From: Pseudomonadales bacterium | GTDB taxonomy: Bacteria; Patescibacteriota; Microgenomatia; UBA1400; PJMF01 | Direction: 5' to 3' | Assembly (NCBI GenBank): GCA_020632235.1 | Contig: JACKFY010000001.1 | Span: forward strand, 159,334 to 223,333 | Length of the DNA stretch: 64,000 nucleotides | Part shown: positions 1 through 64,000 of the stretch, one piece after another | Layout: every line of letters starts with the position of its first letter | Numbering within the stretch: the stretch's first letter is position 1 | Translations under genes and position numbers: made by a program | The notes under the pieces: model-generated | What the model was told of the DNA's origin: nothing | Databases searched by the model: none | Seen by the model: the letters and a program-made list of their open reading frames with translations, nothing else

Positions 1-2929
1 TCTTGATTACAATATCAACTAATCTGTTCAAGAACTTAGGAAAATCTTCAACTTGGATTCTATCCCTATATTCTTTCAGGATTAGTTCCTGAATCGTTTG
101 CTTGACACCTTTCAAGAACTCCTCTCTCTTTGATGAATTTTGCCAACCCTCATCAAGAACACTTTCCAGCCGTTTAGCTAAATCTCTAGAGAGTGAGATA
201 AGCACTTTCTGATCAGTTTCTGGTAAAAATTCCTGTGAGATAACGAGCAACCCATACTCTCTCAAGTTCAAACCCAACTCCCTTGCCTCATCTGATTTGC
301 TCTTAATGTCGTTCATTAAGTCGTAGTAGCGTTTGATTCTCTCTGAGAGGTCAATTTGATGTTGCTCAAACTCTTTACGAATAGCGGTCAATCTTTCACT
401 GAACTTCTGAAACACAGGGTTGGTGTCGATGTTAATGGAAATCTCCTGCTTGAGCATCTTCTCAAGGTTGAGAGCTTTCTCTTCATCATCCATTTTGTCT
501 AACCGTTCCAGAGTATAGATGTCGTTAATATTAAGCTCCCTGAAACTTTTGGTAATTCCTTCATAATCTAGATTCTCTTGGATTAATTTCTTGACCTTCT
601 GGCCATACTCGCCAAAGGTAGGAATACTACCATCTCTAAAAGCCTCCATGGCCAAGTTTTCTGGACGAAACTCGTTGATAAAGGCAATATAGACACTGGT
701 AGTCCATTCAAAAGTCCTGATGTACTGAGCCAAGAACGGATCAGGAGAGAGCACCTCAAACAACAATTTTAATCGGGAATATTTGTCAGTGAAGTATCGT
801 TGTTTACCTTCATTGTCTATAAAAATCTTGAGACAAGTTCTTAAATTTTCAATCGAAGGATCTTCTTGATTGATGCCAACAAAAATATCTTTAATCTCAC
901 CCAGTACTTCAAGAAATTCCTGCTTGAGATGATCCAAATCAATCATGGCTGAATCGATAATGCTCTCATCAAAATTCAGGGCATCGTAGAGATTTCTGGT
1001 AATTCCATAGTAGTCAATAATCTTTCCGCAACCCTTATTAGGATAGGTTCTGTTAGTTCTGGCGATTGCCTGTAAGAGATTATGATCTCGTAGTGGTTTA
1101 TCCAGGTACATAGCTTGCTCTATTGGAGCATCAAATCCTGTCAACAACATGTCACACACTAAGAGCAACTTGAGAGTACTATTAGGATCTTTGAATGATT
1201 CAATAATTCGTTCTCTTTGAGACTTGGTGGTGTTATATTTTCTGAGGTGCTCTTTGTCTAAATTAGGGTCGCCAGAAGAATAAACCACCTCTGACCATTC
1301 AGGAGAAATTAATTCATCAAACAACTCTTTATACCTAGCCGTTGATTCTCTGTCATAACAGACTACTTGTGCCTTAAAACCATTCGGCTCGATATAAAGT
1401 CGATAATGATCCACAATATCCTGAGCAACTGCTCGCATTCGCTTGTCTAGCTTGATTAGGGCTTCTTTTTTACCAAACCGTTTCATTACCAGTTGCTTTT
1501 GCTCTTCAGATAACTCTGTGGTCATTTCGTCAAACTGTTGGTCAACCCGATCCTCATCTATAAAAAACTTAGATAACCTAGCCTCATATGTTACAGGTAG
1601 AGTTGCGCCATCATCGATGGCTTGCTGAATGGAGTAATAGTCAAGATATCTTTCACCCTCTTGACCAAAGTTCCTGTGAGTATTGAGTGTAGTTTTGTCG
1701 ATTGGTGTGCCAGTAAAACCAAAGAAAAAGGCTTTTCCCATAGAGTCGCGCAACTTAATCGCGGCCACGCCTTCGTTAGTTCTGTGTGCTTCATCGGAAA
1801 GCACAATTACATTCTCATTCGGATTATCCAAACCGAGTGGTAGTTCATTGAACTTCTCAATGGTTGAGATAAAAATACCTCGTTCATCGTTAATGATTTT
1901 CTTCTCAAGATCACGCCTAGAAGTCACTCGAATAACGTTCTTACCTCCAGCGTTAGTGAAGGTGTCATAAATCTGGTCGTCAAGATCAATCCGATCTACC
2001 AAGACAAACACCTTCGGATTTTTCAATTCCTTAGAAAACCTCAGCTTCCAAGCAGTAAAAAACATGGTCAGTGACTTGCCAGATCCTTGAGTGTGCCAAA
2101 TTAAACCTCGTCTTTTCTCTCCATCCTGGACTCTCTCCAAAATTTTATTAGTAGCTCTGAGTTGTTGATAGCGAGCCATCTTTTTAATTCGTCCGTCTTT
2201 TGTCTGTTCAAACAAAATAAAGTTCTTGATGATATCCAGCAACCTCTCTTTGGAGAGTAATGCCACCAAGGTCATTTCAAGCTGCCCATCAAGTTTTTCC
2301 TCTAGCTCTTCATCCCGCCACTGCAAAAAATACTGCTCTGGAGCATAGGTTGTGCCGTAGACAGTCTTGAGCCCATCGGTGGCAATATTAAACATGTTTG
2401 GCCAAAAAAGCTTCATCGCTACTCGCTCATAACGCTTAATTTGACCTACTGCATTCTCATAACTGACACTAGTGGAAGCAGTGGGGCTTTTGGCTTCAAT
2501 ATCAACTACTGGAATACCGTTCAAGAAGATCATCACATCAGTTCTGATGTTTTCCAAATTACCTTCAAAATAAAACTGGTTGGTAACTACAAAGTGATTA
2601 TTTTCAATATTGTCATGATCCACCACCACATAATCTCTCATCTTGCCTGTTGCAGGATCTTTAATGTTGATTCCATTACGCAACAAATTCAAAAAACCTT
2701 CATTAGAATCAATCTTTTTTACTTCTCTCACCACACTTTGCACTTCAGTATCATCGGTCAAATTATTAATTCGCTTTATCGCTTCTACAAGGTGAGACGT
2801 AATTAAATACTGATTTTCAAGCTCACGCAGGAGCGCAAACTCATCCGATTTGATGTACTCATAACCAAGGGTTTCGGCTAAGAACTTAATAATGTGATTT
2901 TCGACTGTGTATTGTTCGTTAAATTTCAT
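1..2929 (-). CDS. hsdR: Type I restriction enzyme R subunit HsdR (C-terminus runs off window start)
   Basis: Minus-strand ORF with ATG at 2929-2927 and no stop in the window. The translation contains SF2 helicase motifs (GSGKS Walker A, VLSDEAHRT DEAH box, TGTP). It directly follows hsdM/hsdS in the same operon. Confidence 0.85.
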   Translation of the reverse strand, partial: MKFNEQYTVENHIIKFLAETLGYEYIKSDEFALLRELENQYLITSHLVEAIKRINNLTDDTEVQSVVREVKKIDSNEGFLNLLRNGINIKDPATGKMRDYVVVDHDNIENNHFVVTNQFYFEGNLENIRTDVMIFLNGIPVVDIEAKSPTASTSVSYENAVGQIKRYERVAMKLFWPNMFNIATDGLKTVYGTTYAPEQYFLQWRDEELEEKLDGQLEMTLVALLSKERLLDIIKNFILFEQTKDGRIKKMARYQQLRATNKILERVQDGEKRRGLIWHTQGSGKSLTMFFTAWKLRFSKELKNPKVFVLVDRIDLDDQIYDTFTNAGGKNVIRVTSRRDLEKKIINDERGIFISTIEKFNELPLGLDNPNENVIVLSDEAHRTNEGVAAIKLRDSMGKAFFFGFTGTPIDKTTLNTHRNFGQEGERYLDYYSIQQAIDDGATLPVTYEARLSKFFIDEDRVDQQFDEMTTELSEEQKQLVMKRFGKKEALIKLDKRMRAVAQDIVDHYRLYIEPNGFKAQVVCYDRESTARYKELFDELISPEWSEVVYSSGDPNLDKEHLRKYNTTKSQRERIIESFKDPNSTLKLLLVCDMLLTGFDAPIEQAMYLDKPLRDHNLLQAIARTNRTYPNKGCGKIIDYYGITRNLYDALNFDESIIDSAMIDLDHLKQEFLEVLGEIKDIFVGINQEDPSIENLRTCLKIFIDNEGKQRYFTDKYSRLKLLFEVLSPDPFLAQYIRTFEWTTSVYIAFINEFRPENLAMEAFRDGSIPTFGEYGQKVKKLIQENLDYEGITKSFRELNINDIYTLERLDKMDDEEKALNLEKMLKQEISINIDTNPVFQKFSERLTAIRKEFEQHQIDLSERIKRYYDLMNDIKSKSDEARELGLNLREYGLLVISQEFLPETDQKVLISLSRDLAKRLESVLDEGWQNSSKREEFLKGVKQTIQELILKEYRDRIQVEDFPKFLNRLVDIVIK

Positions 2930-2930
2930 A

Positions 2931-3701
2931 TTATTTTTGTTTTTCTTGTTTGACTTTTTGAATGCTAAACAACCTACTCGGATCATAAGAATTAGAATCG
3001 ATCCTGTACAATCCCTTTTTCGGATGTTTGACAAAGATTGTTCTTATTGGATTTGCAAAGTTATTCAAGTCTTGAAAATCAGAAACAACAGTTACTTTGT
3101 CTGCGAAAAACTCATTTATTCTATTAAAAATTTCCTCAGTTGTAGCAACTCTTTGAGATTTATATTCACTGTCATTGTATAAACGAATCGAGAACAACGA
3201 AATTGACGTTACTGACAGTGTGATGAAGAAAATAAATAATATGGAACCAATCCAAACAACTTGACTAAAATTTATTAATAGTACAAATGATATAAGCGAA
3301 AACAGTAAGAATAAAAACCCTAAATCAATTGCCGTCATGCTCTTTGGATACGCTGGCCACTGTACTGTAGCTTTGTATTTTTCTGCTTCTTCAATTCCTT
3401 TTTCGAGAATAAGCTTATTAATCTCGTCGTTAATTTGGTTTCGCTTTTTGTTGTACCCAACACTATCCCAAGGAAACAATATAAATGGATTGAGCAATCT
3501 GCTTCTCAAGACAAAAACTCCAAGTATTAATCCAATTGAAATAATAAGTGCGACCAAACTTGATGCCTTATATATTTCTTCATTGCCAGAAAAAAACACT
3601 ACAAAACTTTCATTCAAGGAATATTGAGAAATTGCCACGGCTACGGCAGCAATAAAACCAATATTTTGAAGCAAATCAGCTAAAAATGAGTTTTTGTTCA
3701 T
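2931..3701 (-). CDS. hypothetical membrane protein (about 4 TM helices) embedded in the RM operon
   Basis: 256-aa ORF with four hydrophobic helices. Its stop lies 2 nt from the hsdR start and its start 2 nt from the stop of the upstream gene. No recognisable family. Confidence 0.5.
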   Translation of the reverse strand: MNKNSFLADLLQNIGFIAAVAVAISQYSLNESFVVFFSGNEEIYKASSLVALIISIGLILGVFVLRSRLLNPFILFPWDSVGYNKKRNQINDEINKLILEKGIEEAEKYKATVQWPAYPKSMTAIDLGFLFLLFSLISFVLLINFSQVVWIGSILFIFFITLSVTSISLFSIRLYNDSEYKSQRVATTEEIFNRINEFFADKVTVVSDFQDLNNFANPIRTIFVKHPKKGLYRIDSNSYDPSRLFSIQKVKQEKQK

Positions 3702-3702
3702 A

Positions 3703-4548
3703 TTATTTTTTCCCTAACAGTTTTTTCATTTTGTCTGAAAAATTTTTTGCTTTGTCGCTTCTACTTCTGATTTCCTCAAGCAGATAAGTGAGAATAGCTT
3801 TTATTGTTTCTGCCAGATCCAGGCACTCCTCATCTGTTTTATCGTGGATTCCATCACTTAAGGCTGAATGTAAAGCCTTTAAAGGATTAAATCCATCTGG
3901 CTGAAGCGACGAGGGAAGCAAATCTTGAACAAGTTCAATTTTTTCCTCTGTAACCCTAGTTTTCTTAACTTTCTCTAATGCTGCCTGATACCTTGCTTTG
4001 TCTTCCTCATCGAGTAAATCAGTGATGGAGTTCAATAGCTCATCTATGACATTTTCAGTAATCCGTCTGAAATATGCATACGAACCGATACCATAACTTT
4101 GGGATTCGCAAACTAAACCTTTTTTGTACAGTCCGGCATCTTCACTCAACGCCTTTGCTAGGTTCTGATCGATATCGATTTCCCAAGGCGGAGTTTGGCC
4201 GATCTTCCATACGTAGCCAATATAATTATTTTCATCCGATTTACTCTTTCCAGTTTTTATAAACTCTAAAAAGAATTTGAACTCGTAACTGTTACAAGAT
4301 GAACAAATATATTTGACTCGAAAAGTACTCCCCCAAACATCAGTATTTCTTGCGGTAGATTGATTAGATGCATGAACTTCCCAATAGTTATTGTTATTAT
4401 TAAATGTCTGAACAGATTTGCAGACCTTGCAATACATATTAATTGCAGGTTGTCCAATATCAGTGATGGAATCAGCGTGATAAGGCAATTCCAGCAAGAG
4501 CTTCTTATACAGAGGATATGATTCTAAAAATTGTTTTGTGATTATCAT
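3703..4548 (-). CDS. hypothetical protein with Cys-pair zinc-ribbon-like N-terminal region and an alpha-helical C-terminus resembling DUF4145
   Basis: 281-aa ORF with CKVC...CSSC cysteine pairs. The C-terminal segment (ALHSALSDGIHD...TIKAILTYLLEEI) resembles the DUF4145 domain, which often accompanies Type I RM and abortive-infection loci. The assignment is from memory and not verified. Confidence 0.4.
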   Translation of the reverse strand: MIITKQFLESYPLYKKLLLELPYHADSITDIGQPAINMYCKVCKSVQTFNNNNNYWEVHASNQSTARNTDVWGSTFRVKYICSSCNSYEFKFFLEFIKTGKSKSDENNYIGYVWKIGQTPPWEIDIDQNLAKALSEDAGLYKKGLVCESQSYGIGSYAYFRRITENVIDELLNSITDLLDEEDKARYQAALEKVKKTRVTEEKIELVQDLLPSSLQPDGFNPLKALHSALSDGIHDKTDEECLDLAETIKAILTYLLEEIRSRSDKAKNFSDKMKKLLGKK

Positions 4549-4549
4549 A

Positions 4550-5710
4550 TTAATTTATAGTTACTTTCTGACTAAAAATATCTTGCATGAGGCCTTTTTT
4601 TAGAGATATTAGAGTGTTTTTTTGTTTAATCTCACTTTCTATTTTAATATCAAGTTTGCAAAGTATATCTGCTATTTTTTGTTGCTCATCTGAGGAAGGT
4701 TTTGGAACGTACAAATTCTTTATATGCTTTAGACTCAGGGTCTTTTGATTTGACCCCACAACCTGCTTAGCAACCTGCTCAGTGGGAATTGGAGACTGTA
4801 AAGCGTAATAGAGATATTTACCATTTATTAATGGAGATATTATTGCTGTGTTTTGTCCTAAACAAAACTGCTTCGTTGTTGCCACATAAGAAAATACACC
4901 AAAGGAACCTACTCTGCTTATGACGATGTCGCCTTGCGCTGGAACATGATTTTTTGTGAATAGGTCATAAACCTTTTTTTCAACTTTGATACAACTAGAC
5001 AGATCTAGGTCACCTTGCTTAATATCAATAACTCTAACCATTGGCAATCCATCACCTGAATACTTTGGTGTTTGATGCAGAGAATCCACGACCTTTGCCA
5101 CTAAACTAAGCATTTTTATTTCCCACTCCTCAGGAATTTCACCCAATTTTGTCTTCTTAAACTTCTTGTGTCCTATTCCTTTGGTCAACAACTCACTCAT
5201 CAAACCTTGCTTGAGCTTCTCAGTTTTTTGAATTATTTGATCAGTTTTCTCAATCGTTTCATCAATTGTAGATAAAATATCGGCAACTTTTGCCTGAATT
5301 TTTAATGATGGATTTAGTATTTTTATTTTGTTTAATGAAGCTTGATTTAACTTTCCCCTGGTTGTTCCAGAAATGTAATTTCTCAGATCTGAGTAATTGA
5401 GATAATTCATTACGAACTGGATATTGGCATTTTTTATTCTCAGAACATGAGCATGGTTATTTACCCAACTCTTACCGTTAATGATAAATGCCGTGTTGGC
5501 TCCACCTGACCAGTCAGCTCCATCTTCGCCAATAAGCAGCAATTCCTCATCAAATATGTAGTCATTAACATAGTCAACAATCCCCGTTGCGCCATAGTAG
5601 GGAATATCACCAGATTTCCTCTTTAACTTAGCAACAGGCACTCTTTTGCTATCTAAGTTTTCAGATATATCGCTTATTGTTGTTGTGGGCCATTTATTTG
5701 TCATATTCAT
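4550..5710 (-). CDS. hsdS: Type I restriction-modification specificity subunit HsdS
   Basis: 386 aa with two target-recognition-domain halves separated by a conserved central helical region (LKQGLMSELLTKG), which is typical HsdS architecture. Confidence 0.85.
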   Translation of the reverse strand: MNMTNKWPTTTISDISENLDSKRVPVAKLKRKSGDIPYYGATGIVDYVNDYIFDEELLLIGEDGADWSGGANTAFIINGKSWVNNHAHVLRIKNANIQFVMNYLNYSDLRNYISGTTRGKLNQASLNKIKILNPSLKIQAKVADILSTIDETIEKTDQIIQKTEKLKQGLMSELLTKGIGHKKFKKTKLGEIPEEWEIKMLSLVAKVVDSLHQTPKYSGDGLPMVRVIDIKQGDLDLSSCIKVEKKVYDLFTKNHVPAQGDIVISRVGSFGVFSYVATTKQFCLGQNTAIISPLINGKYLYYALQSPIPTEQVAKQVVGSNQKTLSLKHIKNLYVPKPSSDEQQKIADILCKLDIKIESEIKQKNTLISLKKGLMQDIFSQKVTIN

Positions 5711-6042
5711 TTCTTAAACAAACCAATTATTGAATCAAATCCGTACTTGATGGGAGCTAGTAATGCCTTTTCTGCTGATATAACTACCAACCTTGTTCTC
5801 CAGGGATAAGCTGCTCCACACTCATGACAGTTCCAAGGAACTTCTTTTTTAGTAAGATCCAAAACACTATCTGAATGGTACTTACCTCGAATTTTTGCTT
5901 GGCAAATCAAACATTTAGTAACTGTTTCACCACCACATTTATCACACCGCTTCTGCCTATGGTTTGGTGAAGAATCGTAGTAGGCGGTAATTTGATTACC
6001 GCACCTGCGACACACTTGCATCGTGTCGTAATAATTACTCAT
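5707..6042 (-). CDS. small zinc-ribbon protein (four CxxC motifs)
   Basis: 111 aa with CRRC...CDKC...CLIC...CHEC. It has 4-nt ATGA-type overlaps with both neighbouring genes, which suggests translational coupling inside the RM operon. Confidence 0.5.
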   Translation of the reverse strand: MSNYYDTMQVCRRCGNQITAYYDSSPNHRQKRCDKCGGETVTKCLICQAKIRGKYHSDSVLDLTKKEVPWNCHECGAAYPWRTRLVVISAEKALLAPIKYGFDSIIGLFKK

Positions 6043-6935
6043 TCTCCTAACTCCTTTCTCTTCTGCGGTACCAATTCCTCACCAGTCCCTATCATATCGG
6101 TGACATCACCGGCATGATCGCTGCCCTTGCCCAAGTAGTTACTCCCAGTTACTACTTTTCTTCCTGTCTCTTGTTCTAATTTCTTTCTGGCATCACCAGC
6201 AATATTACCGCCACGCTTGGCTACATGTTTGTTTTGGGTAAATCCTTGAGGGTGTTCTGATTTAGTAATCTCGGTGGTCGATGCTTCACCAAGCATGGAG
6301 AACAATAATTCTAAATCGCTCATGTGATCGCGCAGATTTTCTCGTTTGAGTCCTTTTACTTTCTTATGGGCAGAAGGAGTAATACCAAAGGCAGCCTTTG
6401 ATATTTCTGCCGTCAAGATCGCATATTCTTTCGATTCTTCAATACCATGCTTTTGCCATTCATCTGTGAGTTCTTCACGAATTGCGATCGAACGCATTCT
6501 TCTTTCGATCCATTCATCAGGATAGCCTTTTGCTTTGTATAAAGCTCTAGCTCTTTTTTGGGCAAGCTCGGGATCTTCAATTTCCTGAATTCGCTCATAG
6601 CCTACTTTTGCCAACCAACGTTTGAAGGGTTCTGCTTTGGGTGAAGGAACCGATTGAATAATACGAAAAATCCCCTCAGTATTGGCGCAGTTTACCTTTT
6701 GCTTACCTCCGGCTGTTTGTATCAAAAGGGGGGTGACAATTTGTCCATACCCTTTTGCCAACTCCTCATCACGCTTTCTCATTTTGCTGAGATAGTCTTT
6801 GGGATTGACGCTATCAGTTAGAGCCACAATGACATCTTCGACTACAAACCACCATTCATTTTTATGGATGGTTTTGCGGATCTCTTTTTTTCTAAAAATA
6901 GCAATTTTAGTCAATTCACTGATTTGTTTATTCAT
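6039..6935 (-). CDS. Bro-N/ORF6N-like (antirepressor/RhuM-like) DNA-binding domain protein
   Basis: The N-terminal segment EWWFVVEDVIVALTD...NPKDY...KRWLAKVGYERIQE matches the Bro-N-type fold found in phage antirepressors. The gene lies between hsdM and hsdS, a position where RhuM/Bro-like genes are known to occur. Confidence 0.5.
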   Translation of the reverse strand: MNKQISELTKIAIFRKKEIRKTIHKNEWWFVVEDVIVALTDSVNPKDYLSKMRKRDEELAKGYGQIVTPLLIQTAGGKQKVNCANTEGIFRIIQSVPSPKAEPFKRWLAKVGYERIQEIEDPELAQKRARALYKAKGYPDEWIERRMRSIAIREELTDEWQKHGIEESKEYAILTAEISKAAFGITPSAHKKVKGLKRENLRDHMSDLELLFSMLGEASTTEITKSEHPQGFTQNKHVAKRGGNIAGDARKKLEQETGRKVVTGSNYLGKGSDHAGDVTDMIGTGEELVPQKRKELGE

Positions 6936-8619
6936 AGCCTAGCTCCTTAATAAAACCTGTAACCTTTTTATCGATTTCGTCTCTTTCGGTTTCCAGCTGC
7001 TTAATTTCACCCCAAACCTGCTTAACATCAATCACTTCCTGCTCATCACTGGAATCGATGTAACGCCTGATGTTGAGATTAAAATCATTTTCTTCGAGTT
7101 CATCAGTATCAACCACGCGAGCGTATTTCTCCACGTTCTCATACTTGTCATAAGACGAAACAATCTTATCTATATCCTTCTTCCTTAGGGTATTTTGGTT
7201 TTTGCCTTCCGCATAGTCACGCTCAGCATCAACAATCAGAACCCTGCCTTTTTTATGTTCAGGCTTGTTCCTATTAAAAATTAAAATAGCTGCCGGGATG
7301 CCGGTACCATAGAACAACTTAGAAGGCAGAGCGATAACCGCTTCCAGGAGATCATTCTTGATGATCTGCTCACGGATCCGACCCTCGCTGCCTCCCCGGA
7401 ATAAAACTCCGTGGGGAAGAACCACGCCCGCCCTACCGTTGGCATTCATAGATTTCAAGATGTGGAGCACGAAAGCGTAATCGGCGTTTTTCTTTGGTGG
7501 TTGATCGTAACCCTCAGTACGACCATACTTATCGCTTTTAAATAGCTCAAATTCCCAGTCTTTGATGGAGTAAGGGGGATTAGCCACTACGATATCGAAT
7601 GTCTGTAGGTTGCCCATATTGGTCAAGAACTGGGGGTTGGCCAGCGTGTCGCCTCTCCTGATATCGGCGCTATCCAATCCATGCAAGAACATGTTGATCT
7701 TGGCGATGGCAAAAGTGCTGATGTTGATTTCCTGGCCATAGAGATAAAGAGTTCTAGCAATTTGCTCACCTGATTTATCCTTGAGATAGTTGTAGGCTTC
7801 AAGCAGGAAACCGCCAGAACCTACTGTAGGGTCATAGATGTGATCTTTTTGGTGAGGTTTAACAATACCAATAATGATTCGCTCAACTTCTCGAGGGGTA
7901 TAAAACTCTCCGCCCTTCTTGCCAGCATCAGCGGCGAACTGCTTGATCAGGTACTCATAAGCATCGCCAAGCAAATCCGAGCTTATGTAATTGCTGCCAA
8001 AGTTGTATTGGGAAAAATGGTTAACCAACCTCTGGAGTGTCTCATTAGGGAAGCGGTCTTTGTTGGCAAAATCCAGATCATCAAAAATCTTGTCCAGCTT
8101 AGGACTATTAACATTAGTAATCTTGTCAAAAACATCATTAAGCTTCTGCCCAATGCCCTCTGAAGTTTCGGCGATCACCTGCCAACTGCAATCTTTAGGT
8201 ACTTGAAAACGGTGATTGTAATCAGCGGCGGCCAGAGTCTTGTCGCCGTACTCACCCATTACACTCTGGTACTCCTCGTCCCAAACATCGCTTATCCGTT
8301 TATAAAACAGTAGTCCAAAGATATATTTCTTATAGTCAGAGCTGTCGATTTTACCTCTTAAGATATCTGCCGACTTCCATAAGAATTGCTCAAGCTGAGC
8401 TAAAGTGAGTTTACTACTCATTTCCTCTGCCAAAAGCTGGATGTCTTGCTTACGATATTTGCGGTCCTGTCTCGGCCCAACTCTAAGAGGAGTGAGTTTG
8501 CCAGCTTTCTCCCAATTTCTCAGGGTATCACGGTGGATTTTGAATAAATCAGCTACTTCCCCGATGGTTAGAAGGTCTGGTGTATCTTCAATAACTTTTT
8601 GAGTGATGCTTTTGCTCAT
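6928..8619 (-). CDS. hsdM: Type I RM N6-adenine DNA methyltransferase HsdM with N-terminal MerR/excisionase-type HTH extension
   Basis: The HsdM N-domain (LEQFLWKSADILRGKID) is present, together with an AdoMet-binding region and the VANPPYSIKDW motif IV. The first ~60 aa (LTIGEVADLFKIHRDTLRNWEKAGKL) form a MerR/Xis-like HTH. Confidence 0.9.
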   Translation of the reverse strand: MSKSITQKVIEDTPDLLTIGEVADLFKIHRDTLRNWEKAGKLTPLRVGPRQDRKYRKQDIQLLAEEMSSKLTLAQLEQFLWKSADILRGKIDSSDYKKYIFGLLFYKRISDVWDEEYQSVMGEYGDKTLAAADYNHRFQVPKDCSWQVIAETSEGIGQKLNDVFDKITNVNSPKLDKIFDDLDFANKDRFPNETLQRLVNHFSQYNFGSNYISSDLLGDAYEYLIKQFAADAGKKGGEFYTPREVERIIIGIVKPHQKDHIYDPTVGSGGFLLEAYNYLKDKSGEQIARTLYLYGQEINISTFAIAKINMFLHGLDSADIRRGDTLANPQFLTNMGNLQTFDIVVANPPYSIKDWEFELFKSDKYGRTEGYDQPPKKNADYAFVLHILKSMNANGRAGVVLPHGVLFRGGSEGRIREQIIKNDLLEAVIALPSKLFYGTGIPAAILIFNRNKPEHKKGRVLIVDAERDYAEGKNQNTLRKKDIDKIVSSYDKYENVEKYARVVDTDELEENDFNLNIRRYIDSSDEQEVIDVKQVWGEIKQLETERDEIDKKVTGFIKELGYE

Positions 8620-8689
8620 GCTCTCAATAATATCAGTATTTTAGAAAATGTCAATAAATATCTTTCATAGGTATTCATAGGTTTGATTG

Positions 8690-8745
8690 AAAAAACCAGT
8701 TGTTCGGAAATTCCGGACAACTGTACGATCTTTGCGTACAGTTGG
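8690..8745 (-). terminator. tandem hairpins followed by a T-tract on the minus strand, between the upstream gene and hsdM
   Basis: There is an imperfect 11-5-11 palindrome CAGTTGTTCGGAAATTCCGGACAACTG and a 10-bp-stem hairpin CAACTGTACG-ATCTTTG-CGTACAGTTG. On the minus strand they are followed by GGTTTTTT. This element could also be an operator for the HTH-HsdM. Confidence 0.4.
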
Positions 8746-9019
8746 TTCAACTCATTTCTTACCCCACAACAGCAGTAGTCAAGAATTCCTTGACAACTGG
8801 TGTCTACTCCACACCCATAAAAACGAGCACTGAGCTACTGTGGCCGCTTTTGTGGGGCGTTTGCTGCCTGGTTGGAGAAGTTATGCCTTACGAAACCTTC
8901 AAACCGCTTCTTGGGGACGTTGTGAAGAACGGAAAACCAAACGTTTTAATAGCCTAACCTGCATTTCGATAAACATCAGGAGTTTGAGAGCAATAAAGCG
9001 ATGTAGCTTTTTCATAAAA

Positions 9020-9922
9020 TTATCTGATAGCGGCTCTACTTACCGGTCCATCCAACTCATTGGAGAAGCTAATCAGCTGACCGCCACTAGTAAAGGCGAT
9101 GGAGATGCTTGGTGTTTCTGTGGATTCGTAGACCTTAATACAGGGAACCCCATTGCCGTTGTAATACAAGCCCTCAACGTCTTTATTTAAGTCCTCGCTA
9201 CAGGTTTCAAGCGGTGGGTTATGCTGGACAGTTTGGGCTTCGCCTCTCCAAATGAAGAAATAATTTACCCTACCGTTACCACCATCTTTCCTACCAGTTT
9301 CCAATGCCAGCTTACTCAGATCAATGTCGCCAATAGCTGAGGAGTGTTTGGCAATAAAGCTTCTGGCAAGTCGTTCGACTTCCTCCTGAGAGTAATTTGC
9401 CGAGTAATCATATTCTTTGCCTTCACTAAACCAACGGCTGCCATCGATTTTGTATCCCCAAGTCCCGGGAGTTTCTTCTACCTGCAGGACATGATTAGTT
9501 TCAGGATCCACAATAAAGTAAGTTAAACCAACTATATAAGTCTCACCTTTAGCGGGAATAAGCTTATCTTCTTCCAAGCTATAAAAAGCGTTACTACACT
9601 CATATTCCACTTCCACAGTTGGCATTTCCAGGAAATCACGAACAGAGGCAATAGCTTTCTCTCGCTCTTCCACCGGCCGCGCCGTCAGAGAACATAGCTT
9701 TTCTCTCAATTCCTTGGTGGCTTGAGCAGTATGGTCCCGATATTTAGGGTCGGTACTGAGCTTTTCGGTGATCTCTTTGATCTCCTGAACCCTTTGGTTC
9801 TCAGTTTGTTGAGTTCTATAAGACTGGTATTTTGAACGCGTCACATTAAGCCCAAAGTAAATCACCACCAGGAGCAAAATAACCAGAGCTAATCGTTGAA
9901 AATTTTTCATTGTCATATTCAT
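9020..9922 (-). CDS. hypothetical protein with N-terminal signal-anchor (secreted or membrane-anchored)
   Basis: 300-aa ORF with an N-terminal hydrophobic segment LALVILLLVVIYFGL. No recognisable family. Confidence 0.5.
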   Translation of the reverse strand: MNMTMKNFQRLALVILLLVVIYFGLNVTRSKYQSYRTQQTENQRVQEIKEITEKLSTDPKYRDHTAQATKELREKLCSLTARPVEEREKAIASVRDFLEMPTVEVEYECSNAFYSLEEDKLIPAKGETYIVGLTYFIVDPETNHVLQVEETPGTWGYKIDGSRWFSEGKEYDYSANYSQEEVERLARSFIAKHSSAIGDIDLSKLALETGRKDGGNGRVNYFFIWRGEAQTVQHNPPLETCSEDLNKDVEGLYYNGNGVPCIKVYESTETPSISIAFTSGGQLISFSNELDGPVSRAAIR

Positions 9923-9989
9923 AATTATCCTCCTTTCCTCAAGGTTTGCCGATGTTAGCTTCGTTAGCCATCGGTTGTCAAATCTTCTC

Positions 9990-10055
9990 TCGGTTTCACT
10001 AAAATCACCCTTTTCACTTATTAGTGAAAGTACCCGATTTAGTGAAAATCACCAG
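9990..10055. promoter_or_regulatory. cluster of direct and inverted repeats (TTTCACT / AGTGAAA, AAAATCACC) in a divergent intergenic region
   Basis: The sequence TTTCACTAAAATCACCC-TTTTCACTTATTAGTGAAAG-...-TTAGTGAAAATCACC includes the perfect palindrome TTCACTTATTAGTGAA. It is a candidate operator, or origin-associated site, upstream of the 10156 ORF. Confidence 0.3.
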
Positions 10056-10155
10056 AGGCAATTTACACAAATAAACAGTAACTATCACAAAGTTTATTGA
10101 GATAAACATACGGTCCCGGCTAGGCTAGACATAGTTAATTTTAATCTGAATTTCT

Positions 10156-10410
10156 ATGTCACAAGCAAAACCTGCCACTTATCTCACCAGCGACCTTGCT
10201 CTCGCTACCACCATCTCCCTTAACTTTCCTATTGCAGATATTGATCGAGCCAATCCGCGCAAAGCGGTTTTTGTGTTTCAGCGGTCCCCGGAATTGGAAG
10301 CCTTAGTTGATTCTTACTTCACCCATCAGCTCAAAGTTTCTCCACAGATATTTTTCAACCAGTTACGTGATGTCAAAGCCAGGCTCTATGCCGAAAAACG
10401 ACCATGGTAA
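10156..10410 (+). CDS. hypothetical small protein
   Basis: 84-aa ORF downstream of the repeat-containing intergenic region. No family recognised. Confidence 0.3.
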   Translation: MSQAKPATYLTSDLALATTISLNFPIADIDRANPRKAVFVFQRSPELEALVDSYFTHQLKVSPQIFFNQLRDVKARLYAEKRPW

Positions 10411-10533
10411 GCCAACAACTATTACTCGAGCTGAAGAAAATCATCGAAGAAGACTATGGAATCAAACTAACTTTGGCCGAAGTCATGGAAGTGGCAACCA
10501 CCCTGGTCCAGTTTGCTGAAGTGGCCATGAAGA

Positions 10534-11070
10534 TTGAAGCCAAACCAACAGCTCTTAAGAAGCTTTGTTCAACAAATGAAAATGAAGATGTCAAAACAAC
10601 AACCCACAGACAATCTGTACCTCCAAATCTGGAGAAACCCTATTTTCAAGAATCTTCTTTTGGCGCAAGTAACAGCCGACCAATGGCATACCTTTACTGC
10701 TCTGGCAGTCTTCATGAACAAAAAGGGCGAATGTTACCCGTCTCAGAATAAACTCCAGATACTTGGTTTAAATAGTGTGGCTAGCGTGAGTAGAAGAATT
10801 GCCTCTTTAGAGAAGGCACGTTTTGAAGGCGAACCTTTAATCAAAGTCTTTCGAGATAAAAAGATGAAACGTAAAGGCAAATTCCTCTTTGCCAGCAATG
10901 GCTATCAGCTTAATCAAAACATCATTACTATCTTCGCTCCGCATGACACCACCATCGCATATAGGCGACAACAAATGGAAGCACTCAAAGAACTTAAGGC
11001 TAAAACCTTGGATTCATTAAGCATGGCTGCGTCACGGAAAGACGATAAACAAACTAGAAGGAGTTTTTAA
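10534..11070 (+). CDS. helix-turn-helix protein resembling plasmid/phage replication-initiator HTH (HTH_36-like)
   Basis: The segment CYPSQNKLQILGLNSVASVSRRIASLEKARF is typical of Rep-like winged-helix/HTH proteins. An iteron-like array follows immediately downstream. Confidence 0.4.
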   Translation: MKPNQQLLRSFVQQMKMKMSKQQPTDNLYLQIWRNPIFKNLLLAQVTADQWHTFTALAVFMNKKGECYPSQNKLQILGLNSVASVSRRIASLEKARFEGEPLIKVFRDKKMKRKGKFLFASNGYQLNQNIITIFAPHDTTIAYRRQQMEALKELKAKTLDSLSMAASRKDDKQTRRSF

Positions 11071-11184
11071 CAAAAAATTTAACGAAAACGGCGCCGTTTA
11101 TGAAAGACAAATCAATAGTAAAATCAACAGAACAACTTATAAGGAAGCTTGGTCAATTCCCGGTCAGAAATTGGTCAACTTTTT

Positions 11185-11440
11185 TGGGTGGGCAGAAGGT
11201 GGGCAAAATGCGGGCGGATTTAGAGGATTTTCAGGCTAAACAGGGTGTACAAAAGGTGGACAGAAATAGGACGGAAATACTTCACCAACGCTTCACTGAA
11301 ACTTCACCGGATTTTAGAGCTCTTAGCCTGAAAACCCTTCGGCAGCGCTTCGGCGCAGCTTCGGTGGTTTTGGAGAAGATTAGCCAAGAAAAATGTCGGC
11401 AACGTAACGGCAAACTGTCGGTGGTTTCGAACACATTTCT
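11185..11440. repeat. iteron-like array of short direct repeats with about 11-bp periodicity
   Basis: GGTGGGCA x2 plus TGCGGGCG, GGTGTACA/GGTGGACA, CTTCACC x3, CTTCGGC x3 and TGTCGGC x2, each set spaced by about 11 nt. The track ORF 11100-11543 covering this region is probably not coding. Confidence 0.5.
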
Positions 11441-11539
11441 CCTGCTTCCGTGTATAGCCCAATATATGCGGAATGTCCTGATTCAATTTGATATTCCCTC
11501 GAGTTACCTATATGTTGTTGTGTTGAAAAAGCCAGTCTC

Positions 11540-12797
11540 ATGAAAAGCGTTATATTCTGCCGAGTCTCCAGCAAAGAACAGGAAGAAACGGGCTACTCGC
11601 TCCCGGCGCAGGAGAAGTTCCTCAGAGAATATGGTGATAAACAAGGCTTGGAAGTTAAAAAAGTCTTTGCTATTTCCGAGTCAGCAGCAGGCAAAAGCCA
11701 ACGCAAGGTCTTTGAGGAAATGATCACCTATGTTAGGAAACAGAATATCTGTGCCATCATTGTCGAAACCACCGACCGTTTGACCAGAAACTTCTCCGAC
11801 GTGCCAACTATCGACCAATGGATTACCGAAACGAAACCACCAGATTCACTTAGCCAAAGAAGCCTGTGTCCTGCACAACTCCTCCTGTTCCACGAATGGT
11901 TTATGGCGGGTTAAAGTTGCTACTGCCGAGTATTACGTCCGCCTCCTTTCCGAGAATGTGAAGAAGGGACAAAAGAAAAGCTGGCACAAGGCTGGCTACC
12001 GACCAGACCACCGCTTGGCTACAAACTGTCGGCGAAACCGGCCACAAAATCCACATTATTGATGAAGGCGCTTCTAGGCTGGTGATCAAAATGTTTGAAC
12101 TCTCTGCCTCCGGCGATTATTCCATCAAGAAACTGGCCAACACCATGTATAAGGAAGGCATGAGATCGCCTCAGGGAAATAAGCTGGCGGTCAGTCGAAC
12201 ACACTCCCTACTGCGCGATCCCTTCTATATGGGTAAGATTAGATGGAACGATGAGATTTATGAAGGCAAACAGGAACCATTAATCAGTAAAGAAGTATTC
12301 GATAAAGTTCAGAAGTTACTCAAAAGCAAAACCACACCCACTTATATGAAACACAGTTATTTATTCAAAGGTTTAATTCGCTGCGCTACCTGCAAAGGGC
12401 TGATCACCTGGGAGTTTCATAGTGGCCATCGTTACAGCCACTGCAACCACTACAACGAATGTGATCAGGAAACCCGCACGAGGCAGTTTCTAGAAGAATG
12501 GACAAGTTATACGACGACAAACTTGATGAAAAAATCACCCAGGAGTTTTATAACCGCAAGTTTAAGCAGTACTCAAAGGAAAAAGACGAGCTGACTGAAA
12601 CCATCAAGAGGCACTCCACCGCCAGCACCGGTTACCTGAATCTGGGCATCAACCTCTATGAACTCTCTCAGCGGGCCAAAGAAATCTACTTAACCGCCAA
12701 AAGAAGGAGATGCTAGACGAACAACGCGCACTTATAAGGCTGGTCTTTAAGAAACTCATCTTAGATGAAGGAAAACTCAGCTGGGAATACTCCTGAG
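11540..12797 (+). pseudogene. large serine recombinase (resolvase/integrase family) disrupted by frameshifts
   Basis: The resolvase catalytic N-domain (VIFCRVSSKEQ...) is in ORF 11540-11914. The SENVKKGQKK...GYRPD segment is readable only in another frame at 11915-12080. The recombinase-domain plus zinc-ribbon piece (CATCKG...HCNHYNEC) is in 12082-12594, and the coiled-coil tail is in 12498-12716, continuing in yet another frame to about 12797. Confidence 0.7.
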
Positions 12798-12941
12798 CCT
12801 TTAAGATCCTGTCTGAGGCAGTAAGTCAGACAAATTGTTCTAAAGTGGAAAATTTGGAGGGTTTGAAAAAGAAACTTTCGAACATCGAGAAAGAGCGATG
12901 TTTCGGGACAAAGGACTCTTTGTTGCCCTCTCATGCCATCT

Positions 12942-13013
12942 GGCCCCCGGGAGGATTCGAACCTCCAACCTACCGGTTAACAGCCGGGCGCTCTGCCATT
13001 GAGCTACAGGGGA
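12942..13013 (-). tRNA. tRNA-Asn (anticodon GTT), no encoded CCA, predicted 1:72 T-C mismatch
   Basis: The reverse complement reads TCCCCTG-TA-GCTC-AATGGCA-GAGC-G-CCCGG-CTGTTAA-CCGGT-AGGTT-GGAGG-TTCGAAT-CCTCC-CGGGGGC-C. This gives a cloverleaf with the GTT anticodon and a canonical T-loop, and the 3' end faces the recombinase pseudogene. Confidence 0.6.
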
Positions 13014-13029
13014 TTGTTAAGTATCTTTA

Positions 13030-13090
13030 TCAGCCGGGCGCCCTGCTTGCGCAGGCAGGTCTGCACAGTGAGCCACAGGGTGTCACCTTG
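13030..13090. repeat. degenerate partial duplicate of the tRNA-Asn 5' half
   Basis: CAGCCGGGCGCCCTGC...CTGCACAGTGAGCCACAGGGTG parallels CAGCCGGGCGCTCTGCCATTGAGCTACAGGGG within the tRNA. Confidence 0.35.
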
Positions 13091-13192
13091 TTTTCCCACA
13101 GGTGAAAGTATACCCCATCACCCTTATTTTTTCAGCATGATGTTGTTGTCATCGGCCTTGACATGACGCATGAGTGCTTTCACACTAGAGGT

Positions 13193-13492
13193 ATGTATGC
13201 TACTAGCCTCGCTCTTTCTCGACAAGCTGAAGTGCTTGGTGTTTTGGCAAACCAAACCCGCCTGCACATGCTCTACCTACTTGGTCAGCGCGCACGCACG
13301 GTGCAAGAGTTGGTTGTCCAAACAGGTAAGTCGCAATCAAGCACTAGTCAACACCTAAAAATTCTTCGAGAGACGGGCGTTGTAGAGGTTTCTGCCATGG
13401 GTCGCTACCGGGTGTACTCACTGTCCCACCAAGGCTATGCTGATATGCAAGAGTTATTGTTTGTGGTGCTGCGCCGGCAGGGAGAGCGCTAG
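13193..13492 (+). CDS. ArsR/SmtB family transcriptional regulator
   Basis: A winged HTH spans LANQTRLHMLYLL...RTVQELVVQTGKSQSSTSQHLKILRETGVV. The start was chosen at the internal Met (MYATS); the ORF opens at 13163. Confidence 0.7.
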   Translation: MYATSLALSRQAEVLGVLANQTRLHMLYLLGQRARTVQELVVQTGKSQSSTSQHLKILRETGVVEVSAMGRYRVYSLSHQGYADMQELLFVVLRRQGER

Positions 13493-14511
13493 TAGCCAAT
13501 AGTTTTTTTCAAAAATGGCGTTTTACTGATCATAAACGACAAGAGAAAACTGGCTATAACACTCAAAACGATATGCATGAGGAGTGTGGGCGTGCTTACT
13601 TGAAACGATTCAGATAGCTTGAACCAATCCCACACCATGTCTTGGACAAATGGAGAAATAAGATACACACCAAACGTCAATCCAGCCAGCTGAGAGAGCA
13701 TACTTTGTGTGCCGTGAGAGAGAGACTGAAAGTAGGGTTCTTTTTTTTGAAAGAGAAGAAAAATGCTGATAGCTTGCATCGCAACAATGGGGTTGGTGTA
13801 GTCATAAAAGTAGGTGGGGCTCCAGTGGTTGGTAAAAAAACGGTAGCTGGTGAGCAAAAGTATCAAGAGTGAGGCGCTCAAAAATGTTGCCACAAGCCAC
13901 GTTTTTTTGACTAGATGCTGTGTGTACTCTAGGGCTTTGGGTGCGGTGTAGTAAAAGAGAAAAGGTATCCACAACACATAGAGAAAGTCACGATGCCACC
14001 AGGTGAGAAAGGGGGCAAAAAAAAGAGCTACCAGCCCAATGGTGTTTTTGGGTGAAAGTTGTGAAAATATACTACGCAGCAGAGGGGTGACAACGTACAG
14101 CCCAGCTATAATGAACAAAAAATAGAGGTGATACTGTGGTGCTTGGTAAAGCAGTGTGTGCTTAAGAAATGAGGGCGAGAGCATGCCTACCACGTTACTT
14201 TTATTAACCCAAAACAGATAAAACAGCCACCAGAACACAAGAGGAATAGCCACACGAGCAACTCTCTTTTTATAAAAAACACTCGCGGGCTCTTGTGCGT
14301 TAGGCTTGAGTAGTAGCGCTCCGCTCGCCATGATAAACACAGGCACGGCCCATCTGCTCAGGGCGTGGAGTATGTTGGTTGTCCACCAGTCCAGAGAGGG
14401 AATGCTGGTATAGAGATAGAGTAAACCAGCACTCGAGTGAATAGCCACTACCGCTACAATAGCTAGGATTTTGAGTACATCAAGGTAGATAGTGCGCTGC
14501 ATACAATACAA
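13489..14511 (-). CDS. acyltransferase family 3 integral membrane protein
   Basis: 340 aa with about 10 TM helices and an N-terminal YLDVLKILAIVAVVAIH motif typical of acyltransferase_3 (OatA-like) enzymes. Confidence 0.7.
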   Translation of the reverse strand: MYCMQRTIYLDVLKILAIVAVVAIHSSAGLLYLYTSIPSLDWWTTNILHALSRWAVPVFIMASGALLLKPNAQEPASVFYKKRVARVAIPLVFWWLFYLFWVNKSNVVGMLSPSFLKHTLLYQAPQYHLYFLFIIAGLYVVTPLLRSIFSQLSPKNTIGLVALFFAPFLTWWHRDFLYVLWIPFLFYYTAPKALEYTQHLVKKTWLVATFLSASLLILLLTSYRFFTNHWSPTYFYDYTNPIVAMQAISIFLLFQKKEPYFQSLSHGTQSMLSQLAGLTFGVYLISPFVQDMVWDWFKLSESFQVSTPTLLMHIVLSVIASFLLSFMISKTPFLKKTIGY

Positions 14512-14573
14512 AAGCCCCTCACTTTTTCACTTGGATTGTACCAGGAGCCAAAGTGAGGGATTATCTGTTTTTA

Positions 14574-15320
14574 TTAAAGATATTGATCGATCATCGGTTT
14601 GATCTGCTCGACGGGAAGTGCGCCAGAGATGAGTTCTTGAGCACCATCAGCAGTCATGATAAAGGTAGCGGGAGTACCGGTGACCCCGGCTGCCGTGCCT
14701 TCACTCAGCTGTGTTTTGACCAGATCTGCCATCTCACCACTATCAAGACACTCGGTGAATGCTGCTTCGTTTACACCTGCCTCTGTGGCGGCCTGGGTGA
14801 TTGACTCAGGTTCTAACTTACCACCCATTTCCTCATTGATGGCAAAGATAGCATCAGCATAGCTCCAAAACGCTTCTTCTCCACCTAATTTGGCTACACA
14901 CTCGCTGCCTTCAGCTGCTTTTTGGGCATCATCATGAAATGAGAGTGGGTAGTGCCTGTACACCAGGGCTATATCATCGCCATAGTCGGACAAGAGCTGC
15001 TTGGTTGTCGGGTGGAATCGCTGACAGTAGGGACACTCAAAGTCTGAGTACTCTACCAAGACAACAGGTGCATCGGGCCTACCAATGATGTGATCTTCAC
15101 CCGTGACTGGTGGTACAGCGGCTAGCTGCTCGGCGGTAGGGCCGGTCTCTGTGGGTGCTTGTGCTGTTGGGGTTGTGCCCAGGGCAGTGCCACCCAGAGA
15201 TCCTTCCTTGAGCATCTTGTTTTCCGTCCACATCGAGCCCATGAAAAACCCGAGGGCAAACGCAACGACTGCGATGATAACCATGAGTGGCGTGTTGCTT
15301 TGGTGTGTATCTGCTGGCAT
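14574..15320 (-). CDS. DsbA/BdbD-like thiol:disulfide oxidoreductase (thioredoxin fold, CPYC)
   Basis: An N-terminal TM anchor is followed by a FECPYCQRFHP active site and a DsbA-like helical insertion. Confidence 0.75.
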   Translation of the reverse strand: MPADTHQSNTPLMVIIAVVAFALGFFMGSMWTENKMLKEGSLGGTALGTTPTAQAPTETGPTAEQLAAVPPVTGEDHIIGRPDAPVVLVEYSDFECPYCQRFHPTTKQLLSDYGDDIALVYRHYPLSFHDDAQKAAEGSECVAKLGGEEAFWSYADAIFAINEEMGGKLEPESITQAATEAGVNEAAFTECLDSGEMADLVKTQLSEGTAAGVTGTPATFIMTADGAQELISGALPVEQIKPMIDQYL

Positions 15321-15409
15321 AGGTGCTTTCTATGTACGGTGTATTTATTACGTGTTGTATCTGCGAGTGATCAGTATAGAGGGCAATAGAGATTCTGACA
15401 AGAGAGTGT

Positions 15410-17011
15410 TTATTCTCTTGCTTCCCGTATTTCTACAGTATTGTTATCCTCAGACATCATTTCTTGATCGAAGGCGGCATCTTGTCTCATTGAGTCTTTT
15501 TGGGTCTCGATTACAGATGGTGGCGCTTGCATCACTTCTTGGGGTGCTACGACGGGTGCATCAATTTTTTGCTCTGTTACTGCCGGAGTAGCGGTAGGAC
15601 AGAATGCGCCTAACACATTGCACGTCATGCCGGACCGAGCCAAAAAGGCAGGATCTGCCACCCCAATAGCAGGAGAGGTGGGAAGCAGACGAAAATCAAA
15701 GTTTGCCATACCCACATAGAGTGGGTCTGCCTCTACTTTGTTGGGGAAGTCGCAAATTTCATGTCGACCACAGCCTGTATTTTGTCCTTCATTTGCCCAG
15801 ACTAGGTTGTGGTGGATGTCATCGTTGGCCATATTTTCTGGCACCCCTGCATATGCCCCACCGATCCCAAACCCATAGGTGCCATCGGTGTTTTTTCTAG
15901 TGTGAGTGAAGATGTTGTTTACTAGTGTGACCGATGGATTATGGTCTCCTTCTGAGTAAATGTTGATTCCCACTACTCTATTATGAAAAAAGGTGTTGTT
16001 AATTGCAGTAATTTGGGCTTGTCCGTCTGCAAACACTCCATTCAGTTCATTTTCGTACACAGAAGATTGAGTAATAGTGAGTGAGCTTTGATTTCCCGCT
16101 CGCACCCCACTTAATCCGTTGGAATACGCAGAAGATTGGCCAATAGTGAGTGAGCTTTGATCTACTAATGCAATACCGTATTGCTCATTATCATATACAG
16201 AAGATCTTGCAACTGTCGTACTGCTAGATCCATGTAATACTAATCCTTGGCGCCCATTTTCATATAGTGATGAGTCCAATATACTTACATTTGAGTTGTC
16301 ATGTACGTATACGCCATTATCACTACAGTTAGTTATAACAATGTTGCTTATTCTGCCTCTAGTATCATTGCCAAAACTAAAACAACTCGCCGTACTATTA
16401 TAAATACCCATATTTGAAATAATCAGGCCTCCTACTTCCGTTACCCGAAAGCCATCCACCCTACATCCCTGTGGTACCTCGGTTTTATTAAAGTCTATGC
16501 CCACATCACCCTCACCTTTGAGGTACACAGCCTTATCGCCAATATTGATAGAGAAGTTGTCGCATGTTTGACCCATCGCTTTGTAATACCCATTTTTGAT
16601 ATTGATGGTAGTTAGCCCCGTAGTAGGGGCGCTGTCTATTGCCTGTCTGATACCAGCAAACCCTACAAAATCACACCCAGGTGATTGTTCTGGACAAACA
16701 GTTAAATCTGGATTCCCAGTCCCCGGAGCAGTCTTTGCTTGTTGCCTAACATCTTGGCTAGAGCCCATCAAGAGCATGCTGGTTGCCATACCCACGGCCA
16801 GTATGAGAAATAGAAGTGAAGCAAATGCTCGCTTGGCGACTTGCTTATATGAGAGTGCTTTTGTGGTACTGGGACTGTGTTTTGAGCCGGGTGTTTCTGC
16901 TGCCGGCGGGTGTTTGTTACCTGAAACACCAGAAAAGGTGTTTTTGATGGTGGAGGGAGTAAAATTATGCATCAAGCATTTACTATGCACAAAGAGAAAG
17001 CCTTTTGTCAA
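15410..17011 (-). CDS. secreted right-handed parallel beta-helix repeat protein
   Basis: A signal-anchor is followed by repeated xxNGxxGVxxxxSSxxTIxxSSVYxN units characteristic of pectate-lyase-like beta-helix repeats. Confidence 0.6.
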   Translation of the reverse strand: MTKGFLFVHSKCLMHNFTPSTIKNTFSGVSGNKHPPAAETPGSKHSPSTTKALSYKQVAKRAFASLLFLILAVGMATSMLLMGSSQDVRQQAKTAPGTGNPDLTVCPEQSPGCDFVGFAGIRQAIDSAPTTGLTTINIKNGYYKAMGQTCDNFSINIGDKAVYLKGEGDVGIDFNKTEVPQGCRVDGFRVTEVGGLIISNMGIYNSTASCFSFGNDTRGRISNIVITNCSDNGVYVHDNSNVSILDSSLYENGRQGLVLHGSSSTTVARSSVYDNEQYGIALVDQSSLTIGQSSAYSNGLSGVRAGNQSSLTITQSSVYENELNGVFADGQAQITAINNTFFHNRVVGINIYSEGDHNPSVTLVNNIFTHTRKNTDGTYGFGIGGAYAGVPENMANDDIHHNLVWANEGQNTGCGRHEICDFPNKVEADPLYVGMANFDFRLLPTSPAIGVADPAFLARSGMTCNVLGAFCPTATPAVTEQKIDAPVVAPQEVMQAPPSVIETQKDSMRQDAAFDQEMMSEDNNTVEIREARE

Positions 17012-17071
17012 GCTTGAAAGAAAGCTGCGCAGTTCACTAGAAGGTAGGGTTTTTTACAGAGGTTATGTTTA

Positions 17072-17806
17072 GTGCTATACTTTTATTGTATGACAGATAA
17101 AACACTTTCTACACCAAGTAGTACGACCAGTGAGCCTCAGATGTATGTGGCTGAAGGGCAAAAGAAACGAAGTGTAAAAGATACCGTTGCTCGGATTGTG
17201 AAAGCTGCCAAGATAGGCGTGACGTTGGTACTACTAGCAATTTTTGTGTTTGGTGCCTACTCTGTGTGGCGGCTTGTCTCTCCGTCTTCTGGCACTGTGG
17301 CGGTTGATACTTCCCGCGAGAGTGTGGTGAGCAAGATCCAGAGCTTGCAGCGGGTCGAGACTACGCAATTTACGATAGAAAAAATTATCTCGGCTGGAAC
17401 AGAATCAAACAATAGGTTTGACGAGTTGTTGTTTGAAGACAGACTGTTGCTGGTGGCACACGGAGTAGTAACGGCGGGCGTGGACGTCTCTTCACTACAC
17501 AAAGATGACGTGACTGTTACTGGTAGCACACTCACACTTCGCCTGCCACCCACCAAGATCTTGACCACTACCCTTGATAACAACAAAACAACAGTGTATG
17601 ACCGTCAGCAGGGCTTTTTGATCCAGGCAGACAAAGACTTAGAAAGTACTGCTAGACAGGCAGCCCAAGAAGAAATAAGCAAAACCGCGTGTGAGAGGGA
17701 TATCCTGGTACAAGCTGCCACCAATGCCCAGACGATGTTTGAGCAGATGTTTTTGCTGGCAGGCTTTGAGAGGGTGGAGGTGCTGGTAGCAGCGGGGAGT
17801 TGCTAG
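17072..17806 (+). CDS. DUF4230-like membrane-anchored protein
   Basis: An N-terminal TM is followed by the pattern GVVTAGVDVS...LTLRLPPTKIL...D, which matches my recollection of DUF4230. Not verified. Confidence 0.45.
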   Translation: MLYFYCMTDKTLSTPSSTTSEPQMYVAEGQKKRSVKDTVARIVKAAKIGVTLVLLAIFVFGAYSVWRLVSPSSGTVAVDTSRESVVSKIQSLQRVETTQFTIEKIISAGTESNNRFDELLFEDRLLLVAHGVVTAGVDVSSLHKDDVTVTGSTLTLRLPPTKILTTTLDNNKTTVYDRQQGFLIQADKDLESTARQAAQEEISKTACERDILVQAATNAQTMFEQMFLLAGFERVEVLVAAGSC

Positions 17807-17835
17807 GCTCATTTTTTTCAAGTTGAAAAATTTCT

Positions 17836-18498
17836 ATGACTGTTCGAACATTCTGCACAAAGTGGGGCGCGGTAGTTTCAGATGAGTGCCTAGAGTTGTG
17901 TAGCATTGCCGATGCGTATATGCGCAGAAGCAAAGACCCCTTGCACATGCTAGAACACACTCATTCATTACTGACCAATCTAGACTGGCTCTACACTCGG
18001 CGCCCAGAGTTACGAGAGCGTGTGAATCATACCGTGTTGTTGTTGGCTATCTCTTGGCATGATGTGTGGCGTTCGACAAAAAAGTTTGGCTCTCTTATCG
18101 ATATCATAGTAGCATTTGTGTGGGATGGGCGTGGTTCGTCTCGGTTGTTTCAAAGGTACGCTCGTCAGTATCAGCTGGACGAAGAGGTGCTTGCGCAGGT
18201 GTCATACGCTATTGGCAAACATGACTCGTTTCACTTGAGGGGTAGAAAAACACTTGAGTCACGCATCCTCAAAGACATTGACGAGATGGAGGTATTTGAT
18301 GTGCGACGTTTTGTAGCGCTCAAACAACACGTGATGCCCGAATCGCTGGGGTTTGGTGTGCATGCTGGCATGCGGTTTTTCTTGCGCATGAAACTGCGCC
18401 GCTCAAAAAACAGTGCCTACTTTGCAGAAACAAGAGAGTACATCGTGGCTGAACAGACGCGCTTTCTGGAGTATCTTAGCCAAACGGCTGTTTCATAA
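17836..18498 (+). CDS. hypothetical protein, possible HD-domain phosphohydrolase
   Basis: The spacing HxxH (LEHTHSLL) ... HD (ISWHDVWR) ... D resembles HD-domain metal ligands. This is weak evidence. Confidence 0.35.
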   Translation: MTVRTFCTKWGAVVSDECLELCSIADAYMRRSKDPLHMLEHTHSLLTNLDWLYTRRPELRERVNHTVLLLAISWHDVWRSTKKFGSLIDIIVAFVWDGRGSSRLFQRYARQYQLDEEVLAQVSYAIGKHDSFHLRGRKTLESRILKDIDEMEVFDVRRFVALKQHVMPESLGFGVHAGMRFFLRMKLRRSKNSAYFAETREYIVAEQTRFLEYLSQTAVS

Positions 18499-19624
18499 GC
18501 GCGTTGTAGTATGCCAGGTTGTGGATGCTCAGTAGCCTTCCACCCAGGCTGTCTTTAATTTTAAAAAGGTGATGAAGATAGTACCTTGGGTAGTGAGCAG
18601 CACGTGAGGTGATTATTTTGTCCAACACAGAGGTGTCGTGCTTGTACTTGGCATTGGTGATGCGAACTACTCCGTCAGAGCTGTAACATACGCCGTGGCG
18701 AGCATTCCTGGTTGGCAGCACACAGTCAAACAGGTCGTAGCCGTACTGCATACAGCGCAGCATGTCATCTGGGGTGCCCACACCCATAGCATAGCGAGGC
18801 GCATCTGCTGGCAGTAGCTTGGCCACAAACTGCATTACTTCGTCAGGAAAAAACTCTTTTTCAGTGATGGCCCATCCGCCGAATCCATACCCGTCAAACC
18901 CGATCTGGATGAGTGCCTCGGCGCAGTGCTTGCGCAGGGTTTTGTCAATCCCGCCCTGTACGACGCAAAATAGAAGAGGGCGCACCGTGCTTTCCCAGCC
19001 CAAGCCTCGCTTTGCCAGGTGTTGCTCAAACCGCTGTTTACAGCGCTCTGCCCAGGCTATGGTGCGCTCCACTGATGCTACTAGCTCTGCCTCATCTTGG
19101 TAGTGTCTGCAATCATCGAGTACCACCATGATGTCACTACCCAGGTTCCACTGAATATCAATGGCGTTTTCAGGGGTGAGGATGAGCGGCGCGCCGTCTC
19201 TGGGGTTGGTAAAGTGTGCGCCGTCATTATCAACAGAACCTTTGAGATTGGCAGAGTTGTGAATGAGAGAAAATACCTGAAACCCGCCGCTGTCAGTCAG
19301 CACTGGCCTGTTCCACTGCATGAATTGATGGATGCCACCCATCTGCCTGATGTACTCATCACCTGGGTAGCTGCGCAGATGAAAGGTGTTGGTGAGCAAG
19401 AATTGCAACTCATTTTGTTCTCTCAGATGCTCTGCAGAGAGCGTTTCTCCTTGGGTGAGAGTGCCAGACAGATGGGTTATTTCTTCTGGCGAGAGGTGCT
19501 TGATCACCCCTCTGGTCGCATCAGGCCCAAAGGCGGGAGTCATAATCTGTCCGTGTGGAGTGGTGATCACTCCTCGTCGTGGTGTTTCTCCTGGTGGTGT
19601 AAATAACTGAAAGTGTTTTGACAT
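18476..19624 (-). CDS. tgt: queuine tRNA-ribosyltransferase (tRNA-guanine transglycosylase)
   Basis: It has TPAFMPVGT-like motifs (TPAFGPDATRG, VLTDSGGFQVF, DDC...) and a zinc-binding C-terminus. The start was taken at MSKHF. Confidence 0.85.
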   Translation of the reverse strand: MSKHFQLFTPPGETPRRGVITTPHGQIMTPAFGPDATRGVIKHLSPEEITHLSGTLTQGETLSAEHLREQNELQFLLTNTFHLRSYPGDEYIRQMGGIHQFMQWNRPVLTDSGGFQVFSLIHNSANLKGSVDNDGAHFTNPRDGAPLILTPENAIDIQWNLGSDIMVVLDDCRHYQDEAELVASVERTIAWAERCKQRFEQHLAKRGLGWESTVRPLLFCVVQGGIDKTLRKHCAEALIQIGFDGYGFGGWAITEKEFFPDEVMQFVAKLLPADAPRYAMGVGTPDDMLRCMQYGYDLFDCVLPTRNARHGVCYSSDGVVRITNAKYKHDTSVLDKIITSRAAHYPRYYLHHLFKIKDSLGGRLLSIHNLAYYNALMKQPFG

Positions 19625-19669
19625 GAGGCGTTTTGCTATCGTATCATGCAAATGAAGGAAGTAACGTTT

Positions 19670-20926
19670 ATGAAGATTACACACCTCTGGGCACTTGAAG
19701 TACTTGACTCGCGGGGCAACCCGACAGTCCGCGCGTTTCTCGAGCTTGCAAACGGAGCGCGGGTGAGTGCGAGTGTGCCATCTGGTGCCTCAACGGGAGT
19801 ACACGAGGCGCACGAGCTGCGTGATGGTGACACTACTCGCTACAATGGCAAAGGAGTACTAAAAGCAGTCGAGCACGTCAACACGGTCTTGGCAGAACTA
19901 GTGGTAGGCAGAGATGCCAGTGATCAGCAGACTATTGATAGTGACATGATCGCGCTTGACGGGACACAGCATCTCTCCCGATTAGGGGCAAATGCCCTGT
20001 TGGCAGTCTCGATGGTAGTAGCACGCGCAGGAGCAGTGGCCGAACATACTTCGTTGTATCGCTACTTAGCACACTTGGCTGATCGCCCAACCAACTCATT
20101 CACACTTCCCACACCGATGATGAATGTGCTCAATGGTGGCAAGCACGCCGCTGGTGCGTCCGATTTCCAGGAGTACATGATTGTGCCCGTAGGGGCTACC
20201 AGCATGATAGAGCGCGTGCGCTGGGGGAGTGAGCTGTTTCATGCCCTGGGTAAGATCTTGGCTGACGAGGGGTTTCAAACTACCGTTGGTGATGAGGGTG
20301 GCTACGCGCCTTCGCTTCACTCCAACACTGCACCACTTGACTACGCGCTCCGCGCTATTACGGCAGCAGGATATACCCCTGGGACAGATATAGCACTCGC
20401 CCTCGATACTGCAGCTAGTGAGTTTTACGTAAATGATGTGTATACACTCTCGACTGACGGCACAGAATACTCCCCGCAAGAGCTAACCGATTGGTACGCG
20501 AGGTTACTTGAGAAGTATCCGATTATTTCTCTGGAAGACGGGCATGCGCAGGATGACTGGGCGGGGTTTCAAGACGAGATAAAAACATTTGGCAGTAGGG
20601 TGAACATAGTAGGGGATGATTTGTTTGTGACCAATCCCAAGCGTATTCAAACAGGTATTGAGATGGGAGCTGCCAACGCGCTTTTGGTCAAACCAAATCA
20701 AATAGGGACGCTCACCCAGACTTTAGAGGCTATCAAGATAGCTCGTGGTAGTGACTATACTCTAGTAGTATCACATCGGTCTGGTGAGACAGCAGACACC
20801 TTTATTGCCGATCTCGCTGTTGGGGTGGGGGCAGAGTACATCAAAACTGGCTCGTTGTCGCGCTCCGAGCGGGTGGAGAAGTATAATAGATTGTTGGAGA
20901 TTGAGAGGGAGCTTGCGCGTTTTTAA
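19670..20926 (+). CDS. eno: enolase (phosphopyruvate hydratase)
   Basis: Highly conserved enolase sequence (ITHLWALEVLDSRGNPTV..., SHRSGETED-like HRSGETAD). The start was chosen at MKITHL. Confidence 0.9.
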   Translation: MKITHLWALEVLDSRGNPTVRAFLELANGARVSASVPSGASTGVHEAHELRDGDTTRYNGKGVLKAVEHVNTVLAELVVGRDASDQQTIDSDMIALDGTQHLSRLGANALLAVSMVVARAGAVAEHTSLYRYLAHLADRPTNSFTLPTPMMNVLNGGKHAAGASDFQEYMIVPVGATSMIERVRWGSELFHALGKILADEGFQTTVGDEGGYAPSLHSNTAPLDYALRAITAAGYTPGTDIALALDTAASEFYVNDVYTLSTDGTEYSPQELTDWYARLLEKYPIISLEDGHAQDDWAGFQDEIKTFGSRVNIVGDDLFVTNPKRIQTGIEMGAANALLVKPNQIGTLTQTLEAIKIARGSDYTLVVSHRSGETADTFIADLAVGVGAEYIKTGSLSRSERVEKYNRLLEIERELARF

Positions 20927-21255
20927 ACCCTACACTCACACCTTTTTTTCCTTAACAGGCGGTACTGTGCGTCAACAGAGTCTACATATTCGTCTTGTTT
21001 TTCAGAGCCAATAGCCAAAACTTCATCAAGCGGTGAGTGGTGGTTATAGCCTCTTCTGCCCATTTCTTCCACGAGCTGCTCATGTCGCAGAAATAGAGCT
21101 TTTTCTTTTCCCACCCAGCGTTTTGTTTCTGGGTGGTTGGCATATCCACCTACCCCACCATGTTTTGTCAAGATATTCCACAGGCCGTGTAGCTCTCGGT
21201 GTTCACCCAGTAGGTGTTTTCGGCATAGAATTGATGGTGGTACGTCCCAGACTCT
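20923..21255 (-). CDS. pyrimidine dimer DNA glycosylase (T4 endonuclease V / DenV family)
   Basis: MRVWDVPPSILCRKHLLGEHRELHGLW parallels T4 DenV [26 protein letters not shown]. Confidence 0.65.
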   Translation of the reverse strand, partial: RVWDVPPSILCRKHLLGEHRELHGLWNILTKHGGVGGYANHPETKRWVGKEKALFLRHEQLVEEMGRRGYNHHSPLDEVLAIGSEKQDEYVDSVDAQYRLLRKKRCECRV

Positions 21256-21297
21256 CATGTATTTAGTAGTATACGGTATCAGTGCTATACTCACCCC

Positions 21298-22494
21298 ATG
21301 ATCCTCACTGAGCATGAAGCAAAACAACTACTTGCTGCAGCACAGATTGCTGTTTCTCGGTCAGTTTTGATCACCAAAGAGCAGTTTGAAGACGCTCTAT
21401 ATTTTGAAACAACGAGTCACCTGCAGTTTCCTGCTTTTGCAAAAGCTCAAGTCTTGCATGGCAATAGAGCGCTGTCTGGACTTATCCAAAAAGTAGAAAC
21501 GGCCCAACAGCTGGATGATGTACTTACCAACCTTTTTTCTCTTTCAGATCAAAACAAGCAGCCTGTTACGAGCATATTACTAGAGGAGGCAATAGAGCAT
21601 GACGCTCAGCATTACTTGAGTGTAAGTTACAGTACGCGTGAGAGATCAGTGGTGATGCAGTACTCGGATGCCGGTGGGGTAGGGATGGATGAAAGGGGTG
21701 GGGAGATGCAGACGCACATCCTCTCGATTCTCACTCCGCCGACCAGCTTTCCTCTCAATCCAGAATTACTACCCCTCGTGCAACAACTCTGGCATGTTTT
21801 TACCCAGCATGACGCAACGCTGGTCGAGATCAATCCTTTAGTTCAGAATAATGGTGAGTGGGTGTGTTTGGACGCCAAGATAGAGCTTGATAGCGTTGCT
21901 GCCTTTCGACATTCAGAGTGGAGCGCCTATCCTGCACGAACAACTGCCGGTGCACCGCCAACAGAGCGTGAGCAAAAAGCCAAAGCGGTGAGTCGCTCTG
22001 ATCATCGAGGCGTGGCGGGCGAGAGCTTTTTAGAGTTTCCTGGCGGCGAGGTAGGCATTATGGCGTCTGGCGGTGGCGCTTCTCTTTTAGTAATGGACGC
22101 ACTGCTGTTGGTTGGTATCAAGCCGGCCAACTACACGGAGTACTCCGGCAACCCCACGCGCGAGAAAGTCCACCAGCTGACTGAGGTTGTCCTTTCTATT
22201 CCCCGTCTCAATGCACTTTTCGTGGTGGGGAGTAACGCCAACTTTACTGATATTTACGAAACACTGGCGGGAGTTGTTGATGGGTTTCTTGCCAGTGCGT
22301 ACGCATCGCAAGAAGGGTTTATCATCCTGATTCGCCGCGGTGGTCCGCGGTGGCAAGAGGCATTTGAGATGGTGCGTGAGCGGCTGGCAGACAGAAGTGT
22401 TATTTTAGAGCTGTTGGGGCCTGACGCCCCAGTGACGAGCACTGCCGGTATCTTGAAAGAATTGCTTGAGCAACAAGCAAAAAAGAAAGTATAG
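21298..22494 (+). CDS. succinyl-CoA synthetase beta-subunit-like ATP-grasp protein (possible citryl-CoA synthetase small-subunit homologue)
   Basis: It has an N-terminal MILTEHEAKQLL segment, FAKAQVLHGNR (compare VVKAQVHAGGRGK), LVEINPLV, and a CoA-ligase C-domain GIMASGGGASLLVMDAL. Confidence 0.8.
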   Translation: MILTEHEAKQLLAAAQIAVSRSVLITKEQFEDALYFETTSHLQFPAFAKAQVLHGNRALSGLIQKVETAQQLDDVLTNLFSLSDQNKQPVTSILLEEAIEHDAQHYLSVSYSTRERSVVMQYSDAGGVGMDERGGEMQTHILSILTPPTSFPLNPELLPLVQQLWHVFTQHDATLVEINPLVQNNGEWVCLDAKIELDSVAAFRHSEWSAYPARTTAGAPPTEREQKAKAVSRSDHRGVAGESFLEFPGGEVGIMASGGGASLLVMDALLLVGIKPANYTEYSGNPTREKVHQLTEVVLSIPRLNALFVVGSNANFTDIYETLAGVVDGFLASAYASQEGFIILIRRGGPRWQEAFEMVRERLADRSVILELLGPDAPVTSTAGILKELLEQQAKKKV

Positions 22495-22498
22495 ACGT

Positions 22499-23401
22499 AT
22501 GGCGTTTTTAGTTACCTCAGGCACCAAAGCACTCATCCAGGGCATGACCGGCAAAGAAGGGCAACGCGCGCTGGGGTGGATGCGCGCGGCTGGGACAGAG
22601 GTCTTGGCTGGCGTGACTCCTGGCAAGGGCGGGCAAGAGGTAGGCGGTGTGCCTGTGTTTGACAGTGTGGCAGAGGCTACGGTGGCTTTTCCCCAGATTA
22701 ACGCGACCACGCTCTATGTGCCGCCACGGTTTGTGCTCTCGGCGTTTCGTGAGGCAGCCCAGGCCGATATTCCTCTCATCCATATTTTTGCAGAAAACGT
22801 GCCGGTTAAAGACACAGCCGAGATGATCGAGCTCTCTGGTCAAAAAAACATTCGAGTGGTGGGGCCCAGCTCGGTGGGTGTTTTTAGCCCTGGTGTTGGC
22901 AGACTGGGCACGGCTGGTGGGGGGGATGAGAGTAACTTTTTGGCTCCGTCGGGGGTGGGTGGGGTGGCGATTATCTCAAAAAGCGGTGGGATGATCCCCA
23001 CGCTTGCTTTTCCACTGACGCAAGCAGGCATTGCCCAGACCACCGTGGTAGGCATTGGGGGTGATAGCCTGGTGGGTAGTACCTACGCAGATCTTCTCGA
23101 CCTCATCGCAGCTGACGGGCAAACAAAGGCACTTTTTATCATCGGTGAGATAGGTGGTAGTTATGAAGAACAACTAGCCGAGGCCATTATCCAGACCCAT
23201 TTTGCAAAACCAGTAGTAGCGCTCATCACGGGGCTGTTTGCCCAGACGCTGCCGCAAGGCTCTACCTTTGGTCACGCGGGGGCGATTGTGAGCAGGACTG
23301 AAGGGACGCGGGAGGGCAAGATCAAGGCTTTGCAACGCGCAGGGGTGACTATTTTGGATGATGCCAGTCAGGTGGCGAGGGTGGTGGGGGAAGTGTTGTA
23401 G
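22499..23401 (+). CDS. succinyl-CoA synthetase alpha-subunit-like protein (CoA-binding, catalytic His)
   Basis: It contains GVTPGKGGQEV, SKSGGM, GIGGD and the phospho-histidine loop GHAGAIV. Its start is 5 nt after the sucC-like stop. Confidence 0.85.
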   Translation: MAFLVTSGTKALIQGMTGKEGQRALGWMRAAGTEVLAGVTPGKGGQEVGGVPVFDSVAEATVAFPQINATTLYVPPRFVLSAFREAAQADIPLIHIFAENVPVKDTAEMIELSGQKNIRVVGPSSVGVFSPGVGRLGTAGGGDESNFLAPSGVGGVAIISKSGGMIPTLAFPLTQAGIAQTTVVGIGGDSLVGSTYADLLDLIAADGQTKALFIIGEIGGSYEEQLAEAIIQTHFAKPVVALITGLFAQTLPQGSTFGHAGAIVSRTEGTREGKIKALQRAGVTILDDASQVARVVGEVL

Positions 23402-23476
23402 CAACAACAGTATGTGGGGTATACTGGGAGGCGTGTATTTGAGAAGTAGTATTTCCTGCCAAAAAAGGGTGTTTCA

Positions 23477-26400
23477 ATGAAGCAAAAAAAACCAACAAGC
23501 AAAAACACCTTTGCAGATTTCACCAACCTATATTCACTCTCCAAGACTCTTCGGTTTGAGCTTGTCCCCTACAATGATGAAACAAGAACGATGCTTGGTG
23601 AGCATGACATTTCCCAAAAAGGAAAACTACGCAAGGAAAAATATGAACAGACTAAGCCTTTTATAGATAGATTGCATCGAGAGTTTGTACAAGAGGCTCT
23701 CCTAGATGTAAAGCTGGAAGAGTTAGCAGAGTACGCCCAATCATATGAGTTTTGGAAAAAAGATAAGAAAGGCTCAAAACAGAAAAAAGCACTTGAGTCT
23801 GCTGAAAAAGCTTTGCTGAAAGAAATAGGAGTATTATTTGATTCTCAGGGTAAAAAATGGGCAGAAGAATTTGCAGGTATTGAGGAAGTAAGTCTTAAGA
23901 AAAAAGATAAAGCTATTTTATTTGAAGAGGGCATTATGTCTGTGCTCAAGTATAAGTATGGAGAAGATCCAGAAAGTTTTGTACCAGGGGAAGATGGAGA
24001 GCAAGTCTCAATTTTTGATGACTGGAAGGGTTTTAGCGGTTATTTCACCAAGTTTTTTGAAACGAGGAAAAATTTTTATACAACTGATGGGAAAGCAACA
24101 GAAGTCGCAACACGAATAGTCAATAACCTTCGTCTTTTTTTGGATAATAGGGAAACTGCTAAAAATGTTTTGGGGAAATTATCTCAGAAAGATATAGATA
24201 CTGTCGGTAACAATTTTGATCTGGATGTAACAAATATCTTCACCATTGACTATTACAACCGACTCTTACTGCAAGATGGTATTGATCATTACAATATAAT
24301 TCTTGGCGGTGAGACGAAAGATAACGGAGAGAAACTACAAGGGCTCAATGAACTAATCAATCTTTGGAAACAGCAAAATCCAGGCGAGAAGCCTCCTTTC
24401 TTCAAAAAACTACAAAAGCAGATCTTGAGTCCAAAAGAAGCGTTTATAGAGCAAATTGAAAGTGATGAGGAGTTGCGGCAAGAACTGCAAGGTTTGTTGA
24501 CTGCATATGAAAAACATATTCTGCCTGGCAGAGATTTATTTCAAAACTTAAAAAATGATACGCAAGACTATGATTTAGATAGTATTTATTTCAACTCGTT
24601 TGGTCTCAACACGTTGATTCAAAAATGGGTGGGTGATAAGTCAGAGTTTATTAATAACCTCTACGATGTGCTTTCACAAAAAGAGATAAAACAGATATAC
24701 GAAGGATTTGGATTTGGTATAGCAAAACGGACAGGTGAGAATACTAAGTTTCCAGATTTTGTACGACTCTCAGACCTGCAAGCAGCATTGTTGCGCACTC
24801 CTACAGACCATAAACTTTGGAAAGAGTCATATTACTCTGACAAAGTTGTATTAGCAGATGATAAAAAGAATACTACTTGGCAACAATTCTCAACTATTTT
24901 CATACATGAGTTTGAGCAACAGTTTCAACGCAAGATAAGAGGAGAAGATAATCAAAGTATTACTGCAGGTTTGGACACTTCTTATAAAGAGTTGGTAGAG
25001 ATATTGCCAAGCATGCAGGCACCAACTAGAGAGAATAAAGTGGTTATCAAGAATTTTGCCGATGATCTACTGCGCACCTATCAAATGGCAAAGTACTTTG
25101 CTCTAGAGAAAAAGAGGTCTTGGGTGAGCGGCTTGAGCGAAGACCCAGCTTTTTATGCAGATAAAAATTTTGGTTACTACACTCATTTTTATGAAAATGC
25201 ATATGAAGATATCGTCCAGCCCTACAATAGGATCAGAAATTACTTGACCAAGAAAAATTATGGAGAGGATAAATGGAAGTTGAACTTCAATAAAAGTAAT
25301 TTATTGGGTGGTTGGCCAGATAGCCCCCCTGGAAATACACAGTATGGGGGATTGCTGTTTCGCAAAGATGAAAAGTACTTTTTGGGCGTGACAGATTACC
25401 CTAAAGTATTTGATAAAACACAAAATCCAGAGGCATTTAAAACAAGTGGAGAGACATTTGAAAAGATGGTCTACAAACAAATTGATGCCAAGACTTTGTA
25501 CGGCTCCGTCTACAAAGGTTTGTACGGCTCGAAGTACTCTGATGACAAGGAAGAAATGAGCGACAATGAATTAATAGCAAGAGTGAAAGAGGTACTACTC
25601 ACCAAAGTAGATTCATTTCCAAAACTTCACCAAATAATTAAGAAAATCGAAGCTGGTGCATATACTGATGCAAAAGAATTGGCTCGAGAGATAAGCGCTG
25701 GCAATTTTTATAACATCGATTTTATTCAGGTTTCTGCTGACTACTTAAAGCAAGGCCGTTATGTTTCTGGGAAAAATCAAAAAAATCTTTTCCTCTTCCA
25801 AATCAAAAACAAAGACTGGAATAAAGGAGCGAAAAAAACACAGGCATCTAAAAACCTTCATACCCTGTACTTTGAGGCACTCTTCTCAGAAGAGAATAAA
25901 CAAGCAAACTTCCCATTCAAACTTAACGGACAAGCAGAGTTGTTCTTTAGACCAAAGGTAAGTAAAAGTATTCTGGGTACCAAAAAGGATAAGCAGGGTA
26001 AAGAAGTTATAGACCATAAAAGATTCAACAAAGATATGTACTACTTTCATGTGCCTTTGACAGTAAACAGAACTCAGGAAGATACAAATGCATATCGTTT
26101 CAATAGAGAGATAAACGAATTTCTTGCAGACAAGCCAAATATCAACATCATTGGACTTGACCGAGGGGAGAAACACCTTATTTACTACTCAGTGATTGAT
26201 CAGAAAGGCGAGCGAATCGATGCCGGGAGTTTTAATACTATTAACGGGAAAAATTATAAAGAATTGCTTGAACAAAAAGCTGAAGAGAGGAAGAAAGCAA
26301 AACAAGACTGGCAGAGTGTGGAACAGATCAAAGACTTGAAAAAAGGCTACTTATCACTCGTGGTGCGAAAGGTTGTAGATCTCGTGATAGCACACAATGC

Positions 26401-27418
26401 CATCATCGTCATGGAAGACCTCAATATGCGGTTCAAACAGATCAGGGGTGGTATAGAACAAAGTGTGTATCAACAATTTGAGAAAGCACTCATAGACAAA
26501 CTCTCTTTTTTGGTCAATAAAGGTGAGAAAGATCCAGAATCAGCAGGGTACCTGCTACGCGCATATCAACTAGCAGCTCCTTTTGAGTCATTTCAAAAGA
26601 TGGGAAAACAGACAGGGATAATTTTTTACACAACTGCCAGCTATACCTCCAAGATAGATCCGCTGACTGGATGGCGACCCAATATCTACCTCAAGTACTC
26701 TAATCAAGAGAAGGCGAAAAAAGATATTGCCAAGTTCAAGAATATTGTGTTTGACTCAGTGAAAAATAGATTTGAATTCACCTATGATCTGGCAGATTTT
26801 TATAACAAAAAAGGCAAGATTGAGTTTCCTCAAAAAAGAGAATGGACAGTCTGCTCAAATGTAGAGCGTTATGCGTGGGACAAAAGGCTCAGTGGCAACA
26901 AAGGTGGCTATACGCATTATCCAGACCTAACTGACGGCAAAGCAGAAAATATGTTTAAAGAAAACGCTATCTCAAACTTCAAAAATCTATTTGAAAGTGT
27001 GGGAATAGATATACGCGGTGATATTCAAGCACAAATTGCACAGTTAGATACAAAAGATAACAAACAATTTTTCTCAACTTTTATGTATCTGTTCCGCTTG
27101 ATACTCCAAATCAGAAATACCAACTCTAACGAGACAACTGGTAGTGATGACAACGACTATCTGCAATCACCAGTTGAGCCATTTTTTGACACGCGCAGAT
27201 CTGCAGACTTTGCTGAAGGCCTGCCACAAAATGGTGATGAAAACGGGGCATACAATATTGCCAGGAAAGGCATATTCATCCTAGACAGACTCAGTGAGTT
27301 TGAGAACTTGACCGATAACGAGAAGAAGAAACTCAAATATCCAGATATCTTGGTGAGGAATGTGGAGTGGGATGCATTTGCAACAGAGAGTAAGATGTTT
27401 CTATCATCAATTAGATGA
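23477..27418 (+). CDS. cas12a: Cas12a (Cpf1), type V-A CRISPR effector nuclease
   Basis: 1313 aa. The N-terminus YSLSKTLRFELVPY matches the Cas12a WED-I signature. RuvC-I is IGLDRGEKHLIYYSVID, RuvC-II is IVMEDLNMRFK and RuvC-III is NGDENGAYNIARKG. It is followed by cas4-cas1-cas2 and an array whose repeats end in the Cas12a handle TCTACTTTTGTAGAT. Confidence 0.95.
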   Translation: MKQKKPTSKNTFADFTNLYSLSKTLRFELVPYNDETRTMLGEHDISQKGKLRKEKYEQTKPFIDRLHREFVQEALLDVKLEELAEYAQSYEFWKKDKKGSKQKKALESAEKALLKEIGVLFDSQGKKWAEEFAGIEEVSLKKKDKAILFEEGIMSVLKYKYGEDPESFVPGEDGEQVSIFDDWKGFSGYFTKFFETRKNFYTTDGKATEVATRIVNNLRLFLDNRETAKNVLGKLSQKDIDTVGNNFDLDVTNIFTIDYYNRLLLQDGIDHYNIILGGETKDNGEKLQGLNELINLWKQQNPGEKPPFFKKLQKQILSPKEAFIEQIESDEELRQELQGLLTAYEKHILPGRDLFQNLKNDTQDYDLDSIYFNSFGLNTLIQKWVGDKSEFINNLYDVLSQKEIKQIYEGFGFGIAKRTGENTKFPDFVRLSDLQAALLRTPTDHKLWKESYYSDKVVLADDKKNTTWQQFSTIFIHEFEQQFQRKIRGEDNQSITAGLDTSYKELVEILPSMQAPTRENKVVIKNFADDLLRTYQMAKYFALEKKRSWVSGLSEDPAFYADKNFGYYTHFYENAYEDIVQPYNRIRNYLTKKNYGEDKWKLNFNKSNLLGGWPDSPPGNTQYGGLLFRKDEKYFLGVTDYPKVFDKTQNPEAFKTSGETFEKMVYKQIDAKTLYGSVYKGLYGSKYSDDKEEMSDNELIARVKEVLLTKVDSFPKLHQIIKKIEAGAYTDAKELAREISAGNFYNIDFIQVSADYLKQGRYVSGKNQKNLFLFQIKNKDWNKGAKKTQASKNLHTLYFEALFSEENKQANFPFKLNGQAELFFRPKVSKSILGTKKDKQGKEVIDHKRFNKDMYYFHVPLTVNRTQEDTNAYRFNREINEFLADKPNINIIGLDRGEKHLIYYSVIDQKGERIDAGSFNTINGKNYKELLEQKAEERKKAKQDWQSVEQIKDLKKGYLSLVVRKVVDLVIAHNAIIVMEDLNMRFKQIRGGIEQSVYQQFEKALIDKLSFLVNKGEKDPESAGYLLRAYQLAAPFESFQKMGKQTGIIFYTTASYTSKIDPLTGWRPNIYLKYSNQEKAKKDIAKFKNIVFDSVKNRFEFTYDLADFYNKKGKIEFPQKREWTVCSNVERYAWDKRLSGNKGGYTHYPDLTDGKAENMFKENAISNFKNLFESVGIDIRGDIQAQIAQLDTKDNKQFFSTFMYLFRLILQIRNTNSNETTGSDDNDYLQSPVEPFFDTRRSADFAEGLPQNGDENGAYNIARKGIFILDRLSEFENLTDNEKKKLKYPDILVRNVEWDAFATESKMFLSSIR

Positions 27419-27905
27419 TTGTTGTTTTTGACTCTGATTGCACTTCTGTAATGGCTCGTAATCACGAAAAGCTCTCAAGAGAAATGACACGCTTGGACCT
27501 GGTTGAAGCTATTACAATAGCTACGACAATGATAGTGTATGGGGAAAAACAACATGGACTTGCAAATCAAAGCATGCCGCGTTCTAAGCGAATAAGAATG
27601 ATGGAGTACCTTAAAAATGTGTTGGTTCTTAATATCACTGGTGATGCGCCAAAAATATATGGACAGCTATGCTTTGATTTAACTAACTGATTTAAAGAAA
27701 AGTTTAAAAAAGCATGCAAACAAAAAGAGGCAAAGAAAAAGGCTAAGGAAGAAGTAAAAAAATGCATAATGACATCTGGACGGCTGCTATTTGCATAGAG
27801 AACAAAGCTTTACTATATTCAAGAGATCAAGATTTTGCGAAAATAAAAGCCGTAGACGATAGAGTATCTTGGGTTGACTGCAGAGATCTGTTATCTAATA
27901 GCTAA
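27415..27905 (+). pseudogene. PIN-domain (VapC-like) nuclease gene disrupted by an A-rich insertion with an in-frame stop and a frame change
   Basis: The N-terminal piece (27415-27690, MIVVFDSDC...APKIYGQLCFDLTN) ends at TGA. The C-terminal piece (about 27759-27905, MHNDIWTAAICIENKALLYSRDQDFAKI...) is a canonical VapC C-terminus but lies in the -1 frame. The two are separated by about 70 nt of lysine-codon-rich sequence containing an A7 run. The start overlaps the cas12a stop (ATGA). Confidence 0.6.
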
Positions 27906-28467
27906 TTTTATGCACTCCTACATCCAACTCTCAAAACTCAATGATTTCTTGTTTTGCCCGTACTCTGTTTACTTGAAATCCATCTACGACGGTTTCAAGT
28001 CAGACACCTATCATGCTACTCCGCAAAAACGAGGCAAAATCCATCACAAAGCGATAGATGAAGGCACCTATTCTTCTTCAACCCGCTACCTGCAGGGGCT
28101 TTCTGTCTATTCTGAAAAATATAACATAGCGGGGAAAATAGATATTTACGATACAGAGAAAAAAGCTCTAGTCGATCGAAAATACAAAGTAAAAGCCGTC
28201 TACGACGGGCATCGTTTTCAACTGTTTGGACAGTACTTTTGTATGGCGGAGCGAGGGTATGAGGTTGAAAAACTGTTTTTACACTCATTATCAGACAATA
28301 AACGCTATGAGGTGGCACTACCAGAGGGAATATGGCTTGAAAAGTTTGAGCAATTGGTTGTACGCATGCAGAACCCAGAAAACTATGAAAAAGACCCCGA
28401 TGTAACAATTGAAAAATGTCAAAATTGTATCTATAGTGTGCTGTGCCCGTATGCTAAGTCTGCCTGA
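27874..28467 (+). CDS. cas4: Cas4 (RecB-like nuclease with 4Cys Fe-S cluster)
   Basis: A single Cys (FLFCPYS) lies near the N-terminus and a C-terminal C-x2-C-x5-CPY cluster (CQNCIYSVLCPY) follows. It is positioned between cas12a and cas1. The true start may be the internal Met (MHSYIQL) at 27910. Confidence 0.85.
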   Translation: MTAEICYLIANFMHSYIQLSKLNDFLFCPYSVYLKSIYDGFKSDTYHATPQKRGKIHHKAIDEGTYSSSTRYLQGLSVYSEKYNIAGKIDIYDTEKKALVDRKYKVKAVYDGHRFQLFGQYFCMAERGYEVEKLFLHSLSDNKRYEVALPEGIWLEKFEQLVVRMQNPENYEKDPDVTIEKCQNCIYSVLCPYAKSA

Positions 28468-29407
28468 TTTTATCGAAAAAAAGATTTTAGTTGTTCCTAT
28501 AGAAGAAAAACTGGAGAGTCAGTTGAAATTACAAGTTGGCAACATAGTTTTAATGAAAGAAGGAAAAGTTATTGATAAGGTATCGTGCCACATTGTGTTT
28601 TGCATGGTGATTATTGGCGATTGCTCTATCACAACCAAGCTCATCCGAGAGCTTCAAAGCTATGGTATATCGGTTTTCTTACTCAACAGGTCTTTCAAGT
28701 TTATTACCAGCATACATGCACATGCAGAAGGCAACTATCAACTGAGGGAAAAACAGTATTTCCTTGATAAAGATACAGAGCTTTTGCTTTCCAAGCAGTT
28801 TGTCCAGAATAAGATAGATAACCAATGGGGCATCTTGCAGAAGACTGGACGGCTTGATCTTGAGCAGGCATATCGAGACACAACAGAAAAAGTGACGCTA
28901 GCCAACTCCATCGATTCTCTCAGAGGCCTAGAAGGGTCCTTTGCTTCTCGTTATTTTTCTGGTATTTTTGATGAAATTGGCTGGCTTCGCCGTGCTCCCA
29001 GAACAAAGGAAGATATAGCGAATGTCTTGCTTGATATAGGGTACACGTTTGTGTTCAATTATGTAGATGCACTTTTGCGCTTGTTTGGCTTTGACACATA
29101 CAAAGGTGTGTATCATCAGTTATTTTTCCAAAGACAGTCTCTTTCGTGCGATCTGATGGAGCCAATGCGTCCGATGATTGACTACCAACTCAGAAAGTCG
29201 TTCAATTTAGGCCAAATACAAGAAAAAGACTTTGTATTCAAAAACGAATCATTTCGTTTTAAGGACTACTCAGTCTCTGGGTCGTATTCCAATATTTGGT
29301 TTGATTTGATCATGAAGAAAAGAGAAGACATGTATCAATTCATATTTGGGTACTATCGGTGTTTTCAAAATCCAGAAAAGTATGAGTATGCTCAGTTCAA
29401 AGTATGA
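28409..29407 (+). CDS. cas1: Cas1 integrase
   Basis: Cas1-like sequence throughout. It overlaps the cas4 3' end and is followed by cas2 with a 4-nt overlap. Confidence 0.9.
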   Translation: MKNVKIVSIVCCARMLSLPDFIEKKILVVPIEEKLESQLKLQVGNIVLMKEGKVIDKVSCHIVFCMVIIGDCSITTKLIRELQSYGISVFLLNRSFKFITSIHAHAEGNYQLREKQYFLDKDTELLLSKQFVQNKIDNQWGILQKTGRLDLEQAYRDTTEKVTLANSIDSLRGLEGSFASRYFSGIFDEIGWLRRAPRTKEDIANVLLDIGYTFVFNYVDALLRLFGFDTYKGVYHQLFFQRQSLSCDLMEPMRPMIDYQLRKSFNLGQIQEKDFVFKNESFRFKDYSVSGSYSNIWFDLIMKKREDMYQFIFGYYRCFQNPEKYEYAQFKV

Positions 29408-29685
29408 TTGTTGTTGCCTACGATATCAGTAAGACGTCAAAGAGAACGAAGTTCTCCAAATTTTTAGAAAGGTACGGAGACCGCATTCAGTACTCGGTTT
29501 TTGTGTGCAAAAATAGCAAGCGAATTATGGAAAATATCACCACCGAGATAGAACATCACTTTGCCAAGTATTTTGATGCTGAAGACAGCGTGTTTGTGTT
29601 CACTACGTGTCAGAGTTGTGACAAGAAAACGCTCAAATATGGCAATGCTTCTCACTATGAAAAAGATGTGATATATTTTGGCTAG
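29404..29685 (+). CDS. cas2: Cas2
   Basis: 93-aa MIVVAYDIS... Cas2 fold signature, immediately upstream of the leader and array. Confidence 0.9.
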   Translation: MIVVAYDISKTSKRTKFSKFLERYGDRIQYSVFVCKNSKRIMENITTEIEHHFAKYFDAEDSVFVFTTCQSCDKKTLKYGNASHYEKDVIYFG

Positions 29686-29894
29686 CGTGCTCATTAACAT
29701 AGTTTTTTTACACAAAGGTATAAGTCTTTCTGTGTTGAATAAACCTCGGTCTTTCTATTTTGATATATTTATACTCATTTATAATATATTGTGTGTATAT
29801 ATCAATGTAGTCTCTTCCTGAGTCAGTCAAAAATGTCCAAGTTATATGTGCAGCTTTTTGTATCATTTTTGATTGACTCACCAATATTTAGGCA
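29686..29894 (+). promoter_or_regulatory. AT-rich CRISPR leader with candidate sigma70-like promoter (TTGATA ... TATAAT)
   Basis: A roughly 210-nt AT-rich segment between the cas2 stop and the first repeat. TTGATA sits near 29760 and TATAAT near 29780, with about 14-16 nt spacing. Confidence 0.4.
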
Positions 29895-31760
29895 GTTTAT
29901 TCAAAGTAGTCGATTTCTACTTTTTTGTAGATTCTCGAGCTCAGCGAAGTTTATTCAAAGTAGTCGATTTCACTTTTGTAGTTGAGTGTTTATTCAAAGT
30001 AGTCGATTTCTACTTTTGTAGATAGATGTTACCGTTGACCAGTCGCTCAGTTTATTCAAAGTAGTCGATTTCTACTTTTGTAGATAAGTCGTTTGAGGCT
30101 ACACATTCCACGTAGTTTATTCAAAGTAGTCGATTTCTACTTTTGTAGATTATACCCTGTCGTAATGTAGCGAGTTAATTCAACGAGAAGTTTATTCAAA
30201 GTAGTCGATTTCTACTTTTGTAGATTTTTAACAATGACAGTCCTACAGAAGACGTTTATTCAAAGTAGTCGATTTCTACTTTTTGTAGATCTTTAGTAAA
30301 AACATGATTCCGAGTTTATTCAAAGTAGTCGATTTCTACTTTTTTAGATCGTATAGACTTCTCAATCAGTGAGTTAATTTAGTTTATTCAAAGTAGTCGA
30401 TTTCTACTTTTGTAGATGCGCGTATGATGGCATGGATATATGCAAAAGTTTATTCAAAGTAGTCGATTTCTACTTTTGTAGATAAATAGTCATCTTTCTT
30501 TGTAGTCGATTTCTACTTTTGTTTCTGTTTATTCAAAGTAGTCGATTTCTACTTTTGTAGATAGATGAGCTAAAAGCGTCTGTAAAATGTAGTTTATTCA
30601 AAGTAGTCGATTTCTACTTTTGTAGATTTAAATAATGTTTATTCAAAGTAGTCGATTTCTAGAGAAAAGCTACCTCGAGTTTATTCAAAGTAGTCGATTT
30701 CTACTTTTGTAGATATCGATGTGTAGTGAGTGGGTATTGGTGGTGTTTATTCAAAGTAGTCGATTTCTACTTTTGTAGATAAATGTCCTCTGTTTGTCTA
30801 AACAGTTTATTCAATTAGTCGGTTTATTCAAAGTAGTCGATTTCTACTTTTGTAGTTTATTCAAAGTAGTCGATTTCTACTTTTGTATGAAGAGGAGGAT
30901 ATCTACATTAGTTTATTCAAAGTAGTCGATTTCTACTTTTGTAGATAATTGAAAGTTGTAGCGTTCTATTTAATAGTTTATTCAAAGTAGTCGATTTCTA
31001 CTTTTTGATGCTCGCAGTTAAAAAACAGGTTGGTGATAAGTTTAGTCGATTTCTACTTTTGTAGATTGTAGATGGAGCAGCTTAAAGCTCGTTGATGGTT
31101 TATTCAAAGTAGTCGATTTCTACTTTTGTAGATCACCAGGCTGGCTGGTATTGTTGACAGTTTATTCAAAGTAGTCGATTTCTACTTTTGTAGATAGTGC
31201 TGACCTGTCATCGAATGACGTCATGTTTATTCAAAGTAGTCGATTTCTACTTTTGTAGATCTCGAGAAGATTTTTCTTTATCAAGGGTTTATTCAAAGTA
31301 GTCGATTTCTACTTTTGTAGATATTCTTCTAATGATTTTGATCCTTATCCAGTTTATTCAAAGTAGTCGATTTCTACTTTTGTAGATTTTGTTTATAGTG
31401 AGCTAAAATTTGGTTTATTCAAAGTAGTCGATTTCTACTTTTGTAGATTACCAGTTTATTATTCTTCAAGATAACAATTCGTTTATTCAAAGTAGTCGAT
31501 TTCTACTTTTGTATATTCGAAAAAACCACCTTCTATAACTCCGTTTATTCAAAGTAGTCGATTTCTACTTTTGTAGATATATATGACTTATTTATTGCTT
31601 TTGAGTTTATTCAAAGTAGTCGATTTCTACTTTTGTAGATACTACAAGACCAATATTGATAAGGCAGTTTATTCAAAGTAGTCGATTTCTACTTTTGTAG
31701 ATGTGGCACTGCTACTGATTTACTTCTTGGTTTATTCAAAGTAGTCGATTTCACCCCATC
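29895..31760 (+). CRISPR. Type V-A CRISPR array, about 30 repeats of GTTTATTCAAAGTAGTCGATTTCTACTTTTGTAGAT (36 nt), transcribed in the same direction as the cas genes
   Basis: Direct reading of the sequence. Typical units have 23-32 nt spacers. The 3' part of the repeat forms the Cas12a crRNA hairpin UCUAC-UUUU-GUAGA-U. The terminal repeat, from about 31730, is truncated after GATTTC. Confidence 0.95.
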
Positions 31761-32098
31761 GCCCACCGCACAATTCCTACCACTGCGATGGTGTATACAA
31801 CGAGCCCTAAAAACTTCCTCCAAGGGCAAACTCCCTCAAAGATTTCCAGAAGTGCCCAGTAGATGATGGTGATATAGGATGCTGCCCGAAAGAACGGATG
31901 TAGCTGAGTGAACAAGTGATTTGTCACAAAAAGCCCAATAAGCGTTGTAAACCAAGCCAATAGCGGAGCGTTTGCCTTTTGGGCGATGACAACATTTCCC
32001 TCTTTATCAGTGAAGAATGCTCGAATAGAGGTACGTAGTGCGTGATGCATCTTTTTACTATAGCACTTGTCCTCACCGCGCACTATAATGAACTGCAT
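31751..32098 (-). CDS. hypothetical small membrane protein
   Basis: 115-aa ORF with two or three hydrophobic helices. Its stop codon lies inside the terminal degenerate repeat and its 5' end overlaps the start of the next gene on the opposite strand. It may be shorter (Met at residue 17). Confidence 0.4.
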   Translation of the reverse strand: MQFIIVRGEDKCYSKKMHHALRTSIRAFFTDKEGNVVIAQKANAPLLAWFTTLIGLFVTNHLFTQLHPFFRAASYITIIYWALLEIFEGVCPWRKFLGLVVYTIAVVGIVRWAMG

Positions 32099-32834
32099 GT
32101 CTGCAGGACTTCACTTTGACACTACTGTTTCAACTACTGCATCAGACGGTAGTCACCTCCTTCGTGGCAAGGCACTTACCGAGTGTATAGATGATGCAGA
32201 CTTTGTCAGTACATTTTTTCTCTCGCTGACTGGTCGTGAGCCAACCCAGGTAGAGTCTCGGTTGCTCAACGCTATGTTGGTAGCGTCCCTTGACCATGGG
32301 GTAGAGCCGTCATCTATGTTTGTCCCTAGAGTGGTAGCCTCGACGGGTAACGAGATGCTTCATTGCATGGCTACTTCACTCTTGGCGCTTGGGCCCCTGC
32401 ACGGTGGGGCTATCACCGGGGCAATGGAGATGTTCTACAGCCTCAAAGACAAAGAAGATAAAGAGCAAGCGTGTGTGCAGCTGGTAGAAGAGTTTCGCGC
32501 GAAAAAAAAACGAGTGCCAGGATATGGACATCCAAAGTACAAAGACAAAACAACCGGTGACCCACGCGCCCAGCAACTACTGCAGATGGCAGAAAAGGGA
32601 GGTCTTGATACTTCAGTTACCATGACCGCGCGAATTTTGGAAAATACGCTGGAATGGAAACTCAACAAAGTATTGGTGCTCAATATTGACGGGGCAATGG
32701 CAGCGCTTTTAACCACGTTTGGCATTGCGCCAGAGGCAGGAAACGGTATATTTGGGGTAGCACGCGTGGCTGGTAGTATTGCCCACATCGTAGAAGAACA
32801 AGAGAGTGATGCTGGTGTGAGAAGGCTAGCATAA
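32067..32834 (+). CDS. short citrate-synthase-family protein (citryl-CoA lyase-like)
   Basis: It has LVASLDHG (compare the citrate synthase LxxADHE) and VPGYGHPKYKDKTTGDPRAQQL (compare GFGHRVYKxxDPRA), and ends FGVARVAGSIAHIVEE. At 255 aa it corresponds to the CCL/small citrate-synthase-domain size. Confidence 0.65.
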   Translation: MSSPRTIMNCMSAGLHFDTTVSTTASDGSHLLRGKALTECIDDADFVSTFFLSLTGREPTQVESRLLNAMLVASLDHGVEPSSMFVPRVVASTGNEMLHCMATSLLALGPLHGGAITGAMEMFYSLKDKEDKEQACVQLVEEFRAKKKRVPGYGHPKYKDKTTGDPRAQQLLQMAEKGGLDTSVTMTARILENTLEWKLNKVLVLNIDGAMAALLTTFGIAPEAGNGIFGVARVAGSIAHIVEEQESDAGVRRLA

Positions 32835-32849
32835 AGAAAGAATACAATC

Positions 32850-33809
32850 ATGAGTACGTCAAAAAAAAATACACAAAAATCCACTCATCGTCACCCGTGG
32901 CAACTTCTTTTTGTCAAAGGCTTTGCGATGGGCTCGGCTGACATCGTGCCAGGAGTATCGGGTGGTACGATTGCCTTTATTGTCGGTATCTACCAAGACT
33001 TGATTACAAGTATTAACACCCTGACGAGCACCACGCTCAAGCTCTTTTTACAATTGAAATGGAAAGAAGCGTGGCGCTCTATCCCATTTGGTTTTCTCCT
33101 TCCCCTGGGGATTGGTATTATTGCCGCCATTGCACTACTCACCTCTCTCATCGCTCATCTTCTTGCAACATATCCTGTGTTCGTCTGGTCGTTTTTCTTT
33201 GGTCTGATCTGCGCCTCGATTTTTTTGATTGGCAAGAAACTAGGTTCGTGGACTGTGCAAGATGTCGTGGTACTTTGTTTGTCGGCTGGTGTAGCCTACT
33301 GGATTAGTGGTGCTGTACCCAGTCAGACACCAGACACCCCCACTGCCTACTTTTTGGCAGGGATGATCGCCATTTGTGCCATGATCCTGCCTGGAGTGAG
33401 TGGCTCGTTTCTGCTCATTCTGATGGGAAAGTACCAGCAGATATTGGTGGCGGTTAATACGCTTGATCTGATGACACTAGCCACCTTTATGGCGGGGGCA
33501 GTGCTGGGGTTGGTTTCGTTTGCAAAAGTACTCGGCTATCTCTTTGAACATCACTACCGAGTGGTGATTGCTGCGCTGACTGGCTTTATGCTCGGCTCGC
33601 TGAGAAAAGTCTGGCCCTGGAAAGAAACACTTGAAACCTACACTGACTCTCATGGGGAGGTAATCCCGCTGGTGCAGCACAACGTGTTGCCAACAACCCT
33701 TGATGCGGGGGTGATTGGGGCTGTTGTTCTGGCTTGTGTAGGTATGGGTTTGATTGTGTTGTTGGATCGATCGTCAGATAGCTCTACTAGTGGTAAGAGT
33801 GAGTTCTAG
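32850..33809 (+). CDS. DUF368 family membrane protein (putative undecaprenyl-phosphate transporter family)
   Basis: Two copies of the PGVSGGT/PGVSGSF motif (compare the DUF368 PGVSRSG) and about 8 TM helices. Confidence 0.7.
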   Translation: MSTSKKNTQKSTHRHPWQLLFVKGFAMGSADIVPGVSGGTIAFIVGIYQDLITSINTLTSTTLKLFLQLKWKEAWRSIPFGFLLPLGIGIIAAIALLTSLIAHLLATYPVFVWSFFFGLICASIFLIGKKLGSWTVQDVVVLCLSAGVAYWISGAVPSQTPDTPTAYFLAGMIAICAMILPGVSGSFLLILMGKYQQILVAVNTLDLMTLATFMAGAVLGLVSFAKVLGYLFEHHYRVVIAALTGFMLGSLRKVWPWKETLETYTDSHGEVIPLVQHNVLPTTLDAGVIGAVVLACVGMGLIVLLDRSSDSSTSGKSEF

Positions 33810-33834
33810 CTCAGATGTCAGAGGGATTTTTGGT

Positions 33835-34755
33835 TTACACCAATGCGCTTTGCAGCTTGTTACTCAATTGACCGGCAAACATCTTTGCGTTATGTCCGAT
33901 AAACACCAGTGTGTTGCCCACGTCTTGACTATTATCCAGTAGCTCAAGCGTCACCCTTCCAGCCACAGCGTTACAAAGCACCCTGCCTGCTTGTGTGCGG
34001 ACAATGCCTTTGGCACGAAAGAGTTCTGGTGGCACACTCTCAAGCACTTCGAGTAGTTTTTCTTGATCAAATAACCCCTCCAATGTAATAGTACTAGCAG
34101 AAAAGTGGTCGGTTTCTAGGTGGTTGTGCACTGCACTCTCGGCTGTGCGAAGGAGTGTTTCTAGCTCTTGGCGACTCGCTCCCACAATAACAGCAAGTGG
34201 CGCTTTGCCCCCCACCGCCTCAATAATGGGGGAGTGCTCGTTGAGCTCTCGCACGTACGAAACGACTTGGCGTTTTCGCTCGTCATCTACCATTTCTACC
34301 TTGTTAAACACCAAGACATCAGTAAACTTTGTTTGTTCTTGGGCAGTGATAGAGAGATCTTGGTAGCCCTCAAAGTTGACTACATCTATGACGCTAATCA
34401 CACCGTCTCTGGTGAGTAGTGGGTGAGAGGAAATCATCAGGGCAAGGGCAGCGGGGTCGGCGGCACCTGATGCCTCGATAATAATCCGACTGGGGGTGTA
34501 GCGATAGGCCAACTCGTCAATGGTGGCGGTAAACGGCCCCACCAGCGTACAGCAGATGCAACCGTTTAGGAGCTCTGTTGTCTGGACTCCTTGTTCTTTC
34601 AACACCTGCGCGTCAATATCGGTTTCTCCTACTTCATTTTTAATGTAGATAGTCTGCTCACCCCTGGCTTGCAGTTCGTCAATCAAGTGGGTGATGATAG
34701 TGGTCTTGCCCGAGCCTAAAAAACCAGTGAAGAGGGTGGTGGGGATGCTCTGCAT
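33835..34755 (-). CDS. CobW/HypB/UreG (G3E) family GTPase, COG0523 zinc-chaperone-like
   Basis: It has the Walker A GFLGSGKTT, a GCICC metal-binding motif and a CobW C-terminal domain. Confidence 0.8.
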   Translation of the reverse strand: MQSIPTTLFTGFLGSGKTTIITHLIDELQARGEQTIYIKNEVGETDIDAQVLKEQGVQTTELLNGCICCTLVGPFTATIDELAYRYTPSRIIIEASGAADPAALALMISSHPLLTRDGVISVIDVVNFEGYQDLSITAQEQTKFTDVLVFNKVEMVDDERKRQVVSYVRELNEHSPIIEAVGGKAPLAVIVGASRQELETLLRTAESAVHNHLETDHFSASTITLEGLFDQEKLLEVLESVPPELFRAKGIVRTQAGRVLCNAVAGRVTLELLDNSQDVGNTLVFIGHNAKMFAGQLSNKLQSALV

Positions 34756-34776
34756 TATGTCTATGATACCCGGATA

Positions 34777-35556
34777 TTACTGCTTTGTCAGTTGTGCAAA
34801 TCTGCTTTTTCCAAATTCATCGGCAAAGAGCTCACACCTCCATCTATCTAGATGTGGTTGGAAGTGCTCTCTAGTATGGGTGTGGTCGATCTCTAGTAGC
34901 AACACAGAGTGCTGATGCACGTATGTATTCACTTGATCGAGAAACCGCTCAATAATCTCAAAACCATCCCTGCCACCATCAAGAGCCTGGTACGGCTCAA
35001 AGTCTTTGACTGACGCTGTAAGCTTGGCAATTCTTTGTGTTGGAATGTAGGGCAAGTTGGCAATAATAATGCCAAATGGTCGTTGAGTAATGTTTTCAAA
35101 AAGATCCGACTGCACAAGTTCCACCAAGTTGGGGTTCTCAAGCAATGCCTCTTGATTTTTCTGAACAACGCTGAGTGCCGGGGTAGAGACATCACTTACA
35201 ACTATGTGATGGGCGATGGCGTGTTTTTCTAGCTCTAGTGAGAGCGAGATAGCAACAGCACCACTGCCTGTGCCAAGTTCAAGGATGCTCAGTGGCTGCT
35301 TGATTGTTTGAGATAGCTGGCGGGCTGTTTCGACTGCCATCTGGACGAGCTGCTCTGTTTCAATTCTAGGAATAAGCACCGACTCATCAACACAAAAAAG
35401 ATGCCCGCAAAACTCGGCTACCCCAGAAATATACTCTACAGGCATCTGGCCGTACTGCTCGATAGTTTGTAGCACCTCTGGTTTGTAGCGGGCTAGGTGG
35501 GTTTGCTCGTAAGGGCTCAGTATTCTAGTGTTGTTTTTTTTAGATGCGTGTGTCAT
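34777..35556 (-). CDS. prmC: release-factor glutamine N5-methyltransferase PrmC/HemK
   Basis: It has the AdoMet motif ILELGTGSGAVAI and the substrate-binding IIANLPYIP (an NPPY-type motif). Confidence 0.8.
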   Translation of the reverse strand: MTHASKKNNTRILSPYEQTHLARYKPEVLQTIEQYGQMPVEYISGVAEFCGHLFCVDESVLIPRIETEQLVQMAVETARQLSQTIKQPLSILELGTGSGAVAISLSLELEKHAIAHHIVVSDVSTPALSVVQKNQEALLENPNLVELVQSDLFENITQRPFGIIIANLPYIPTQRIAKLTASVKDFEPYQALDGGRDGFEIIERFLDQVNTYVHQHSVLLLEIDHTHTREHFQPHLDRWRCELFADEFGKSRFAQLTKQ

Positions 35557-35762
35557 AGTGAGTTTGTATGGTACTAGAGACGCTTGCGAGATTAGCTAGT
35601 ATAGAGAACGACTTTGGTAATATTATAGCTCCTACTCCTTCTGACTGGTTGGAGGGAGAAGAAGAGAATGCGCAGCCTTCAGGTAGCAACATTGGTGGCA
35701 GATATATAGAAGACCCTTACGAAGACAACAACAATCATCTCAGTCACGATGATTCATAAGTA

Positions 35763-36095
35763 CTAACCTCCACACCTCCAAGCACACTGGCCGTTATTAT
35801 CAAGTGACCACGCTCCCACACACTGCACTCTAGTGATACTTTGTTCTTCTGCCCAGGCAGTACAGCATGTCTGCAGGTCGCCCGAGTTCTCTGTACTGCA
35901 CGCAGTATTCTGTATTTCTTCTGCGGTAGCTGGTGCCTGCGAGGCGATGGGGAGGGCAGTGGGAATACTTTCGTTACTGGCAGAAAAGATGAGTCCGCCA
36001 AGCGCAAAGACAAAAAAACTAAATACAAAGGCGATAGGCAAGAGCAGTGGGTTGGGTTTGTTGAGAGTGAGGGGGTCTTTTTTAGAGCTCGGCAT
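35763..36095 (-). CDS. small secreted cysteine-rich protein (hypothetical)
   Basis: A signal/TM segment LLLPIAFVFSFFVFALGGLIF is followed by a C-terminus with 7 Cys (CSTENSGDLQTCCTAWAEEQSITRVQCVGAWSLDNNGQCAWRCGG). The start was chosen at MPSSKK within the 125-aa track ORF. Several overlapping ORFs occupy this GC-rich stretch. Confidence 0.35.
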   Translation of the reverse strand: MPSSKKDPLTLNKPNPLLLPIAFVFSFFVFALGGLIFSASNESIPTALPIASQAPATAEEIQNTACSTENSGDLQTCCTAWAEEQSITRVQCVGAWSLDNNGQCAWRCGG

Positions 36096-36191
36096 GGGGG
36101 TATTGTAACATGCGAACCACCCTTGCTTGACCCAGCACACTCTCGTATACTACCCATCTAGGTATAAAGTATCCCAACAACCCACTTAACT

Positions 36192-36626
36192 ATGCCAACA
36201 AAAGCAAGTCTAACAGATGATATGAAGACAGCCATGAAGGCGCGAGACACCCAAAAACTGGGCGTGATCCGTTTTTTACTCTCAGAGTTAAAAAACGAAG
36301 AGATTGATAACGGCGAACTTGATGAAGTTGGTATAGAGACAGTTATTGCCAGACAGATCAAGCAAACCAAAGAATCTATCGAAGAACTACAGAAATCTGG
36401 TAGAGATGAGTTGGTAGCGGAAGAAACAGCTAAGTTAGCGGTCCTGCAAAGCTACCTACCCGCCCCGCTGTCTGAAGATGAGCTGCAAGCAGTTGTGTCA
36501 CAAGTAGTAGCCACGACAGACAACCCCAACATGGGGCAGGTCATTACTGCGGTCAAAGCAAAGGTGGGCACGCGGGCCGAGGGCAGTGTGATTGCCACAA
36601 TGGTAAAAGAAGCGCTTTCCCAGTAA
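36192..36626 (+). CDS. GatB/YqeY domain protein
   Basis: The 144-aa sequence begins with the YqeY N-terminal signature TDDMKTAMKARDTQKLGVIRFLLSELKN and runs to the ORF end. Confidence 0.75.
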   Translation: MPTKASLTDDMKTAMKARDTQKLGVIRFLLSELKNEEIDNGELDEVGIETVIARQIKQTKESIEELQKSGRDELVAEETAKLAVLQSYLPAPLSEDELQAVVSQVVATTDNPNMGQVITAVKAKVGTRAEGSVIATMVKEALSQ

Positions 36627-36651
36627 CTCGTGTGCGCGCTACAATGAAAGC

Positions 36652-37293
36652 ATGAAAACAAAGCGCATTGGCGAGCTCTTACTAGAAGAGCGCACCAAAC
36701 AACACATCTCTTTAGATGCACTTTCAGAACGCACGCACATCAAGCGTGAGTACCTTGAGGCGTTGGAAAATAACCAGTTTGAAGTGTTGCCAGCAGCAGC
36801 TTTTGTGAAAGGCTACATCAAGACCTACGCGAGTGTGTTTGACTTTGATCCCTCTCCGGTGTTGGCACTCCTTCGACGTGACTTTAAAGAAAGCGCGCGC
36901 GGCACCCTCGTCCCCCGAGAGTTTATCAAGCCAGTGCTCAAAAAACGCACCATCAACCAAACGACGCTTGGGGCCTTACTGGTCAGTATAATGTTATTAT
37001 TGGTGGCAGGCTACATCGGCTATCGGTGGTTTGAGTTTTTACAACCTCCTCGGCTGCTGCTCGACCAACCAGAAGAGTATGCCTTTGTTGGGGCGGAGAT
37101 GGTGGTAGAGGGCAGTACAGACGCCGATGCGGTGGTAAGTGTTGATGGTCTACCGGTAGAGCTTGCACCAGATGCTACATTTGAAACGACCGTCTCATTT
37201 GAAACAGAGGGCACACACCTCCTGCCCGTAGTTGCAACTGACAGGCGCGGCAAGCAGACAGAGGTAGTACGCAAGGTCTTTGTTCGGTTTTGA
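36652..37293 (+). CDS. RodZ-like HTH (XRE-type) membrane protein
   Basis: An N-terminal HTH (RIGELLLEERTKQHISLDALSERTHIKREYLEALE) is followed by a single TM and a C-terminal beta-rich domain. Confidence 0.55.
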   Translation: MKTKRIGELLLEERTKQHISLDALSERTHIKREYLEALENNQFEVLPAAAFVKGYIKTYASVFDFDPSPVLALLRRDFKESARGTLVPREFIKPVLKKRTINQTTLGALLVSIMLLLVAGYIGYRWFEFLQPPRLLLDQPEEYAFVGAEMVVEGSTDADAVVSVDGLPVELAPDATFETTVSFETEGTHLLPVVATDRRGKQTEVVRKVFVRF

Positions 37294-37320
37294 CCAGTCT
37301 GTAGTGCACTGTTACACTAC

Positions 37321-37629
37321 ATGAGCATGCAGTACGCTCCTCACATTATTGTTATCAGCTTGAGTATGGTGAGCATTGTGCTCTTCATCATGTCATTTTT
37401 TGTCATTAGAGTGCTCCTTCGTGCCAATAGAGTACTTCGTTCTCTTGAAGAAATAGTAGATGTTTCAGGCATGGAGGTGCGCTCATTTGTAACGCAGGTG
37501 TTCGAGCAGATCTTACTCAAAACAGAGCTTAGGCAAGAGCTCATTGAGGATGCTGTTCAGGCAGCTACAACTCCGCCCAAGAAATCACGCAAACCAAAGC
37601 AAAAGAAGCGGTTGTTTCGGGGGGTATAG
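37321..37629 (+). CDS. hypothetical small membrane protein
   Basis: 102 aa with one N-terminal TM helix and a basic C-terminus. Confidence 0.3.
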   Translation: MSMQYAPHIIVISLSMVSIVLFIMSFFVIRVLLRANRVLRSLEEIVDVSGMEVRSFVTQVFEQILLKTELRQELIEDAVQAATTPPKKSRKPKQKKRLFRGV

Positions 37630-37652
37630 AGGTTGTGTAGTACAATGCCTAC

Positions 37653-39518
37653 ATGACACTAGATCAGCTTCGCACAGCCTACATTGATTTTTTTGTAAAA
37701 CGAGGGCACGTCCATATTCCATCGGCCTCGCTGGTGCCGGAAAATGACCCCACCACACTGTTTACCGGCTCTGGTATGCAGCCGATTGTGCCGTATTTGC
37801 TGGGAGCTGTGCATCCAGAGGGAGAAAGACTGGTGAACTCTCAGCGCTGTTTTCGCTCACAAGACATCGAAGACATTGGCGACAACCGCCACACCACGTT
37901 TTTTGAGATGCTGGGGAATTGGTCGTTGGGTGATTACTTTAAAAGAGAGCAACTCTCTTGGGTGTTTGAGTTTTTGACGACTGTAGTTGGTATCGACCCA
38001 GCCAAACTGTACGTGACGGTCTTTGCTGGAAACAGCGACATTGGGGTGAGTGCTGACGAAAGATCGGTGGGTATTTGGAAAGAATTGTTTTCAGGAGTTG
38101 GTATAGAGGCAAAAGCAGTTAAACATGCCGGCACAAAGGGTATCCAAGATGGGCGGATTTTTTACTACGACGACGAGAAAAACTGGTGGTCACGATCGGG
38201 AATACCTGCCAAGATGCCAGTGGGTGAGCCAGGTGGGCCCGACAGCGAGCTGTTTTATGACTTTGGTAGTGAGTTGCGCTTGCATGAAACCTCTGTGTTT
38301 GCCAGTGACCCTTGTCATGTCAACTGCGACTGCGGACGGTTTATGGAGATAGGCAACTCTGTCTTTATGGAGTTTCAAAAAACAGACAGCGGGTTTGCCC
38401 CACTCTCACAAAAAAATGTTGATTTTGGCGGCGGGTTGGAGCGCATTTTAGCGGCCAAGCACAACACGCCTGACGTGTTTCAAACCGATGCGTTTGCCCC
38501 GATCATAGCCAAGTTGGAAACGGCAAGTGGGATTTCTTACACCCAAAACTCAGAGACTACGCGGATATTTCGAGTAGTAGCCGACCACATGCGGGCAGCA
38601 GTTATGCTGGCGGCTGATGGCGTGGTGCCGGGCGGTAAAGGCCAGGGGTACTTTGCCCGTCGCCTACTGCGGCGCAGCGTGCGGTTTGCCCACCAATCAG
38701 GACGAGAGATCCACCTCTCGCCACTCCTGACTCCCGTTATTGCCCAGATGTATGCAACTGTACACCCGACTATCTCAGAACAGGCCAAGTATATCCAAGA
38801 TGTGCTGTTTGAAGAAGAAAAAAAATTTGAAAAAACACTTGAAAAAGGTTTGAAAGAACTGGAAAAGTATGAAACCCTTGATGCAGAACGCGCGTTCAAG
38901 CTCTACGAGACGTACGGCTTTCCGTTTGAGCTGACACAAGAAATTGCTCGTGAACGTGGGCAAGAGCTGTGTGAAGAAGACTTTCAAAAAGCACAAGATG
39001 CTCACTCTCAAGCCTCTCGCTCGGCCTCAGCCGGCATGTTTAAGGGTGGTCTAGAGGATGACTCAGACACAACGGTGGCGTTTCACACAGCAACACACCT
39101 GCTGCATGCAGCGCTGCGCCAAGTGCTAGGAGAAGAAGTGCAGCAGAAAGGCTCCAACATCACCGCCGATCGTCTGCGCTTTGATTTTTCTTGGGGGCAT
39201 AAGCTGACTCAGGAAGAAAAACATGCAGTCATAACCCAGGTAAACGACTGGATTGACGCTGATCTACCCGTGCATCACGCCATGCAAGACAAAGCCGAGG
39301 CGCTCAAACAGGGTGCACTGGCGTTTTTTGGCGAGACGTACCCTGACACCGTCAGTGTCTACATTATTGGTGCGTCTCCTGATGCAGATTGGGTTTCAAA
39401 AGAACTGTGTGGTGGCCCTCATGTGACCAGCACCGGGCAGATAGGCCACCTTGTTCTGCAAAAAGAAAAAGCAGTCAGTAGTGGTGTGCGCCGGGTGTAT
39501 CTTGCTCGCTCGGGGTAG
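37653..39518 (+). CDS. alaS: alanine--tRNA ligase (short form lacking the C-Ala domain)
   Basis: It has the class II catalytic core (FFVKRGHVHIPSASLVPENDPTTLFTGSGMQ, FEMLGNWSLGDYFK) and an editing-domain HxxxH...CGGPH motif. It is only 621 aa. Confidence 0.85.
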   Translation: MTLDQLRTAYIDFFVKRGHVHIPSASLVPENDPTTLFTGSGMQPIVPYLLGAVHPEGERLVNSQRCFRSQDIEDIGDNRHTTFFEMLGNWSLGDYFKREQLSWVFEFLTTVVGIDPAKLYVTVFAGNSDIGVSADERSVGIWKELFSGVGIEAKAVKHAGTKGIQDGRIFYYDDEKNWWSRSGIPAKMPVGEPGGPDSELFYDFGSELRLHETSVFASDPCHVNCDCGRFMEIGNSVFMEFQKTDSGFAPLSQKNVDFGGGLERILAAKHNTPDVFQTDAFAPIIAKLETASGISYTQNSETTRIFRVVADHMRAAVMLAADGVVPGGKGQGYFARRLLRRSVRFAHQSGREIHLSPLLTPVIAQMYATVHPTISEQAKYIQDVLFEEEKKFEKTLEKGLKELEKYETLDAERAFKLYETYGFPFELTQEIARERGQELCEEDFQKAQDAHSQASRSASAGMFKGGLEDDSDTTVAFHTATHLLHAALRQVLGEEVQQKGSNITADRLRFDFSWGHKLTQEEKHAVITQVNDWIDADLPVHHAMQDKAEALKQGALAFFGETYPDTVSVYIIGASPDADWVSKELCGGPHVTSTGQIGHLVLQKEKAVSSGVRRVYLARSG

Positions 39519-39559
39519 TAGCGCGTCCATCTTGAGTCTTTGCCAGGAAGGGTGCTATA

Positions 39560-41779
39560 GTGTTTGAAAAACACCTACCACCCATGCGCCTACCATCATT
39601 CCTTCCTAGTCTACCCAAGAGAAACAAAACGACCGACCCGCAGTACTTATGCGTGCTGTTTTCCCCCAAGTCGCTACGCGCGTGCTTGCTTACTATCTCT
39701 CAGGGGCAGGTGCTTGTCACCGCCCAGTCAAACACCCATGTATACCTTGGCAATCACGACTGCATTGTGAGTACTGATAACGCTTTGCAAGAACTTCCCA
39801 AAGAGTCAGAGGCAGTCCATGAGGTTATTTTTGCCTTAGAAACCAGCTGGATAGACCAAGATGGCATTGTAGACGAAAAAAAGGCACTTCTGAAAGAATT
39901 GAGTAGCGATTTGGCGCTCAAGCCAGTCGGCTTTGTGGTCATGACCGAGACGCTGGTGCAGGCCTATTCACAGCAGAACACAGAGTTTTCAGCCCTTGTT
40001 GTGCAGTTGAGTGAGCAAATGTGTACTGTCTCACTGGTAGATGAAGGCGCGATAGGTCAAGTAGAGAGCGTCCCACTAGAAAAAACCCCCGTCCAGACGC
40101 TGACTCAGGCGCTTGGTCACTTTACCAACACACAACACGCAGAAGGTCGGGAAGACAGCGCTGATGAAGTGTCTACCCCGTCCGCGCAGCTTTACTTTCC
40201 ACCTCATATCGTCGTGTTTGGTCTTGGCGTTGCTCCAGAGCAGCTTTCTTCGTTTGTGTCACAGTTGACCGATCACGACTGGCACGAGACACCCTTGTTT
40301 GGTGACGAAGTGCAGATAGAGCGAATCGCGAGCGAAACACTCACCCAACTAGTGGCAAAAAAAGGAGGTGAGGCAGTGGCGCGCTCGCAGGGTCATGATG
40401 TTGTTATTTCTAGCGCTGATGTAACAGAGCTACCAGCTCAGCCAGAAATTACAAAAGCAGCTATACCCATGGATGACTCAGACTCGCTTGGTGTAGCCGA
40501 GCCGCCTACCTCGTTTGGCGTGCCTATTCAAGAGAGTGTGACCCAGATTGGGGAAGCCCAAGACGAAGCACTAGAAGAGCTTCTTCATGAGGCACACCCA
40601 CCACACTCAAAGAAAAAAATTATGCTGTGGAGCGGTGTGGCGGTACTCCTTGGTCTTTTGGCCACAGGCGTTATTCTCTATTTTTTCTTGGTTCGTAGTG
40701 TGACTGCAGTAGTGATGATTACACCAAAAAAGAACACTATCACCGCCCAGTCAACCCTCACGGTAGATGAAGATGCACGAGAGCCTGATCTAGAAAGCAT
40801 GACCCTACCAGGTATTCTAGTTGAGAAAGCGGTATCGGGTAGTGAGAGCACGACTGCTTCTGGTACCACCACAGTCGGTGACAAGGCTACTGGCAGCATC
40901 ACTCTGCTCAACAGCACTGAGTCGGAAAAAACGTTTGCAGCTGGCACCACGGTGAGTGGGAATGGGCAGAGCTTTACGCTTGATAGTGCAGTGAGTGTAC
41001 CAGCAGCGACACGAAAAGATACAAGTGTAACGACCACCGAGATCAAAAAAGGTGAGGCATCAGCAACAGTCACTGCAACCGAAATAGGTGACGGAGGGAA
41101 CTTGGGTGAAGATGTCCAGCTGCAAGTAGCAGACTTTGCCAGCAATACCTACGAGGCAGTGACACAGAGTGCCTTTTCAGGTGGTTCGAGTAGAGAGATT
41201 ACCGTGGTGGCAGAGCAAGACTTAACAGCGCTACGCACCACGCTTGAAAAGCAACTGCTCGAAACAGGGGGAGGGCAGCTAGCAGACGAGCAAAGTGCAG
41301 GAGTGTACGTACTGCCAGGATACTCTCTTACCGTGAGTAGCGCCCAGTACTCAGCGGAGGTGGGTGACGAAACCAGGGAGATCACCCTCACTATGCAAGG
41401 CACTGTGCAGGCACTTTCGTATCGGGCAGAAGACCTAAAACCACTTGCCCACCAGTTGCTTATCTCGCAAGTACCAGAGGGGTTTCAGCTCAGCGATGAC
41501 GACCCACAGATTTTATCGTCACCAACTGATGCCCAAGAAGAAATAAGTACTAGCACCCGCACGCTGGAGGCAAACATCACTACTACCGCAGTTGCAACAA
41601 TCTCCAGTGAAGATATTAAAACAAGTATTGCAGGAAAACGAGCATCGGAGGCAGAAAGTCAGCTTTCTAGCACGATGGGCATTACCTCGGCCCAGCTTGA
41701 ACTTCGTCCAGTTTTAGCAACACGTTTTGGCATTGGTGTGCCCAGTGACACACAAAAAATAGAGATACTCTTTGAGTAA
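39560..41779 (+). CDS. large hypothetical membrane protein (N-terminal cytoplasmic domain, single TM near residue 355, Thr/Ser-rich extracytoplasmic C-domain)
   Basis: 739-aa ORF with no family recognised. It is immediately upstream of a sortase-like gene. Confidence 0.5.
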   Translation: MFEKHLPPMRLPSFLPSLPKRNKTTDPQYLCVLFSPKSLRACLLTISQGQVLVTAQSNTHVYLGNHDCIVSTDNALQELPKESEAVHEVIFALETSWIDQDGIVDEKKALLKELSSDLALKPVGFVVMTETLVQAYSQQNTEFSALVVQLSEQMCTVSLVDEGAIGQVESVPLEKTPVQTLTQALGHFTNTQHAEGREDSADEVSTPSAQLYFPPHIVVFGLGVAPEQLSSFVSQLTDHDWHETPLFGDEVQIERIASETLTQLVAKKGGEAVARSQGHDVVISSADVTELPAQPEITKAAIPMDDSDSLGVAEPPTSFGVPIQESVTQIGEAQDEALEELLHEAHPPHSKKKIMLWSGVAVLLGLLATGVILYFFLVRSVTAVVMITPKKNTITAQSTLTVDEDAREPDLESMTLPGILVEKAVSGSESTTASGTTTVGDKATGSITLLNSTESEKTFAAGTTVSGNGQSFTLDSAVSVPAATRKDTSVTTTEIKKGEASATVTATEIGDGGNLGEDVQLQVADFASNTYEAVTQSAFSGGSSREITVVAEQDLTALRTTLEKQLLETGGGQLADEQSAGVYVLPGYSLTVSSAQYSAEVGDETREITLTMQGTVQALSYRAEDLKPLAHQLLISQVPEGFQLSDDDPQILSSPTDAQEEISTSTRTLEANITTTAVATISSEDIKTSIAGKRASEAESQLSSTMGITSAQLELRPVLATRFGIGVPSDTQKIEILFE

Positions 41780-41791
41780 AGGAGTATATAT

Positions 41792-42757
41792 ATGTTTCAA
41801 AAACACACTACCCCGAGCTCTACACTCTCTCAGCAAGAAATTATTGCCCTCTACAGACAGGCGGTGGCGAGTGGCCAGTCACTGGGTGAAATAGAAAAAA
41901 AAGTGCAGGCAAAACAAGAGCGACTTGGTGCCACCGACAGGGTAGAGCAGACAGAGGCCTTGAGGCGCGAGACAACGCTTAAAAACAAACTGCCACGCAT
42001 TGTGCGTCTGGGGGCATTTACCGTTCCAGCAGTCTTTATGTTGGCAGGGTTGTATTTGGTGGGCACCGCGCTGTTTCCACTCGTGCGCTACTACGTGAGC
42101 ACCTCACCACAACTGCAGGCAGCCGTACTCAAGACCCCCATTCCGCTCGATAACGTTCTTGATGGTAATGCAGTCGCTATTGTAGGCAGTAGCGAGTCTG
42201 TTATCAGGGAGAAACCCTACACAGGCCCGGTGTTTTTGACCACCCAGCTGGACTACACCAATCTTTCCAACTGGTTTGATACAGAGACAGGCAAGGCGTT
42301 GGCTGCAGAGCCTCCAACCCAAGGATTTACCGAGTACACACTCGACATCCCCAAGCTTAATATAACCAATGCCATAGTAGCGGTGGGTGGCACAGACCTC
42401 AACCAAAGTTTGATAGCCTACCCTGGCACGGCATTGCCAGGTGATGTTGGCGCACCGGTGATCTTTGGTCATTCGGTGCTCAGGCGCTTTTACAACCCCA
42501 GTGAGCAAAACCCCCGCAGATATAACTCTATCTTTAGTACTATCATGACGCTGGAACCAGGAGACGAAATTTACGTTACTGCTGGGGGAAAAGAGTACAC
42601 CTACCGCGTGCAAGACAAAACAGAGGTACAACCCACCGACGTGCACATCTTGGCGCAAAAGTATGACTCAAAACTACTCAAGCTGGTTACCTGCACCCCC
42701 GAGGGCACGTACCTTAGGCGCGGGGTAGTGACCGCGGCGCTGGTGGAGGTGGGGTAG
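41792..42757 (+). CDS. sortase family transpeptidase
   Basis: An N-terminal TM is followed by a catalytic His (IFGHSVLRRF) and a TLVTCTP Cys motif near the C-terminus. Confidence 0.6.
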   Translation: MFQKHTTPSSTLSQQEIIALYRQAVASGQSLGEIEKKVQAKQERLGATDRVEQTEALRRETTLKNKLPRIVRLGAFTVPAVFMLAGLYLVGTALFPLVRYYVSTSPQLQAAVLKTPIPLDNVLDGNAVAIVGSSESVIREKPYTGPVFLTTQLDYTNLSNWFDTETGKALAAEPPTQGFTEYTLDIPKLNITNAIVAVGGTDLNQSLIAYPGTALPGDVGAPVIFGHSVLRRFYNPSEQNPRRYNSIFSTIMTLEPGDEIYVTAGGKEYTYRVQDKTEVQPTDVHILAQKYDSKLLKLVTCTPEGTYLRRGVVTAALVEVG

Positions 42758-42774
42758 GGAGTATACTAATACTC

Positions 42775-43158
42775 ATGCAAAAAACCCTTGCCATAGACTA
42801 CGGCACCAAGCGGGTAGGGGTGGCGGTGTCTCGTGGGACGCTGGCAGAGCCACTACTCGTTGTACCCAATGATGATAGAGTATTTATTACACTCCTGGAA
42901 GTACTTGCAGAACACCAGATAGAGCAGATTGTGGTGGGGTTGTCTGAGAGTGCGATGGCTGTCAAGACAAAAGAGTTTGCCGCTGTGCTGGCTAAAAAAA
43001 CAACCGTGCCCATTGTTTTTGCCGATGAAACGTTGAGTTCTCAAAAAGTGAAGGCACAGTTGCGCTTTTCCAAACAATCCAAGCGTCAGGGGCCGATAGA
43101 CCACTATGCGGCAGCAGAGTTCTTGGGGGAGTGGCTTGACGCGCAATCTCCTCGTTGA
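42775..43158 (+). CDS. ruvX: Holliday-junction-resolvase-like YqgF/RuvX (pre-16S rRNA nuclease)
   Basis: LAIDYGTKRVGVAVS N-terminal signature. 127 aa. Confidence 0.8.
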   Translation: MQKTLAIDYGTKRVGVAVSRGTLAEPLLVVPNDDRVFITLLEVLAEHQIEQIVVGLSESAMAVKTKEFAAVLAKKTTVPIVFADETLSSQKVKAQLRFSKQSKRQGPIDHYAAAEFLGEWLDAQSPR

Positions 43159-43213
43159 CTCTATGCACTCTCTCATTTATATAGTAACAGTTTAATACTC
43201 CTACACCTTCAAG

Positions 43214-44188
43214 TTGCAACATATGAAAAAAATACTTACTGGTGTCATTGGTTGTGGTATTCTTTTGGTTGGTATGGGTGCCTGGTGGTTGAGTACCCAA
43301 CTCCAGCCAGTCTCGGGTGACACTACTACTGTTACCTTCATCGTGAAAAAGGGAGAGTCAGCTGCTAGCATCGCAGATCGTCTGGCAGAGCAAGGTTTGG
43401 TTAAGAACGCGCAGGTGTTTCGCTACTACGCTCGCCTGAATGACTTGATTCCACTCTTTCAGTCTGGCTCGTTTCAGCTCTCGCCGGCTATGGACGCTCA
43501 TCAGCTGGCCCAACAACTCACACAAGGCACCGAGGACATCTGGATTACTATTTTAGAAGGGTGGCGACCAGAAGAAGTAGCAACCTACTTGTTGTCACTT
43601 GGGCTGCCAGAAGAAACACAGACAACACTTTTGACCGCAGCAGAAACACAGCCACAGCTCCTCTACCCAGATACCTACCTTATTCCGCGACAGATAGAAC
43701 CAGCAACACTTAAATCGCTGCTTGAAAATACCTATCAAACAAAAATTGTAGATCAATATGAGTCAGAAATTACTGCTTCATCACACTCTTTAGAAGAGTT
43801 GGTTGCCATGGCGTCTCTTGTGCAGCGTGAGGCCCGCGACCCAGAAGACATGCGCAAGGTGGCCGGTATTTTATGGAAACGAATAGAAATAGATATGCCG
43901 CTACAGGTAGATGCGACACTGCAGTACGCACGTGGTCAGGACGCTCAGGGAGCATGGTGGTCGCCACCACTCGCGATCGATAAAGAGCTTGACTCGCCAT
44001 TCAATACCTATGTCAACGTTGGGCTGCCACCCCATGCAATCAGCAATTTTGGTCAGGCTGCATTTTCGGCCGCCCTCAACCCCATTCTCGGTGACGACCT
44101 ATTTTACATCCACGCACCAGATGGTACTATGTACTACGCCCAGACGTACGATGAACACTTGCAGTTGGTAAATAGATACTTGCGCTAG
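43214..44188 (+). CDS. mltG: endolytic murein transglycosylase MltG (YceG family)
   Basis: It has an N-terminal TM and the YceG-like domain architecture. 324 aa. Confidence 0.75.
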   Translation: MQHMKKILTGVIGCGILLVGMGAWWLSTQLQPVSGDTTTVTFIVKKGESAASIADRLAEQGLVKNAQVFRYYARLNDLIPLFQSGSFQLSPAMDAHQLAQQLTQGTEDIWITILEGWRPEEVATYLLSLGLPEETQTTLLTAAETQPQLLYPDTYLIPRQIEPATLKSLLENTYQTKIVDQYESEITASSHSLEELVAMASLVQREARDPEDMRKVAGILWKRIEIDMPLQVDATLQYARGQDAQGAWWSPPLAIDKELDSPFNTYVNVGLPPHAISNFGQAAFSAALNPILGDDLFYIHAPDGTMYYAQTYDEHLQLVNRYLR

Positions 44189-44368
44189 CTGCATCCTGCT
44201 GTTACAATCGCCCATTCTTGGGGAATTAAGGTAAAGTAGCGGTTGAGGACTAGATACTTGAGGAGCGCCCACACACAAATCGGTAGTACACAGCAGTAAG
44301 TACGAAGTGGTAAGAACACGATAGGTGTTCTTCTTTTGGTGGGGACTAGAAATAATAAAAGGAAATGT

Positions 44369-47300
44369 ATGCGACAGCAATCTCGTCAAAATTGGGGTAC
44401 AAATCACACAGTACTACCAGAGCTGAACTTGGTGCAACTACAGAAAGACTCGTATCGAGAGTTTTTGGAACATGGTTTGGTAGAGGCGCTTGCAGTCGTC
44501 AATAACGAGAATGGAATAGAAGACTACACAGGTAAAAACTGGTCTCTCAAGTTTGGGCAGTATCGATTTGGTCCGTCCAAGTATGGCATAGAAGAAGCCA
44601 AGAGCAAGGGTGTGACCTACGACATGCCGCTCTACGTTGAGGCAGTACTTCTTAATAAAAAAACAGGTGAAGAGCAGACACAGGAGGTGTTTTTGGGTGA
44701 CATGCCTCGCATGACTCCTATCGGCACGTTTATTATCAATGGTATTGAGCGAGCCGTGGTGACACAGCTGGTGCGCTCACCTGGCGTTTCGTTTTCTGCC
44801 GACATTGACCCTGCTACCAATCGTGCGCTCTACAAAGCAGAACTAAGGCCAAAGCGTGGCTCGTGGCTTGAGTTTTCCGTTAACAAGCGTAACGTGATGA
44901 CGGTCAAGATAGATCGTCGGCGCAAGATGCCGGTCACGGTGTTACTTCGTGCCGTTGGTTGGGCGAGTGATGACGAGATCACCAGCGCTCTGAAAGACGC
45001 ACTCAAAGCAGATGAGTATGACTTGGTACAAAACACTTTAGAAAAAGACACGACTAAAACGACCGAGGAAGCGCTGATCGAGATCTATGAAAAGATGCGC
45101 CCTGGAGAGCCGGCGGTGCTTGAAAACGCCAAGGAGTATGTTTCACAGCTATTTTTTGACCCAAGACGATATGACTTGGGTGGTGTTGGCCGCTACAAGC
45201 TCAACAGACGACTTAAACTCTCGATTGATGAGACTACCACTACGCTTGTTCCAGAAGATATTTTGGCAACCGTTGCGTACTTGATACAGCTGCAAAATGG
45301 GCAAGGAAAGACTGATGATATTGACCACCTCTCCAACCGTCGCGTGCGCCAAATAGGCGAGCTCTTAAAAGAGTCAGCGTTTCGTATTGGGCTGATCCGC
45401 CTGGAGCGATCCATCAGAGAAAAGATGTCCCTTACCAAAACAGAAGACGTGCTCACACCAGCAGCGCTTGTTAATGCACGACCGCTCATCGCTACTGTCT
45501 CGGAGTTTTTCCGTCGCAATAGACTATCGACTATTCTTGATCAAACCAACCCGCTATCAGAGATTGATAACTTGAGGCGTTTGTCGGTGATGGGTTCGGG
45601 CGGCGTAACCCGCGAGCGAGCATCATTTTCGATGCGTGACATTAACGCGTCACAGTACTCGCGCATTGACCCTGTTCGCTCACCAGAGGGGCCAAACATT
45701 GGCTTGGTGACGTACTTATCACTCTATACCAAGGTAAATAAGTATGGCTTTCTCGAGGCTCCCTACAGACCAATCACGGTACAAGGAGATACCGCCACTG
45801 TGCAAGATGAAATTGTGTATCTCTCGGCAGATGATGAAGAGGACTACTACATTACCCACGCAGGAGTATCGGTCAGTGACGTGGGAGTGATTGAAGACGA
45901 ATGGGTGCCGATGCGCCATATGAATACGTTTATTGAGGGATCAGCGACCAAGTTGCAGTACATCGATGTTGTGCCGCGTCAGGTAATTGGTACTTCAGCC
46001 TCGATTATTCCTTTTATTGCACACGATGAGGCAACGCGCGCACTGATGGGCACACACATGCAGTGTCAGGCAGTGCCACTAATCAAGCCACAAGCTCCTA
46101 TTGTGGGCACTGGTATGGAGGCGGCAGTCGCAACTGCTATGAACAGAACAGTGATAGCACGACACGCTGGTGAAGTGAGCTACGTTGACGCCAAGCAAGT
46201 ACGTGTAAGACTGAGCAAAGCAGCGCTCAAACACAAAGAAAAAGAAGCAGTTGACAGCGTGTTTGACAACACTACTTCAGTTATCGAAGGTGATGAAGAG
46301 GTCTACGGCGTGTCAAAGTTTGTACGTACTTCCCAGAGCACTTCGTACTCGCAGCGACCAGTGGTGCGTGTGGGCCAAAAAGTAGCAGAAGGTGAAGTCT
46401 TGATTGATGGGCCAGCTGCTGATCACGGCGAACTAGCACTAGGTGCAAACATGGTGATTGCCTACTCCTCGTTTGAAGGTTTGGGGCACGAAGACGCCAT
46501 TGTGATCTCTGACACATTGGTTAAAAAAGATCTTTTGACATCCATTCAAATTAATGAGTATAAGGCAAAGGTGATGGACACCAAGCTGGGCGAGGAAGAG
46601 CTTACTTCCGACATCCCCAATGTGGCGGAAATGTACTTGAGTAACTTAATGCCCGATGGTGTTGTGCGAGTAGGAAGTGAGGTCTCGGCTGGCGATATAT
46701 TGGTGGGTAAAATTGCCCCCAAAGGCGAAACAGAGCTGACCCCTGAAGAACGACTGCTGCGCGCCATTTTTGGTGAAAAGTCGCGCGAAGTGCGTGATAC
46801 CTCTCTGAGAATGCCGCACGGTGAAGAGGGAACGGTTATTGATGTGCAGGTACTTGATTCTGATCTGGGTGACGAGCTTGACCCTGGCACCTTAAAAGAA
46901 GTGATTGTCAAAGTTGCTCAGGTAAGAAAAATTACCGTAGGTGACAAGCTTGCAGGTAGGCATGGCAACAAAGGGGTGATCTCCAAAATTGTCCCCGCAG
47001 CCGATATGCCACATCTGGAAGATGGAACACCTGTTGATATTATTATCTCACCCCTCTCGGTGCTTGCTCGCATGAACCTGGGTCAACTACTTGAGGCACA
47101 CGCTGGATGGGCAGCTCAAAAACTAGGGTACACCATCGCGGTACCTGCGTTTGAGCACTTTGATGAGTCAAAGATTTGGAGTGAGCTGGAGCGCGCAGGA
47201 CTGCCAGTAAGCGGTAAAGCAACGCTTATTGATGGTAAAACGGGCGAAAAATTTGCCGAACCCACAACGGTGGGCATCGGGTATATCTTGAAGTTGAGCC

Positions 47301-47839
47301 ACATGGTGGAAGACAAGATGCACGCCCGGTCAACCGGTCCCTACTCACTCGTTACCCAGCAACCACTTGGTGGAAAAGCGCAGATGGGTGGGCAGCGACT
47401 TGGAGAGATGGAAGTCTGGGCGTTGGAAGCGCACCGAGCTGCTCATGTCTTACAAGAGATGCTTACCATCAAATCTGATGACGTGATTGGTCGCTCAAAG
47501 GCCTTTGAGGCGATTGTCAAGGGTGTGCCGATCCCTGCACCTACTGTCCCAGAGTCTTTCCGAGTGCTGATGCGCGAGCTTAACTCATTGGTTGTTGATA
47601 TTGTGCCGTATGAAGCTACCGAGATAGAAGAAGACGAAGCTATAGATCCAACCATCGCCGCAGAACTGCAGGCAGAAGCCGCGGAAGGTGAAGACGAACT
47701 CAAAGACGCGATGGACAAAGAGGTAGAAGAAGAGATGGAGGAAGTTGATGCAGATGAAGAGGTCGACTTTTCACCTGATGATGACGATGAGGATGATGAT
47801 ACCTCAGATGATGTAGAAGATAGCCATGACGAATCATAA
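44369..47839 (+). CDS. rpoB: DNA-directed RNA polymerase subunit beta
   Basis: Conserved along its whole length, with an acidic C-terminal tail. The start was chosen at the Met preceded by AAAGGA. Confidence 0.95.
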   Translation: MRQQSRQNWGTNHTVLPELNLVQLQKDSYREFLEHGLVEALAVVNNENGIEDYTGKNWSLKFGQYRFGPSKYGIEEAKSKGVTYDMPLYVEAVLLNKKTGEEQTQEVFLGDMPRMTPIGTFIINGIERAVVTQLVRSPGVSFSADIDPATNRALYKAELRPKRGSWLEFSVNKRNVMTVKIDRRRKMPVTVLLRAVGWASDDEITSALKDALKADEYDLVQNTLEKDTTKTTEEALIEIYEKMRPGEPAVLENAKEYVSQLFFDPRRYDLGGVGRYKLNRRLKLSIDETTTTLVPEDILATVAYLIQLQNGQGKTDDIDHLSNRRVRQIGELLKESAFRIGLIRLERSIREKMSLTKTEDVLTPAALVNARPLIATVSEFFRRNRLSTILDQTNPLSEIDNLRRLSVMGSGGVTRERASFSMRDINASQYSRIDPVRSPEGPNIGLVTYLSLYTKVNKYGFLEAPYRPITVQGDTATVQDEIVYLSADDEEDYYITHAGVSVSDVGVIEDEWVPMRHMNTFIEGSATKLQYIDVVPRQVIGTSASIIPFIAHDEATRALMGTHMQCQAVPLIKPQAPIVGTGMEAAVATAMNRTVIARHAGEVSYVDAKQVRVRLSKAALKHKEKEAVDSVFDNTTSVIEGDEEVYGVSKFVRTSQSTSYSQRPVVRVGQKVAEGEVLIDGPAADHGELALGANMVIAYSSFEGLGHEDAIVISDTLVKKDLLTSIQINEYKAKVMDTKLGEEELTSDIPNVAEMYLSNLMPDGVVRVGSEVSAGDILVGKIAPKGETELTPEERLLRAIFGEKSREVRDTSLRMPHGEEGTVIDVQVLDSDLGDELDPGTLKEVIVKVAQVRKITVGDKLAGRHGNKGVISKIVPAADMPHLEDGTPVDIIISPLSVLARMNLGQLLEAHAGWAAQKLGYTIAVPAFEHFDESKIWSELERAGLPVSGKATLIDGKTGEKFAEPTTVGIGYILKLSHMVEDKMHARSTGPYSLVTQQPLGGKAQMGGQRLGEMEVWALEAHRAAHVLQEMLTIKSDDVIGRSKAFEAIVKGVPIPAPTVPESFRVLMRELNSLVVDIVPYEATEIEEDEAIDPTIAAELQAEAAEGEDELKDAMDKEVEEEMEEVDADEEVDFSPDDDDEDDDTSDDVEDSHDES

Positions 47840-47854
47840 GACAAAGGACGCTTT

Positions 47855-50800
47855 ATGAAGAACATTACCGATTTTTCAGCACTAGAAATTCGCATTGCAT
47901 CACCCGATTCTGTCAAGTCGTGGTCGTATGGTGAGGTAAAAAAACCAGAAACAATCAATTATCGTTCTCTCAAGGCAGAGAAGGACGGTTTGTTTGATGA
48001 GAAAATTTTTGGTCCAATCAAGGATTACGAGTGTTACTGCGGTAAGTACAAGCGCATTCGCTACAAAGGCATTATCTGTGATAAGTGTGGTGTTGAGGTC
48101 ACCCAGTCAAAGGTGCGCCGAGAGCGCATGGGGCATATCGGGCTTGCAGCGCCAGTTGCGCACATTTGGTACTTTAAAGGCGCACCGTCCAAACTATCAC
48201 TCCTCCTCAACATCTCTCCGCGCAACCTAAACGCCATTATGTACTTCTCAAAGTATCTTGTCTTGGAGGTTGATACAGACGAAAAACAATCGGTCACAGA
48301 ACAACTCGCTGTTGATATTATTGCCGCACAAGACGAACTGCGTGAGAGCAGTAAACAAGAAATGCAAGCGGTCAAAGACGCACTTGCTGCCGACAAGAAA
48401 AATCTGAAAGAAAAAGTAACCAATAAAGAGACGCTGCAGCTCAAGCTTACCGAGCTTGAAGTCAAAGCTAAAAATAAATTGGTTGGGCTCAAAGAACAGC
48501 TTGCAGTGCAGCTTGATCAAACCAAAGAAATTTATGACACTTTGGGCAAGATGGTCAAGAAAATTAAGAAGGGTTCGATCTTGAGCGAAGATGAGTATCT
48601 CAAGCTTGATGAGTACAACGCCGCTTCGTTTATGCGAGTAGCCATGGGTGCGGAGGCAGTACTCGAGATGGTCAATCAACTTGATATGGACGCGTTGGTC
48701 GAGCGCCTGAGAAACGAGATGGCAGAGACCAAGGGTGCAAAACGCGCCAAGGCAACCAAGCGCTTGCGCGTGGCAGAGGGACTGCGCAAAGCACGCATTG
48801 ATCCTAGCTGGATGTTTATGACGGTACTACCTGTTATTCCACCAGATTTACGCCCTATGGTACAACTCTCGGGTGGTCGGTTTGCCACCTCAGATCTCAA
48901 TGATCTGTATCGCAGAGTTATCAACCGCAATAATCGCTTAAAGCATCTGATTGATCTTGGCGCACCAGAAATTATCTTGCGCAACGAAAAGCGTATGTTG
49001 CAAGAAGCGGTTGATGCACTGATTGATGGTGGTCAAACCAGGCAATCAAGACGACGTTCCAACAGACGACCACTCAAGTCTCTCTCAGAGATGCTCAAGG
49101 GTAAACAGGGACGCTTTAGGCAGAACTTGCTTGGTAAGCGTGTTGACTATTCTGGTCGCTCGGTTATCGTGGTAGGTCCAGAGCTCAGTTTGAGCGAGTG
49201 TGGCCTACCCAAAGATATGGCACTCGAGATGTTCAAGCCGTTTGTGCTGCGCGAGCTGATCATTCATGGTACTGCGCCAAACGTAAAGAGTGCGCGTCAG
49301 ATGATAGAGCAGCGAGACGACATTGTGTACTCTATACTCGAGCGCGTTACGCACAAACACCCGGTGATTCTCAACCGCGCACCAACACTTCACAAACTTG
49401 GAATGCAGGCGTTTTATCCTATTTTGATTGAGGGAAATGCAATTCGATTGCACCCCTGTGTGTGTTCTGGCTACAACGCCGACTTTGATGGTGACCAGAT
49501 GGCAGTGCATGTGCCGCTCACCCAGCAAGCACAAGAGGAAGCGCGTCAATTGATGATGGCAACTCATAACTTGCTCAAACCAGCAAACGGTAAGCCGATC
49601 ACCATTCCCAACAAAGAAATGGCGATGGGTGTGTACTACCACACCGTGATGGATGAGTCACTCGAACAACACGAAACTGTCTTTAGTTCATCCAGCGAGG
49701 CATACTATGCGTACCAAACAGGAAACGTTGCACTGCGACAGCCTATCGAGGTGCGTGTTTCTCTAGATGGGTCACTCCAGCGTGTTGTCACCACCATTGG
49801 GAGATTGCAGTTTAATGATATCTTGCCAGATGACTCACCGTTTGTGAACGAGGCAGTGACAGCCAAGCACATAGAGCAGCTCGTCACACTCGCTATTCAA
49901 ACGCAAGAGAGAGAGACCATCACGGTCTTGATTGATGCTATTAAAGAGCTTGGATTTCGCGCGGCTACCATTTCTGGACTGTCTGTATCAGTGACCGACT
50001 GCGAGATGATTCCAGAAAAAGACGAGATTATAGAGAAAGCCAACAAGCGGGTCGAGGCTGTGCAAGAGCGATACCAAGATGGTTTGCTCACCCTCGAAGA
50101 GCGCAAGCGCTTGGCATTTGACGTCTGGATCGACACCACCGAAGAAGTAGCCGATAAAACCTGGGATTCGTACGATGCTGCAAATGCGGTCAAGGTGATG
50201 ATTAACTCTGGAGGTACTCGTGCATCCAAGGACCAGGTCAAGCAGCTGGCTGCTATGCGTGGGCTGGTTGTTGACCCTCTGGGCAACATTGTTGAGATGC
50301 CTACCAAGTCAAACTTCCGCGAGGGGTTGTCTATTTTTGAGTACGTGACCTCTGCTCGTGGTTCTAGAAAAGGTCTGACCGACTCGGCAGTTAAAACTGC
50401 TGATGCAGGGTATCTCACCAGGCGTTTGACAGATGTGGCCCATGACATGATTATTCGCGATGAAGACTGTGGTACCACGCAGGGCATCATCATCACTAAA
50501 GATAAGAGACCAGATGTATTTGAGACGCGCATCACGGGTCGGGTTACCAATCAAGATGTAGTGGTTGGCAAGAAAGCACTTGTCAAGGCAGGCGAGATGA
50601 TCTCTGCTGAAACAGCAGCCCAGATTGCACACTCAAAACTCGATGAGCTCACCATCCGCTCGCCACTCACCTGCGAACTGCCGAAAGGTATGTGTGCTCA
50701 TTGTTATGGATGGGACTTTTCTACCAGAGCAATGGTCGAGGTCGGTGTACCAGTTGGGATTGTGGCTGCTCAATCTATTGGTGAGCCTGGCACACAGTTA

Positions 50801-51541
50801 ACAATGCGCGTCAAGCACTCGGGTGGCATTGTGGGTCTTGATGTGACGCAGGGCTTGCCCCGTGTTGAAGAACTACTGGAAGCCCGTACCCCAAAGAGCG
50901 TGGCTCTTATTAGTGAAGTGGCAGGCACTGCCCGCATTGAGCAAGCCGACAAAGAGACAACACTCACTATCAGTCCGGCAGGGAGTGACGATGAGGTGCA
51001 GTACATCGTCTCAAACACCACTCCACTACTTGTTAAAAACAACCAGAAGGTGCGACTTGGCCAGCAGTTGACAGCAGGATCACTCAACCCAAAGGAACTA
51101 CTGCAGATCAAGGGCTTGACGTTTACCCAGCAGCAAACCATTAATGATGTGCAAGCGGTATATGAGTCACAGGGTATCCAGATCCATGACAAGCACTTTG
51201 AGGTGATCGTGCGCAAGATGAGTGACAAAGTGCTCATCGAGTCGGCTGGTGACACCAGTTTCTTAACTGGCGAGGTAGTCGAGCGCAGTCGGTTTATCGA
51301 GGTCAATGATGAGACTATGGCGGGTGGCGGCGAGCCAGCGACAGCCAAGATTCTCTTCCTTGGCATCACACGCTCATCAATCTTTACCAACTCGTGGCTT
51401 TCGGCAGCGTCATTCCAGTACACCAAGGCAGTCTTGACTGACGCAGCGGCTTCCGGTTCGGTCGATTATCTAGAAGGACTCAAGGAGAATGTCATTATTG
51501 GCCGACTCATCCCTACTAGTGAAGAGCGCGCCCGTTTGTAA
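47855..51541 (+). CDS. rpoC: DNA-directed RNA polymerase subunit beta-prime
   Basis: It has the Zn-finger [23 protein letters not shown] and the NADFDGD catalytic motif. Confidence 0.95.
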
Positions 51542-51633
51542 TAACTTTGCCGTTACTCATGAGTGAGAGGTATGATACAATGCCTACTCGCTTGAGGGCG
51601 GAAAAAAAAGAAAAAAAAGAAATCATACGCACA

Positions 51634-52047
51634 ATGCCAACGATAAACCAGTTAATTAGAAAAGGTGGACGAAAGTCAAAGTCAAAGCGAGTGAAGGCTA
51701 TGGCACTGCGTCGTAGTTATAACTCCAACACTAATCAGTTGGTAAAAACTAAAAACCCACAAAAGCGCGGGGTGGTGACATTGGTAAAGACCATGACACC
51801 AAAAAAGCCAAACTCAGCACTGCGTAAGGTTGCCCGTGTGCGTCTTTCCAACAAGATGGAGGTGACCGCCTACATCATGGGTGAGAAGCACAACCTCAAT
51901 GAGCACAACATTGTGTTGGTGCGTGGCGGGAGGGTCAAAGATCTCCCTGGTGTGAAGTATCACATCGTGCGTGGCAAGTATGATGCTAGCGGAGTAGATG
52001 GTAGAAAAACCAGTAGAAGCAAGTACGGAGCCAAACGACCAAGTTAA
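51634..52047 (+). CDS. rpsL: 30S ribosomal protein S12
   Basis: It starts [13 protein letters not shown] and contains [16 protein letters not shown]. The track ORF starts earlier at 51547; the internal Met was chosen. Confidence 0.9.
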
Positions 52048-52142
52048 TACTACAGTACTATACACGCCAAGACTCTGTCTTGAGCATGCACTAAGTAATT
52101 TTTCTCGCCTAATCAGGTAGAGAAAAGTGAAGAAAGCACTCT

Positions 52143-52619
52143 ATGCGACAAAAAAAAGCACGCGTTCGATCAATTGCTCCCGACCCTCGATATGGATCGG
52201 TTACTATAGCCCGCATTATCAATCGCGCCATGCGTGATGGTAAGAAATCAGTTGCACAGCGTCAGGTGTATGGTGCGCTCGATGTTGTTTCAAAACAGCT
52301 TAAAAAACAAGTCACAGAGGTAGTTGAGATGGTACTGGCGGCAATTACTCCTCAAATGGAGGTGCGCTCGCGCAGAGTGGGTGGTGCATCCTATCAAGTG
52401 CCAATGCCGGTCAGTGAGCGCCGTGGGTTTTCTCTAGCAGTCCGTTGGTTGTTAGCCGAGGCAAATAAACGCCCCAACAAGCAGTATCACACCTTTGCTG
52501 AAAAACTAGCAGCCGAGATGCTTGACGCCCTCAATGGTGAGGGTGGAGCTATCCAAAAGAAAGAAACCTCTCACAGAATGGCAGAAGCCAACAAGGCATT
52601 TAGTCACTTTCGATGGTAG
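52143..52619 (+). CDS. rpsG: 30S ribosomal protein S7
   Basis: Conserved uS7 sequence. Confidence 0.9.
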   Translation: MRQKKARVRSIAPDPRYGSVTIARIINRAMRDGKKSVAQRQVYGALDVVSKQLKKQVTEVVEMVLAAITPQMEVRSRRVGGASYQVPMPVSERRGFSLAVRWLLAEANKRPNKQYHTFAEKLAAEMLDALNGEGGAIQKKETSHRMAEANKAFSHFRW

Positions 52620-52653
52620 CTATCCTTTTTATAAAGTAGAAAAAAACTGACCC

Positions 52654-54786
52654 ATGGCACAACAACCTGTTAAAAACACCGATAGAAACAAAATCCCTCT
52701 CAAGCGAATTAGAAACATTGGCATTATTGCCCATATTGATGCAGGTAAAACCACCACCACCGAGCGTATTTTATACTTCACTGGTCGCACCTACAAGATA
52801 GGCGAGGTACATGAGGGTGCGGCAACTATGGACTGGATGGAGCAAGAGCAAGAGCGTGGTATCACGATTGTTTCTGCTGCCACTACCACGTTTTGGACTC
52901 CCTACTTTGAAACACACCTAGAAAAAGAGCAGTATCGTTTTAACATTATTGATACTCCGGGGCATGTCGACTTTACCGCAGAGGTAGAGCGTAGCTTGCG
53001 CGTACTTGATGGTGGTATTACCGTGCTGGATGCATCTGAAGGCGTACAATCACAGTCTGAAACTGTCTGGCGCCAGGCAGATAAATACAAAGTGCCTCGC
53101 ATCTGTTTTGTTAACAAGATGGATAAGCTTGGTGCAGACTTTTTTGCCACCGTTGAAGATATCAAGGAAAAATTTGGTGTTGTGCCAGCAGTTATGGTGC
53201 TGCCGATGGGTGCTGAAAACGAGTTTCGGGGCGTTATTCAGCTGCTGGAGCGAAAAGCGCTCTACTGGAAAGACAACGAGGCAGATACCGAGCCAGAGGT
53301 AAAAGATATTCCAGACGAGTACAAAGATCGAGTCGAAGAGCTGCGTTCTCAATTGGTCGAGCAAATTGCCGAGACAAATGACGCAATCATGGAAAAGTTT
53401 TTTGCCGAAGAAGAATTGAGTGTTGACGAGCTGAAAGCAGCTCTCAGGACAGCAGTGATTAACTACCAATTAGTCCCTGTGTACGCAGGCTCATCACTCA
53501 AGAACACTGGGGTGCAGCCGCTGCTTGATGCAGTTGTTGACTATCTACCCTCACCAGTTGACATCGACCACATCACGGGTACCAACCCAAAAACAGAAGA
53601 AGAAACAGAGAGAAAGCTGGTGCCAGAAGAAGATTTTTGTGGTCTTGCGTTCAAGATCCAGACCGACCCTCACGTGGGTCGCATCACCTACTTTAGGGTG
53701 TACTCGGGCGTGTTGCAGGCAGGTAGTTATGTGTATAACCCTGTGCGCGGTGAAAAAGAGCGTGTGGCCCGACTTCTTTTGATGCATGCTAATCAACGTG
53801 AGGAAATTTCCGAGGCGCGTGCTGGTGAAATAGTAGCGGTAGTTGGTTTGAAGGCCACCAAGACAGGTGATACTCTGTGTGATGAGGCTAACCCCATTGT
53901 GCTTGAAGGTATTACGTTTGCCGAGCCAGTTATCTCGCTTGCTATCGAGCCCAAAACAAAGTCTGACCAAGAGAAAATGTCAATGGCGCTTGCCAAACTG
54001 AGTGACGAAGACCCCACATTTACTATCAAGTCCAACACCGAGACGGGTCAAACTATCATCGGTGGTATGGGAGAGCTGCATCTCGAGATCCTGGTTGATC
54101 GTATGAAACGAGAGTTTAAAGTTGATGCCGATGTTGGTGCGCCACAAGTTGCGTACCGCGAGACCATCACTAAAGACTCACAAGGTGAGGGTAAGTACAT
54201 CAAGCAGTCTGGGGGTCGTGGTCAATACGGCCACGTGCTCCTTCGAGTTACTGCAAAGGACAGAGGTACCGGTTATGAGTTTGTTAACGAGATCACTGGC
54301 GGTGCTGTACCCAGAGAGTTTATCGAGCCGACCAACAAGGGCATCCAGGAAGCACTTGAAAGAGGCGTTTTGGCGGGCTATCCCCTCTCTGATATTCAGG
54401 TGTCACTGTACGATGGTTCGTATCATGACGTTGACTCAAGCGAGCTTGCATTCAAGATGGCGGGGTCACTCGGTATTAAAGATGCGCTCAAGGGCGCCAA
54501 GATGGTACTCTTGGAGCCAATCATGAAGGTTGAAGTTTCAACTCCAGAAGAGTACATGGGTGATGTGATTGGTGATTTGGGCTCACGCCGGGCACAAATC
54601 CAAGGTACTGCCCAAAGAAATAATGTCACTATCATCACTGCACTTGTGCCATTGGCAGAGATGCAGGGCTATGTTACAATTTTGAGAAGTATGACGCAGG
54701 GTCGTGCCAGCTCGGTGATGTTACCGAGTCATTACGACATCGTTCCTCAGTCTATTACGGAAGGTATTATTTCGGAGCGAAAGTAA
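52654..54786 (+). CDS. fusA: elongation factor G
   Basis: It has the G-domain motifs AHIDAGKTT and DTPGHVDF and spans 710 aa. Confidence 0.95.
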
Positions 54787-54807
54787 TAAGCCAATACACA
54801 CATTATT

Positions 54808-55080
54808 ATGAGTAAAATAGAGACTTCTACTCTTACTGGTTCTACTGAGGCTAAAAGACTTGCAGAAGGGATAAGAAATGATGTAGGTTGGGCTGAGAAA
54901 AAAAGAGCATATGCTCAAGAATTACAAAAGGAACGAAATTATTTTCCTGTTCCTCCAGAAATGGAATACATTCGGGACTCCTACAAACAAGAGAAAACCC
55001 ACGAAGAACATTTGAGGTGGTGGGCTGGTAGAAATGGAAGAGGAGTGCCTTTGAGAAGAAAGTTCAGATCATCTAATTGA
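54808..55080 (+). CDS. hypothetical protein (AT-rich orphan ORF between fusA and tuf)
   Basis: 90-aa ORF in a roughly 450-nt AT-rich insert. No family recognised. Confidence 0.3.
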   Translation: MSKIETSTLTGSTEAKRLAEGIRNDVGWAEKKRAYAQELQKERNYFPVPPEMEYIRDSYKQEKTHEEHLRWWAGRNGRGVPLRRKFRSSN

Positions 55081-55249
55081 TTAAAAGAAATATTGATCTT
55101 TTTGCAAAAGAGGAAGGCGGAAATGAAAAACATAGGTTGGCATTAGAAATTTTAGCACTTGAGGAAGCTTTGTCAAAACTACAATCTTCTCCAATAAAAA
55201 GATTTAGATTTTTTTAAAAGTAATAAACAATAAGTAAAAAAGGAACCAT

Positions 55250-56440
55250 ATGGCAGACACATTTGTTCGCAACAAGACTCACGTTAACATCGGTACGATT
55301 GGTCACGTGGACCACGGTAAAACAACTCTTACCGCTGCAATCGCAACTACGCTCGCAGACAGGGTGCCTTCACCTATCAACTTGGCAAAGGGCTACACCG
55401 ATATTGATAACGCTCCTGAAGAGGCAGCTCGTGGTGTGACCATCAATATCTCACACATCGAGTACGAAACAGAACAACGTCACTACGCACACATCGATGC
55501 TCCAGGGCATGCTGACTACATCAAAAACATGATCACTGGTGCTGCTCAGATGGACGGCGCTATCCTCGTAGTAGCTGCAACTGATGGCCCAATGCCTCAG
55601 ACAAGAGAGCATATTCTCTTGGCAAAACAGGTGAACGTACCACAACTCGTGGTTGCACTTAACAAAGTTGACATGGTCGATGACGCAGAGCTTCTTGACT
55701 TGGTCGAGATGGAGGTGCGCGAGCTCCTCACCAAGTACGGCTATGATGGCGACAACACCCCTGTTATTCGTGTCTCAGCACTTAAAGCACTCGAGGGTGA
55801 CAAAGATGCGCAAGAAAAAGTTATGGAGCTGATGAACACGGTGGATGAGCAAATCCCCGACCCCGTGCGTGAGCTTGACAAGCCATTCTTGATGCCTGTT
55901 GAAGACGTCTTTTCTATCAAGGGTCGCGGCACCGTGGTCACGGGTAGAATTGAGTCTGGTAAGGTCAAGGTCGGTGAGGAAATCGAGATTGTTGGCCTCA
56001 AGGCAGCGCAAAAATCAGTGGTGACGGGTGTTGAGATGTTTAAAAAGATGCTTGATGAAGGTCAGGCCGGCGACAACGTTGGCATTCTCCTTCGCGGTAT
56101 CGAAAAAGACGACGTCGAGCGTGGCCAGGTTTTGGCAAAGCCAGGTACGGCGAACCCGCACACCGAGTTTGAGGCAGAGGTCTACATTCTCACCAAAGAA
56201 GAAGGTGGTAGACACAAGCCATTCTTCACTGGGTACAGACCACAGTTTTACATCAGAACCACTGATGTAACGGGCGAGGTCACACTCCCTGATGGTGTTG
56301 AGATGGTCATTCCTGGCGATAACGCCAAGATGAAGGTGAAACTCATCGTGCCAGTGGCAATGCAGGAAGGTGTTCGGTTCGCTATTCGCGAAGGTGGACA
56401 TACTATTGGTGCAGGTGCTATTACCAAGGTCATCAAGTAA
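55250..56440 (+). CDS. tuf: elongation factor Tu
   Basis: [18 protein letters not shown] and NKVD motifs. 396 aa. Confidence 0.95.
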
Positions 56441-56454
56441 GTACTACGTATTTT

Positions 56455-56490
56455 CAAAAACCCCTCACTATGTATGGTGAGGGGTTTTGG
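56455..56490 (+). terminator. rho-independent terminator after tuf
   Basis: AAAAACCCCTCAC-TATGTATG-GTGAGGGGTTTTGG, a GC-rich 8-bp stem followed by a T-run. Confidence 0.55.
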
Positions 56491-56494
56491 TAGG

Positions 56495-56523
56495 TTTACA
56501 TCTGGGGCTAAGGGCGGTATAAT
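56495..56523 (+). promoter_or_regulatory. sigma70-like promoter for the S10 operon (TTTACA-17nt-TATAAT)
   Basis: TTTACATCTGGGGCTAAGGGCGGTATAAT lies about 30 nt upstream of the rpsJ start. Confidence 0.5.
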
Positions 56524-56555
56524 CTCACGTCTGTGACGGCATTTATAAGACACAC

Positions 56556-56888
56556 ATGGCAGCAAAGAAACAAACAACAACACCAGAATACAAAATTAGG
56601 GTTCGACTCAAGTCTCACGACCATAGGGTTATCGACGATGCGGGGAGAAAAATACTCGAAACAGCGCTTTCAACGGGGGCAAAGATAATTGGTCCGGTGC
56701 CACTCCCCACGCACATTAAGTCATTTACTGTCTTGGTTTCTCCTCACACCGACAAAAATGCGCAGGAACACTATGAAATTCGCACGCATAAGCGCATGAT
56801 TGAGATAGTAGACCCAACAAACAAAACAATTGACTCGCTGATGCATTTGGAGTTGCCAGCTGGAGTCTCAATTCAGATCAAGATGTAA
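56556..56888 (+). CDS. rpsJ: 30S ribosomal protein S10
   Basis: [14 protein letters not shown]...GPVPLPT. Confidence 0.9.
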
Positions 56889-56916
56889 GGAAGCAATCAA
56901 ACACACATGACTACAT

Positions 56917-57669
56917 ATGCCAGGAGTAACAGATTTTTTCGCCACCAAGATAGGAATGAGTCAAGTATGGACGACAGCAGGTAAGAGATTAGCCATTACT
57001 CGGCTCAAAAGTCAGCCTGCAGTTGTGATTGGAGTGCAAAATGCTCACACTGAGTCAGTCCCCACGCGCATAGAGGTAGGATACGGTGCTAAAAAAGCAA
57101 AAAACACACCAAAGCCACTTCGTGCCAGATTAGAAAAGCTGCAGTACCCTACGGGGGTTCGTCACGTTGCAGCTATTTCCGTTGGTCAAGATCAAGATCT
57201 GCCAGAAATGGGAACGGTTATCTCTGCTGTCGGTCATCTGCAGCCAGGTGATGTTGTTTGGGTGCAAGGCACTACCAAGGGAAAGGGGTTTGCTGGTGGC
57301 ATCAAGCGTCATGGGTTTCATGGAGGGCCAAAAACACATGGTCAGTCAGACAGAGCACGTGCTGTTGGCTCGATCGGCCAGCAGACACCAGGAAGAGTGT
57401 TTAAGGGCAAAAAGATGCCTGGTCACATGGGGGTTACTACCCACACGGTAAAAAATCTTGTAGTACTGCATGTTGACTCGACAACCGGAGAGATTTGGGT
57501 GAGTGGCCCTGTACCTGGCTCCCTAACAGCTTCAGTGAGACTCAGAAAAACAGGTGAGACGAAAACAATCGATCTTGACAAGATGGCCTCTGGAATTCCT
57601 GAAGAAAAAACACAGGAAGTATCTACGCCGGAAGAACAAACCACAGCAGTAGCAGAGGAAACAGCATAA
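56917..57669 (+). CDS. rplC: 50S ribosomal protein L3 (with C-terminal extension)
   Basis: It has TKGKGFAGGIKRHGF and GRVFKGKKMPGHMG plus an extra acidic Thr/Glu-rich tail of about 35 aa. Confidence 0.9.
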   Translation: MPGVTDFFATKIGMSQVWTTAGKRLAITRLKSQPAVVIGVQNAHTESVPTRIEVGYGAKKAKNTPKPLRARLEKLQYPTGVRHVAAISVGQDQDLPEMGTVISAVGHLQPGDVVWVQGTTKGKGFAGGIKRHGFHGGPKTHGQSDRARAVGSIGQQTPGRVFKGKKMPGHMGVTTHTVKNLVVLHVDSTTGEIWVSGPVPGSLTASVRLRKTGETKTIDLDKMASGIPEEKTQEVSTPEEQTTAVAEETA

Positions 57670-57670
57670 T

Positions 57671-58390
57671 ATGAAGTTGACAAAGTATAGCTCTACTGGC
57701 AGTAAAACGAGTATAACTGTGCCTGACTTGTTGTTTGCAAAACCAAATGCACCGTTGGTTGCGCAGGCGGTACGTGTGTATTTAAGCAACCAACGTCAAG
57801 GCACAAGTAGCACCCAGACGCGTTCTGACGTCACTACCTCGCACAGAAAAATATACAAGCAAAAAGGAACGGGTGGTGCTCGCCATGGTTCTCGCAACGC
57901 CCCTATCTTTGTGGGCGGTGGTGTGGCTCATGGTCCCACTGGTACTCAAAACTGGAGCAGATCTTTGTCAAAACAGATGAAGCGCGGAGCTTTGATTGCC
58001 TCCCTCAGTGCTCAAGTTGACCGCTGCATTGTGCATGAAGGACTTGATGCCTTATCAGGAAAAACAAAAGAGGCAGCGCAGCTGCTTTCTTCTGTTTCAG
58101 ACACCACATCATTGGTCGTTTTAGCAGAAAGATCAGAGGTTATTGAGCGGTCACTCAGAAACATACCTGCTGTTTCGTACACCACTGCCTCACTTCTCAC
58201 TGCCTTTGATGTAGCCCGCGCCCACACTATTATATTTGCTGGCGGCGCGCTGGATGCTCTCCAGCAACGACTCGCAAAACAACCCACCAAGGCAGCGCCC
58301 ACTAAAAAATCAAGCAGTACAGCAAAAAAGACAGTGTCAAAACAAGAGGTAACGGTAGAAAAAAAATCAAGCAAAAAATCAAAGAAGTAA
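57671..58390 (+). CDS. rplD: 50S ribosomal protein L4 (Lys-rich C-terminal extension)
   Basis: QKGTGGARHGS motif, with a KKSSSTAKK...SKKSKK tail. Confidence 0.9.
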   Translation: MKLTKYSSTGSKTSITVPDLLFAKPNAPLVAQAVRVYLSNQRQGTSSTQTRSDVTTSHRKIYKQKGTGGARHGSRNAPIFVGGGVAHGPTGTQNWSRSLSKQMKRGALIASLSAQVDRCIVHEGLDALSGKTKEAAQLLSSVSDTTSLVVLAERSEVIERSLRNIPAVSYTTASLLTAFDVARAHTIIFAGGALDALQQRLAKQPTKAAPTKKSSSTAKKTVSKQEVTVEKKSSKKSKK

Positions 58391-58393
58391 CGT

Positions 58394-58696
58394 ATGCATA
58401 GCACGATTATTATAAAGCCAGTTATTACCGAAAAAACTGTTTCTCTTGCCAAGCAGAAGAATGTCTATACCTTTGAAGTTGTCAAGGGCGCAAATAAGTA
58501 TCAAGTGAAAGAAGTGATAGAAAAACTGTATGATGTGCGTGTTGTTGGTGTACGCACCATTATGGTGCAGGCTGGCACAAGAAAAACAGGGAAACGCCGG
58601 CTCTCATCCCAGACCTCAGTGAGTAAAAAAGCGCTTATTAGTTTGAAAAAAGGTGATACAATACCCCTTTTTGATATAGGAGAGACAGAAAACTAA
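58394..58696 (+). CDS. rplW: 50S ribosomal protein L23
   Basis: Conserved uL23 sequence. Confidence 0.9.
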   Translation: MHSTIIIKPVITEKTVSLAKQKNVYTFEVVKGANKYQVKEVIEKLYDVRVVGVRTIMVQAGTRKTGKRRLSSQTSVSKKALISLKKGDTIPLFDIGETEN

Positions 58697-58700
58697 GTAT

Positions 58701-59531
58701 ATGCTACGGAGTAAACATCCTACCACCAGCGGACAACGCCATCAGGTAACGATCGATAGATCACACCTGCATAGCGGTAAGCCAGAAAAGTCACTTTTGG
58801 CGAAAGGTCATAAGAAACGCCAGGGGAGAAACTCCAGTGGTACAATTACTGTTCGTCATCGTGGTGGAGGAGTCAAGAAACGCATGCGTATTATTGAGTG
58901 GAAGCGCACCAAACATGGTGTGCCGGCAGTCGTGGTGCGCATTGAGTACGACCCAATGCGTAGTGCAAACATTGCACTCCTTCATTACAAAGACGGGAGT
59001 AAAGCATATATTTTGGCTCCAAGCGATCTACAGCCAGGTAGCACGGTGGTAGCTGGTGAGTCAGTTGAGGCAACCCCTGGCAACGCGCTGCCACTCAAGC
59101 AAGTGCCGGTCGGTACGCCCATTCATGCTATCGAACTTACCCCAGGCAAAGGAGCTCAAATCTGCAGAGGGGCAGGTACTGCTGCTACTGTGCAGTCAAA
59201 GGAGGGAAAGTTTGTGACCGTACTTTTACCCAGCAAAGAGCTTCGCTTGATAAATGGAGAGTCGTTCGCTACAATCGGCCAGGTTGCAAATGTCCGGTGG
59301 AAGAGTAGAAAGCTTGGCAAAGCTGGCCGCAAGCGCCTGATGGGCATTCGCCCAACAGTACGTGGTACCGCTCAGCATCCAGGCAGTCATCCTCATGGTG
59401 GCGGTGAAGGTCGCGCGGGGGTTGGCATGAAGTATCCAAAAACTCCTTGGGGCAAGCCTGCGATGGGTAAGAAGACTAGGTCGAAACGCAAGTCTCGCAA
59501 GATGATCGTGAGAGATAGGAGAGTCAAATAA
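58701..59531 (+). CDS. rplB: 50S ribosomal protein L2
   Basis: HPHGGGEGR motif. Confidence 0.95.
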
Positions 59532-59532
59532 T

Positions 59533-59817
59533 ATGAGCAGAAGTTTAAAGAAAGGCCCGTTTGTTGACCCAAAATTACTACAAAAAGTAATGGCGCAGAA
59601 GCAATCGGGTGACAAGTCAGCACTCAAGACATGGCGAAGGAACTCGGTTATTCCACCAGAGTTTGTTGGTCATACATTTTTGGTGCATCAAGGAAAAACA
59701 TTTATCGAGGTGTTTGTATCAGAGGCAATGGTGGGGCATAAGCTAGGTGAGTTTGCTCCCACCCGCACCTTTAGAGGCCATGGCAAGATCGTAAAGAGAA
59801 TTACATCAAAGACATAA
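59533..59817 (+). CDS. rpsS: 30S ribosomal protein S19
   Basis: [13 protein letters not shown]-terminus. Confidence 0.9.
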
Positions 59818-60158
59818 TGATAATTACAGCAACACAAAAATACACTCGGCAGGCTCCACGTAAAGTGCGACTTGTGGCCAATGCGGTCAAAAATTTGCCG
59901 TTAGTTGTGGCGATTGATCAGTTAGCTCATATAGAGCAAAAAGCGTCTCTTGTGGTGCTCAAAGTACTGCGACAGGCGGTTGCTAATGCAGAGAACAACC
60001 ATCGACTAGATCCAAATACGCTCAAGATACGGTCGATTCAGGTGCAGAACGGGCCTGTGTACAAGCGTTTTCAAGCGGTGAGTAGAGGGAGGGCGCACGC
60101 TATCCAAAAAAAAACAAGTCATATTATGGTAGAGCTTGAAGCAGTATCAAAACAATAA
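59817..60158 (+). CDS. rplV: 50S ribosomal protein L22
   Basis: Conserved uL22 sequence. Confidence 0.9.
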   Translation: MIITATQKYTRQAPRKVRLVANAVKNLPLVVAIDQLAHIEQKASLVVLKVLRQAVANAENNHRLDPNTLKIRSIQVQNGPVYKRFQAVSRGRAHAIQKKTSHIMVELEAVSKQ

Positions 60159-60164
60159 GAACAT

Positions 60165-60818
60165 ATGGGACAAAAAGTAAACCCGATTAGCTTTCGACTT
60201 GGCAACACACTTTCATGGAAGTCGCGTTGGTATGCTGATGGCGCTGCATACGCCAGCACACTTCTTGAAGACTATCGCATTCGCCGTGCGCTTAAAGACA
60301 AGCTTTCAGGCGCCGGGGTGGTTACGATTGGTATCGAGCGTTCTCCTTCTGCGCTAACCATCATCTTACATGTGGCAAAGCCAGGTGTTGTGATCGGTAA
60401 AGGTGGCTCAAACTTGGAGGAAGTCAAGAAAGTGGTTGAGCGGCTGGTGAACGTCTCCAAAAGCAAAAAAGATAGAGTAAAGATAGACCTCAAAGTAGAG
60501 GAGGTACAGCAGCCAGACTTGAGTGCAAAGTTAGTAGCAGAGCGTATTACCAATCAACTACAAAAACGCTTTCCGCATCGACGGGCTGTTTCACAAGCAT
60601 TAGAAAAGGCAATGCAGGCTGGTGCAAAAGGCATCAAAATAGAGTTGAGCGGTCGCATTGGTGGGGCTGAGATTGGTAGGCGAGAGAAGTACTCTGAGGG
60701 GAGTGTGCCCACCCAGACACTTCGGGCAAAGATTGATTACTACCAAGCACCCATTCCTACTCGCTCTGGGTATGTGGGTTTGAAAGTATGGATTTATACC
60801 GGTGATGCCGTAGAGTAA
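60165..60818 (+). CDS. rpsC: 30S ribosomal protein S3
   Basis: MGQKVNPISFRLG N-terminus and a KH domain. Confidence 0.9.
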   Translation: MGQKVNPISFRLGNTLSWKSRWYADGAAYASTLLEDYRIRRALKDKLSGAGVVTIGIERSPSALTIILHVAKPGVVIGKGGSNLEEVKKVVERLVNVSKSKKDRVKIDLKVEEVQQPDLSAKLVAERITNQLQKRFPHRRAVSQALEKAMQAGAKGIKIELSGRIGGAEIGRREKYSEGSVPTQTLRAKIDYYQAPIPTRSGYVGLKVWIYTGDAVE

Positions 60819-60819
60819 T

Positions 60820-61224
60820 ATGTTGCAACCAAAAAAAACAAAATACCGCAAAGCATTTCGAGGTCGCATCAGAGGCAGCGCTTCTCGTGGGGCAGACATT
60901 GCGTATGGTGAGTTTGGTCTCAAAGCCACTAGCTTTGGTCGCGTCAACTCTCGAGAAATTGAGGCTGCTCGCAAGAAAATCACCTACATGACAAAACGAG
61001 CGGGTATTTACTGGATCAGAATCTTCCCACACAAACCAGTTACCAAAAAGCCAGTTGGTGTCAAGATGGGAGGAGGAAAAGGCGCACTTGACTCGTACGT
61101 GGCAGTGGTAAAGCCGGGCACTATTTTGTTTGAACTAGGTGGGGTGTCTGAAGAAATAGCCAAAGAGGCGTTTCGCAAAGCAGGGCATAAGCTCTCGGTG
61201 CAAACGACGTTTGTAGCAAAATAA
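60820..61224 (+). CDS. rplP: 50S ribosomal protein L16
   Basis: MLQPKKTKYRK N-terminus. Confidence 0.9.
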   Translation: MLQPKKTKYRKAFRGRIRGSASRGADIAYGEFGLKATSFGRVNSREIEAARKKITYMTKRAGIYWIRIFPHKPVTKKPVGVKMGGGKGALDSYVAVVKPGTILFELGGVSEEIAKEAFRKAGHKLSVQTTFVAK

Positions 61225-61228
61225 ACAT

Positions 61229-61462
61229 ATGAAGCGATACACAAAAAAAACACTAGCAGACAAATCCACCACAGAGCTCAAAGAGCTTGTTTCGCAGCTC
61301 CGCACAGAGTCAGCGCAAGCCATGCTTGAAAAACGAGCAGGGACTGGACGCACAAACGTTCGATTCCTCAGAGATCAACTCGCACGAGTGCTCACCATTC
61401 TTTCCCAAAAGGAGCGAAGCGAAGCACTGATTGGACACACAACAGACAAAGGAACAGCATGA
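61229..61462 (+). CDS. rpmC: 50S ribosomal protein L29
   Basis: Size and position between L16 and S17, with the helical KELVSQLRTE.. segment. Confidence 0.8.
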   Translation: MKRYTKKTLADKSTTELKELVSQLRTESAQAMLEKRAGTGRTNVRFLRDQLARVLTILSQKERSEALIGHTTDKGTA

Positions 61463-61701
61463 AAACACTCCAAGGAACTGTCGTTTCACTCAAAACCCCA
61501 CGAACTGCGCAGGTGCGTGTAGCCAGGCAGTGGCAGCACCCTCTCTATAAAAAGTCGGTCAAGAGAACAAAGCGATACGCCTGTGACTATCAAGGATTAG
61601 AGTTAGCGTTGGGTGACACAGTGATCATTAGAGAATCAAGACCGCTCAGTAAAACAAAGCGCTTTGTGGTTGTAGAAAAGGTGGTGGAAGGAGCACAATG
61701 A
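61459..61701 (+). CDS. rpsQ: 30S ribosomal protein S17
   Basis: LQGTVVS...VIIRESRPLSKTKRF. Confidence 0.9.
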   Translation: MKTLQGTVVSLKTPRTAQVRVARQWQHPLYKKSVKRTKRYACDYQGLELALGDTVIIRESRPLSKTKRFVVVEKVVEGAQ

Positions 61702-62072
61702 TACAGCTGAGATCAGTTCTTCATGTTGCCGATAATAGCGGAGCGAGGAAAATCAGAGTCATTCAAGTTCATGGCGGCTCTCGTCGTCGGTTTGGTCGGG
61801 CTGGCGATATTGTTGCAGCCTCAGTTATCGATGCGGATGCAAATAGTGCTATTCCTAGAGGGGAAAAGGTAAAGGCAGTTATTGTGCGTACTAAAAAGGA
61901 AGAACGTCGTCCGGGTGGTGAGTACGTACGTTTTGATGACAACGCAGCGGTGATTATAGAGTCAAGAAAGAACACTGTGCCGTTGGGCAGTCGTGTCTTT
62001 GGCCCTATTTCAAGAACAGTCAAGAACAAAGGGTTTAGTAAAATAGCAAGTTTAGCACCAGAGGTTATATGA
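61698..62072 (+). CDS. rplN: 50S ribosomal protein L14
   Basis: MIQLRSVLHVADNSGA N-terminus. Confidence 0.9.
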   Translation: MIQLRSVLHVADNSGARKIRVIQVHGGSRRRFGRAGDIVAASVIDADANSAIPRGEKVKAVIVRTKKEERRPGGEYVRFDDNAAVIIESRKNTVPLGSRVFGPISRTVKNKGFSKIASLAPEVI

Positions 62073-62470
62073 AATTACGGGTAGGAGACAACGTTATAGT
62101 TACAGCCGGCAAGGACAAGGGTGTTAAAAGCGAGATTACCCGGGTCATCCCTAAATCAAATAAGGTGGTGGTGAGGGGTGTTAATATGTATGTCAAGCAC
62201 ACTAAGCCCATGATGGGCAGAAGCGGTGAGCGTACCCGCACTGAGCGACCACTTTCTACAGCCAAAGTTGCGATACTTAACCAAGAGGGAGCTCCAGATA
62301 GAGTAGGGTACGTAGTCGATAAAAAAGGCGTCAAGCAGCGCATCTTTAAGAAAACAGGTAACGCTGTAGATGCTGCCTCAACACCAAAAAAATCAGCTGC
62401 AGCAGCTACCGCCAAGAAAACAACAGCAAAAGCAAAAAAATCAACCAAGAAGTCAGCTAAAAAGAAGTAG
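62069..62470 (+). CDS. rplX: 50S ribosomal protein L24 (Lys/Ala-rich C-terminal extension)
   Basis: A KOW motif (RVGDNVIVTAGKDKG) and a tail AAAATAKKTTAKAKKSTKKSAKKK. Confidence 0.9.
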   Translation: MKLRVGDNVIVTAGKDKGVKSEITRVIPKSNKVVVRGVNMYVKHTKPMMGRSGERTRTERPLSTAKVAILNQEGAPDRVGYVVDKKGVKQRIFKKTGNAVDAASTPKKSAAAATAKKTTAKAKKSTKKSAKKK

Positions 62471-62473
62471 TTT

Positions 62474-63034
62474 ATGTCATCACTCAAACAACTCTACCAG
62501 GATACTATCACGCCCTCTATGATCAAGGAGTTTTCCTATAGCTCTCCTTTTCAAGTACCGCGACTGCAAAAAATCATCCTCAACATGGGTGTAAGTGAGC
62601 CTCAAGATCCTAGAGCACGAAAGCAAGTAGTTCAAAACATCGCTGAGCAGTTTGCTGTTATTTCTGGACAAAAAGCACAAATCACGACTGCTCATAAAGC
62701 AATTGCTAACTTTAAGCTACGCGCTGGCGACCCGCTTGGAGTAATGGTGACGCTGCGTGGTGAGCGTATGTGGGACTTTTTTGAAAAACTAATTGCCATC
62801 GCGCTACCCCGAGTAAAAGACTTTCGTGGTGTCTCTCGCACTGCTTTTGATGGTCAAGGCAACTACAGTATGGGGCTGGAAGAGCAGATTATGTTCCCCG
62901 AGATTGACTACGATGCTATCGAGCGAGTGCGCAGCCTGCAGGCTGTGTTTGTTACAACAGCCCAGAGTGATAAGGAAAGCTTTAGATTGCTCGAGCTTTT
63001 TGGCGTTCCGTTTGCTAAAATACAAGACCGTTAA
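62474..63034 (+). CDS. rplE: 50S ribosomal protein L5
   Basis: Conserved uL5 sequence. Confidence 0.9.
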
Positions 63035-63054
63035 TTGGAAGAGATAAAACATAT

Positions 63055-63285
63055 ATGGCAAAAAAATCGAAAATAGCAAAATCAAAAAAACTACTGAAGG
63101 CCCGAGCTTCGTACTTGAAAAAAGGCAAGAGGAAAGCAAACACGGTGTCCACCCGTGGTGTAAACAGGTGTGCTATTACTGGCAGGCCAAAAGGTTTTAT
63201 GCGCTACTTTGGCTTGAGCAGACTTACCTTTCGAGAGTTGGCAGTAAAAGGAGAACTTCCTGGAGTAGTGAAAGCAAGTAAGTAA
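63055..63285 (+). CDS. rpsN: 30S ribosomal protein S14 (short form, single Cys, zinc-independent type)
   Basis: [39 protein letters not shown]. Confidence 0.8.
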
Positions 63286-63296
63286 GTAACACCCGT

Positions 63297-63686
63297 ATGA
63301 CAGATCCTATCGCAGACATGCTCATCAGAATTAAGAACGGTTTCTTGGCTCGTCATACCAAGGTGAGCATTCCATTCTCAAAAGCAAAGAAATCAATTGC
63401 TGATATCTTGGTAGCCGAGGGGTACCTGGCCGATGTACAGATAGTACATGATGGATCGTTTGACACCATACAGGTAACATTACAGTACAAATCAGATGCA
63501 TCAGTTATTCATGATGTGAAGCGTCTTTCTCGTCCAGGAAGACGACTGTACGCCCCCTCAAAAAGCATTCCTCGTGCTCTTGGTGGATACGGCATTACTA
63601 TTGTCTCGACCAGCAAAGGCATCATGACCGATACTGCAGCACGCAAACAAAACGTAGGAGGTGAGCTACTCTGTCAGGTTTGGTAG
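63297..63686 (+). CDS. rpsH: 30S ribosomal protein S8
   Basis: MTDPIADMLIRIKNG N-terminus. Confidence 0.9.
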   Translation: MTDPIADMLIRIKNGFLARHTKVSIPFSKAKKSIADILVAEGYLADVQIVHDGSFDTIQVTLQYKSDASVIHDVKRLSRPGRRLYAPSKSIPRALGGYGITIVSTSKGIMTDTAARKQNVGGELLCQVW

Positions 63687-63687
63687 T

Positions 63688-64000
63688 ATGTCAAAAATTG
63701 GAAAAAAACGAATCACTATTCCTGATGGGGTCACGATTACCGTGAATGAAGGTGTGGTGCAGGTAGCGGGTAGTAAAGGCTCGCTCCATGTTTCACTGCC
63801 TCAAGCTATTACAGTCTCTCTGCAAGATGGGGAGCTTGCAGTCGCGCGAGCGAGTGATGAAAAACAAGCCAGAGCATTTCATGGTTTAGTGCGTAGCCTG
63901 GTGCAAAACGCGGTTATAGGAGTTTCTCAAGGATACAAAAAAACACTCAAACTTGTTGGCACTGGTTATAGAGTGCAGTCGCAGGGAGCAAACCTTTCAT
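63688..64000 (+). CDS. rplF: 50S ribosomal protein L6 (N-terminal part; runs off window end)
   Basis: MSKIGKKRITIPDGVTITV.. N-terminus. No stop before base 64000. Confidence 0.8.
   Translation, partial: MSKIGKKRITIPDGVTITVNEGVVQVAGSKGSLHVSLPQAITVSLQDGELAVARASDEKQARAFHGLVRSLVQNAVIGVSQGYKKTLKLVGTGYRVQSQGANLS

What the first reader, a model, noticed from the sequence alone, without database searches (positions are those of the whole stretch)
1..8619. Type I RM operon carrying four tightly coupled accessory genes between hsdM, hsdS and hsdR
From the sequence: the gene order on the minus strand is hsdM, a Bro-N-like protein (298 aa), a zinc-ribbon protein (111 aa), hsdS, a 281-aa protein, a 256-aa 4-TM protein, then hsdR. 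Every junction is an overlap or a gap of 2 nt or less (ATGA-type overlaps), so all seven genes are almost certainly co-translated from one transcript. From established knowledge: Type I RM loci are frequent hosts for inserted defence or abortive-infection modules such as PrrC, RloC, AbiEii and RhuM. By inference: the 281-aa protein (Cys-pair N-terminus, DUF4145-like helical C-terminus) plus the TM protein between hsdS and hsdR could be an uncharacterised RM-coupled effector pair, for example a membrane-acting abortive-infection module triggered by RM failure. The locus is AT-rich relative to the core genome.
Basis: partly seen in the sequence, partly recalled or inferred. Interest (0 to 1): 0.75.

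Follow-up and report, generated by a model that had tools for sequence, protein, structure and literature searches.

The report
Restriction operon carrying four swappable passenger genes
A complete Type I restriction-modification operon has four extra genes packed into its two inter-subunit gaps; they are four independent, exchangeable passengers (one already a listed anti-phage candidate, three unlisted), not a matched effector pair, which makes this a good but not unprecedented example of defence genes embedded in a defence system.

Summary
On the minus strand lie hsdM, a 298-aa Bro-N protein, a 111-aa zinc-ribbon protein, hsdS, a 281-aa protein (P281), a 256-aa four-helix membrane protein (TM256) and hsdR. 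The junctions are -8, -4, -4, +1, +1 and +1 nt, and one strong promoter sits upstream of hsdM.

- P281 and TM256 are not a pair. None of 80 P281 loci carries TM256, and none of about 13 TM256 contexts carries P281.
- Sister operons with 73-96% identical HsdM and 65-95% identical HsdR carry different cargo in the same two slots: PDC-S13 variants, PDC-S19, PDC-S47, a ThsB-TIR pair, or nothing.
- DNA homology breaks at gene boundaries.

The parts:
- Bro-N is PADLOC candidate PDC-S13.
- P281 is a widespread family with no Pfam or PADLOC entry. It has an invariant Cys4 zinc ribbon and a weakly HEPN-like helical domain. It is mostly solitary, but 16 of 80 loci place it in or beside Type I or III RM.
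- TM256 is a tiny family, mostly RM-embedded, with weak SLATT-like hits.

No DUF4145 sequence match and no Rx4-6H motif were found. The kind of system is known (guilt-by-embedding; DarTG2 between hsdS and hsdR). Defence function and mechanism are inferred, not shown.

The parts
8627..8654 (-). Promoter-like site for the whole operon (TTGACA, 16 nt, TG-TATTAT). The -10 element ends 7 nt before the hsdM ATG, which implies a nearly leaderless mRNA.
   Evidence: 11 of 12 matches plus an extended -10; sequence.
6928..8619 (-). hsdM: Type I methyltransferase with a fused N-terminal MerR/HTH_17 DNA-binding domain (residues about 16-66).
   Evidence: N6_Mtase 2.8e-108, HsdM_N 6.4e-27, MerR_1 1.5e-08; MTase_I 7.9e-149. 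The same architecture is seen in sister loci.
6039..6935 (-). Cargo 1 (hsdM-hsdS slot): 298-aa Bro-N protein, PADLOC phage-defence candidate PDC-S13. It overlaps hsdM by 8 nt.
   Evidence: PDC-S13 2.8e-116, positions 4-270 of 286; Bro-N 1.9e-13; phrog_15286 5.3e-93.
5707..6042 (-). Cargo 2 (hsdM-hsdS slot): 111-aa protein with four CxxC pairs and a C-terminal helix. It matches only the N-terminal half of DUF2321. ATGA overlaps on both sides.
   Evidence: PF10083 1.4e-22, profile positions 1-83 of 157; weak Lar-like restriction-alleviation PHROG, 0.0035; found only in hsdM-hsdS slots.
4550..5710 (-). hsdS: specificity subunit with two target-recognition domains.
   Evidence: Methylase_S 2.3e-40, 2 stretches. 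One search shows the first half is homologous to L098 and the second half is replaced.
3703..4548 (-). Cargo 3 (hsdS-hsdR slot): P281. It has an N-terminal beta-rich domain with an invariant Cys4 zinc ribbon (about residues 1-120) and a C-terminal six-helix domain (about 125-281) with invariant H235. It has no Pfam or PADLOC entry.
2931..3701 (-). Cargo 4 (hsdS-hsdR slot): TM256. It has four transmembrane helices, an inferred N-in/C-in topology, a charged cytoplasmic helical insert between TM2 and TM3, and a small C-terminal beta domain.
   Evidence: 10 close homologues; 33 representatives in 1.84 billion proteins; alignments; AF2 pLDDT 73.9; weak hits to 4TM, SLATT and PycTM effector models.
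1..2929 (-). hsdR: Type I restriction/translocase subunit. It is cut about two codons before its end by the window edge.
   Evidence: start at 2929, open to base 2; HSDR_N, SWI2_SNF2, T1R_D3-like, T1RH-like_C; 95% identical to the 978-aa HsdR of L098.

Best explanation
This is one complete Type I restriction-modification operon (MerR-HTH-HsdM, HsdS, HsdR). Its two inter-subunit junctions act as cargo slots. In this genome the hsdM-hsdS slot holds a Bro-N protein (PADLOC candidate PDC-S13) and a DUF2321-type double zinc-ribbon protein. The hsdS-hsdR slot holds P281 (Cys4 zinc-ribbon domain plus a HEPN-like helical domain) and TM256 (a four-helix membrane protein).

Shown here:
- All seven genes sit behind one promoter with overlapping or 1-nt junctions.
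- The four cargo genes are mutually independent one-gene cassettes, gained and lost on a conserved RM scaffold.

Inferred:
- The cargo are autonomous second-line anti-phage modules that use the RM operon for co-expression and co-transfer.
- P281 most likely works as a single-protein sensor-effector in the manner of RAZR/PD-T7-4. Its zinc-ribbon domain would bind a phage component, and its helical domain would oligomerise and act on RNA or another target, using the invariant histidine but without the canonical arginine.
- TM256 most likely is a SLATT-like membrane-permeabilising abortive-infection effector with cytoplasmic sensing domains.
- Bro-N and DUF2321 may instead be DNA-binding or regulatory accessories of the RM complex.

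The confidence of 0.65 is for the whole statement. The modular-cargo part alone I put at about 0.85, a defence role for P281 at about 0.55 and for TM256 at about 0.45.
For: Operon:
- Junctions of -8, -4, -4, +1, +1 and +1 nt.
- A single 11-of-12 promoter match upstream of hsdM, and terminator-like sites not above shuffled expectation.

Modularity:
- HsdM and HsdR of L098 are 96% and 95% identical to the window's, yet its cargo is a different PDC-S13 variant plus DUF2321, and an unrelated 277-aa protein plus DUF3644/PDC-S19.
- Cargo on other sister scaffolds:
  - L087, L081: Bro-N and TM256
  - L085: ThsB-TIR/PDC-M50 pair and TM256
  - L089: TM256 alone
  - L096: TM256 and a PDC-S47-like gene
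  - L001, L014: P281 alone
  - L007: P281 and an unrelated 228-aa membrane/zinc-ribbon protein

- DNA homology to the sister loci stops and restarts within a few nt of gene boundaries.

Autonomy:
- 64 of 80 P281 loci have no RM gene within 5 kb. A sample of 150 neighbouring ORFs from them shows no conserved partner.
- A TM256 relative is solitary in a serine-recombinase element next to an Mrr-type nuclease.

RM and defence association:
- It occurs downstream of McrBC on a Bacillus plasmid and as an opposite-strand insert among the head genes of a temperate Rhizobium phage.
- Distant TM256 relatives sit directly before hsdR, directly after hsdM, or beside a Type III RM.

Architecture:
- P281 has invariant C40, C43, C82, C85 and H235 and a confident model.
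- RAZR is a Cys4 zinc ribbon plus a divergent HEPN domain and acts alone (PMC13017515).
- Five hits from TM256 family members to SLATT, PycTM or 4TM effector models, best 4.4e-06.

Precedent:
- Guilt-by-embedding (bioRxiv 10.1101/2024.01.29.577857).
- DarTG2 between hsdS and hsdR, with that site described as a 'potential recombination hotspot' (PMC12255303).
Against: - No function was tested. Defence is inferred from context only.
- P281 has no Pfam DUF4145, PD-T7-4 or other PADLOC match in the window protein. None of 26 family members or 3 divergent relatives hits DUF4145 in Pfam.
- The HEPN Rx4-6H motif is absent (S231 stands where an arginine would be expected), so RNase activity is doubtful.
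- TM256 close relatives were found only inside this RM lineage, which equally fits a role tied to the RM enzyme.
- Bro-N-like modules are fused to HsdS in one PADLOC specificity model, hinting at an RM-accessory rather than an autonomous role.
- RM detection in the 80 loci used phmmer with a handful of seed proteins, and many loci are short, so the counts are lower bounds.
Confidence: 0.65

Rival explanations
1. P281 and TM256 form a two-gene sensor/effector pair coupled to the RM enzyme, a membrane-acting abortive-infection module fired when restriction fails.
For: - The two genes are adjacent with 1-nt gaps in the window.
- L007 also has P281 followed by a membrane protein before hsdR.
- TM256 close relatives always lie next to hsdR.
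- There are weak effector-model hits.
Against: - 0 of 80 P281 loci contain a TM256 homologue.
- None of the TM256 contexts contains P281.
- The 228-aa protein of L007 is unrelated to TM256.
- Relative to L087, P281 is a clean insertion. Relative to L001, TM256 is a clean insertion.
- Most P281 genes are solitary.
Confidence: 0.05
2. Some or all cargo proteins are accessory subunits or regulators of the RM enzyme rather than separate defences. Examples would be a Lar-like zinc-ribbon protein that tempers restriction during establishment, a Bro-N DNA-binding adaptor, or a membrane tether for HsdR.
For: - DUF2321 relatives were seen only in hsdM-hsdS slots, in two RM lineages that are about 30% identical.
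- There is a weak match to the Lar-like restriction-alleviation PHROG.
- PDC-S13-like proteins align to the first 270 positions of a 717-aa HsdS model, which implies natural Bro-N-HsdS fusions.
- TM256 lies in or beside RM in about 10 of 13 contexts.
- Translational coupling suggests matched expression.
Against: - Cargo differs between nearly identical RM scaffolds, and L089 and L096 have empty hsdM-hsdS slots, so none of it is needed for the enzyme.
- P281 is mostly solitary. A TM256 relative is solitary in a mobile element.
- The Lar hit is far below significance for membership, and Pfam shows no Lar family match.
Confidence: 0.2
3. The cargo genes are selfish hitch-hikers or addiction-type genes that insert into RM operons because those operons are hard to lose, and they give the host no anti-phage benefit.
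For: - Cassettes are naked ORFs with no regulatory DNA of their own.
- The operon lies in an integrative island with a serine recombinase remnant beside tRNA-Asn.
- Neighbours of solitary P281 genes include integrases and resolvases.
Against: - Sister-slot cargo includes families with defence pedigrees: a ThsB-type TIR, and PADLOC candidates PDC-S13, S19 and S47.
- No transposase, repeats or att-like sites flank the cassettes.
- P281 is strongly conserved across phyla, with 45 invariant columns among 26 sequences at about 50% identity. This points to selection on a cellular function.
Confidence: 0.1

Closest known systems
Defence genes embedded in Type I RM operons: 'guilt-by-embedding' PDC candidates in PADLOC (Payne et al., bioRxiv 10.1101/2024.01.29.577857); DarTG2 between hsdS and hsdR in EPEC (PMC12255303); PrrC
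   Same: - Extra genes are nested between hsd genes and co-transcribed.
- The hsdS-hsdR junction is a recurrent insertion site.
- The Bro-N gene is itself PDC-S13.
- Sister loci carry PDC-S19, PDC-S47 and PDC-M50 in the same slots.
- Sister loci also have a YgjP-like metallopeptidase gene after hsdR, as in the EPEC island.
   Different: - Four cargo genes occupy both slots at once.
- Three of them (P281, TM256 and this DUF2321 form) have no model in PADLOC v2.
- The regulator is an HTH domain fused to HsdM rather than a separate RptR gene.
- The hosts appear to be mostly candidate-phyla-radiation-type bacteria.
RAZR / PD-T7-4 (ring-activated zinc-finger RNase; PMC13017515)
   Same: - A single polypeptide with an N-terminal Cys4 zinc-ribbon domain and a C-terminal helical HEPN-type domain.
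- It acts as a stand-alone gene.
- DUF4145-type HEPN proteins are known to be fused to zinc ribbons and to sit in RM operons (PMC3710099).
   Different: - P281 has no sequence match to DUF4145 or to the PADLOC PD-T7-4 model.
- It lacks the catalytic arginine (RAZR has R146 and H154; P281 has only H235).
- Its N-terminal domain is about twice as long (about 120 aa, beta-rich).
- The structural similarity to HEPN is weak.
SLATT, CBASS 4TM and Pycsar TM membrane effectors
   Same: - Small multi-pass membrane proteins with cytoplasmic extensions, encoded inside defence operons.
- A few TM256 family members hit RT-associated SLATT, PycTM and 4TM effector models.
   Different: - The hits are weak (best 4.4e-06; the window protein scores 0.003) and occur in a minority of members.
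- There is no Pfam SLATT match for the window protein.
- No nucleotide-signalling or reverse-transcriptase partner is present; the neighbours are RM subunits.
Integron-like or hotspot cassette exchange (for example P2/P4 defence hotspots)
   Same: Conserved flanks with rapidly changing single-gene cargo. Homology breaks at cassette edges.
   Different: - No attC-like repeats and no dedicated integrase at the slots.
- The cassettes are promoterless ORFs fused almost codon-to-codon to their neighbours.

Membership tests
Type I restriction-modification system | HsdM with HsdM_N and N6_Mtase domains and the NPPY catalytic motif | tested here: met
   (2.8e-108 and 6.4e-27). NPPY is visible in the translation.
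Type I restriction-modification system | HsdS with two target-recognition domains | tested here: met
   Methylase_S, 2 stretches; Specificity_I 8.9e-60, full length.
Type I restriction-modification system | HsdR with an N-terminal nuclease domain, an SF2 motor and a Type I C-terminal domain | tested here: met
   (HSDR_N 8.4e-35, SWI2_SNF2 1.9e-70, T1R_D3-like, T1RH-like_C). The last two or so codons lie outside the window.
PADLOC PDC-S13 (embedded phage-defence candidate) | Full-length match to a PDC-S13 model | tested here: met
   PDLC04920, E 2.8e-116, residues 8-271 on profile positions 4-270 of 286.
PADLOC PDC-S13 (embedded phage-defence candidate) | Demonstrated anti-phage activity | not testable with these tools
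   PDCs are candidates by context only.
DUF2321 (PF10083) | Match above the Pfam gathering score over the whole domain | tested here: inconclusive
   80.4 bits against a 24-bit cut-off, but only profile positions 1-83 of 157 are matched. The C-terminal half is replaced by a short helix.
DUF4145 / HEPN RNases (including RAZR, PD-T7-4) | Sequence match to Pfam DUF4145, or to any PADLOC model (PD-T7-4 is assumed from memory to be among them) | tested here: not met
   - No Pfam hit for P281 at E up to 10.
- None of 26 family members or 3 divergent relatives hits DUF4145.
- No PADLOC hit at E up to 0.1.
DUF4145 / HEPN RNases (including RAZR, PD-T7-4) | Conserved Rx4-6H catalytic motif | tested here: not met
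   H235 is invariant, but no arginine lies 4-8 residues upstream (the motif is L-S-x-G-x-H). No Rx4-6H occurs anywhere in the window protein. H-only HEPN families are described (PMC3710099).
DUF4145 / HEPN RNases (including RAZR, PD-T7-4) | HEPN helical-bundle fold | tested here: inconclusive
- Foldseek against the PDB: no hit with E at or below 0.001.
DUF4145 / HEPN RNases (including RAZR, PD-T7-4) | N-terminal Cys4 zinc-ribbon sensor domain (RAZR architecture) | tested here: met
   C40, C43, C82 and C85 are invariant. The strand-knuckle pattern is present in the model.
SLATT, 4TM and PycTM membrane effectors | Significant match to an effector model across the family | tested here: inconclusive
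   - Window protein: PDLC00725, E 0.003.
- Among 26 family members: 3 hit one RT-SLATT model (best 1.3e-04), 1 hits another (4.4e-06), and PycTM is hit at 9.7e-04 and 0.075.
- No Pfam hit for the window protein.
Conserved two-gene system (P281 + TM256) | Co-occurrence of the two genes in other genomes | tested here: not met
   0 of 80 P281 loci and 0 of about 13 TM256 contexts contain the other gene.
PrrC / RloC-type RM-embedded anticodon nucleases | ABC-ATPase N-domain plus a nuclease C-domain | tested here: not met
   No ATPase domain and no PADLOC PrrC/RloC hit in any of the four cargo proteins.

The most novel reading that the evidence does not exclude
The two inter-subunit junctions of this Type I RM lineage may be a dedicated cassette-exchange platform. 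Promoterless single ORFs are swapped codon-to-codon, without attC-like sites or a local recombinase. At least two of the passengers (P281, an H-only zinc-ribbon/HEPN-like protein found across many phyla including Asgard archaea, and TM256, a SLATT-like membrane protein) would be new anti-phage families. TM256 in particular could be gated by the HsdR motor it is almost always encoded beside, which would be a true restriction-failure fail-safe.
Probability: 0.15. Interest if true: 0.75.

Novelty: new member of a known kind. Interest (0 to 1): 0.45.

Why it matters
- It gives a compact natural series: one RM scaffold (73-96% identical HsdM, 65-95% identical HsdR) with at least eight cargo combinations. 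This series shows that both Type I junctions are exchange slots.
- It nominates three families absent from Pfam and PADLOC v2 as anti-phage candidates: P281, TM256 and the short DUF2321 form.
- P281 is the most useful lead. It is widespread, usually solitary, well modelled, and architecturally parallel to the recently solved RAZR sensor-RNase while lacking its catalytic arginine. Testing it would show whether H-only HEPN-like domains are active effectors.
- The series also offers a way to ask whether embedded genes act independently of, or through, the RM enzyme.

Tried and rejected
- DUF4145 membership of P281. Rejected at the sequence level after Pfam scans of the protein at E up to 10, of 26 family members and of 3 divergent relatives, and a profile search of PDB sequences (only a chance cytochrome hit).
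- Foldseek of P281 against the PDB gave nothing. The AFDB library was unavailable.
- I tried to obtain RAZR or DUF4145 sequences for a profile-profile test from paper supplements. None are held.
- The 228-aa protein after P281 in L007 was tested as a TM256 relative and is unrelated. The 274-aa protein before a distant TM256 in L091 was tested as a P281 relative and is unrelated. The 277-aa and 269-aa proteins in the P281 position of L098 and L102 are also unrelated.
- A search for repeats or att-like sites flanking the cassettes found none.
- A metagenome scan with the broad TM256 alignment failed for lack of conserved stretches. The narrow alignment added only 4 loci.
- Plasmid and phage searches added few, unannotated relatives.
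- The idea that the cargo genes are split fragments of Hsd subunits was rejected, because all three subunits are domain-complete.
Full report
**Observation**

ORF listing and translation confirm a minus-strand array:
- hsdM 6928-8619
- a 298-aa gene at 6039-6935
- a 111-aa gene at 5707-6042
- hsdS 4550-5710
- a 281-aa gene (P281) at 3703-4548
- a 256-aa gene (TM256) at 2931-3701
- hsdR, starting at 2929 and running off the window start

The junctions are -8, -4, -4, +1, +1 and +1 nt. Pfam and PADLOC identify complete HsdM, HsdS and HsdR. HsdM carries an extra N-terminal MerR/HTH_17 domain.

The only strong promoter-like site is TTGACA-16-TG-TATTAT at 8654-8627, ending 7 nt before the hsdM ATG. 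Terminator-like sites are no more frequent than in shuffled sequence. GC content is 0.32-0.39 for five of the genes, against 0.45-0.51 for most of the window beyond 12 kb. Only two of the six junctions are literally of the ATGA type.

**What the four accessory genes are**

- *Bro-N protein.* It matches the PADLOC model PDC-S13 over its full length (E 2.8e-116). [quoted passage not shown]
- *111-aa protein.* It matches the first 83 of 157 positions of DUF2321 and has four CxxC pairs.
- *P281.* It has no Pfam, NCBIfam or PADLOC match, even at permissive thresholds. It does belong to phrog_25239 and to a family of 426 detected proteins. An alignment of 26 members at about 50% identity has 45 invariant columns, including C40, C43, C82, C85 and H235.
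  - The AlphaFold model is confident (pLDDT 84.6). It shows a beta-rich zinc-ribbon domain (about residues 1-120) followed by six helices.
- *TM256.* It has only 10 word-index homologues and 33 representatives in an exhaustive HMMER scan of 1.84 billion proteins.
  - Its model (pLDDT 73.9) has four membrane helices, a charged helical insert and a small C-terminal beta domain.

**Are P281 and TM256 a pair?**

No.
- A scan of species-representative genomes returned 80 P281 loci. None contains a TM256 homologue.
- All TM256 contexts recovered lack P281.
- In L007, P281 is followed by a 228-aa membrane/zinc-ribbon protein that is unrelated to TM256.
- DNA comparison shows clean one-gene differences. 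Against L087, homology resumes at window 3705, which is the TM256 start, so P281 is the extra gene. Against L001, P281 and hsdR are homologous and TM256 is the extra gene.

**One scaffold, many cargoes**

HsdM and HsdR of the sister loci are 73-96% and 65-95% identical to the window's. The slots differ as follows.

| Locus | hsdM-hsdS slot | hsdS-hsdR slot |
|---|---|---|
| Window | PDC-S13 + DUF2321 | P281 + TM256 |
| L098 | a different PDC-S13 variant + DUF2321 | unrelated 277-aa protein + DUF3644 (PDC-S19) |
| L081, L087 | Bro-N | TM256 |
| L085 | ThsB-TIR + partner (PDC-M50) | TM256 |
| L007, L014 | other small ORFs | P281 + 228-aa protein (L007); P281 alone (L014) |
| L089 | empty | TM256 alone |
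| L096 | empty | TM256 + PDC-S47-like gene |
| L001 | PDC-S13 variant | P281 alone |

Against L098, DNA homology (86-87%) covers only hsdM, DUF2321 plus the first half of hsdS, and hsdR. The breaks fall at gene edges. Junctions are equally tight in all siblings, and no repeats flank the cassettes. [quoted passage not shown]

**Context enrichment**

*P281*
- It has a Type I or Type III RM gene within 5 kb in 16 of 80 loci and directly abutting in 13. Among the 34 loci with at least 5 kb on both sides, the counts are 10 and 7.
- The embedding occurs in two Type I lineages that share only 26-30% identity, and in Type III Mod/Res operons.
- By inference, a random gene would have such a neighbour in roughly 1-2% of cases, so this is about a ten-fold or greater enrichment. 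A matched background was not computed.
- The remaining loci are solitary genes. A sample of 150 of their neighbouring ORFs shows no recurrent partner. Those neighbours include AbiEii/OLD-type ATPases, Ymh-type HEPN, Schlafen and Fic proteins, integrases and resolvases.
- Divergent relatives sit downstream of McrBC on a Bacillus plasmid and as an opposite-strand insert among the head genes of a temperate Rhizobium phage.

*TM256*
- It lies between hsdS and hsdR in all close contexts (in L096 with a further cargo gene before hsdR).
- Relatives at 25-35% identity lie directly before hsdR (L092), directly after hsdM (L109), beside a Type III RM (L090), or alone next to an Mrr nuclease in a serine-recombinase element (L107).

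*DUF2321*
- Relatives were seen only in hsdM-hsdS slots, in two RM lineages.

**Mechanism**

What is shown is co-transcription, tight coupling, modularity and RM association. What the cargo proteins do is inferred.

*P281*
- The closest functional analogue is RAZR/PD-T7-4. RAZR is a stand-alone Cys4 zinc-ribbon plus divergent HEPN (DUF4145) RNase that is activated by assembling around phage portal-like rings (PMC13017515).
- DUF4145 HEPN domains are known to be fused to zinc ribbons and to sit in RM operons (PMC3710099).
- Against membership:
  - There is no sequence match to DUF4145 in any member.
  - Foldseek finds nothing.
  - The Rx4-6H motif is missing; only H235 is conserved.
- I therefore say that P281 plausibly works like a zinc-ribbon-sensor/helical-effector protein, but I do not file it as DUF4145 or RAZR.

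*TM256*
- A few family members hit RT-associated SLATT, PycTM and CBASS 4TM effector models (best 4.4e-06; the window protein scores 0.003).
- A SLATT-like membrane effector is the best guess. A role tied physically to HsdR is not excluded.

*Bro-N and DUF2321*
- For these an RM-accessory or regulatory role is a real alternative.
- PDC-S13-like sequence aligns to the N-terminal 270 positions of a 717-aa HsdS model, which implies natural fusions.
- The zinc-ribbon protein has a weak Lar-like PHROG hit.

**Comparison and novelty**

The kind of arrangement is known: PrrC, DarTG2 in EPEC, and the PADLOC PDC set. One of the four genes is already a listed candidate. What is new is the following:
- four cargo genes filling both slots at once;
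- the clean natural swap series;
- three cargo families with no curated model, of which P281 is widespread (Bacteroidota, Patescibacteria, Proteobacteria, Planctomycetota, Asgard archaea).

I rate this as a new member of a known kind, of moderate interest.

**Limits**
- No experiment was possible.
- RM detection in the loci relied on phmmer with seed proteins from these same loci, and many contigs are short.
- The AFDB structural library was unavailable.
- No profile-profile test against DUF4145 or SLATT could be run.

Noticed in passing
window 23477-31752: The second AT-rich block is a Type V-A CRISPR-Cas locus. It has Cas12a (1313 aa; REC1, RuvC_1 and NUC domains) at 23477-27418, Cas4 at 27874-28467 and Cas1 at 28409-29407. 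An array at about 29988-31752 has a 36-nt repeat, GTTTATTCAAAGTAGTCGATTTCTACTTTTGTAGAT.
   Followed up: partly
window 9020-13046: The RM operon appears to be cargo of an integrative element. The element holds a 300-aa N-terminally membrane-anchored protein (9020-9922, minus strand), DUF5659 (10156-10410), an HTH_36 protein (10534-11070), and a serine recombinase split into two ORFs (Resolvase 11540-11914, Recombinase 12082-12594; probably a pseudogene). tRNA-Asn follows at 12942-13013, with a 20-nt partial duplicate at 13027-13046. The same recombinase/HTH_36/DUF5659 backbone carries a solitary TM256 relative and an Mrr nuclease in L107.
   Followed up: partly
window 8619-8654: The -10 element of the operon promoter ends only 7 nt before the hsdM start codon, so the hsdM mRNA would be leaderless or nearly so. 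HsdM itself begins with a MerR/HTH_17 domain that could autoregulate the operon, as the separate RptR repressor does in EPEC.
   Followed up: no
L098 8409-9242 and sister loci; window 2927-2929: hsdR always starts ATGAAATTT (MKF). The unrelated 277-aa cargo gene of L098 starts with the same nine bases. This suggests that cassettes are joined within the first codons of hsdR. Three window junctions share the string TAAtATG.
   Followed up: no
PADLOC model PDLC03083; L098 6186-7004; L001 8030-8857: Bro-N/PDC-S13-type proteins of the sister loci match the first 270 or so positions of a 717-aa 'Specificity_I' model at E 1e-81 to 1e-84. Some HsdS subunits therefore carry this module as an N-terminal fusion.
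   Followed up: no
L106 (Rhizobium phage vB_RleA_TRX32-1) 2839-3708: A 28%-identical P281 relative is the only opposite-strand gene between the major capsid gene and the portal/connector genes of a temperate Autographiviridae phage. This is the position of a moron.
   Followed up: no
whole window; P0001/P0121: The source record names the organism a Pseudomonadales MAG. However, nearly all close relatives of the operon and its cargo come from Patescibacteria/CPR MAGs (Pacebacteria, Woesebacteria, Saccharibacteria). The taxonomic label may be unreliable, or the island may have been transferred horizontally.
   Followed up: no
L102 7333-7824 and L007 10828-11514: Other small membrane proteins occupy RM slots in unrelated lineages. 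One is a 163-aa protein after DUF2321. Another is a 228-aa single-pass, coiled-coil protein with a C-terminal zinc ribbon after P281. Membrane proteins may be a recurrent cargo class.
   Followed up: no

What the first reader, a model, noticed from the sequence alone, without database searches (positions are those of the whole stretch)
6928..8745. HsdM fused to a MerR/excisionase-type HTH, with a palindrome-rich region upstream
From the sequence: the first roughly 60 aa of HsdM (TIGEVADLFKIHRDTLRNWEKAGKLTPLRV) form a MerR/Xis-type helix-turn-helix ahead of the normal HsdM N-domain. Upstream (8690-8745) lies an imperfect 27-bp palindrome centred on GGAAATTCC and an overlapping 10-bp-stem hairpin. 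By inference: the fused HTH could make the methyltransferase auto-regulatory through operator binding, which would be controller-protein-like control built into HsdM. The same hairpins plus a T-tract may terminate the upstream gene.
Basis: partly seen in the sequence, partly recalled or inferred. Interest (0 to 1): 0.5.

Follow-up and report, generated by a model that had tools for sequence, protein, structure and literature searches.

The report
Self-regulating Type I methylase with built-in HTH
The DNA methylase of a Type I restriction system in a Patescibacteria genome carries a small DNA-binding domain at its front end, and comparison with about 60 related operons points to a conserved pair of direct repeats next to its own promoter, not the nearby palindromes, as the likely binding site, so the enzyme probably controls its own operon.

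Summary
hsdM lies on the minus strand (6928-8619, 563 aa). Residues ~16-66 are a MerR/excisionase-type winged HTH that scores above Pfam cut-offs, followed by HsdM_N and N6_Mtase. The three inverted repeats at 8697-8803 exceed chance.

The fusion is real and conserved: all 120 best homologues (77-96% identity, mostly Patescibacteria) carry the HTH.

The palindromes are conserved only in the closest relative. They look like terminator or insulator hairpins; P1 is followed by a T6 tract.

What is conserved is a tandem direct repeat, ACCTATGAA-N-ACCTATGAA, at 8664-8682 on the gene strand. It has a 10-bp period and sits 9 nt upstream of a near-consensus extended-10 promoter whose -10 ends 7 nt before the ATG, which suggests a leaderless mRNA. 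The repeat is a sharp phylogenetic footprint, present in 29 of 32 protein clusters. It is absent from HsdM relatives that lack the HTH. A matching half-site abuts the -35 at the head of Type III operons whose Mod carries the same HTH.

The closest solved structures are BldC, which binds direct repeats head-to-tail.

Best reading: the fused HTH binds these repeats and autoregulates the operon, probably by repression. This is a new Type I/III variant of the Type II "regulatory methyltransferase". No binding or expression was measured.

The parts
6928..8619 (-). hsdM encoding the HTH-HsdM fusion (563 aa). It is the first gene of the Type I R-M operon.
   Evidence: ORF and translation. Pfam MerR_1/MerR/HTH_17 + HsdM_N + N6_Mtase. 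TIGR00497 above cut-off. 120/120 best homologues share the architecture.
8422..8574 (-). Codons 16-66: BldC/excisionase-like winged HTH. Recognition helix H-R-D-T-L-R-N-W-E-K; wing P-L-R-V-G-P-R-Q-D-R-K-Y-R.
   Evidence: Pfam. Closest solved structures are BldC 6amk/6ama at E 1.4e-7 and 7e-7, then phage Xis gp37 4j2n. The AF2 model gives beta-a1-a2-beta-beta-a3 at pLDDT ~70-76. Invariant residues D31 T32 L33 N35 W36 E37 P44 R46 G48 R50 D52 R53 Y55 R56.
8395..8421 (-). Linker / fusion junction (aa 67-75). It includes Met67, probably the fossil start codon of the ancestral unfused HsdM.
   Evidence: AF2 pLDDT <50 for residues 67-74. All PADLOC MTase_I profiles begin matching at aa ~69-76. The junction Met is conserved in 48/54 short-linker loci. 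The unfused relative L049 starts MDKLTLPQLEQF at this point.
8664..8682 (-). Tandem direct repeat ACCTATGAA-T-ACCTATGAA (units 8682-8674 and 8672-8664; 10-bp period). Proposed operator of the fused HTH.
   Evidence: D3. It is the only TAKGAA-N4-TAKGAA match in the 64-kb window. There are 47 matches in 876 kb of related loci against 1.7 in shuffles; 44 of them are gene-strand copies upstream of hsdM. Spacing is always 10 bp. It is present in 29/32 clusters at 90% identity. Information content is 1.2-2.5 bits across the motif and ~0 bits in the flanks.
8627..8654 (-). Sigma-70-type promoter: -35 TTGACA (8654-8649), 16-nt spacer, TG-extended -10 TATTAT (8632-8627).
   Evidence: 11/12 match with TG before the -10. 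The equivalent promoter is conserved downstream of the repeat in related loci.
8617..8626 (-). Seven nucleotides (TGAGAGC) between the -10 and the ATG (8619-8617), with no room for a Shine-Dalgarno sequence. Predicted leaderless or near-leaderless transcript starting at about 8620.
   Evidence: Sequence. The distance from the -10 to the ATG is 6-14 nt in most relatives. Inference only: no transcript data.
8690..8723 (-). Palindrome P1 (8697-8723) plus a T6 tract (8695-8690 on the gene strand). Terminator-like hairpin upstream of the operator and promoter.
   Evidence: RNA fold -14.2 kcal/mol, z -4.6. L002 has a GC hairpin + U5 at the same place. Unique in the window. Conserved only in L001.
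8718..8744 (-). Hairpin H2 (10-bp stem, 7-nt loop). It overlaps the 5' arm of P1 by 6 nt, so the two structures are mutually exclusive.
   Evidence: -13.0 kcal/mol. Role unknown.
8769..8803 (-). Inverted repeat P2 (15-nt arms, 5-nt gap), related in sequence to P1.
   Evidence: I3, I1. 0/500 shuffles. -15.1 kcal/mol.
6039..6935 (-). Bro-N domain protein (298 aa), inserted between hsdM and hsdS. Its start overlaps the hsdM stop.
   Evidence: Pfam Bro-N. PADLOC candidate defence family PDC-S13, E 2.8e-116.
5707..6042 (-). DUF2321 zinc-ribbon protein (111 aa).
   Evidence: 93% identical copy at the same place in L001.
4550..5710 (-). hsdS specificity subunit (386 aa).
   Evidence: Pfam Methylase_S x2. 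Only 26-53% identical across relatives, while HsdM is 62-96%.
2931..4548 (-). Two uncharacterised genes (281 aa with CxxC motifs; 256 aa membrane protein) between hsdS and hsdR.
   Evidence: No Pfam hit. The 281-aa protein is 62% identical to a protein at the same position in L035. The 256-aa protein gives a weak 4TM-effector hit.
2..2929 (-). hsdR (at least 976 aa), running off the left end of the window.
   Evidence: Open frame found. Homologues are 56-95% identical downstream of hsdM/hsdS in related loci.

Best explanation
[quoted passage not shown] Its methyltransferase subunit has acquired a ~66-aa BldC/excisionase-like winged HTH, joined by a short flexible linker.

Proposed mechanism. 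The HTH domains bind head-to-tail to the two 10-bp direct repeats ACCTATGAAn at 8682-8664. One HTH is present on each of the two HsdM subunits in an M2S1 or R2M2S1 complex. The repeats lie 9 nt upstream of the -35 of the operon's own strong, TG-extended promoter.

The bulky bound enzyme and/or BldC-like DNA bending would then limit RNA polymerase access. This gives negative feedback that holds the dosage of the whole operon constant.

The mRNA is probably leaderless. The palindromes further upstream (8697-8803) are not the operator. They most likely terminate or insulate transcription arriving from the upstream gene.

Shown here: the domain fusion and its conservation; the repeat as a selected footprint with fixed period, orientation and promoter-proximal position; its co-occurrence with the HTH in two unrelated methyltransferase families; and its absence when the HTH is absent.

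Inferred: that the HTH is the protein that binds the repeat; the sign of regulation; the transcript start; and terminator function.
For: 1. Fusion is real and conserved. Pfam and NCBIfam hits. 120/120 best homologues are fused. HTH residues are invariant.

2. The motif TAKGAA-N4-TAKGAA occurs 47 times in 876 kb of related loci against 1.7 in shuffles. 44 of these are gene-strand copies upstream of hsdM (39 within about 120 nt of the ATG). The other five lie at -366 to -732, at the operon head, where a gene is inserted before hsdM. The motif occurs once in the 64-kb window and never in 10 unfused HsdM loci.

3. Footprint. Flanks carry ~0 bits and the motif 1.2-2.5 bits per position, using one representative per 90% cluster. 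29/32 clusters carry it. Only 0.16% of shuffled upstream regions match as well.

4. Geometry. The period is always 10 bp, and a conserved -35 / extended -10 promoter follows.

5. The repeat is not an HsdS-specified target: HsdS is only 26-53% identical across loci that share it.

6. Correlated absence. L049 (81% identical HsdM, starting at the junction) has neither the HTH nor the repeat.

7. A second family. The same HTH (DTLRNWEK) is fused to about half of a Type III Mod-like clade. Four of five independent HTH+ operons have a TAKGAA half-site 2-3 nt upstream of TTGACA at the operon head (L201/L202, L203, L204, L210). Three HTH- members do not. Of 783 TTGAC[AT] sites in the loci, 39 have such a half-site; 37 are at HTH-methyltransferase operon heads and 2 lie inside ORFs.

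8. The closest solved structures are BldC, which binds direct repeats as a head-to-tail dimer (PMC5859096).

9. Covariation hint. Loci with a TAGGAA half-site have E, D or T in place of K38 on the recognition helix. This holds for the L054-L062 clade and, independently, for L204.

10. Sign of regulation. The promoter is near consensus. The repeat-to--35 gap varies (3, 8-11, 13-17 nt), which does not fit a stereospecific activator contact. L054 and L062 have a second repeat pair over the start site. All characterised HTH-methyltransferase fusions are autorepressors (PMC3978073, PMC12707154).
Against: No binding, transcript or expression data exist.

The repeat lies upstream of the -35 (about -45 to -63) rather than over the core promoter. 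Tandem repeats abutting a -35 are also typical of activators.

The HTH and the repeat are only ~60 bp apart in most loci, so part of their co-occurrence could be physical linkage. Loci with 0.4-1.2 kb inserted between them argue against that.

In the Type III operons only the proximal half-site is clear, and one HTH+ operon (L205/L206) showed none in the DNA available.

The covariation is confounded by phylogeny (two independent events at most), and L041 is a partial exception.

The two HsdM subunits of M2S1 are related by a two-fold axis, which suits inverted rather than direct repeats unless the linker is flexible.

The full-length AF2 model is poor (pLDDT 58).
Confidence: 0.68

Rival explanations
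1. Positive autoregulation. The HTH binds the same direct repeats but acts as an activator, in class I/II style as PhoB, OmpR or lambda cII do from repeats abutting the -35. This would give a switch-like, self-reinforcing expression of the R-M operon.
For: The repeat position, just upstream of and abutting the -35 (gap of 3 nt in most loci), is typical for activators. In the largest clade the -10 is only 4/6 (TAGACT). BldC can act as activator or repressor (PMC5859096, PMC6428758).
Against: The -35 is consensus and the -10 is TG-extended, so an activator should not be needed. The gap varies from 3 to 17 nt without helical phasing. L054 and L062 carry a second repeat pair over the start site. 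The precedent fusions are repressors (PMC3978073).
Confidence: 0.17
2. First reader's version. The palindrome(s) at 8690-8745 are the operator bound by a dimer of the fused HTH.
For: The inverted repeats are real and beyond chance. P1 and P2 are related in sequence (I1). HsdM is dimeric in M2S1 (established knowledge of Type I enzymes).
Against: The palindromes are conserved only in the 96%-identical relative L001 and absent from all other fused loci. They lie more than 40 nt upstream of the -35. They have no similarity to the family-wide conserved motif. The HTH lacks the MerR coiled-coil, and its nearest structural relatives bind direct repeats. P1 is followed by T6, and L002 has an unrelated terminator hairpin at the same spot.
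Confidence: 0.04
3. The direct repeat is bound by another factor or is a promoter-intrinsic element, and the fused HTH serves another purpose. Candidates for the binder are a standalone BldC-like protein, which is abundant in these genomes. Candidate other roles for the HTH are general DNA tethering of the methyltransferase, or acting as an excisionase-like directionality factor for a mobile R-M island.
For: 1608 library proteins match the HTH, most of them small standalone or tandem-HTH proteins. L011 has a large serine recombinase divergently upstream. Excisionases also bind tandem repeats (established knowledge; 4j2n hit).
Against: The repeat tracks presence or absence of the fused HTH in two methyltransferase families. 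No paralogue of the HTH lies in the 64-kb window. The repeat has a fixed relation to the promoter rather than to any island boundary. The half-site / -35 juxtaposition is not a generic promoter feature.
Confidence: 0.1

Closest known systems
Regulatory (dual-function) Type II methyltransferases: M.SsoII / M.Ecl18kI, also M.EcoRII, M.MspI and M.ScrFIA (PMC3978073, PMC6100179, PMC3695355; review PMC12707154)
   Same: An N-terminal ~70-residue HTH region is joined by a flexible linker to the methyltransferase. There is a regulatory site, distinct from the methylation site, in the enzyme's own promoter region. Two protein molecules bind per site. The outcome is negative feedback on the methyltransferase gene.
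   Different: Those are C5-cytosine Type II enzymes with a divergent REase gene. Their operator is a 15-bp quasi-palindrome between overlapping promoters. M.SsoII's regulatory domain was modelled on phage 434 repressor ('hybrid M.HhaI-R434 model', PMC3978073); calling it Cro/Xre-like is my reading, and it was not compared with this HTH. Here the enzyme is an N6-adenine Type I HsdM (and a Type III Mod), the fold is MerR/BldC-type winged HTH, the operator is a tandem direct repeat upstream of the -35, and the operon is co-directional, so hsdS and hsdR would be controlled together.
BldC of Streptomyces (PMC5859096; PDB 6ama, 6amk)
   Same: These are the closest solved structures by sequence (E 1.4e-7). 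BldC is a MerR-like winged HTH without a coiled-coil or effector domain. It binds tandem direct repeats of ~9-10 bp head-to-tail and directionally.
   Different: BldC is a free 68-aa developmental regulator with AATT-containing repeats. This domain scores 31.9 bits against a 77-bit cut-off on NCBIfam HTH_BldC. It is covalently attached to a 500-aa enzyme subunit and has a different repeat sequence.
RptR, repressor of Type I R-M defence islands (PMC12255303)
   Same: Transcriptional repression of a Type I R-M operon that has embedded accessory defence genes, acting through short direct repeats in the operon promoter.
   Different: RptR is a separate small homodimeric protein encoded upstream. 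Each of its 9-bp repeats contains the palindrome TAGCTA, and the repeats overlap the -10. Here there is no separate regulator gene; the HTH is part of HsdM, and the repeats lie upstream of the -35.
C (controller) proteins of Type II R-M, and the C-like gene at the Mycoplasma gallisepticum Type I hsd locus (PMC12707154)
   Same: Autogenous HTH-based transcriptional control that belongs to the R-M module itself. C-gene transcripts are often leaderless (recalled from the literature, not checked here).
   Different: C proteins are free Xre-type dimers that bind palindromic C-boxes, with an activation-then-repression logic that delays the REase.

Membership tests
Type I R-M methyltransferase subunit HsdM | N6_Mtase catalytic domain with the NPPY motif, plus the HsdM_N domain | tested here: met
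   PF02384 362 bits and PF12161 95 bits. ANPPYS is present in the translation.
Type I R-M methyltransferase subunit HsdM | Equivalog model TIGR00497 above its curated cut-off | tested here: met
   281.4 bits against 242.75.
Type I R-M methyltransferase subunit HsdM | Cognate hsdS and hsdR in the same locus | tested here: met
   hsdS at 4550-5710. hsdR at 2-2929. The same gene order is found in relatives.
MerR-superfamily winged HTH domain (Pfam MerR_1 / MerR / HTH_17) | Domain score above the Pfam gathering threshold | tested here: met
   35.1/21.6, 33.3/28.2 and 31.3/27 bits.
Classical MerR-family transcription regulators | Long C-terminal coiled-coil dimerisation helix and an effector-binding domain after the HTH | tested here: not met
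   The HTH ends at about aa 66 and HsdM_N starts at aa 73-76. PADLOC Type I profiles start matching at aa ~70.
Classical MerR-family transcription regulators | Palindromic operator inside an over-long (19-20 bp) -35/-10 spacer | tested here: not met
   The spacer is 16 nt here and 16-18 nt in relatives. The conserved site is a direct repeat upstream of the -35.
BldC family | NCBIfam HTH_BldC (NF033787) above its cut-off | tested here: not met
   31.9 bits against 77. BldC chains are nevertheless the best PDB matches.
BldC family | Free-standing ~68-aa protein | tested here: not met
   The domain is fused to a 500-aa HsdM.
BldC family | Head-to-tail binding to tandem direct repeats of ~9-10 bp | not testable with these tools
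   A conserved tandem repeat with a 10-bp period and fixed orientation exists. Binding was not measured.
Regulatory (HTH-fused) methyltransferases of R-M systems (SsoII type) | N-terminal HTH region fused through a flexible linker to an active methyltransferase | tested here: met
   The linker (aa 67-74) has pLDDT <50.
Regulatory (HTH-fused) methyltransferases of R-M systems (SsoII type) | A regulatory site, distinct from the methylation site, in the system's own promoter region | tested here: inconclusive
   A conserved candidate site adjoins the -35 and is independent of HsdS specificity. Occupancy by the HTH is inferred, not shown.
Regulatory (HTH-fused) methyltransferases of R-M systems (SsoII type) | Type II C5-cytosine methyltransferase with a quasi-palindromic operator between divergent M and R promoters | tested here: not met
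   This is an N6-adenine Type I subunit in a co-directional operon, and the candidate site is a direct repeat.
C-protein-controlled R-M systems / RptR-controlled Type I systems | A separate small regulator gene at the head of the system | tested here: not met
   There is no ORF between the promoter and hsdM. The upstream 300-aa gene has no HTH or Pfam hit. No TAGCTA repeats or C-boxes were seen in 8620-8700.

The most novel reading that the evidence does not exclude
A portable cassette has been grafted onto both Type I (HsdM) and Type III (Mod) methyltransferases in Patescibacteria. The cassette comprises a strong leaderless promoter, a directional tandem-repeat operator and a BldC-like HTH coding segment.

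It would give these ATP-dependent R-M systems transcriptional self-control built into the enzyme.

The same polypeptide must choose between the operator and its methylation or restriction targets. The circuit could therefore sense demand: a load of unmodified DNA (a new host, replication, or phage DNA) would titrate the enzyme off the operator and de-repress the whole operon.
Probability: 0.2. Interest if true: 0.75.

Novelty: new variant of a known kind. Interest (0 to 1): 0.55.

Why it matters
[quoted passage not shown] Control is usually ascribed to assembly and proteolysis. A separate repressor, RptR, was described only in 2025 (PMC12255303).

If the fused HTH binds the repeats, this would be a widespread solution in Patescibacteria in which the modification subunit itself is the regulator. 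More than 60 loci across many candidate phyla carry it, along with a Type III counterpart.

It would extend the "regulatory methyltransferase" principle from Type II to Type I and III systems. It would also use a different DNA-binding fold and a direct-repeat operator.

It gives a compact, testable promoter-operator-regulator unit from an uncultivated lineage. It also flags that many database gene calls are affected: 581-aa "long" HsdM models start at an ATG inside the operator.

Tried and rejected
1. Palindrome as operator. Rejected because it is conserved only in L001 and is unique in the window.

2. Metagenome-wide scan for CCTATGAANNCCTATGAA. Only 9 of the 84 matches (in 8 of the 80 loci listed) were followed by HTH-hsdM; one search's own tally of 8 is of query-by-match hits. 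The rest were coding sequence, eukaryotic tandem repeats or chance. The 16-mer is not specific at that scale, so this scan says nothing either way. The local enrichment test was used instead.

3. Rfam on 8500-9200: only a sub-threshold miRNA match on P1, E 0.42. No known RNA family.

4. Full-length AlphaFold2 with a shallow alignment (39 sequences, 76-96% identical). pLDDT was 58, too poor for a fold search. Only the secondary structure of the HTH and the linker were used.

5. Search with the 72-aa N-terminus against 50%-identity representatives. It showed the HTH is mostly a standalone or tandem module. The HsdM fusions collapse into very few clusters, so it did not measure breadth, but it led to the Type III fusion P0249.

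6. The repeat as the enzyme's own HsdS-specified target. Rejected because HsdS varies (26-53% identity) while the repeat is constant.

7. Internal start at Met67 producing an HTH-less isoform. The Met is conserved, but an SD-like sequence is present in only 5/48 loci. Left open.

8. A terminator scan with the simple tool found none, because P1 has an internal mismatch. Folding supports a hairpin.


Full report
**What is there**

The finding's coordinates cover a minus-strand gene, 6928-8619 (ATG start, 563 aa), and the intergenic DNA upstream of it.

Pfam places three overlapping winged-HTH models at residues 16-66, all above their gathering scores:
- MerR_1: 35.1 bits against a cut-off of 21.6
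- MerR: 33.3 against 28.2
- HTH_17: 31.3 against 27

They are followed by HsdM_N (aa 76-202) and N6_Mtase (aa 213-528). The NCBIfam hsdM equivalog is met at 281.4 bits against 242.75.

Downstream on the same strand lie, in order:
- a Bro-N protein
- a DUF2321 zinc-ribbon protein
- hsdS
- two uncharacterised genes
- hsdR, which runs off the window edge

This is therefore a complete Type I R-M operon with embedded accessory genes. Homologues are named as Patescibacteria (Levy-, Gottesman-, Buchanan-, Peregrini-bacteria and others).

**Is the fusion real?**

Yes.
- All 120 best database homologues (77-96% identity) carry the HTH domains.
- Eighteen HTH residues are invariant in a 39-sequence alignment, including D31 T32 L33 N35 W36 E37 on the recognition helix.
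- A near-consensus promoter sits directly in front of the annotated ATG.

The promoter is TTGACA, 16 nt, then a TG-extended TATTAT (11/12 match). Its -10 ends 7 nt before the ATG. That leaves no room for a Shine-Dalgarno sequence and suggests a leaderless mRNA, which is an inference.

All PADLOC Type I methyltransferase profiles start matching only at residue ~70. The HTH is therefore an add-on to the canonical subunit.

The junction carries a Met (M67) that is conserved in 48 of 54 short-linker relatives. A natural unfused relative, L049 (81% identical), begins MDKLTLPQLEQF at exactly that point. This Met is probably the fossil of the ancestral start codon.

**The palindromes**

A third inverted repeat lies at 8769-8803.

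None is expected by chance: they occurred in 0/500, 2/500 and 0/500 shuffles.

They are conserved only in L001, whose HsdM is 96% identical and which shares ~300 nt of upstream homology. No other fused locus has them.

On the gene strand, P1 folds at -14.2 kcal/mol and is followed by G-U6. L002 has an unrelated GC-rich hairpin (-24 kcal/mol) plus U5 at the same position.

I read P1 as a terminator or insulator for transcription coming from the upstream gene. The roles of H2 and P2 are unknown. H2 and P1 are mutually exclusive structures.

**What is actually conserved**

Lining up the DNA upstream of about 60 fused hsdM genes fetched from public genomes shows one common element. It is the tandem direct repeat ACCTATGAA-N-ACCTATGAA, which in the window is 8682-8664 on the gene strand (family D3).

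Enrichment:
- The relaxed pattern TAKGAA-N4-TAKGAA occurs 47 times in 876 kb of these loci, both strands, against 1.7 in shuffles.
- 44 of these are gene-strand copies upstream of hsdM; 39 lie within about 120 nt of the ATG.
- In five loci the motif is 366-732 nt upstream. There a small gene has been inserted between the promoter and hsdM, so the motif stays at the operon head.
- It occurs exactly once in the 64-kb window.
- It does not occur at all in ten loci encoding unfused HsdM (42-46% identity).

Footprint:
- With one representative per 90%-identity protein cluster, 29 of 32 clusters have the repeat.
- The exceptions are the inserted-gene case L003 and the L058/L060 TAGGAA variants.
- Information content is ~0 bits in the flanks and 1.2-2.5 bits per position across A-CCTATGA(A/T)-(A)A-CCTATGAA.
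- Only 0.16% of shuffled upstream regions match as well.

Geometry:
- The period is always 10 bp and the orientation is always the same.
- A conserved -35 / extended -10 promoter follows after a gap of 3 nt (most loci), 8-11 nt (9 in the window) or 13-17 nt.

HsdS is only 26-53% identical among these loci. The repeat therefore cannot be the enzyme's HsdS-specified target.

**Link between the repeat and the HTH**

1. L049 lacks both the HTH and the repeat.

2. The closest solved structures to the 72-aa N-terminus are BldC (6amk E 1.4e-7; 6ama E 7e-7), followed by a mycobacteriophage Xis. BldC is a MerR-like winged HTH without a dimerisation helix. It binds 9-bp direct repeats as a directional head-to-tail dimer (PMC5859096). 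The AF2 model gives the same beta-a1-a2-beta-beta-a3 topology and a disordered linker at residues 67-74. The full-length model is otherwise poor.

3. The same HTH, with the DTLRNWEK recognition helix, is fused to a different enzyme. This is a Type III Mod-like N6_N4 methyltransferase that is followed by a ResIII helicase gene. About half of its 120 best homologues are fused and half are not.
- Four of five independent HTH+ operons have a TAKGAA half-site 2-3 nt upstream of TTGACA at the operon head. These are L201/L202, L203, L204 and L210; in three of them (L203, L204, L210) another gene lies between the promoter and mod.
- Three HTH- members have none.
- In these operons the distal repeat unit is degenerate or different (ACCTCGCTAA in L204 and L210).

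4. Across all loci, 39 of 783 TTGAC[AT] sites carry such a half-site. Of these, 37 are at heads of HTH-methyltransferase operons and 2 lie inside ORFs. This is therefore not a generic promoter feature.

5. Loci whose repeats contain TAGGAA rather than TATGAA have E, D or T instead of K38 on the recognition helix. This holds for the L054-L062 clade and, independently, for the Type III locus L204. L041 is a partial exception. The signal rests on at most two independent events.

**Mechanism**

The most economical reading is that the fused HTH binds the repeats and makes the operon autoregulatory.

I favour repression for four reasons:
- The promoter is near consensus and TG-extended, so it should not need an activator.
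- The repeat-to--35 distance varies without helical phasing. That fits occlusion or bending by a large M2S1 complex better than a stereospecific activating contact.
- Two loci have a second repeat pair over the start site.
- Every characterised HTH-methyltransferase fusion is an autorepressor (PMC3978073, PMC6100179, PMC12707154).

Activation remains a serious alternative, because tandem repeats abutting a -35 are typical of activators. Binding, the transcript start, terminator function and the sign of regulation are all inferred.

**Comparison with what is known**

Regulatory methyltransferases with an N-terminal HTH are established for Type II C5 enzymes such as M.SsoII, M.Ecl18kI and M.EcoRII. 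Those have a quasi-palindromic operator between divergent promoters (PMC3978073, PMC12707154).

For Type I systems, the 2025 EcoSal Plus review notes "surprisingly little information" on transcriptional regulation. The separate repressor RptR, which binds direct repeats in a Type I island promoter, was reported in 2025.

My literature searches found no description of an HTH-fused HsdM or of this repeat. The searchable library lacks most subscription journals, so absence there is not proof of novelty.

Public annotation calls these proteins simply "type I restriction-modification system subunit M". One fused Mod is named "MerR family transcriptional regulator".

I therefore class this as a new variant of a known kind. 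The logic is the same as SsoII. It differs in enzyme class (Type I and III), in DNA-binding fold (BldC/Xis-like), in operator architecture (directional tandem repeat upstream of the -35), and in controlling the whole co-directional operon.

**Verdict**

Interest is moderate (0.55). The case is coherent and readily testable, and it rests on comparative evidence only.

Noticed in passing
window 23477-29407 (+), low-GC stretch 24-32 kb: A 1313-aa protein with REC1, RuvC_1 and NUC domains (Cas12a/Cpf1-like) is followed by Cas4 and Cas1, which points to a type V-A CRISPR-Cas locus. The neighbouring 30-32 kb is 33% GC and may hold the array.
   Followed up: partly
window 6039-6935 (-): The Bro-N protein inserted between hsdM and hsdS matches the PADLOC candidate defence family PDC-S13 (E 2.8e-116). 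Homologues sit next to hsdM in L006, L028 and L041. Its start overlaps the hsdM stop.
   Followed up: partly
window 2931-4548 (-) and 5707-6042 (-): Three further small genes are embedded in the R-M operon. One is a DUF2321 zinc-ribbon protein. One is a 281-aa CxxC protein with no family hit, conserved at the same position in L035. One is a 256-aa membrane protein with a weak 4TM-effector hit. The accessory genes between hsdM, hsdS and hsdR differ from locus to locus.
   Followed up: partly
window 8419-8421 (Met67 codon); L001-L070: A Met at the HTH/HsdM junction is conserved in 48 of 54 short-linker relatives, without a conserved Shine-Dalgarno sequence. It is probably the ancestral HsdM start. 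It could in principle give an HTH-less isoform.
   Followed up: partly
L014-L030 and similar loci, positions about -60 from the hsdM ATG; proteins P0091-P0120 of 581 aa: Many database HsdM models are 18-20 aa too long. They start at the in-frame ATG inside the first CCTATGAA repeat and read through the promoter.
   Followed up: yes
L013-L052 (largest clade), about 60-110 nt upstream of the direct repeat: A further conserved upstream block is present..AATGACGC..GGAGTCCAGAGCGTCCC..GTAGATAAC..TAAATTACCC.TATTTT... It includes a GACGC/GCGTC inverted repeat and is shared by loci in different genomic contexts. Its function is unknown. These loci are closely related, so conservation by descent is not excluded.
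   Followed up: no
L011 1723-1839, and L018, L032, L034: A 38-aa very basic ORF (MAKTKTSAYGKQKQKIVPVRGYVKNGKRVKPHRRSTPN) lies between the repeat-promoter and hsdM in four loci. In L011 a large serine recombinase lies divergently upstream.
   Followed up: no
P0121, P0126, P0182, P0222, P0257: The same HTH type occurs as proteins made of up to eight tandem HTH copies (P0121, 623 aa). It also occurs at the N-terminus of very large proteins of 1000-5300 aa, including one with a transmembrane segment (P0182).
   Followed up: no
L054 1620-1640 and L062 5983-6000: A second TAGGAA-ATGA-TAGGAA pair overlaps the predicted transcript start and the ATG of hsdM in two related loci.
   Followed up: partly
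L207 1400-1440: In the HTH-less Mod relative that starts just after the point where the HTH would end, the upstream DNA still holds TCTATGAT followed by TTTATA rather than TTGACA. This may be a decayed remnant of the half-site/-35.
   Followed up: no
window 8820-8990 (-) versus L001 280-400: About 150 nt of intergenic DNA upstream of the hairpins is also conserved with L001 (CCAGGCAGCAAACGCCCCACAAAAGCGGCCACAGTAGCTCAG...). It has no ORF and no Rfam match. It could be a small RNA or a relic.
   Followed up: no

What the first reader, a model, noticed from the sequence alone, without database searches (positions are those of the whole stretch)
9923..13100. Remnant of an integrated plasmid/ICE-like element next to tRNA-Asn: Rep-like HTH gene, iteron array, and a frameshifted large serine recombinase
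From the sequence: a Rep-like HTH protein (10534-11070) is followed by an iteron-like repeat array. A large serine recombinase is recognisable across at least three frames (catalytic VIFCRVSSKEQ, the SENVKKG...GYRPD segment, the zinc ribbon CATCKG...HCNHYNEC, and the coiled-coil tail), so it is a pseudogene. The 3' end of a tRNA-Asn gene faces it about 145 nt downstream. By inference: the RM operon and the 300-aa secreted protein to the left may be cargo of the same element, with its other boundary beyond the window. The element now appears immobilised by integrase decay.
Basis: partly seen in the sequence, partly recalled or inferred. Interest (0 to 1): 0.65.

Follow-up and report, generated by a model that had tools for sequence, protein, structure and literature searches.

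The report
Decayed serine-recombinase island at tRNA-Asn
This is a dead copy of a roughly 15-kb mobile defence island from a little-studied family in Patescibacteria, whose recombinase inserts at the very tip of the tRNA-Asn gene and splits its own coding sequence when it does.

Summary
Window 11540-12943 is a large serine recombinase (LSR) pseudogene: ten 1-2-nt deletions, one 160-nt deletion and one nonsense codon relative to intact 537-aa relatives. It abuts tRNA-Asn(GTT) directly, not 145 nt away.

In 82 classifiable relative loci, 62 have the LSR 3' end running antisense into a tRNA: 41 Asn, 14 Asn with a group I intron, 6 Gln, 1 odd.

The shared core is only GCTC, so no long tRNA repeat exists. 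Evidence that attP lies inside the LSR reading frame:
- uninterrupted copies continue for about 30 more codons;
- in integrated copies that tail sits 7-15 kb upstream, at attL.

For this element the tail lies 1,942 nt left of the window start, so the island is about 14.9 kb. It carries an intact type I restriction-modification (RM) system. A strain 99.98% identical in the flank has an empty attB.

"Rep-like", "iteron origin" and "plasmid/ICE" are unsupported:
- the HTH protein is a generic winged helix;
- the 11-nt phased repeat array is real, but its function is unknown;
- no replication, transfer or phage genes are present.

Unexpectedly, 2 nt of the core are deleted here, removing A72-G73 of tRNA-Asn.

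The parts
1..2986 (-). Cargo: hsdR, type I restriction subunit. The 997-aa gene runs 7 nt past the window start. Further left, outside the window, lie a YgjP-like gene, a 204-aa ORF, a TspO gene, the displaced recombinase tail, and attL at about -1942.
   Evidence: L001 matches window 1-8738 at 99.99% and extends 1,942 nt further left. PADLOC REase_I, E=2e-134. The L001 end reads C|GAGAAATGG..., coding EKWYEFGKIDWVSELEYPEWTVKEVGRFLQY*.
2931..4548 (-). Cargo: two genes of unknown function (256 aa and 281 aa) between hsdR and hsdS.
   Evidence: ORFs. No Pfam family. The 281-aa protein matches phrog_25239, E=1.5e-44. Low-GC segment, 0.33-0.37.
4550..5710 (-). Cargo: hsdS, type I specificity subunit.
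   Evidence: Pfam Methylase_S, E=2e-40. PADLOC Specificity_I, E=9e-60.
5707..6935 (-). Cargo: a DUF2321 zinc-ribbon protein (5707-6042) and a Bro-N protein (6039-6935; PADLOC defence candidate PDC-S13), lying between hsdS and hsdM.
   Evidence: Pfam DUF2321 E=1.4e-22 and Bro-N E=1.9e-13. PADLOC PDC-S13, E=2.8e-116.
6928..8619 (-). Cargo: hsdM, type I methyltransferase with an N-terminal MerR/HTH_17 domain.
   Evidence: Pfam N6_Mtase E=3e-108, HsdM_N, and MerR_1/HTH_17 at residues 16-66. PADLOC MTase_I, E=8e-149.
9020..9922 (-). 300-aa protein with an N-terminal hydrophobic segment. It recurs in related elements, so it is a semi-conserved element gene rather than free cargo.
   Evidence: tblastn finds it on the opposite strand upstream of the recombinase module in 22 related loci, at 30-79% identity. 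No informative family.
10062..10155 (+). Left edge of the conserved recombination module: a nearly invariant promoter/operator-like stretch containing the palindrome GTTTATTGAGATAAAC (10092-10107).
   Evidence: Alignment of seven elements. Sequence upstream of about 10062 is unrelated, and downstream of it is almost invariant up to the DUF5659 start codon.
10156..10410 (+). DUF5659 protein (84 aa), first gene of the module. Function unknown.
   Evidence: Pfam DUF5659, E=1.9e-8. Present in 59 related loci. Coding-type substitution pattern, 0.15/0.07/0.38. AF2 pLDDT 89.9, no significant PDB match, only uncharacterised phage proteins in BFVD.
10404..10751 (+). Small ORF. It is 51 aa in the closest intact elements and 115 aa here, overlapping the HTH gene. 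Only the first ~48 residues are widely conserved.
   Evidence: tblastn finds residues 1-48 in 47 loci. The 51-aa gene is called in L004/L005.
10576..11070 (+).
   Evidence: Pfam HTH_36 at 23.1 bits, below the cutoff of 25. phrog_12720 'DNA binding protein', E=4.8e-17. 66 homologues, mostly about 160 aa, none named Rep. AF2 model pLDDT 68; best Foldseek PDB hit E=0.14, with generic MarR/RTP/CodY/TubR-type winged helices on top.
11100..11543 (+). ORF (147 aa) that runs through the repeat array and ends in an ATGA overlap with the recombinase start codon. It is kept open in relatives but shows no amino-acid constraint.
   Evidence: Open in 10/10 relatives, with lengths of 354-513 nt that are all multiples of 3, against 7-12 stops in the other two frames. 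Substitutions are flat over codon positions, 0.255/0.232/0.195. No family match.
11130..11440 (.). Helically phased repeat array: six modules, each with three 11-nt-spaced copies of a short motif (GGTCA, GGGCA, GGTGxAC, CTTCAC, CTTCGG, xxTCGG), separated by spacers of about 22 nt.
   Evidence: TRF period 11. Lag-11 autocorrelation z=7.9, the highest in the window. Whole modules are gained or lost between relatives. Lag-10 or lag-11 periodicity with z>3 in the same position in about 30 of 79 related loci.
11441..11539 (+). Conserved ~100 nt upstream of the recombinase start codon, containing a sigma-70-like site (TTGATA-17-TATGTT, 11488-11516) and the hairpin/palindrome CCGYRTATA-N6-TATATRCGG.
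   Evidence: Long invariant runs in the alignment of 10 elements, overall divergence about 13%. Promoter scan hit; the region-wide count of such hits is not above the shuffled expectation.
11540..12943 (+). Large serine recombinase pseudogene.
   Evidence: Pfam Resolvase and Recombinase. Homologous to one 537-aa family over its full length. Nine small deletions within the gene, a tenth at the attR core, a 160-nt deletion, and a TGA at 12794.
12940..12949 (.). attR junction with a damaged core. The window reads CTGG--CCCCC where intact attR and attB sites read CTGGCTCCCCC / GTGGCTCCCCC.
   Evidence: GCTC is the only sequence common to attP-like, attB, attL and attR sites. The dyad axis of reconstructed attP sites falls between T and C of GCTC.
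12942..13013 (-). tRNA-Asn(GTT), the integration target. This copy lacks A72 and G73.
   Evidence: ARAGORN and Rfam. Rfam gives 60.8 bits with a U1-C72 non-pair here, against 68.8 bits with U1-A72 and G73 in the otherwise identical tRNA of L088.

Best explanation
The region is the recombination module and right end of a roughly 14.9-kb integrated mobile island. The island belongs to a widespread family in Patescibacteria (CPR bacteria) that is driven by a large serine recombinase (LSR).

Shown:
- The family has a conserved module: DUF5659 protein, small ORF, winged-helix DNA-binding protein, a 10-11-nt phased repeat array, then the LSR.
- The LSR gene ends at ...R-P-I-W-L, coded CGTCCCATCTGGCTC.
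- The only sequence shared by all four att sites is GCTC, the antisense of G71-A72-G73-C74 of tRNA-Asn.
- Uninterrupted copies of the LSR continue for about 30 more codons (W-D-D-F-R-T..W..E..YPE...).
- In integrated copies these codons lie 7-15 kb away at the other end of the element.

It follows that attP lies inside the recombinase's own reading frame. Integration at the tip of tRNA-Asn therefore replaces the enzyme's C-terminal tail with a few codons read antisense from the tRNA.

Inferred:
- Strand exchange occurs at the TC of GCTC.
- The right half of attP mimics the tRNA acceptor/T-arm with 4-5 extra base pairs, as expected for LSR attP versus attB half-sites.
- The winged-helix protein (or DUF5659) binds the phased array to control the adjacent recombinase promoter or the direction of recombination.

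The window's copy carries an intact type I restriction-modification system and other cargo. It is doubly immobilised, because the recombinase is riddled with deletions and 2 nt of the attR core are missing. It now behaves as a fixed defence island.
For: One gene, one family.
- The reconstructed protein hits 1,547 LSRs with E<=1e-10. The best hit has E=2e-250, 80% identity and 100% coverage.
- The lesions are mapped.

Module synteny.
- The closest intact copies, L004 and L005, have the same gene order.
- DUF5659 is found in 59 related loci, the small ORF in 47, the HTH in 19 and the array ORF in 10.

tRNA association.
- Of the 82 classifiable loci, 41 abut tRNA-Asn, 14 abut tRNA-Asn carrying a group I intron, 6 abut tRNA-Gln and 1 abuts an odd tRNA.
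- Rfam RF00028 confirmed the intron in 6 of 6 loci tested.
- LSRs that are at least 93% identical sit beside tRNA-Asn genes with different bodies. The tRNA is therefore host DNA, and the junction is at TGGCTC.

attP inside the ORF.
- Uninterrupted tails are seen in 5 genome loci and in about 10 of the 120 database proteins.
- The same tail, in frame with the core, lies upstream in 13 genome loci and 12 metagenome contigs. Each time it is preceded by unrelated host DNA plus GCTC.
- The tail evolves as coding sequence, with substitution rates of 0.18/0.14/0.375 over codon positions 1/2/3.

This element's ends.
- L001 is 99.99% identical to window 1-8738. It ends exactly at C|GAGAAATGG..., which codes the tail (100% aa identity to L012 over 30 residues), 1,942 nt left of the window start.
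- The empty site is in L088. It is 99.98% identical over window 12944-23442, has an intact TGGCTCCCCC end, and carries unrelated DNA beyond it.

Crossover position.
- Dyad symmetry of reconstructed attP sites peaks at the T|C axis, with a sum of 154 against 91-113 for the other axes.

Cargo.
- PADLOC finds REase_I, MTase_I, Specificity_I and PDC-S13.
- Related elements carry a DNA methylase, HEPN-domain proteins, Mrr and Schlafen/AlbA genes.
Against: - No excised circle or free attP was seen. Every uninterrupted LSR copy sits in a chromosomal contig, apparently within a tandem array of elements.
- The attL of this particular genome was read only up to the last base of the core, because contig L001 ends there. 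The predicted host arm could not be found in the metagenome collection or in any held sequence.
- Window 10370-12984 has no independent assembly. The pseudogene lesions and the 2-nt core deletion therefore rest on this assembly alone.
- Nothing shows what binds the array or whether the tail matters for activity.
- The heavy decay of the recombinase sits oddly with a 99.98%-identical strain that has an untouched attB.
Confidence: 0.85

Rival explanations
1. One reading: this is a remnant of an integrated plasmid or ICE. The HTH protein would be a replication initiator and the repeat array its iteron origin.
For: There is a real array of direct repeats immediately downstream of a DNA-binding protein gene. 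A short invariant AT-rich stretch (11066-11090) precedes it. The weak HTH_36 match belongs to a family that includes some phage and plasmid proteins.
Against: - The HTH score is below Pfam's cutoff.
- There is no Rep family hit in Pfam, NCBIfam or PHROGs.
- The protein has a single winged helix in 164 aa, and fold matches are weak and generic.
- The repeats are 11-nt-phased triplets of different short motifs, not 17-22-bp iterons.
- An ORF is kept open through the array, which abuts the recombinase promoter region.
- No helicase, primase, relaxase, coupling protein or T4SS gene occurs in the 14.9 kb or in related elements.
Confidence: 0.07
2. It is a decayed prophage or phage satellite that used a serine integrase.
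For: PHROGs places the recombinase in phrog_95, 'integrase'. DUF5659 and the HTH have distant phage relatives. Bro-N is common in phages.
Against: - No capsid, terminase, tail, portal or lysis gene is found in this element or in complete related elements of 7-11 kb.
- A scan of 2.9 million viral contigs found only 5 relatives, all at or below 43% identity.
Confidence: 0.04
3. The frameshifts, and perhaps the 2-nt core deletion, are assembly or sequencing errors, and the recombinase is really intact.
For: Several of the 1-nt deletions lie in A-runs. No independent contig covering 10370-12984 was found.
Against: - The 160-nt deletion and the CGA>TGA change are not homopolymer errors.
- The adjacent DUF5659, HTH and array ORFs, and all large genes in the window (for example the 1,167-, 1,228- and 1,313-aa ORFs), are open.
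- The window matches three other assemblies at 99.98-100% over about 31 kb.
Confidence: 0.04

Closest known systems
Large serine integrases of temperate phages (phiC31, Bxb1, A118/LI, TP901-1)
   Same: - Same domain order: resolvase catalytic domain with Ser10, recombinase domain, and a four-cysteine zinc ribbon with an embedded coiled coil.
- Short att sites with a tiny common core.
- attP is an imperfect inverted repeat.
- The outer motif sits 4-5 bp further from the centre in attP than in attB. That geometry is established knowledge for LSRs, recalled from memory.
   Different: - Only distant sequence similarity (TP901-1 catalytic domain, E=5e-5).
- The target is the 3' tip of a tRNA gene rather than a protein-coding gene.
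- attP lies inside the integrase reading frame, so integration swaps the C-terminal ~30 residues.
- The element has no phage genes.
SCCmec-type cassettes (Ccr recombinases inserting at the 3' end of rlmH/orfX)
   Same: An LSR-driven cargo island with no replication or transfer genes of its own. It inserts at the 3' end of a conserved housekeeping gene and tends to pile up in tandem or composite arrays (L012). CcrB is the best NCBIfam match.
   Different: The CcrB score is 101 bits against a cutoff of 900, so this is not a Ccr. There is a single recombinase gene rather than a ccrAB pair. The target is a tRNA. The hosts are Patescibacteria. The recombinase gene is split by integration.
SSV1-type integrases of archaeal fuselloviruses
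   Same: attP lies inside the integrase gene and the target is a tRNA gene, so integration partitions the integrase ORF (recalled from memory, not tested here).
   Different: Those are tyrosine recombinases in archaeal viruses with a long shared tRNA segment, and the gene is cut in the middle. Here a serine recombinase loses only its last ~30 codons and the shared core is 4 nt.
Tyrosine-integrase genomic islands at tRNA genes, and tycheposons
   Same: Cargo and defence islands that accrete next to a tRNA gene. A minority of tycheposons (27 of 937) carry an LSR (10.1101/2020.12.28.424599).
   Different: There is no direct repeat of the tRNA 3' segment. The recombinase class differs, and so does the conserved module.
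Phased direct-repeat arrays bound by small DNA-binding proteins (plasmid R1 parC/ParR 11-bp iterons, lambda Xis and P2 Cox sites)
   Same: Short direct repeats spaced one helical turn apart, next to a promoter. The comparison with these systems is from memory.
   Different: Each triplet here uses a different motif. An ORF is kept open through the array. No ParR-, Xis- or Cox-like protein was identified.

Membership tests
Large serine recombinase (serine integrase) | N-terminal resolvase catalytic domain with the nucleophilic serine | tested here: met
   Pfam Resolvase E=4e-15 on 11540-11914, with the motif VIFCRVSSKEQ. R8 and S10 are invariant in the 32-sequence alignment.
Large serine recombinase (serine integrase) | Recombinase domain followed by a zinc ribbon with an embedded coiled coil | tested here: met
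   Pfam Recombinase E=9e-15 and a weak Zn_ribbon_recom match. C284, C287, C304 and C310 are invariant in relatives. In the window, the 160-nt deletion at 12476 removes about 53 residues immediately after the zinc ribbon.
Large serine recombinase (serine integrase) | An intact reading frame, i.e. a functional gene | tested here: not met
   Ten small deletions, one 160-nt deletion and one nonsense codon. It is a pseudogene of this family.
Large serine recombinase (serine integrase) | Short att sites with a 2-bp crossover, and recombination demonstrated | not testable with these tools
   A 4-nt common core (GCTC) and a dyad axis at T|C are inferred from 25 attL and about 60 attR junctions.
Iteron-type plasmid replicon (Rep plus iterons) | A Rep initiator of a known family (Rep_3/RepA type, two winged helices) | tested here: not met
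   The only match is HTH_36 at 23.1 bits, below the cutoff of 25. NCBIfam gives nothing and PHROGs gives 'DNA binding protein'. The protein is 164 aa with one winged helix, and the best PDB fold match has E=0.14.
Iteron-type plasmid replicon (Rep plus iterons) | Several copies of one 17-22-bp iteron next to an AT-rich unwinding region | tested here: not met
   The repeats are triplets of differing 5-7-nt motifs at 11-nt spacing. Only a ~25-nt AT-rich stretch is present. The array is overlapped by a conserved ORF.
Integrative conjugative or mobilisable element | Relaxase, coupling protein, T4SS or oriT | tested here: not met
   None was found among the genes between attL and attR, nor among those genes of related elements that carry Pfam annotation.
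Tyrosine-integrase tRNA island | A direct repeat of the tRNA 3' segment at the distal end | tested here: not met
   No copy of any 24-25-nt tRNA segment with up to 3 mismatches occurs in the window. Distal junctions share only GCTC.
Patescibacterial tRNA-Asn-targeting LSR islands (family defined here) | LSR whose 3' end (...RPIWL, TGGCTC) abuts the 3' end of tRNA-Asn on the opposite strand | tested here: met
   The window reads CCATCTGG--CCCCCGGGAGG. The same arrangement occurs in 55 Asn loci.
Patescibacterial tRNA-Asn-targeting LSR islands (family defined here) | The displaced LSR tail, in frame after GCTC, at the other end of the element | tested here: met
   L001 ends with C|GAGAAATGG..., coding EKWYEFGKIDWVSELEYPEWTVKEVGRFLQY*, at window position -1942. 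The host arm beyond it was not seen.
Patescibacterial tRNA-Asn-targeting LSR islands (family defined here) | The conserved upstream module: DUF5659, small ORF, winged-helix protein, phased array | tested here: met
   Same order as L004, L005 and L012, with 88-96% aa identity to L012.

The most novel reading that the evidence does not exclude
The window holds a dead member of an undescribed, widespread family of Patescibacteria integrative elements. In this family the serine recombinase carries attP inside its own coding sequence.

The enzyme would then exist in two forms. A full-length form, with the conserved W-D-D-F-R-T...YPE tail, would be made only from the excised element. A tail-swapped form would be made from the integrated element. 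This would give a built-in, state-dependent control of integration versus excision.

The 2-nt loss in this copy would be a scar of cleavage at the TC crossover dinucleotide. It disabled attR and also damaged tRNA-Asn.
Probability: 0.3. Interest if true: 0.75.

Novelty: new variant of a known kind. Interest (0 to 1): 0.55.

Why it matters
- Few mobile elements are known for Patescibacteria. This family is common: 328 confirmed hits in one scan of species-representative genomes. It carries restriction-modification, HEPN, Mrr and other defence genes, and nearly identical recombinases occur in different candidate phyla. It is therefore probably a main route of gene exchange in these reduced genomes.
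- A serine recombinase that targets the near-universal 3' tip and T-arm of tRNA-Asn with a short site is a candidate genetic tool for organisms that currently have none.
- A serine integrase that rewrites its own C-terminus on integration would be a new way to set recombination direction.
- For this particular window the practical result is modest. It is a fixed defence island, possibly with a damaged tRNA-Asn.

Tried and rejected
- Direct repeat of the tRNA-Asn 3' end. Three overlapping 24-25-nt probes with up to 3 mismatches found nothing else in the window. This test does not suit a serine recombinase.
- Inverted repeat 11411-11430 / 11763-11782 (19 of 20 complementary). It looked like a long-range pairing between the array and the recombinase codons VETTDRL. 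Synonymous changes destroy it in all 14 relatives checked, so it is chance.
- 'Rep' identity of the HTH protein. Pfam, NCBIfam, PHROGs, a PDB sequence search, an AF2 model and Foldseek gave only a generic winged helix.
- Function of DUF5659. The model is confident (pLDDT 89.9), but it has no significant PDB match and only uncharacterised phage proteins in BFVD. No paper mentions the family.
- The array ORF as a protein gene. It has no family match and a flat codon-position pattern.
- Independent contigs across the pseudogene and junction. Five look-ups of window proteins found nothing on record.
- The predicted host arm of attL. An exact 25-mer from L088 had no match in JGI metagenomes, and no match in any held sequence.
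- Viral origin. There were only 5 distant hits in IMG/VR.
- Literature. Five full-text searches found no description of a Patescibacteria tRNA-Asn serine-recombinase element. The library is incomplete, so absence is not proof.

Full report
**1. What is there**

The window is a chromosomal stretch. It holds large intact ORFs and Cas12a. It contains a single tRNA, tRNA-Asn(GTT), at 12942-13013 on the minus strand.

Left of the tRNA, on the plus strand, lie five features:
- a DUF5659 gene (10156-10410);
- a small ORF (from 10404);
- an HTH gene (most likely 10576-11070);
- an ORF-covered repeat region (11100-11543);
- fragments of a large serine recombinase (LSR) from 11540.

**2. The recombinase is one gene and is dead**

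A reconstruction of the fragments hits 1,547 LSRs with E<=1e-10. The best hit has E=2e-250, 80% identity and full coverage, and intact relatives are about 537 aa. A tblastn with the best hit tiles 11540-12949 in three frames.

Aligned with five intact relatives, the window shows these lesions:
- ten deletions of 1-2 nt;
- one deletion of 160 nt, removing the residues just after the zinc ribbon;
- a CGA>TGA stop at 12794.

There are no insertions. The neighbouring genes are open, and the window agrees 99.98-100% with three other assemblies over about 31 kb. I therefore read these as real lesions. However, no independent contig covers 10370-12984.

**3. The tRNA neighbour is the target, not a coincidence**

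A scan of species-representative genomes gave 328 confirmed relatives. I kept 80 loci, almost all labelled Patescibacteria lineages.

In the 82 classifiable loci, including two of the three intact relatives fetched earlier, the recombinase end CC(C/T)ATCTGGCTC (P-I-W-L) is followed by one of four things:

| What follows the recombinase end | Loci |
|---|---|
| Complete tRNA on the opposite strand (41 Asn, 6 Gln, 1 odd) | 48 |
| 3' half of tRNA-Asn, then a group I intron | 14 |
| A continuing reading frame or other sequence | 14 |
| A contig end | 6 |

Rfam RF00028 confirmed the intron in 6 of 6 loci tested. The intron, at position 35/36, is already published (PMC13011429).

Recombinases at least 93% identical sit beside tRNA-Asn genes whose bodies differ immediately after TGGCTCCCC. 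The tRNA is therefore host DNA and the junction is at its 3' tip.

**4. attP lies inside the recombinase gene**

In uninterrupted loci the reading frame continues past W-L for about 30 codons, with a conserved pattern (W-D/N-D-F-R-T..W..E..YPE......LL). About 10 of the 120 best database proteins have this tail, and most of the rest end in tRNA-antisense residues.

The same tail, in frame after GCTC, is found 7-15 kb upstream of the recombinase in 13 genome loci. It also occurs in 12 metagenome contigs, each time preceded by unrelated AT-rich host sequence.

The tail evolves like coding sequence. Substitution rates are 0.18/0.14/0.375 at codon positions 1/2/3.

GCTC is the only sequence common to all four site types. 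Reconstructed attP sites are imperfect inverted repeats, for example CGTCCCATC-TGGCTCGCCC-GATGGGACG. Their dyad score peaks with the axis between T and C of GCTC, at 154 against 91-113 for the other axes. This points to TC as the crossover dinucleotide, which is an inference.

The right arm of attP (consensus G c n c g a TGGgAcGATTTtcGAAC) resembles the tRNA arm of attB (C c c g G g n a GGAtTCGAACC) with 4-5 extra nt. Known LSR half-sites behave the same way (recalled from memory).

The host arm on the other side of attB shows no conservation. By eye, it often looks like the tRNA terminator hairpin.

**5. The ends of this element**

Contig L001 matches window 1-8738 at 99.99% and runs 1,942 nt further left. 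It ends exactly at C|GAGAAATGGTAT..., which codes EKWYEFGKIDWVSELEYPEWTVKEVGRFLQY*. The element therefore spans about 14.9 kb, from about -1942 to 12944.

Its gene order is:
- displaced tail, TspO, a 204-aa ORF, YgjP-like, hsdR;
- two unknown genes, hsdS, DUF2321, Bro-N (PADLOC PDC-S13), hsdM;
- the 300-aa protein;
- the recombination module.

The type I system is complete by PADLOC. The 300-aa protein recurs in 22 related elements. GC content is lower across the element than in the flank.

**6. Empty site**

L088 (GCA_020429115.1) is 99.98% identical to window 12944-23442 but diverges exactly at the core. It has TGGCTCCCCCGGGAGG, an intact tRNA-Asn end, followed by 112 nt unrelated to the element.

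**7. A damaged core and a damaged tRNA**

All intact attR sites and the empty attB read TGGCTCCCCC, whereas the window reads TGG--CCCCC. The missing 2 nt, TC or CT, lie in the 4-nt core and match the predicted crossover dinucleotide.

In tRNA terms, A72 and G73 are gone. Rfam marks a U1-C72 non-pair and scores 60.8 bits, against 68.8 bits for the otherwise identical tRNA of L088.

I cannot say whether another tRNA-Asn exists in this genome, or whether the deletion is a cleavage scar, ordinary slippage or an assembly error. The pseudogene does carry one small deletion per ~140 nt.

**8. The 'iteron' array**

The array is real:
- TRF finds period 11.
- Lag-11 autocorrelation has z=7.9, the highest in the window.
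- It is built from modules of three 11-nt-spaced copies of different short motifs, with ~22-nt spacers.
- Relatives gain and lose whole modules.
- Lag-10 or lag-11 periodicity with z>3 occurs at the same position in about 30 of 79 loci, including distant ones.

An ORF runs through the array and ends in an ATGA overlap with the recombinase start. It is open in 10 of 10 relatives, with lengths that are all multiples of 3, while the other frames hold 7-12 stops. Yet substitutions are flat across codon positions (0.255/0.232/0.195). The controls show a clear coding pattern: 0.15/0.07/0.38, 0.12/0.08/0.34 and 0.05/0.02/0.31.

So the repeats act at the DNA level, and the frame is kept open without amino-acid constraint. 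The last ~100 nt before the recombinase start are strongly conserved and include a sigma-70-like site.

My preferred reading, which is an inference, is an upstream binding array for the module's DNA-binding protein that controls recombinase expression or direction. A replication origin is not excluded, but nothing supports it.

**9. The other module genes**

The HTH protein scores below Pfam's HTH_36 cutoff. PHROGs calls it a 'DNA binding protein'. All its homologues are in these elements. The fold search gives only weak, generic winged-helix matches.

DUF5659 folds confidently into a small alpha/beta domain. It has no significant PDB match, and its only relatives are uncharacterised phage proteins.

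A nearly invariant ~95-nt promoter/operator-like stretch with a 16-nt palindrome marks the left edge of the module at about 10062.

**10. What kind of element**

No replication, conjugation or virion genes occur here or in the related elements examined, which are 7-11 kb long. The family is almost absent from IMG/VR.

Cargo in relatives includes a DNA methylase, HEPN proteins, Mrr, Schlafen/AlbA, a glycosyltransferase and a BlaR/BlaI-like pair.

L012 shows an attL-type tail, an attP-like junction and a further recombinase remnant in one contig. These elements therefore pile up in tandem.

**11. Comparison and novelty**

This is a pseudogene member of the LSR superfamily, but not of any named subfamily. 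CcrB scores 101 bits against a cutoff of 900, and XisF 92 bits against 375.

In lifestyle it resembles SCC cassettes. In the way the integrase ORF is split at a tRNA it resembles SSV1-type tyrosine integrases. A few tycheposons also pair an LSR with a tRNA site.

Five literature searches found no description of this family, although the library is incomplete. I rate it a new variant of a known kind.

**12. Open problems**

- How can a heavily decayed recombinase coexist with an empty attB in a 99.98%-identical strain? Possible answers are a long-standing presence/absence polymorphism homogenised by recombination, or acquisition of an already dead island.
- What is the status of tRNA-Asn in this genome?
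- How do tandem arrays with attP-like junctions arise?
- Does the tail swap change recombinase activity?

Noticed in passing
window 23477-31752: A complete type V-A CRISPR-Cas locus in a low-GC (~0.36) segment. It comprises Cas12a (23477-27418, 1313 aa; Pfam REC1, RuvC_1, NUC), Cas4 (27874-28467), Cas1 (28409-29407) and a CRISPR array at about 29988-31752. The 36-nt repeat is GTTTATTCAAAGTAGTCGATTTCTACTTTTGTAGAT.
   Followed up: partly
L008 2248-2440, L014 11621-11817, L026 11624-11924, L030 11622-11829, L042 11609-11828, L044 11615-11831 (all minus strand): Group I introns (Rfam RF00028, 55-77 bits) interrupt tRNA-Asn in the anticodon loop, so ARAGORN misses the tRNA. The exon junction I inferred (CUGU|UAA, position 35/36) matches a 2026 paper on Patescibacteria tRNA introns (PMC13011429).
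   Followed up: yes
L014 6896-7006 (-), L030 8226-8336 (-): LOOT RNA (Rfam RF03000, about 78 bits) lies inside two related elements, upstream of the recombination module. None is present in the window.
   Followed up: no
window 13027-13046: A 20-nt near-copy (18/20) of the tRNA-Asn anticodon-arm segment 12977-12996 lies just upstream of the tRNA 5' end. It is also present in the empty-site strain L088. It may be a relic of an older tRNA copy or exon.
   Followed up: no
L045, L047, L048, L050, L054, L059 (recombinase 3' ends): A subclade of the same recombinase family, 53-56% identical, abuts tRNA-Gln(CTG/TTG) instead of tRNA-Asn. The junction there reads TGGCTG, which suggests retargeting to a second tRNA.
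   Followed up: partly
L012 1087-1179, 11567-11671, 17740-17826: One Woesebacteria contig holds an attL-type tail, an uninterrupted recombinase with its tail, and a further recombinase C-terminal remnant with a tail. This looks like a tandem array of elements at one site.
   Followed up: partly
window 6928-7130 (N-terminus of hsdM): The type I methyltransferase carries an N-terminal MerR/HTH_17 (excisionase-like) DNA-binding domain at residues 16-66. A related element (L035 8059-8469) encodes a separate 136-aa HTH_17/MerR protein.
   Followed up: no
window 8738 and 12985; L004, L011, L070, L083 ends: Independent assemblies tend to break at or near the element's junctions. L001 ends exactly at the attL core, L087 ends inside the tRNA, and four genome contigs end within the recombinase/tRNA junction. 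This fits strain-level presence/absence variation.
   Followed up: no
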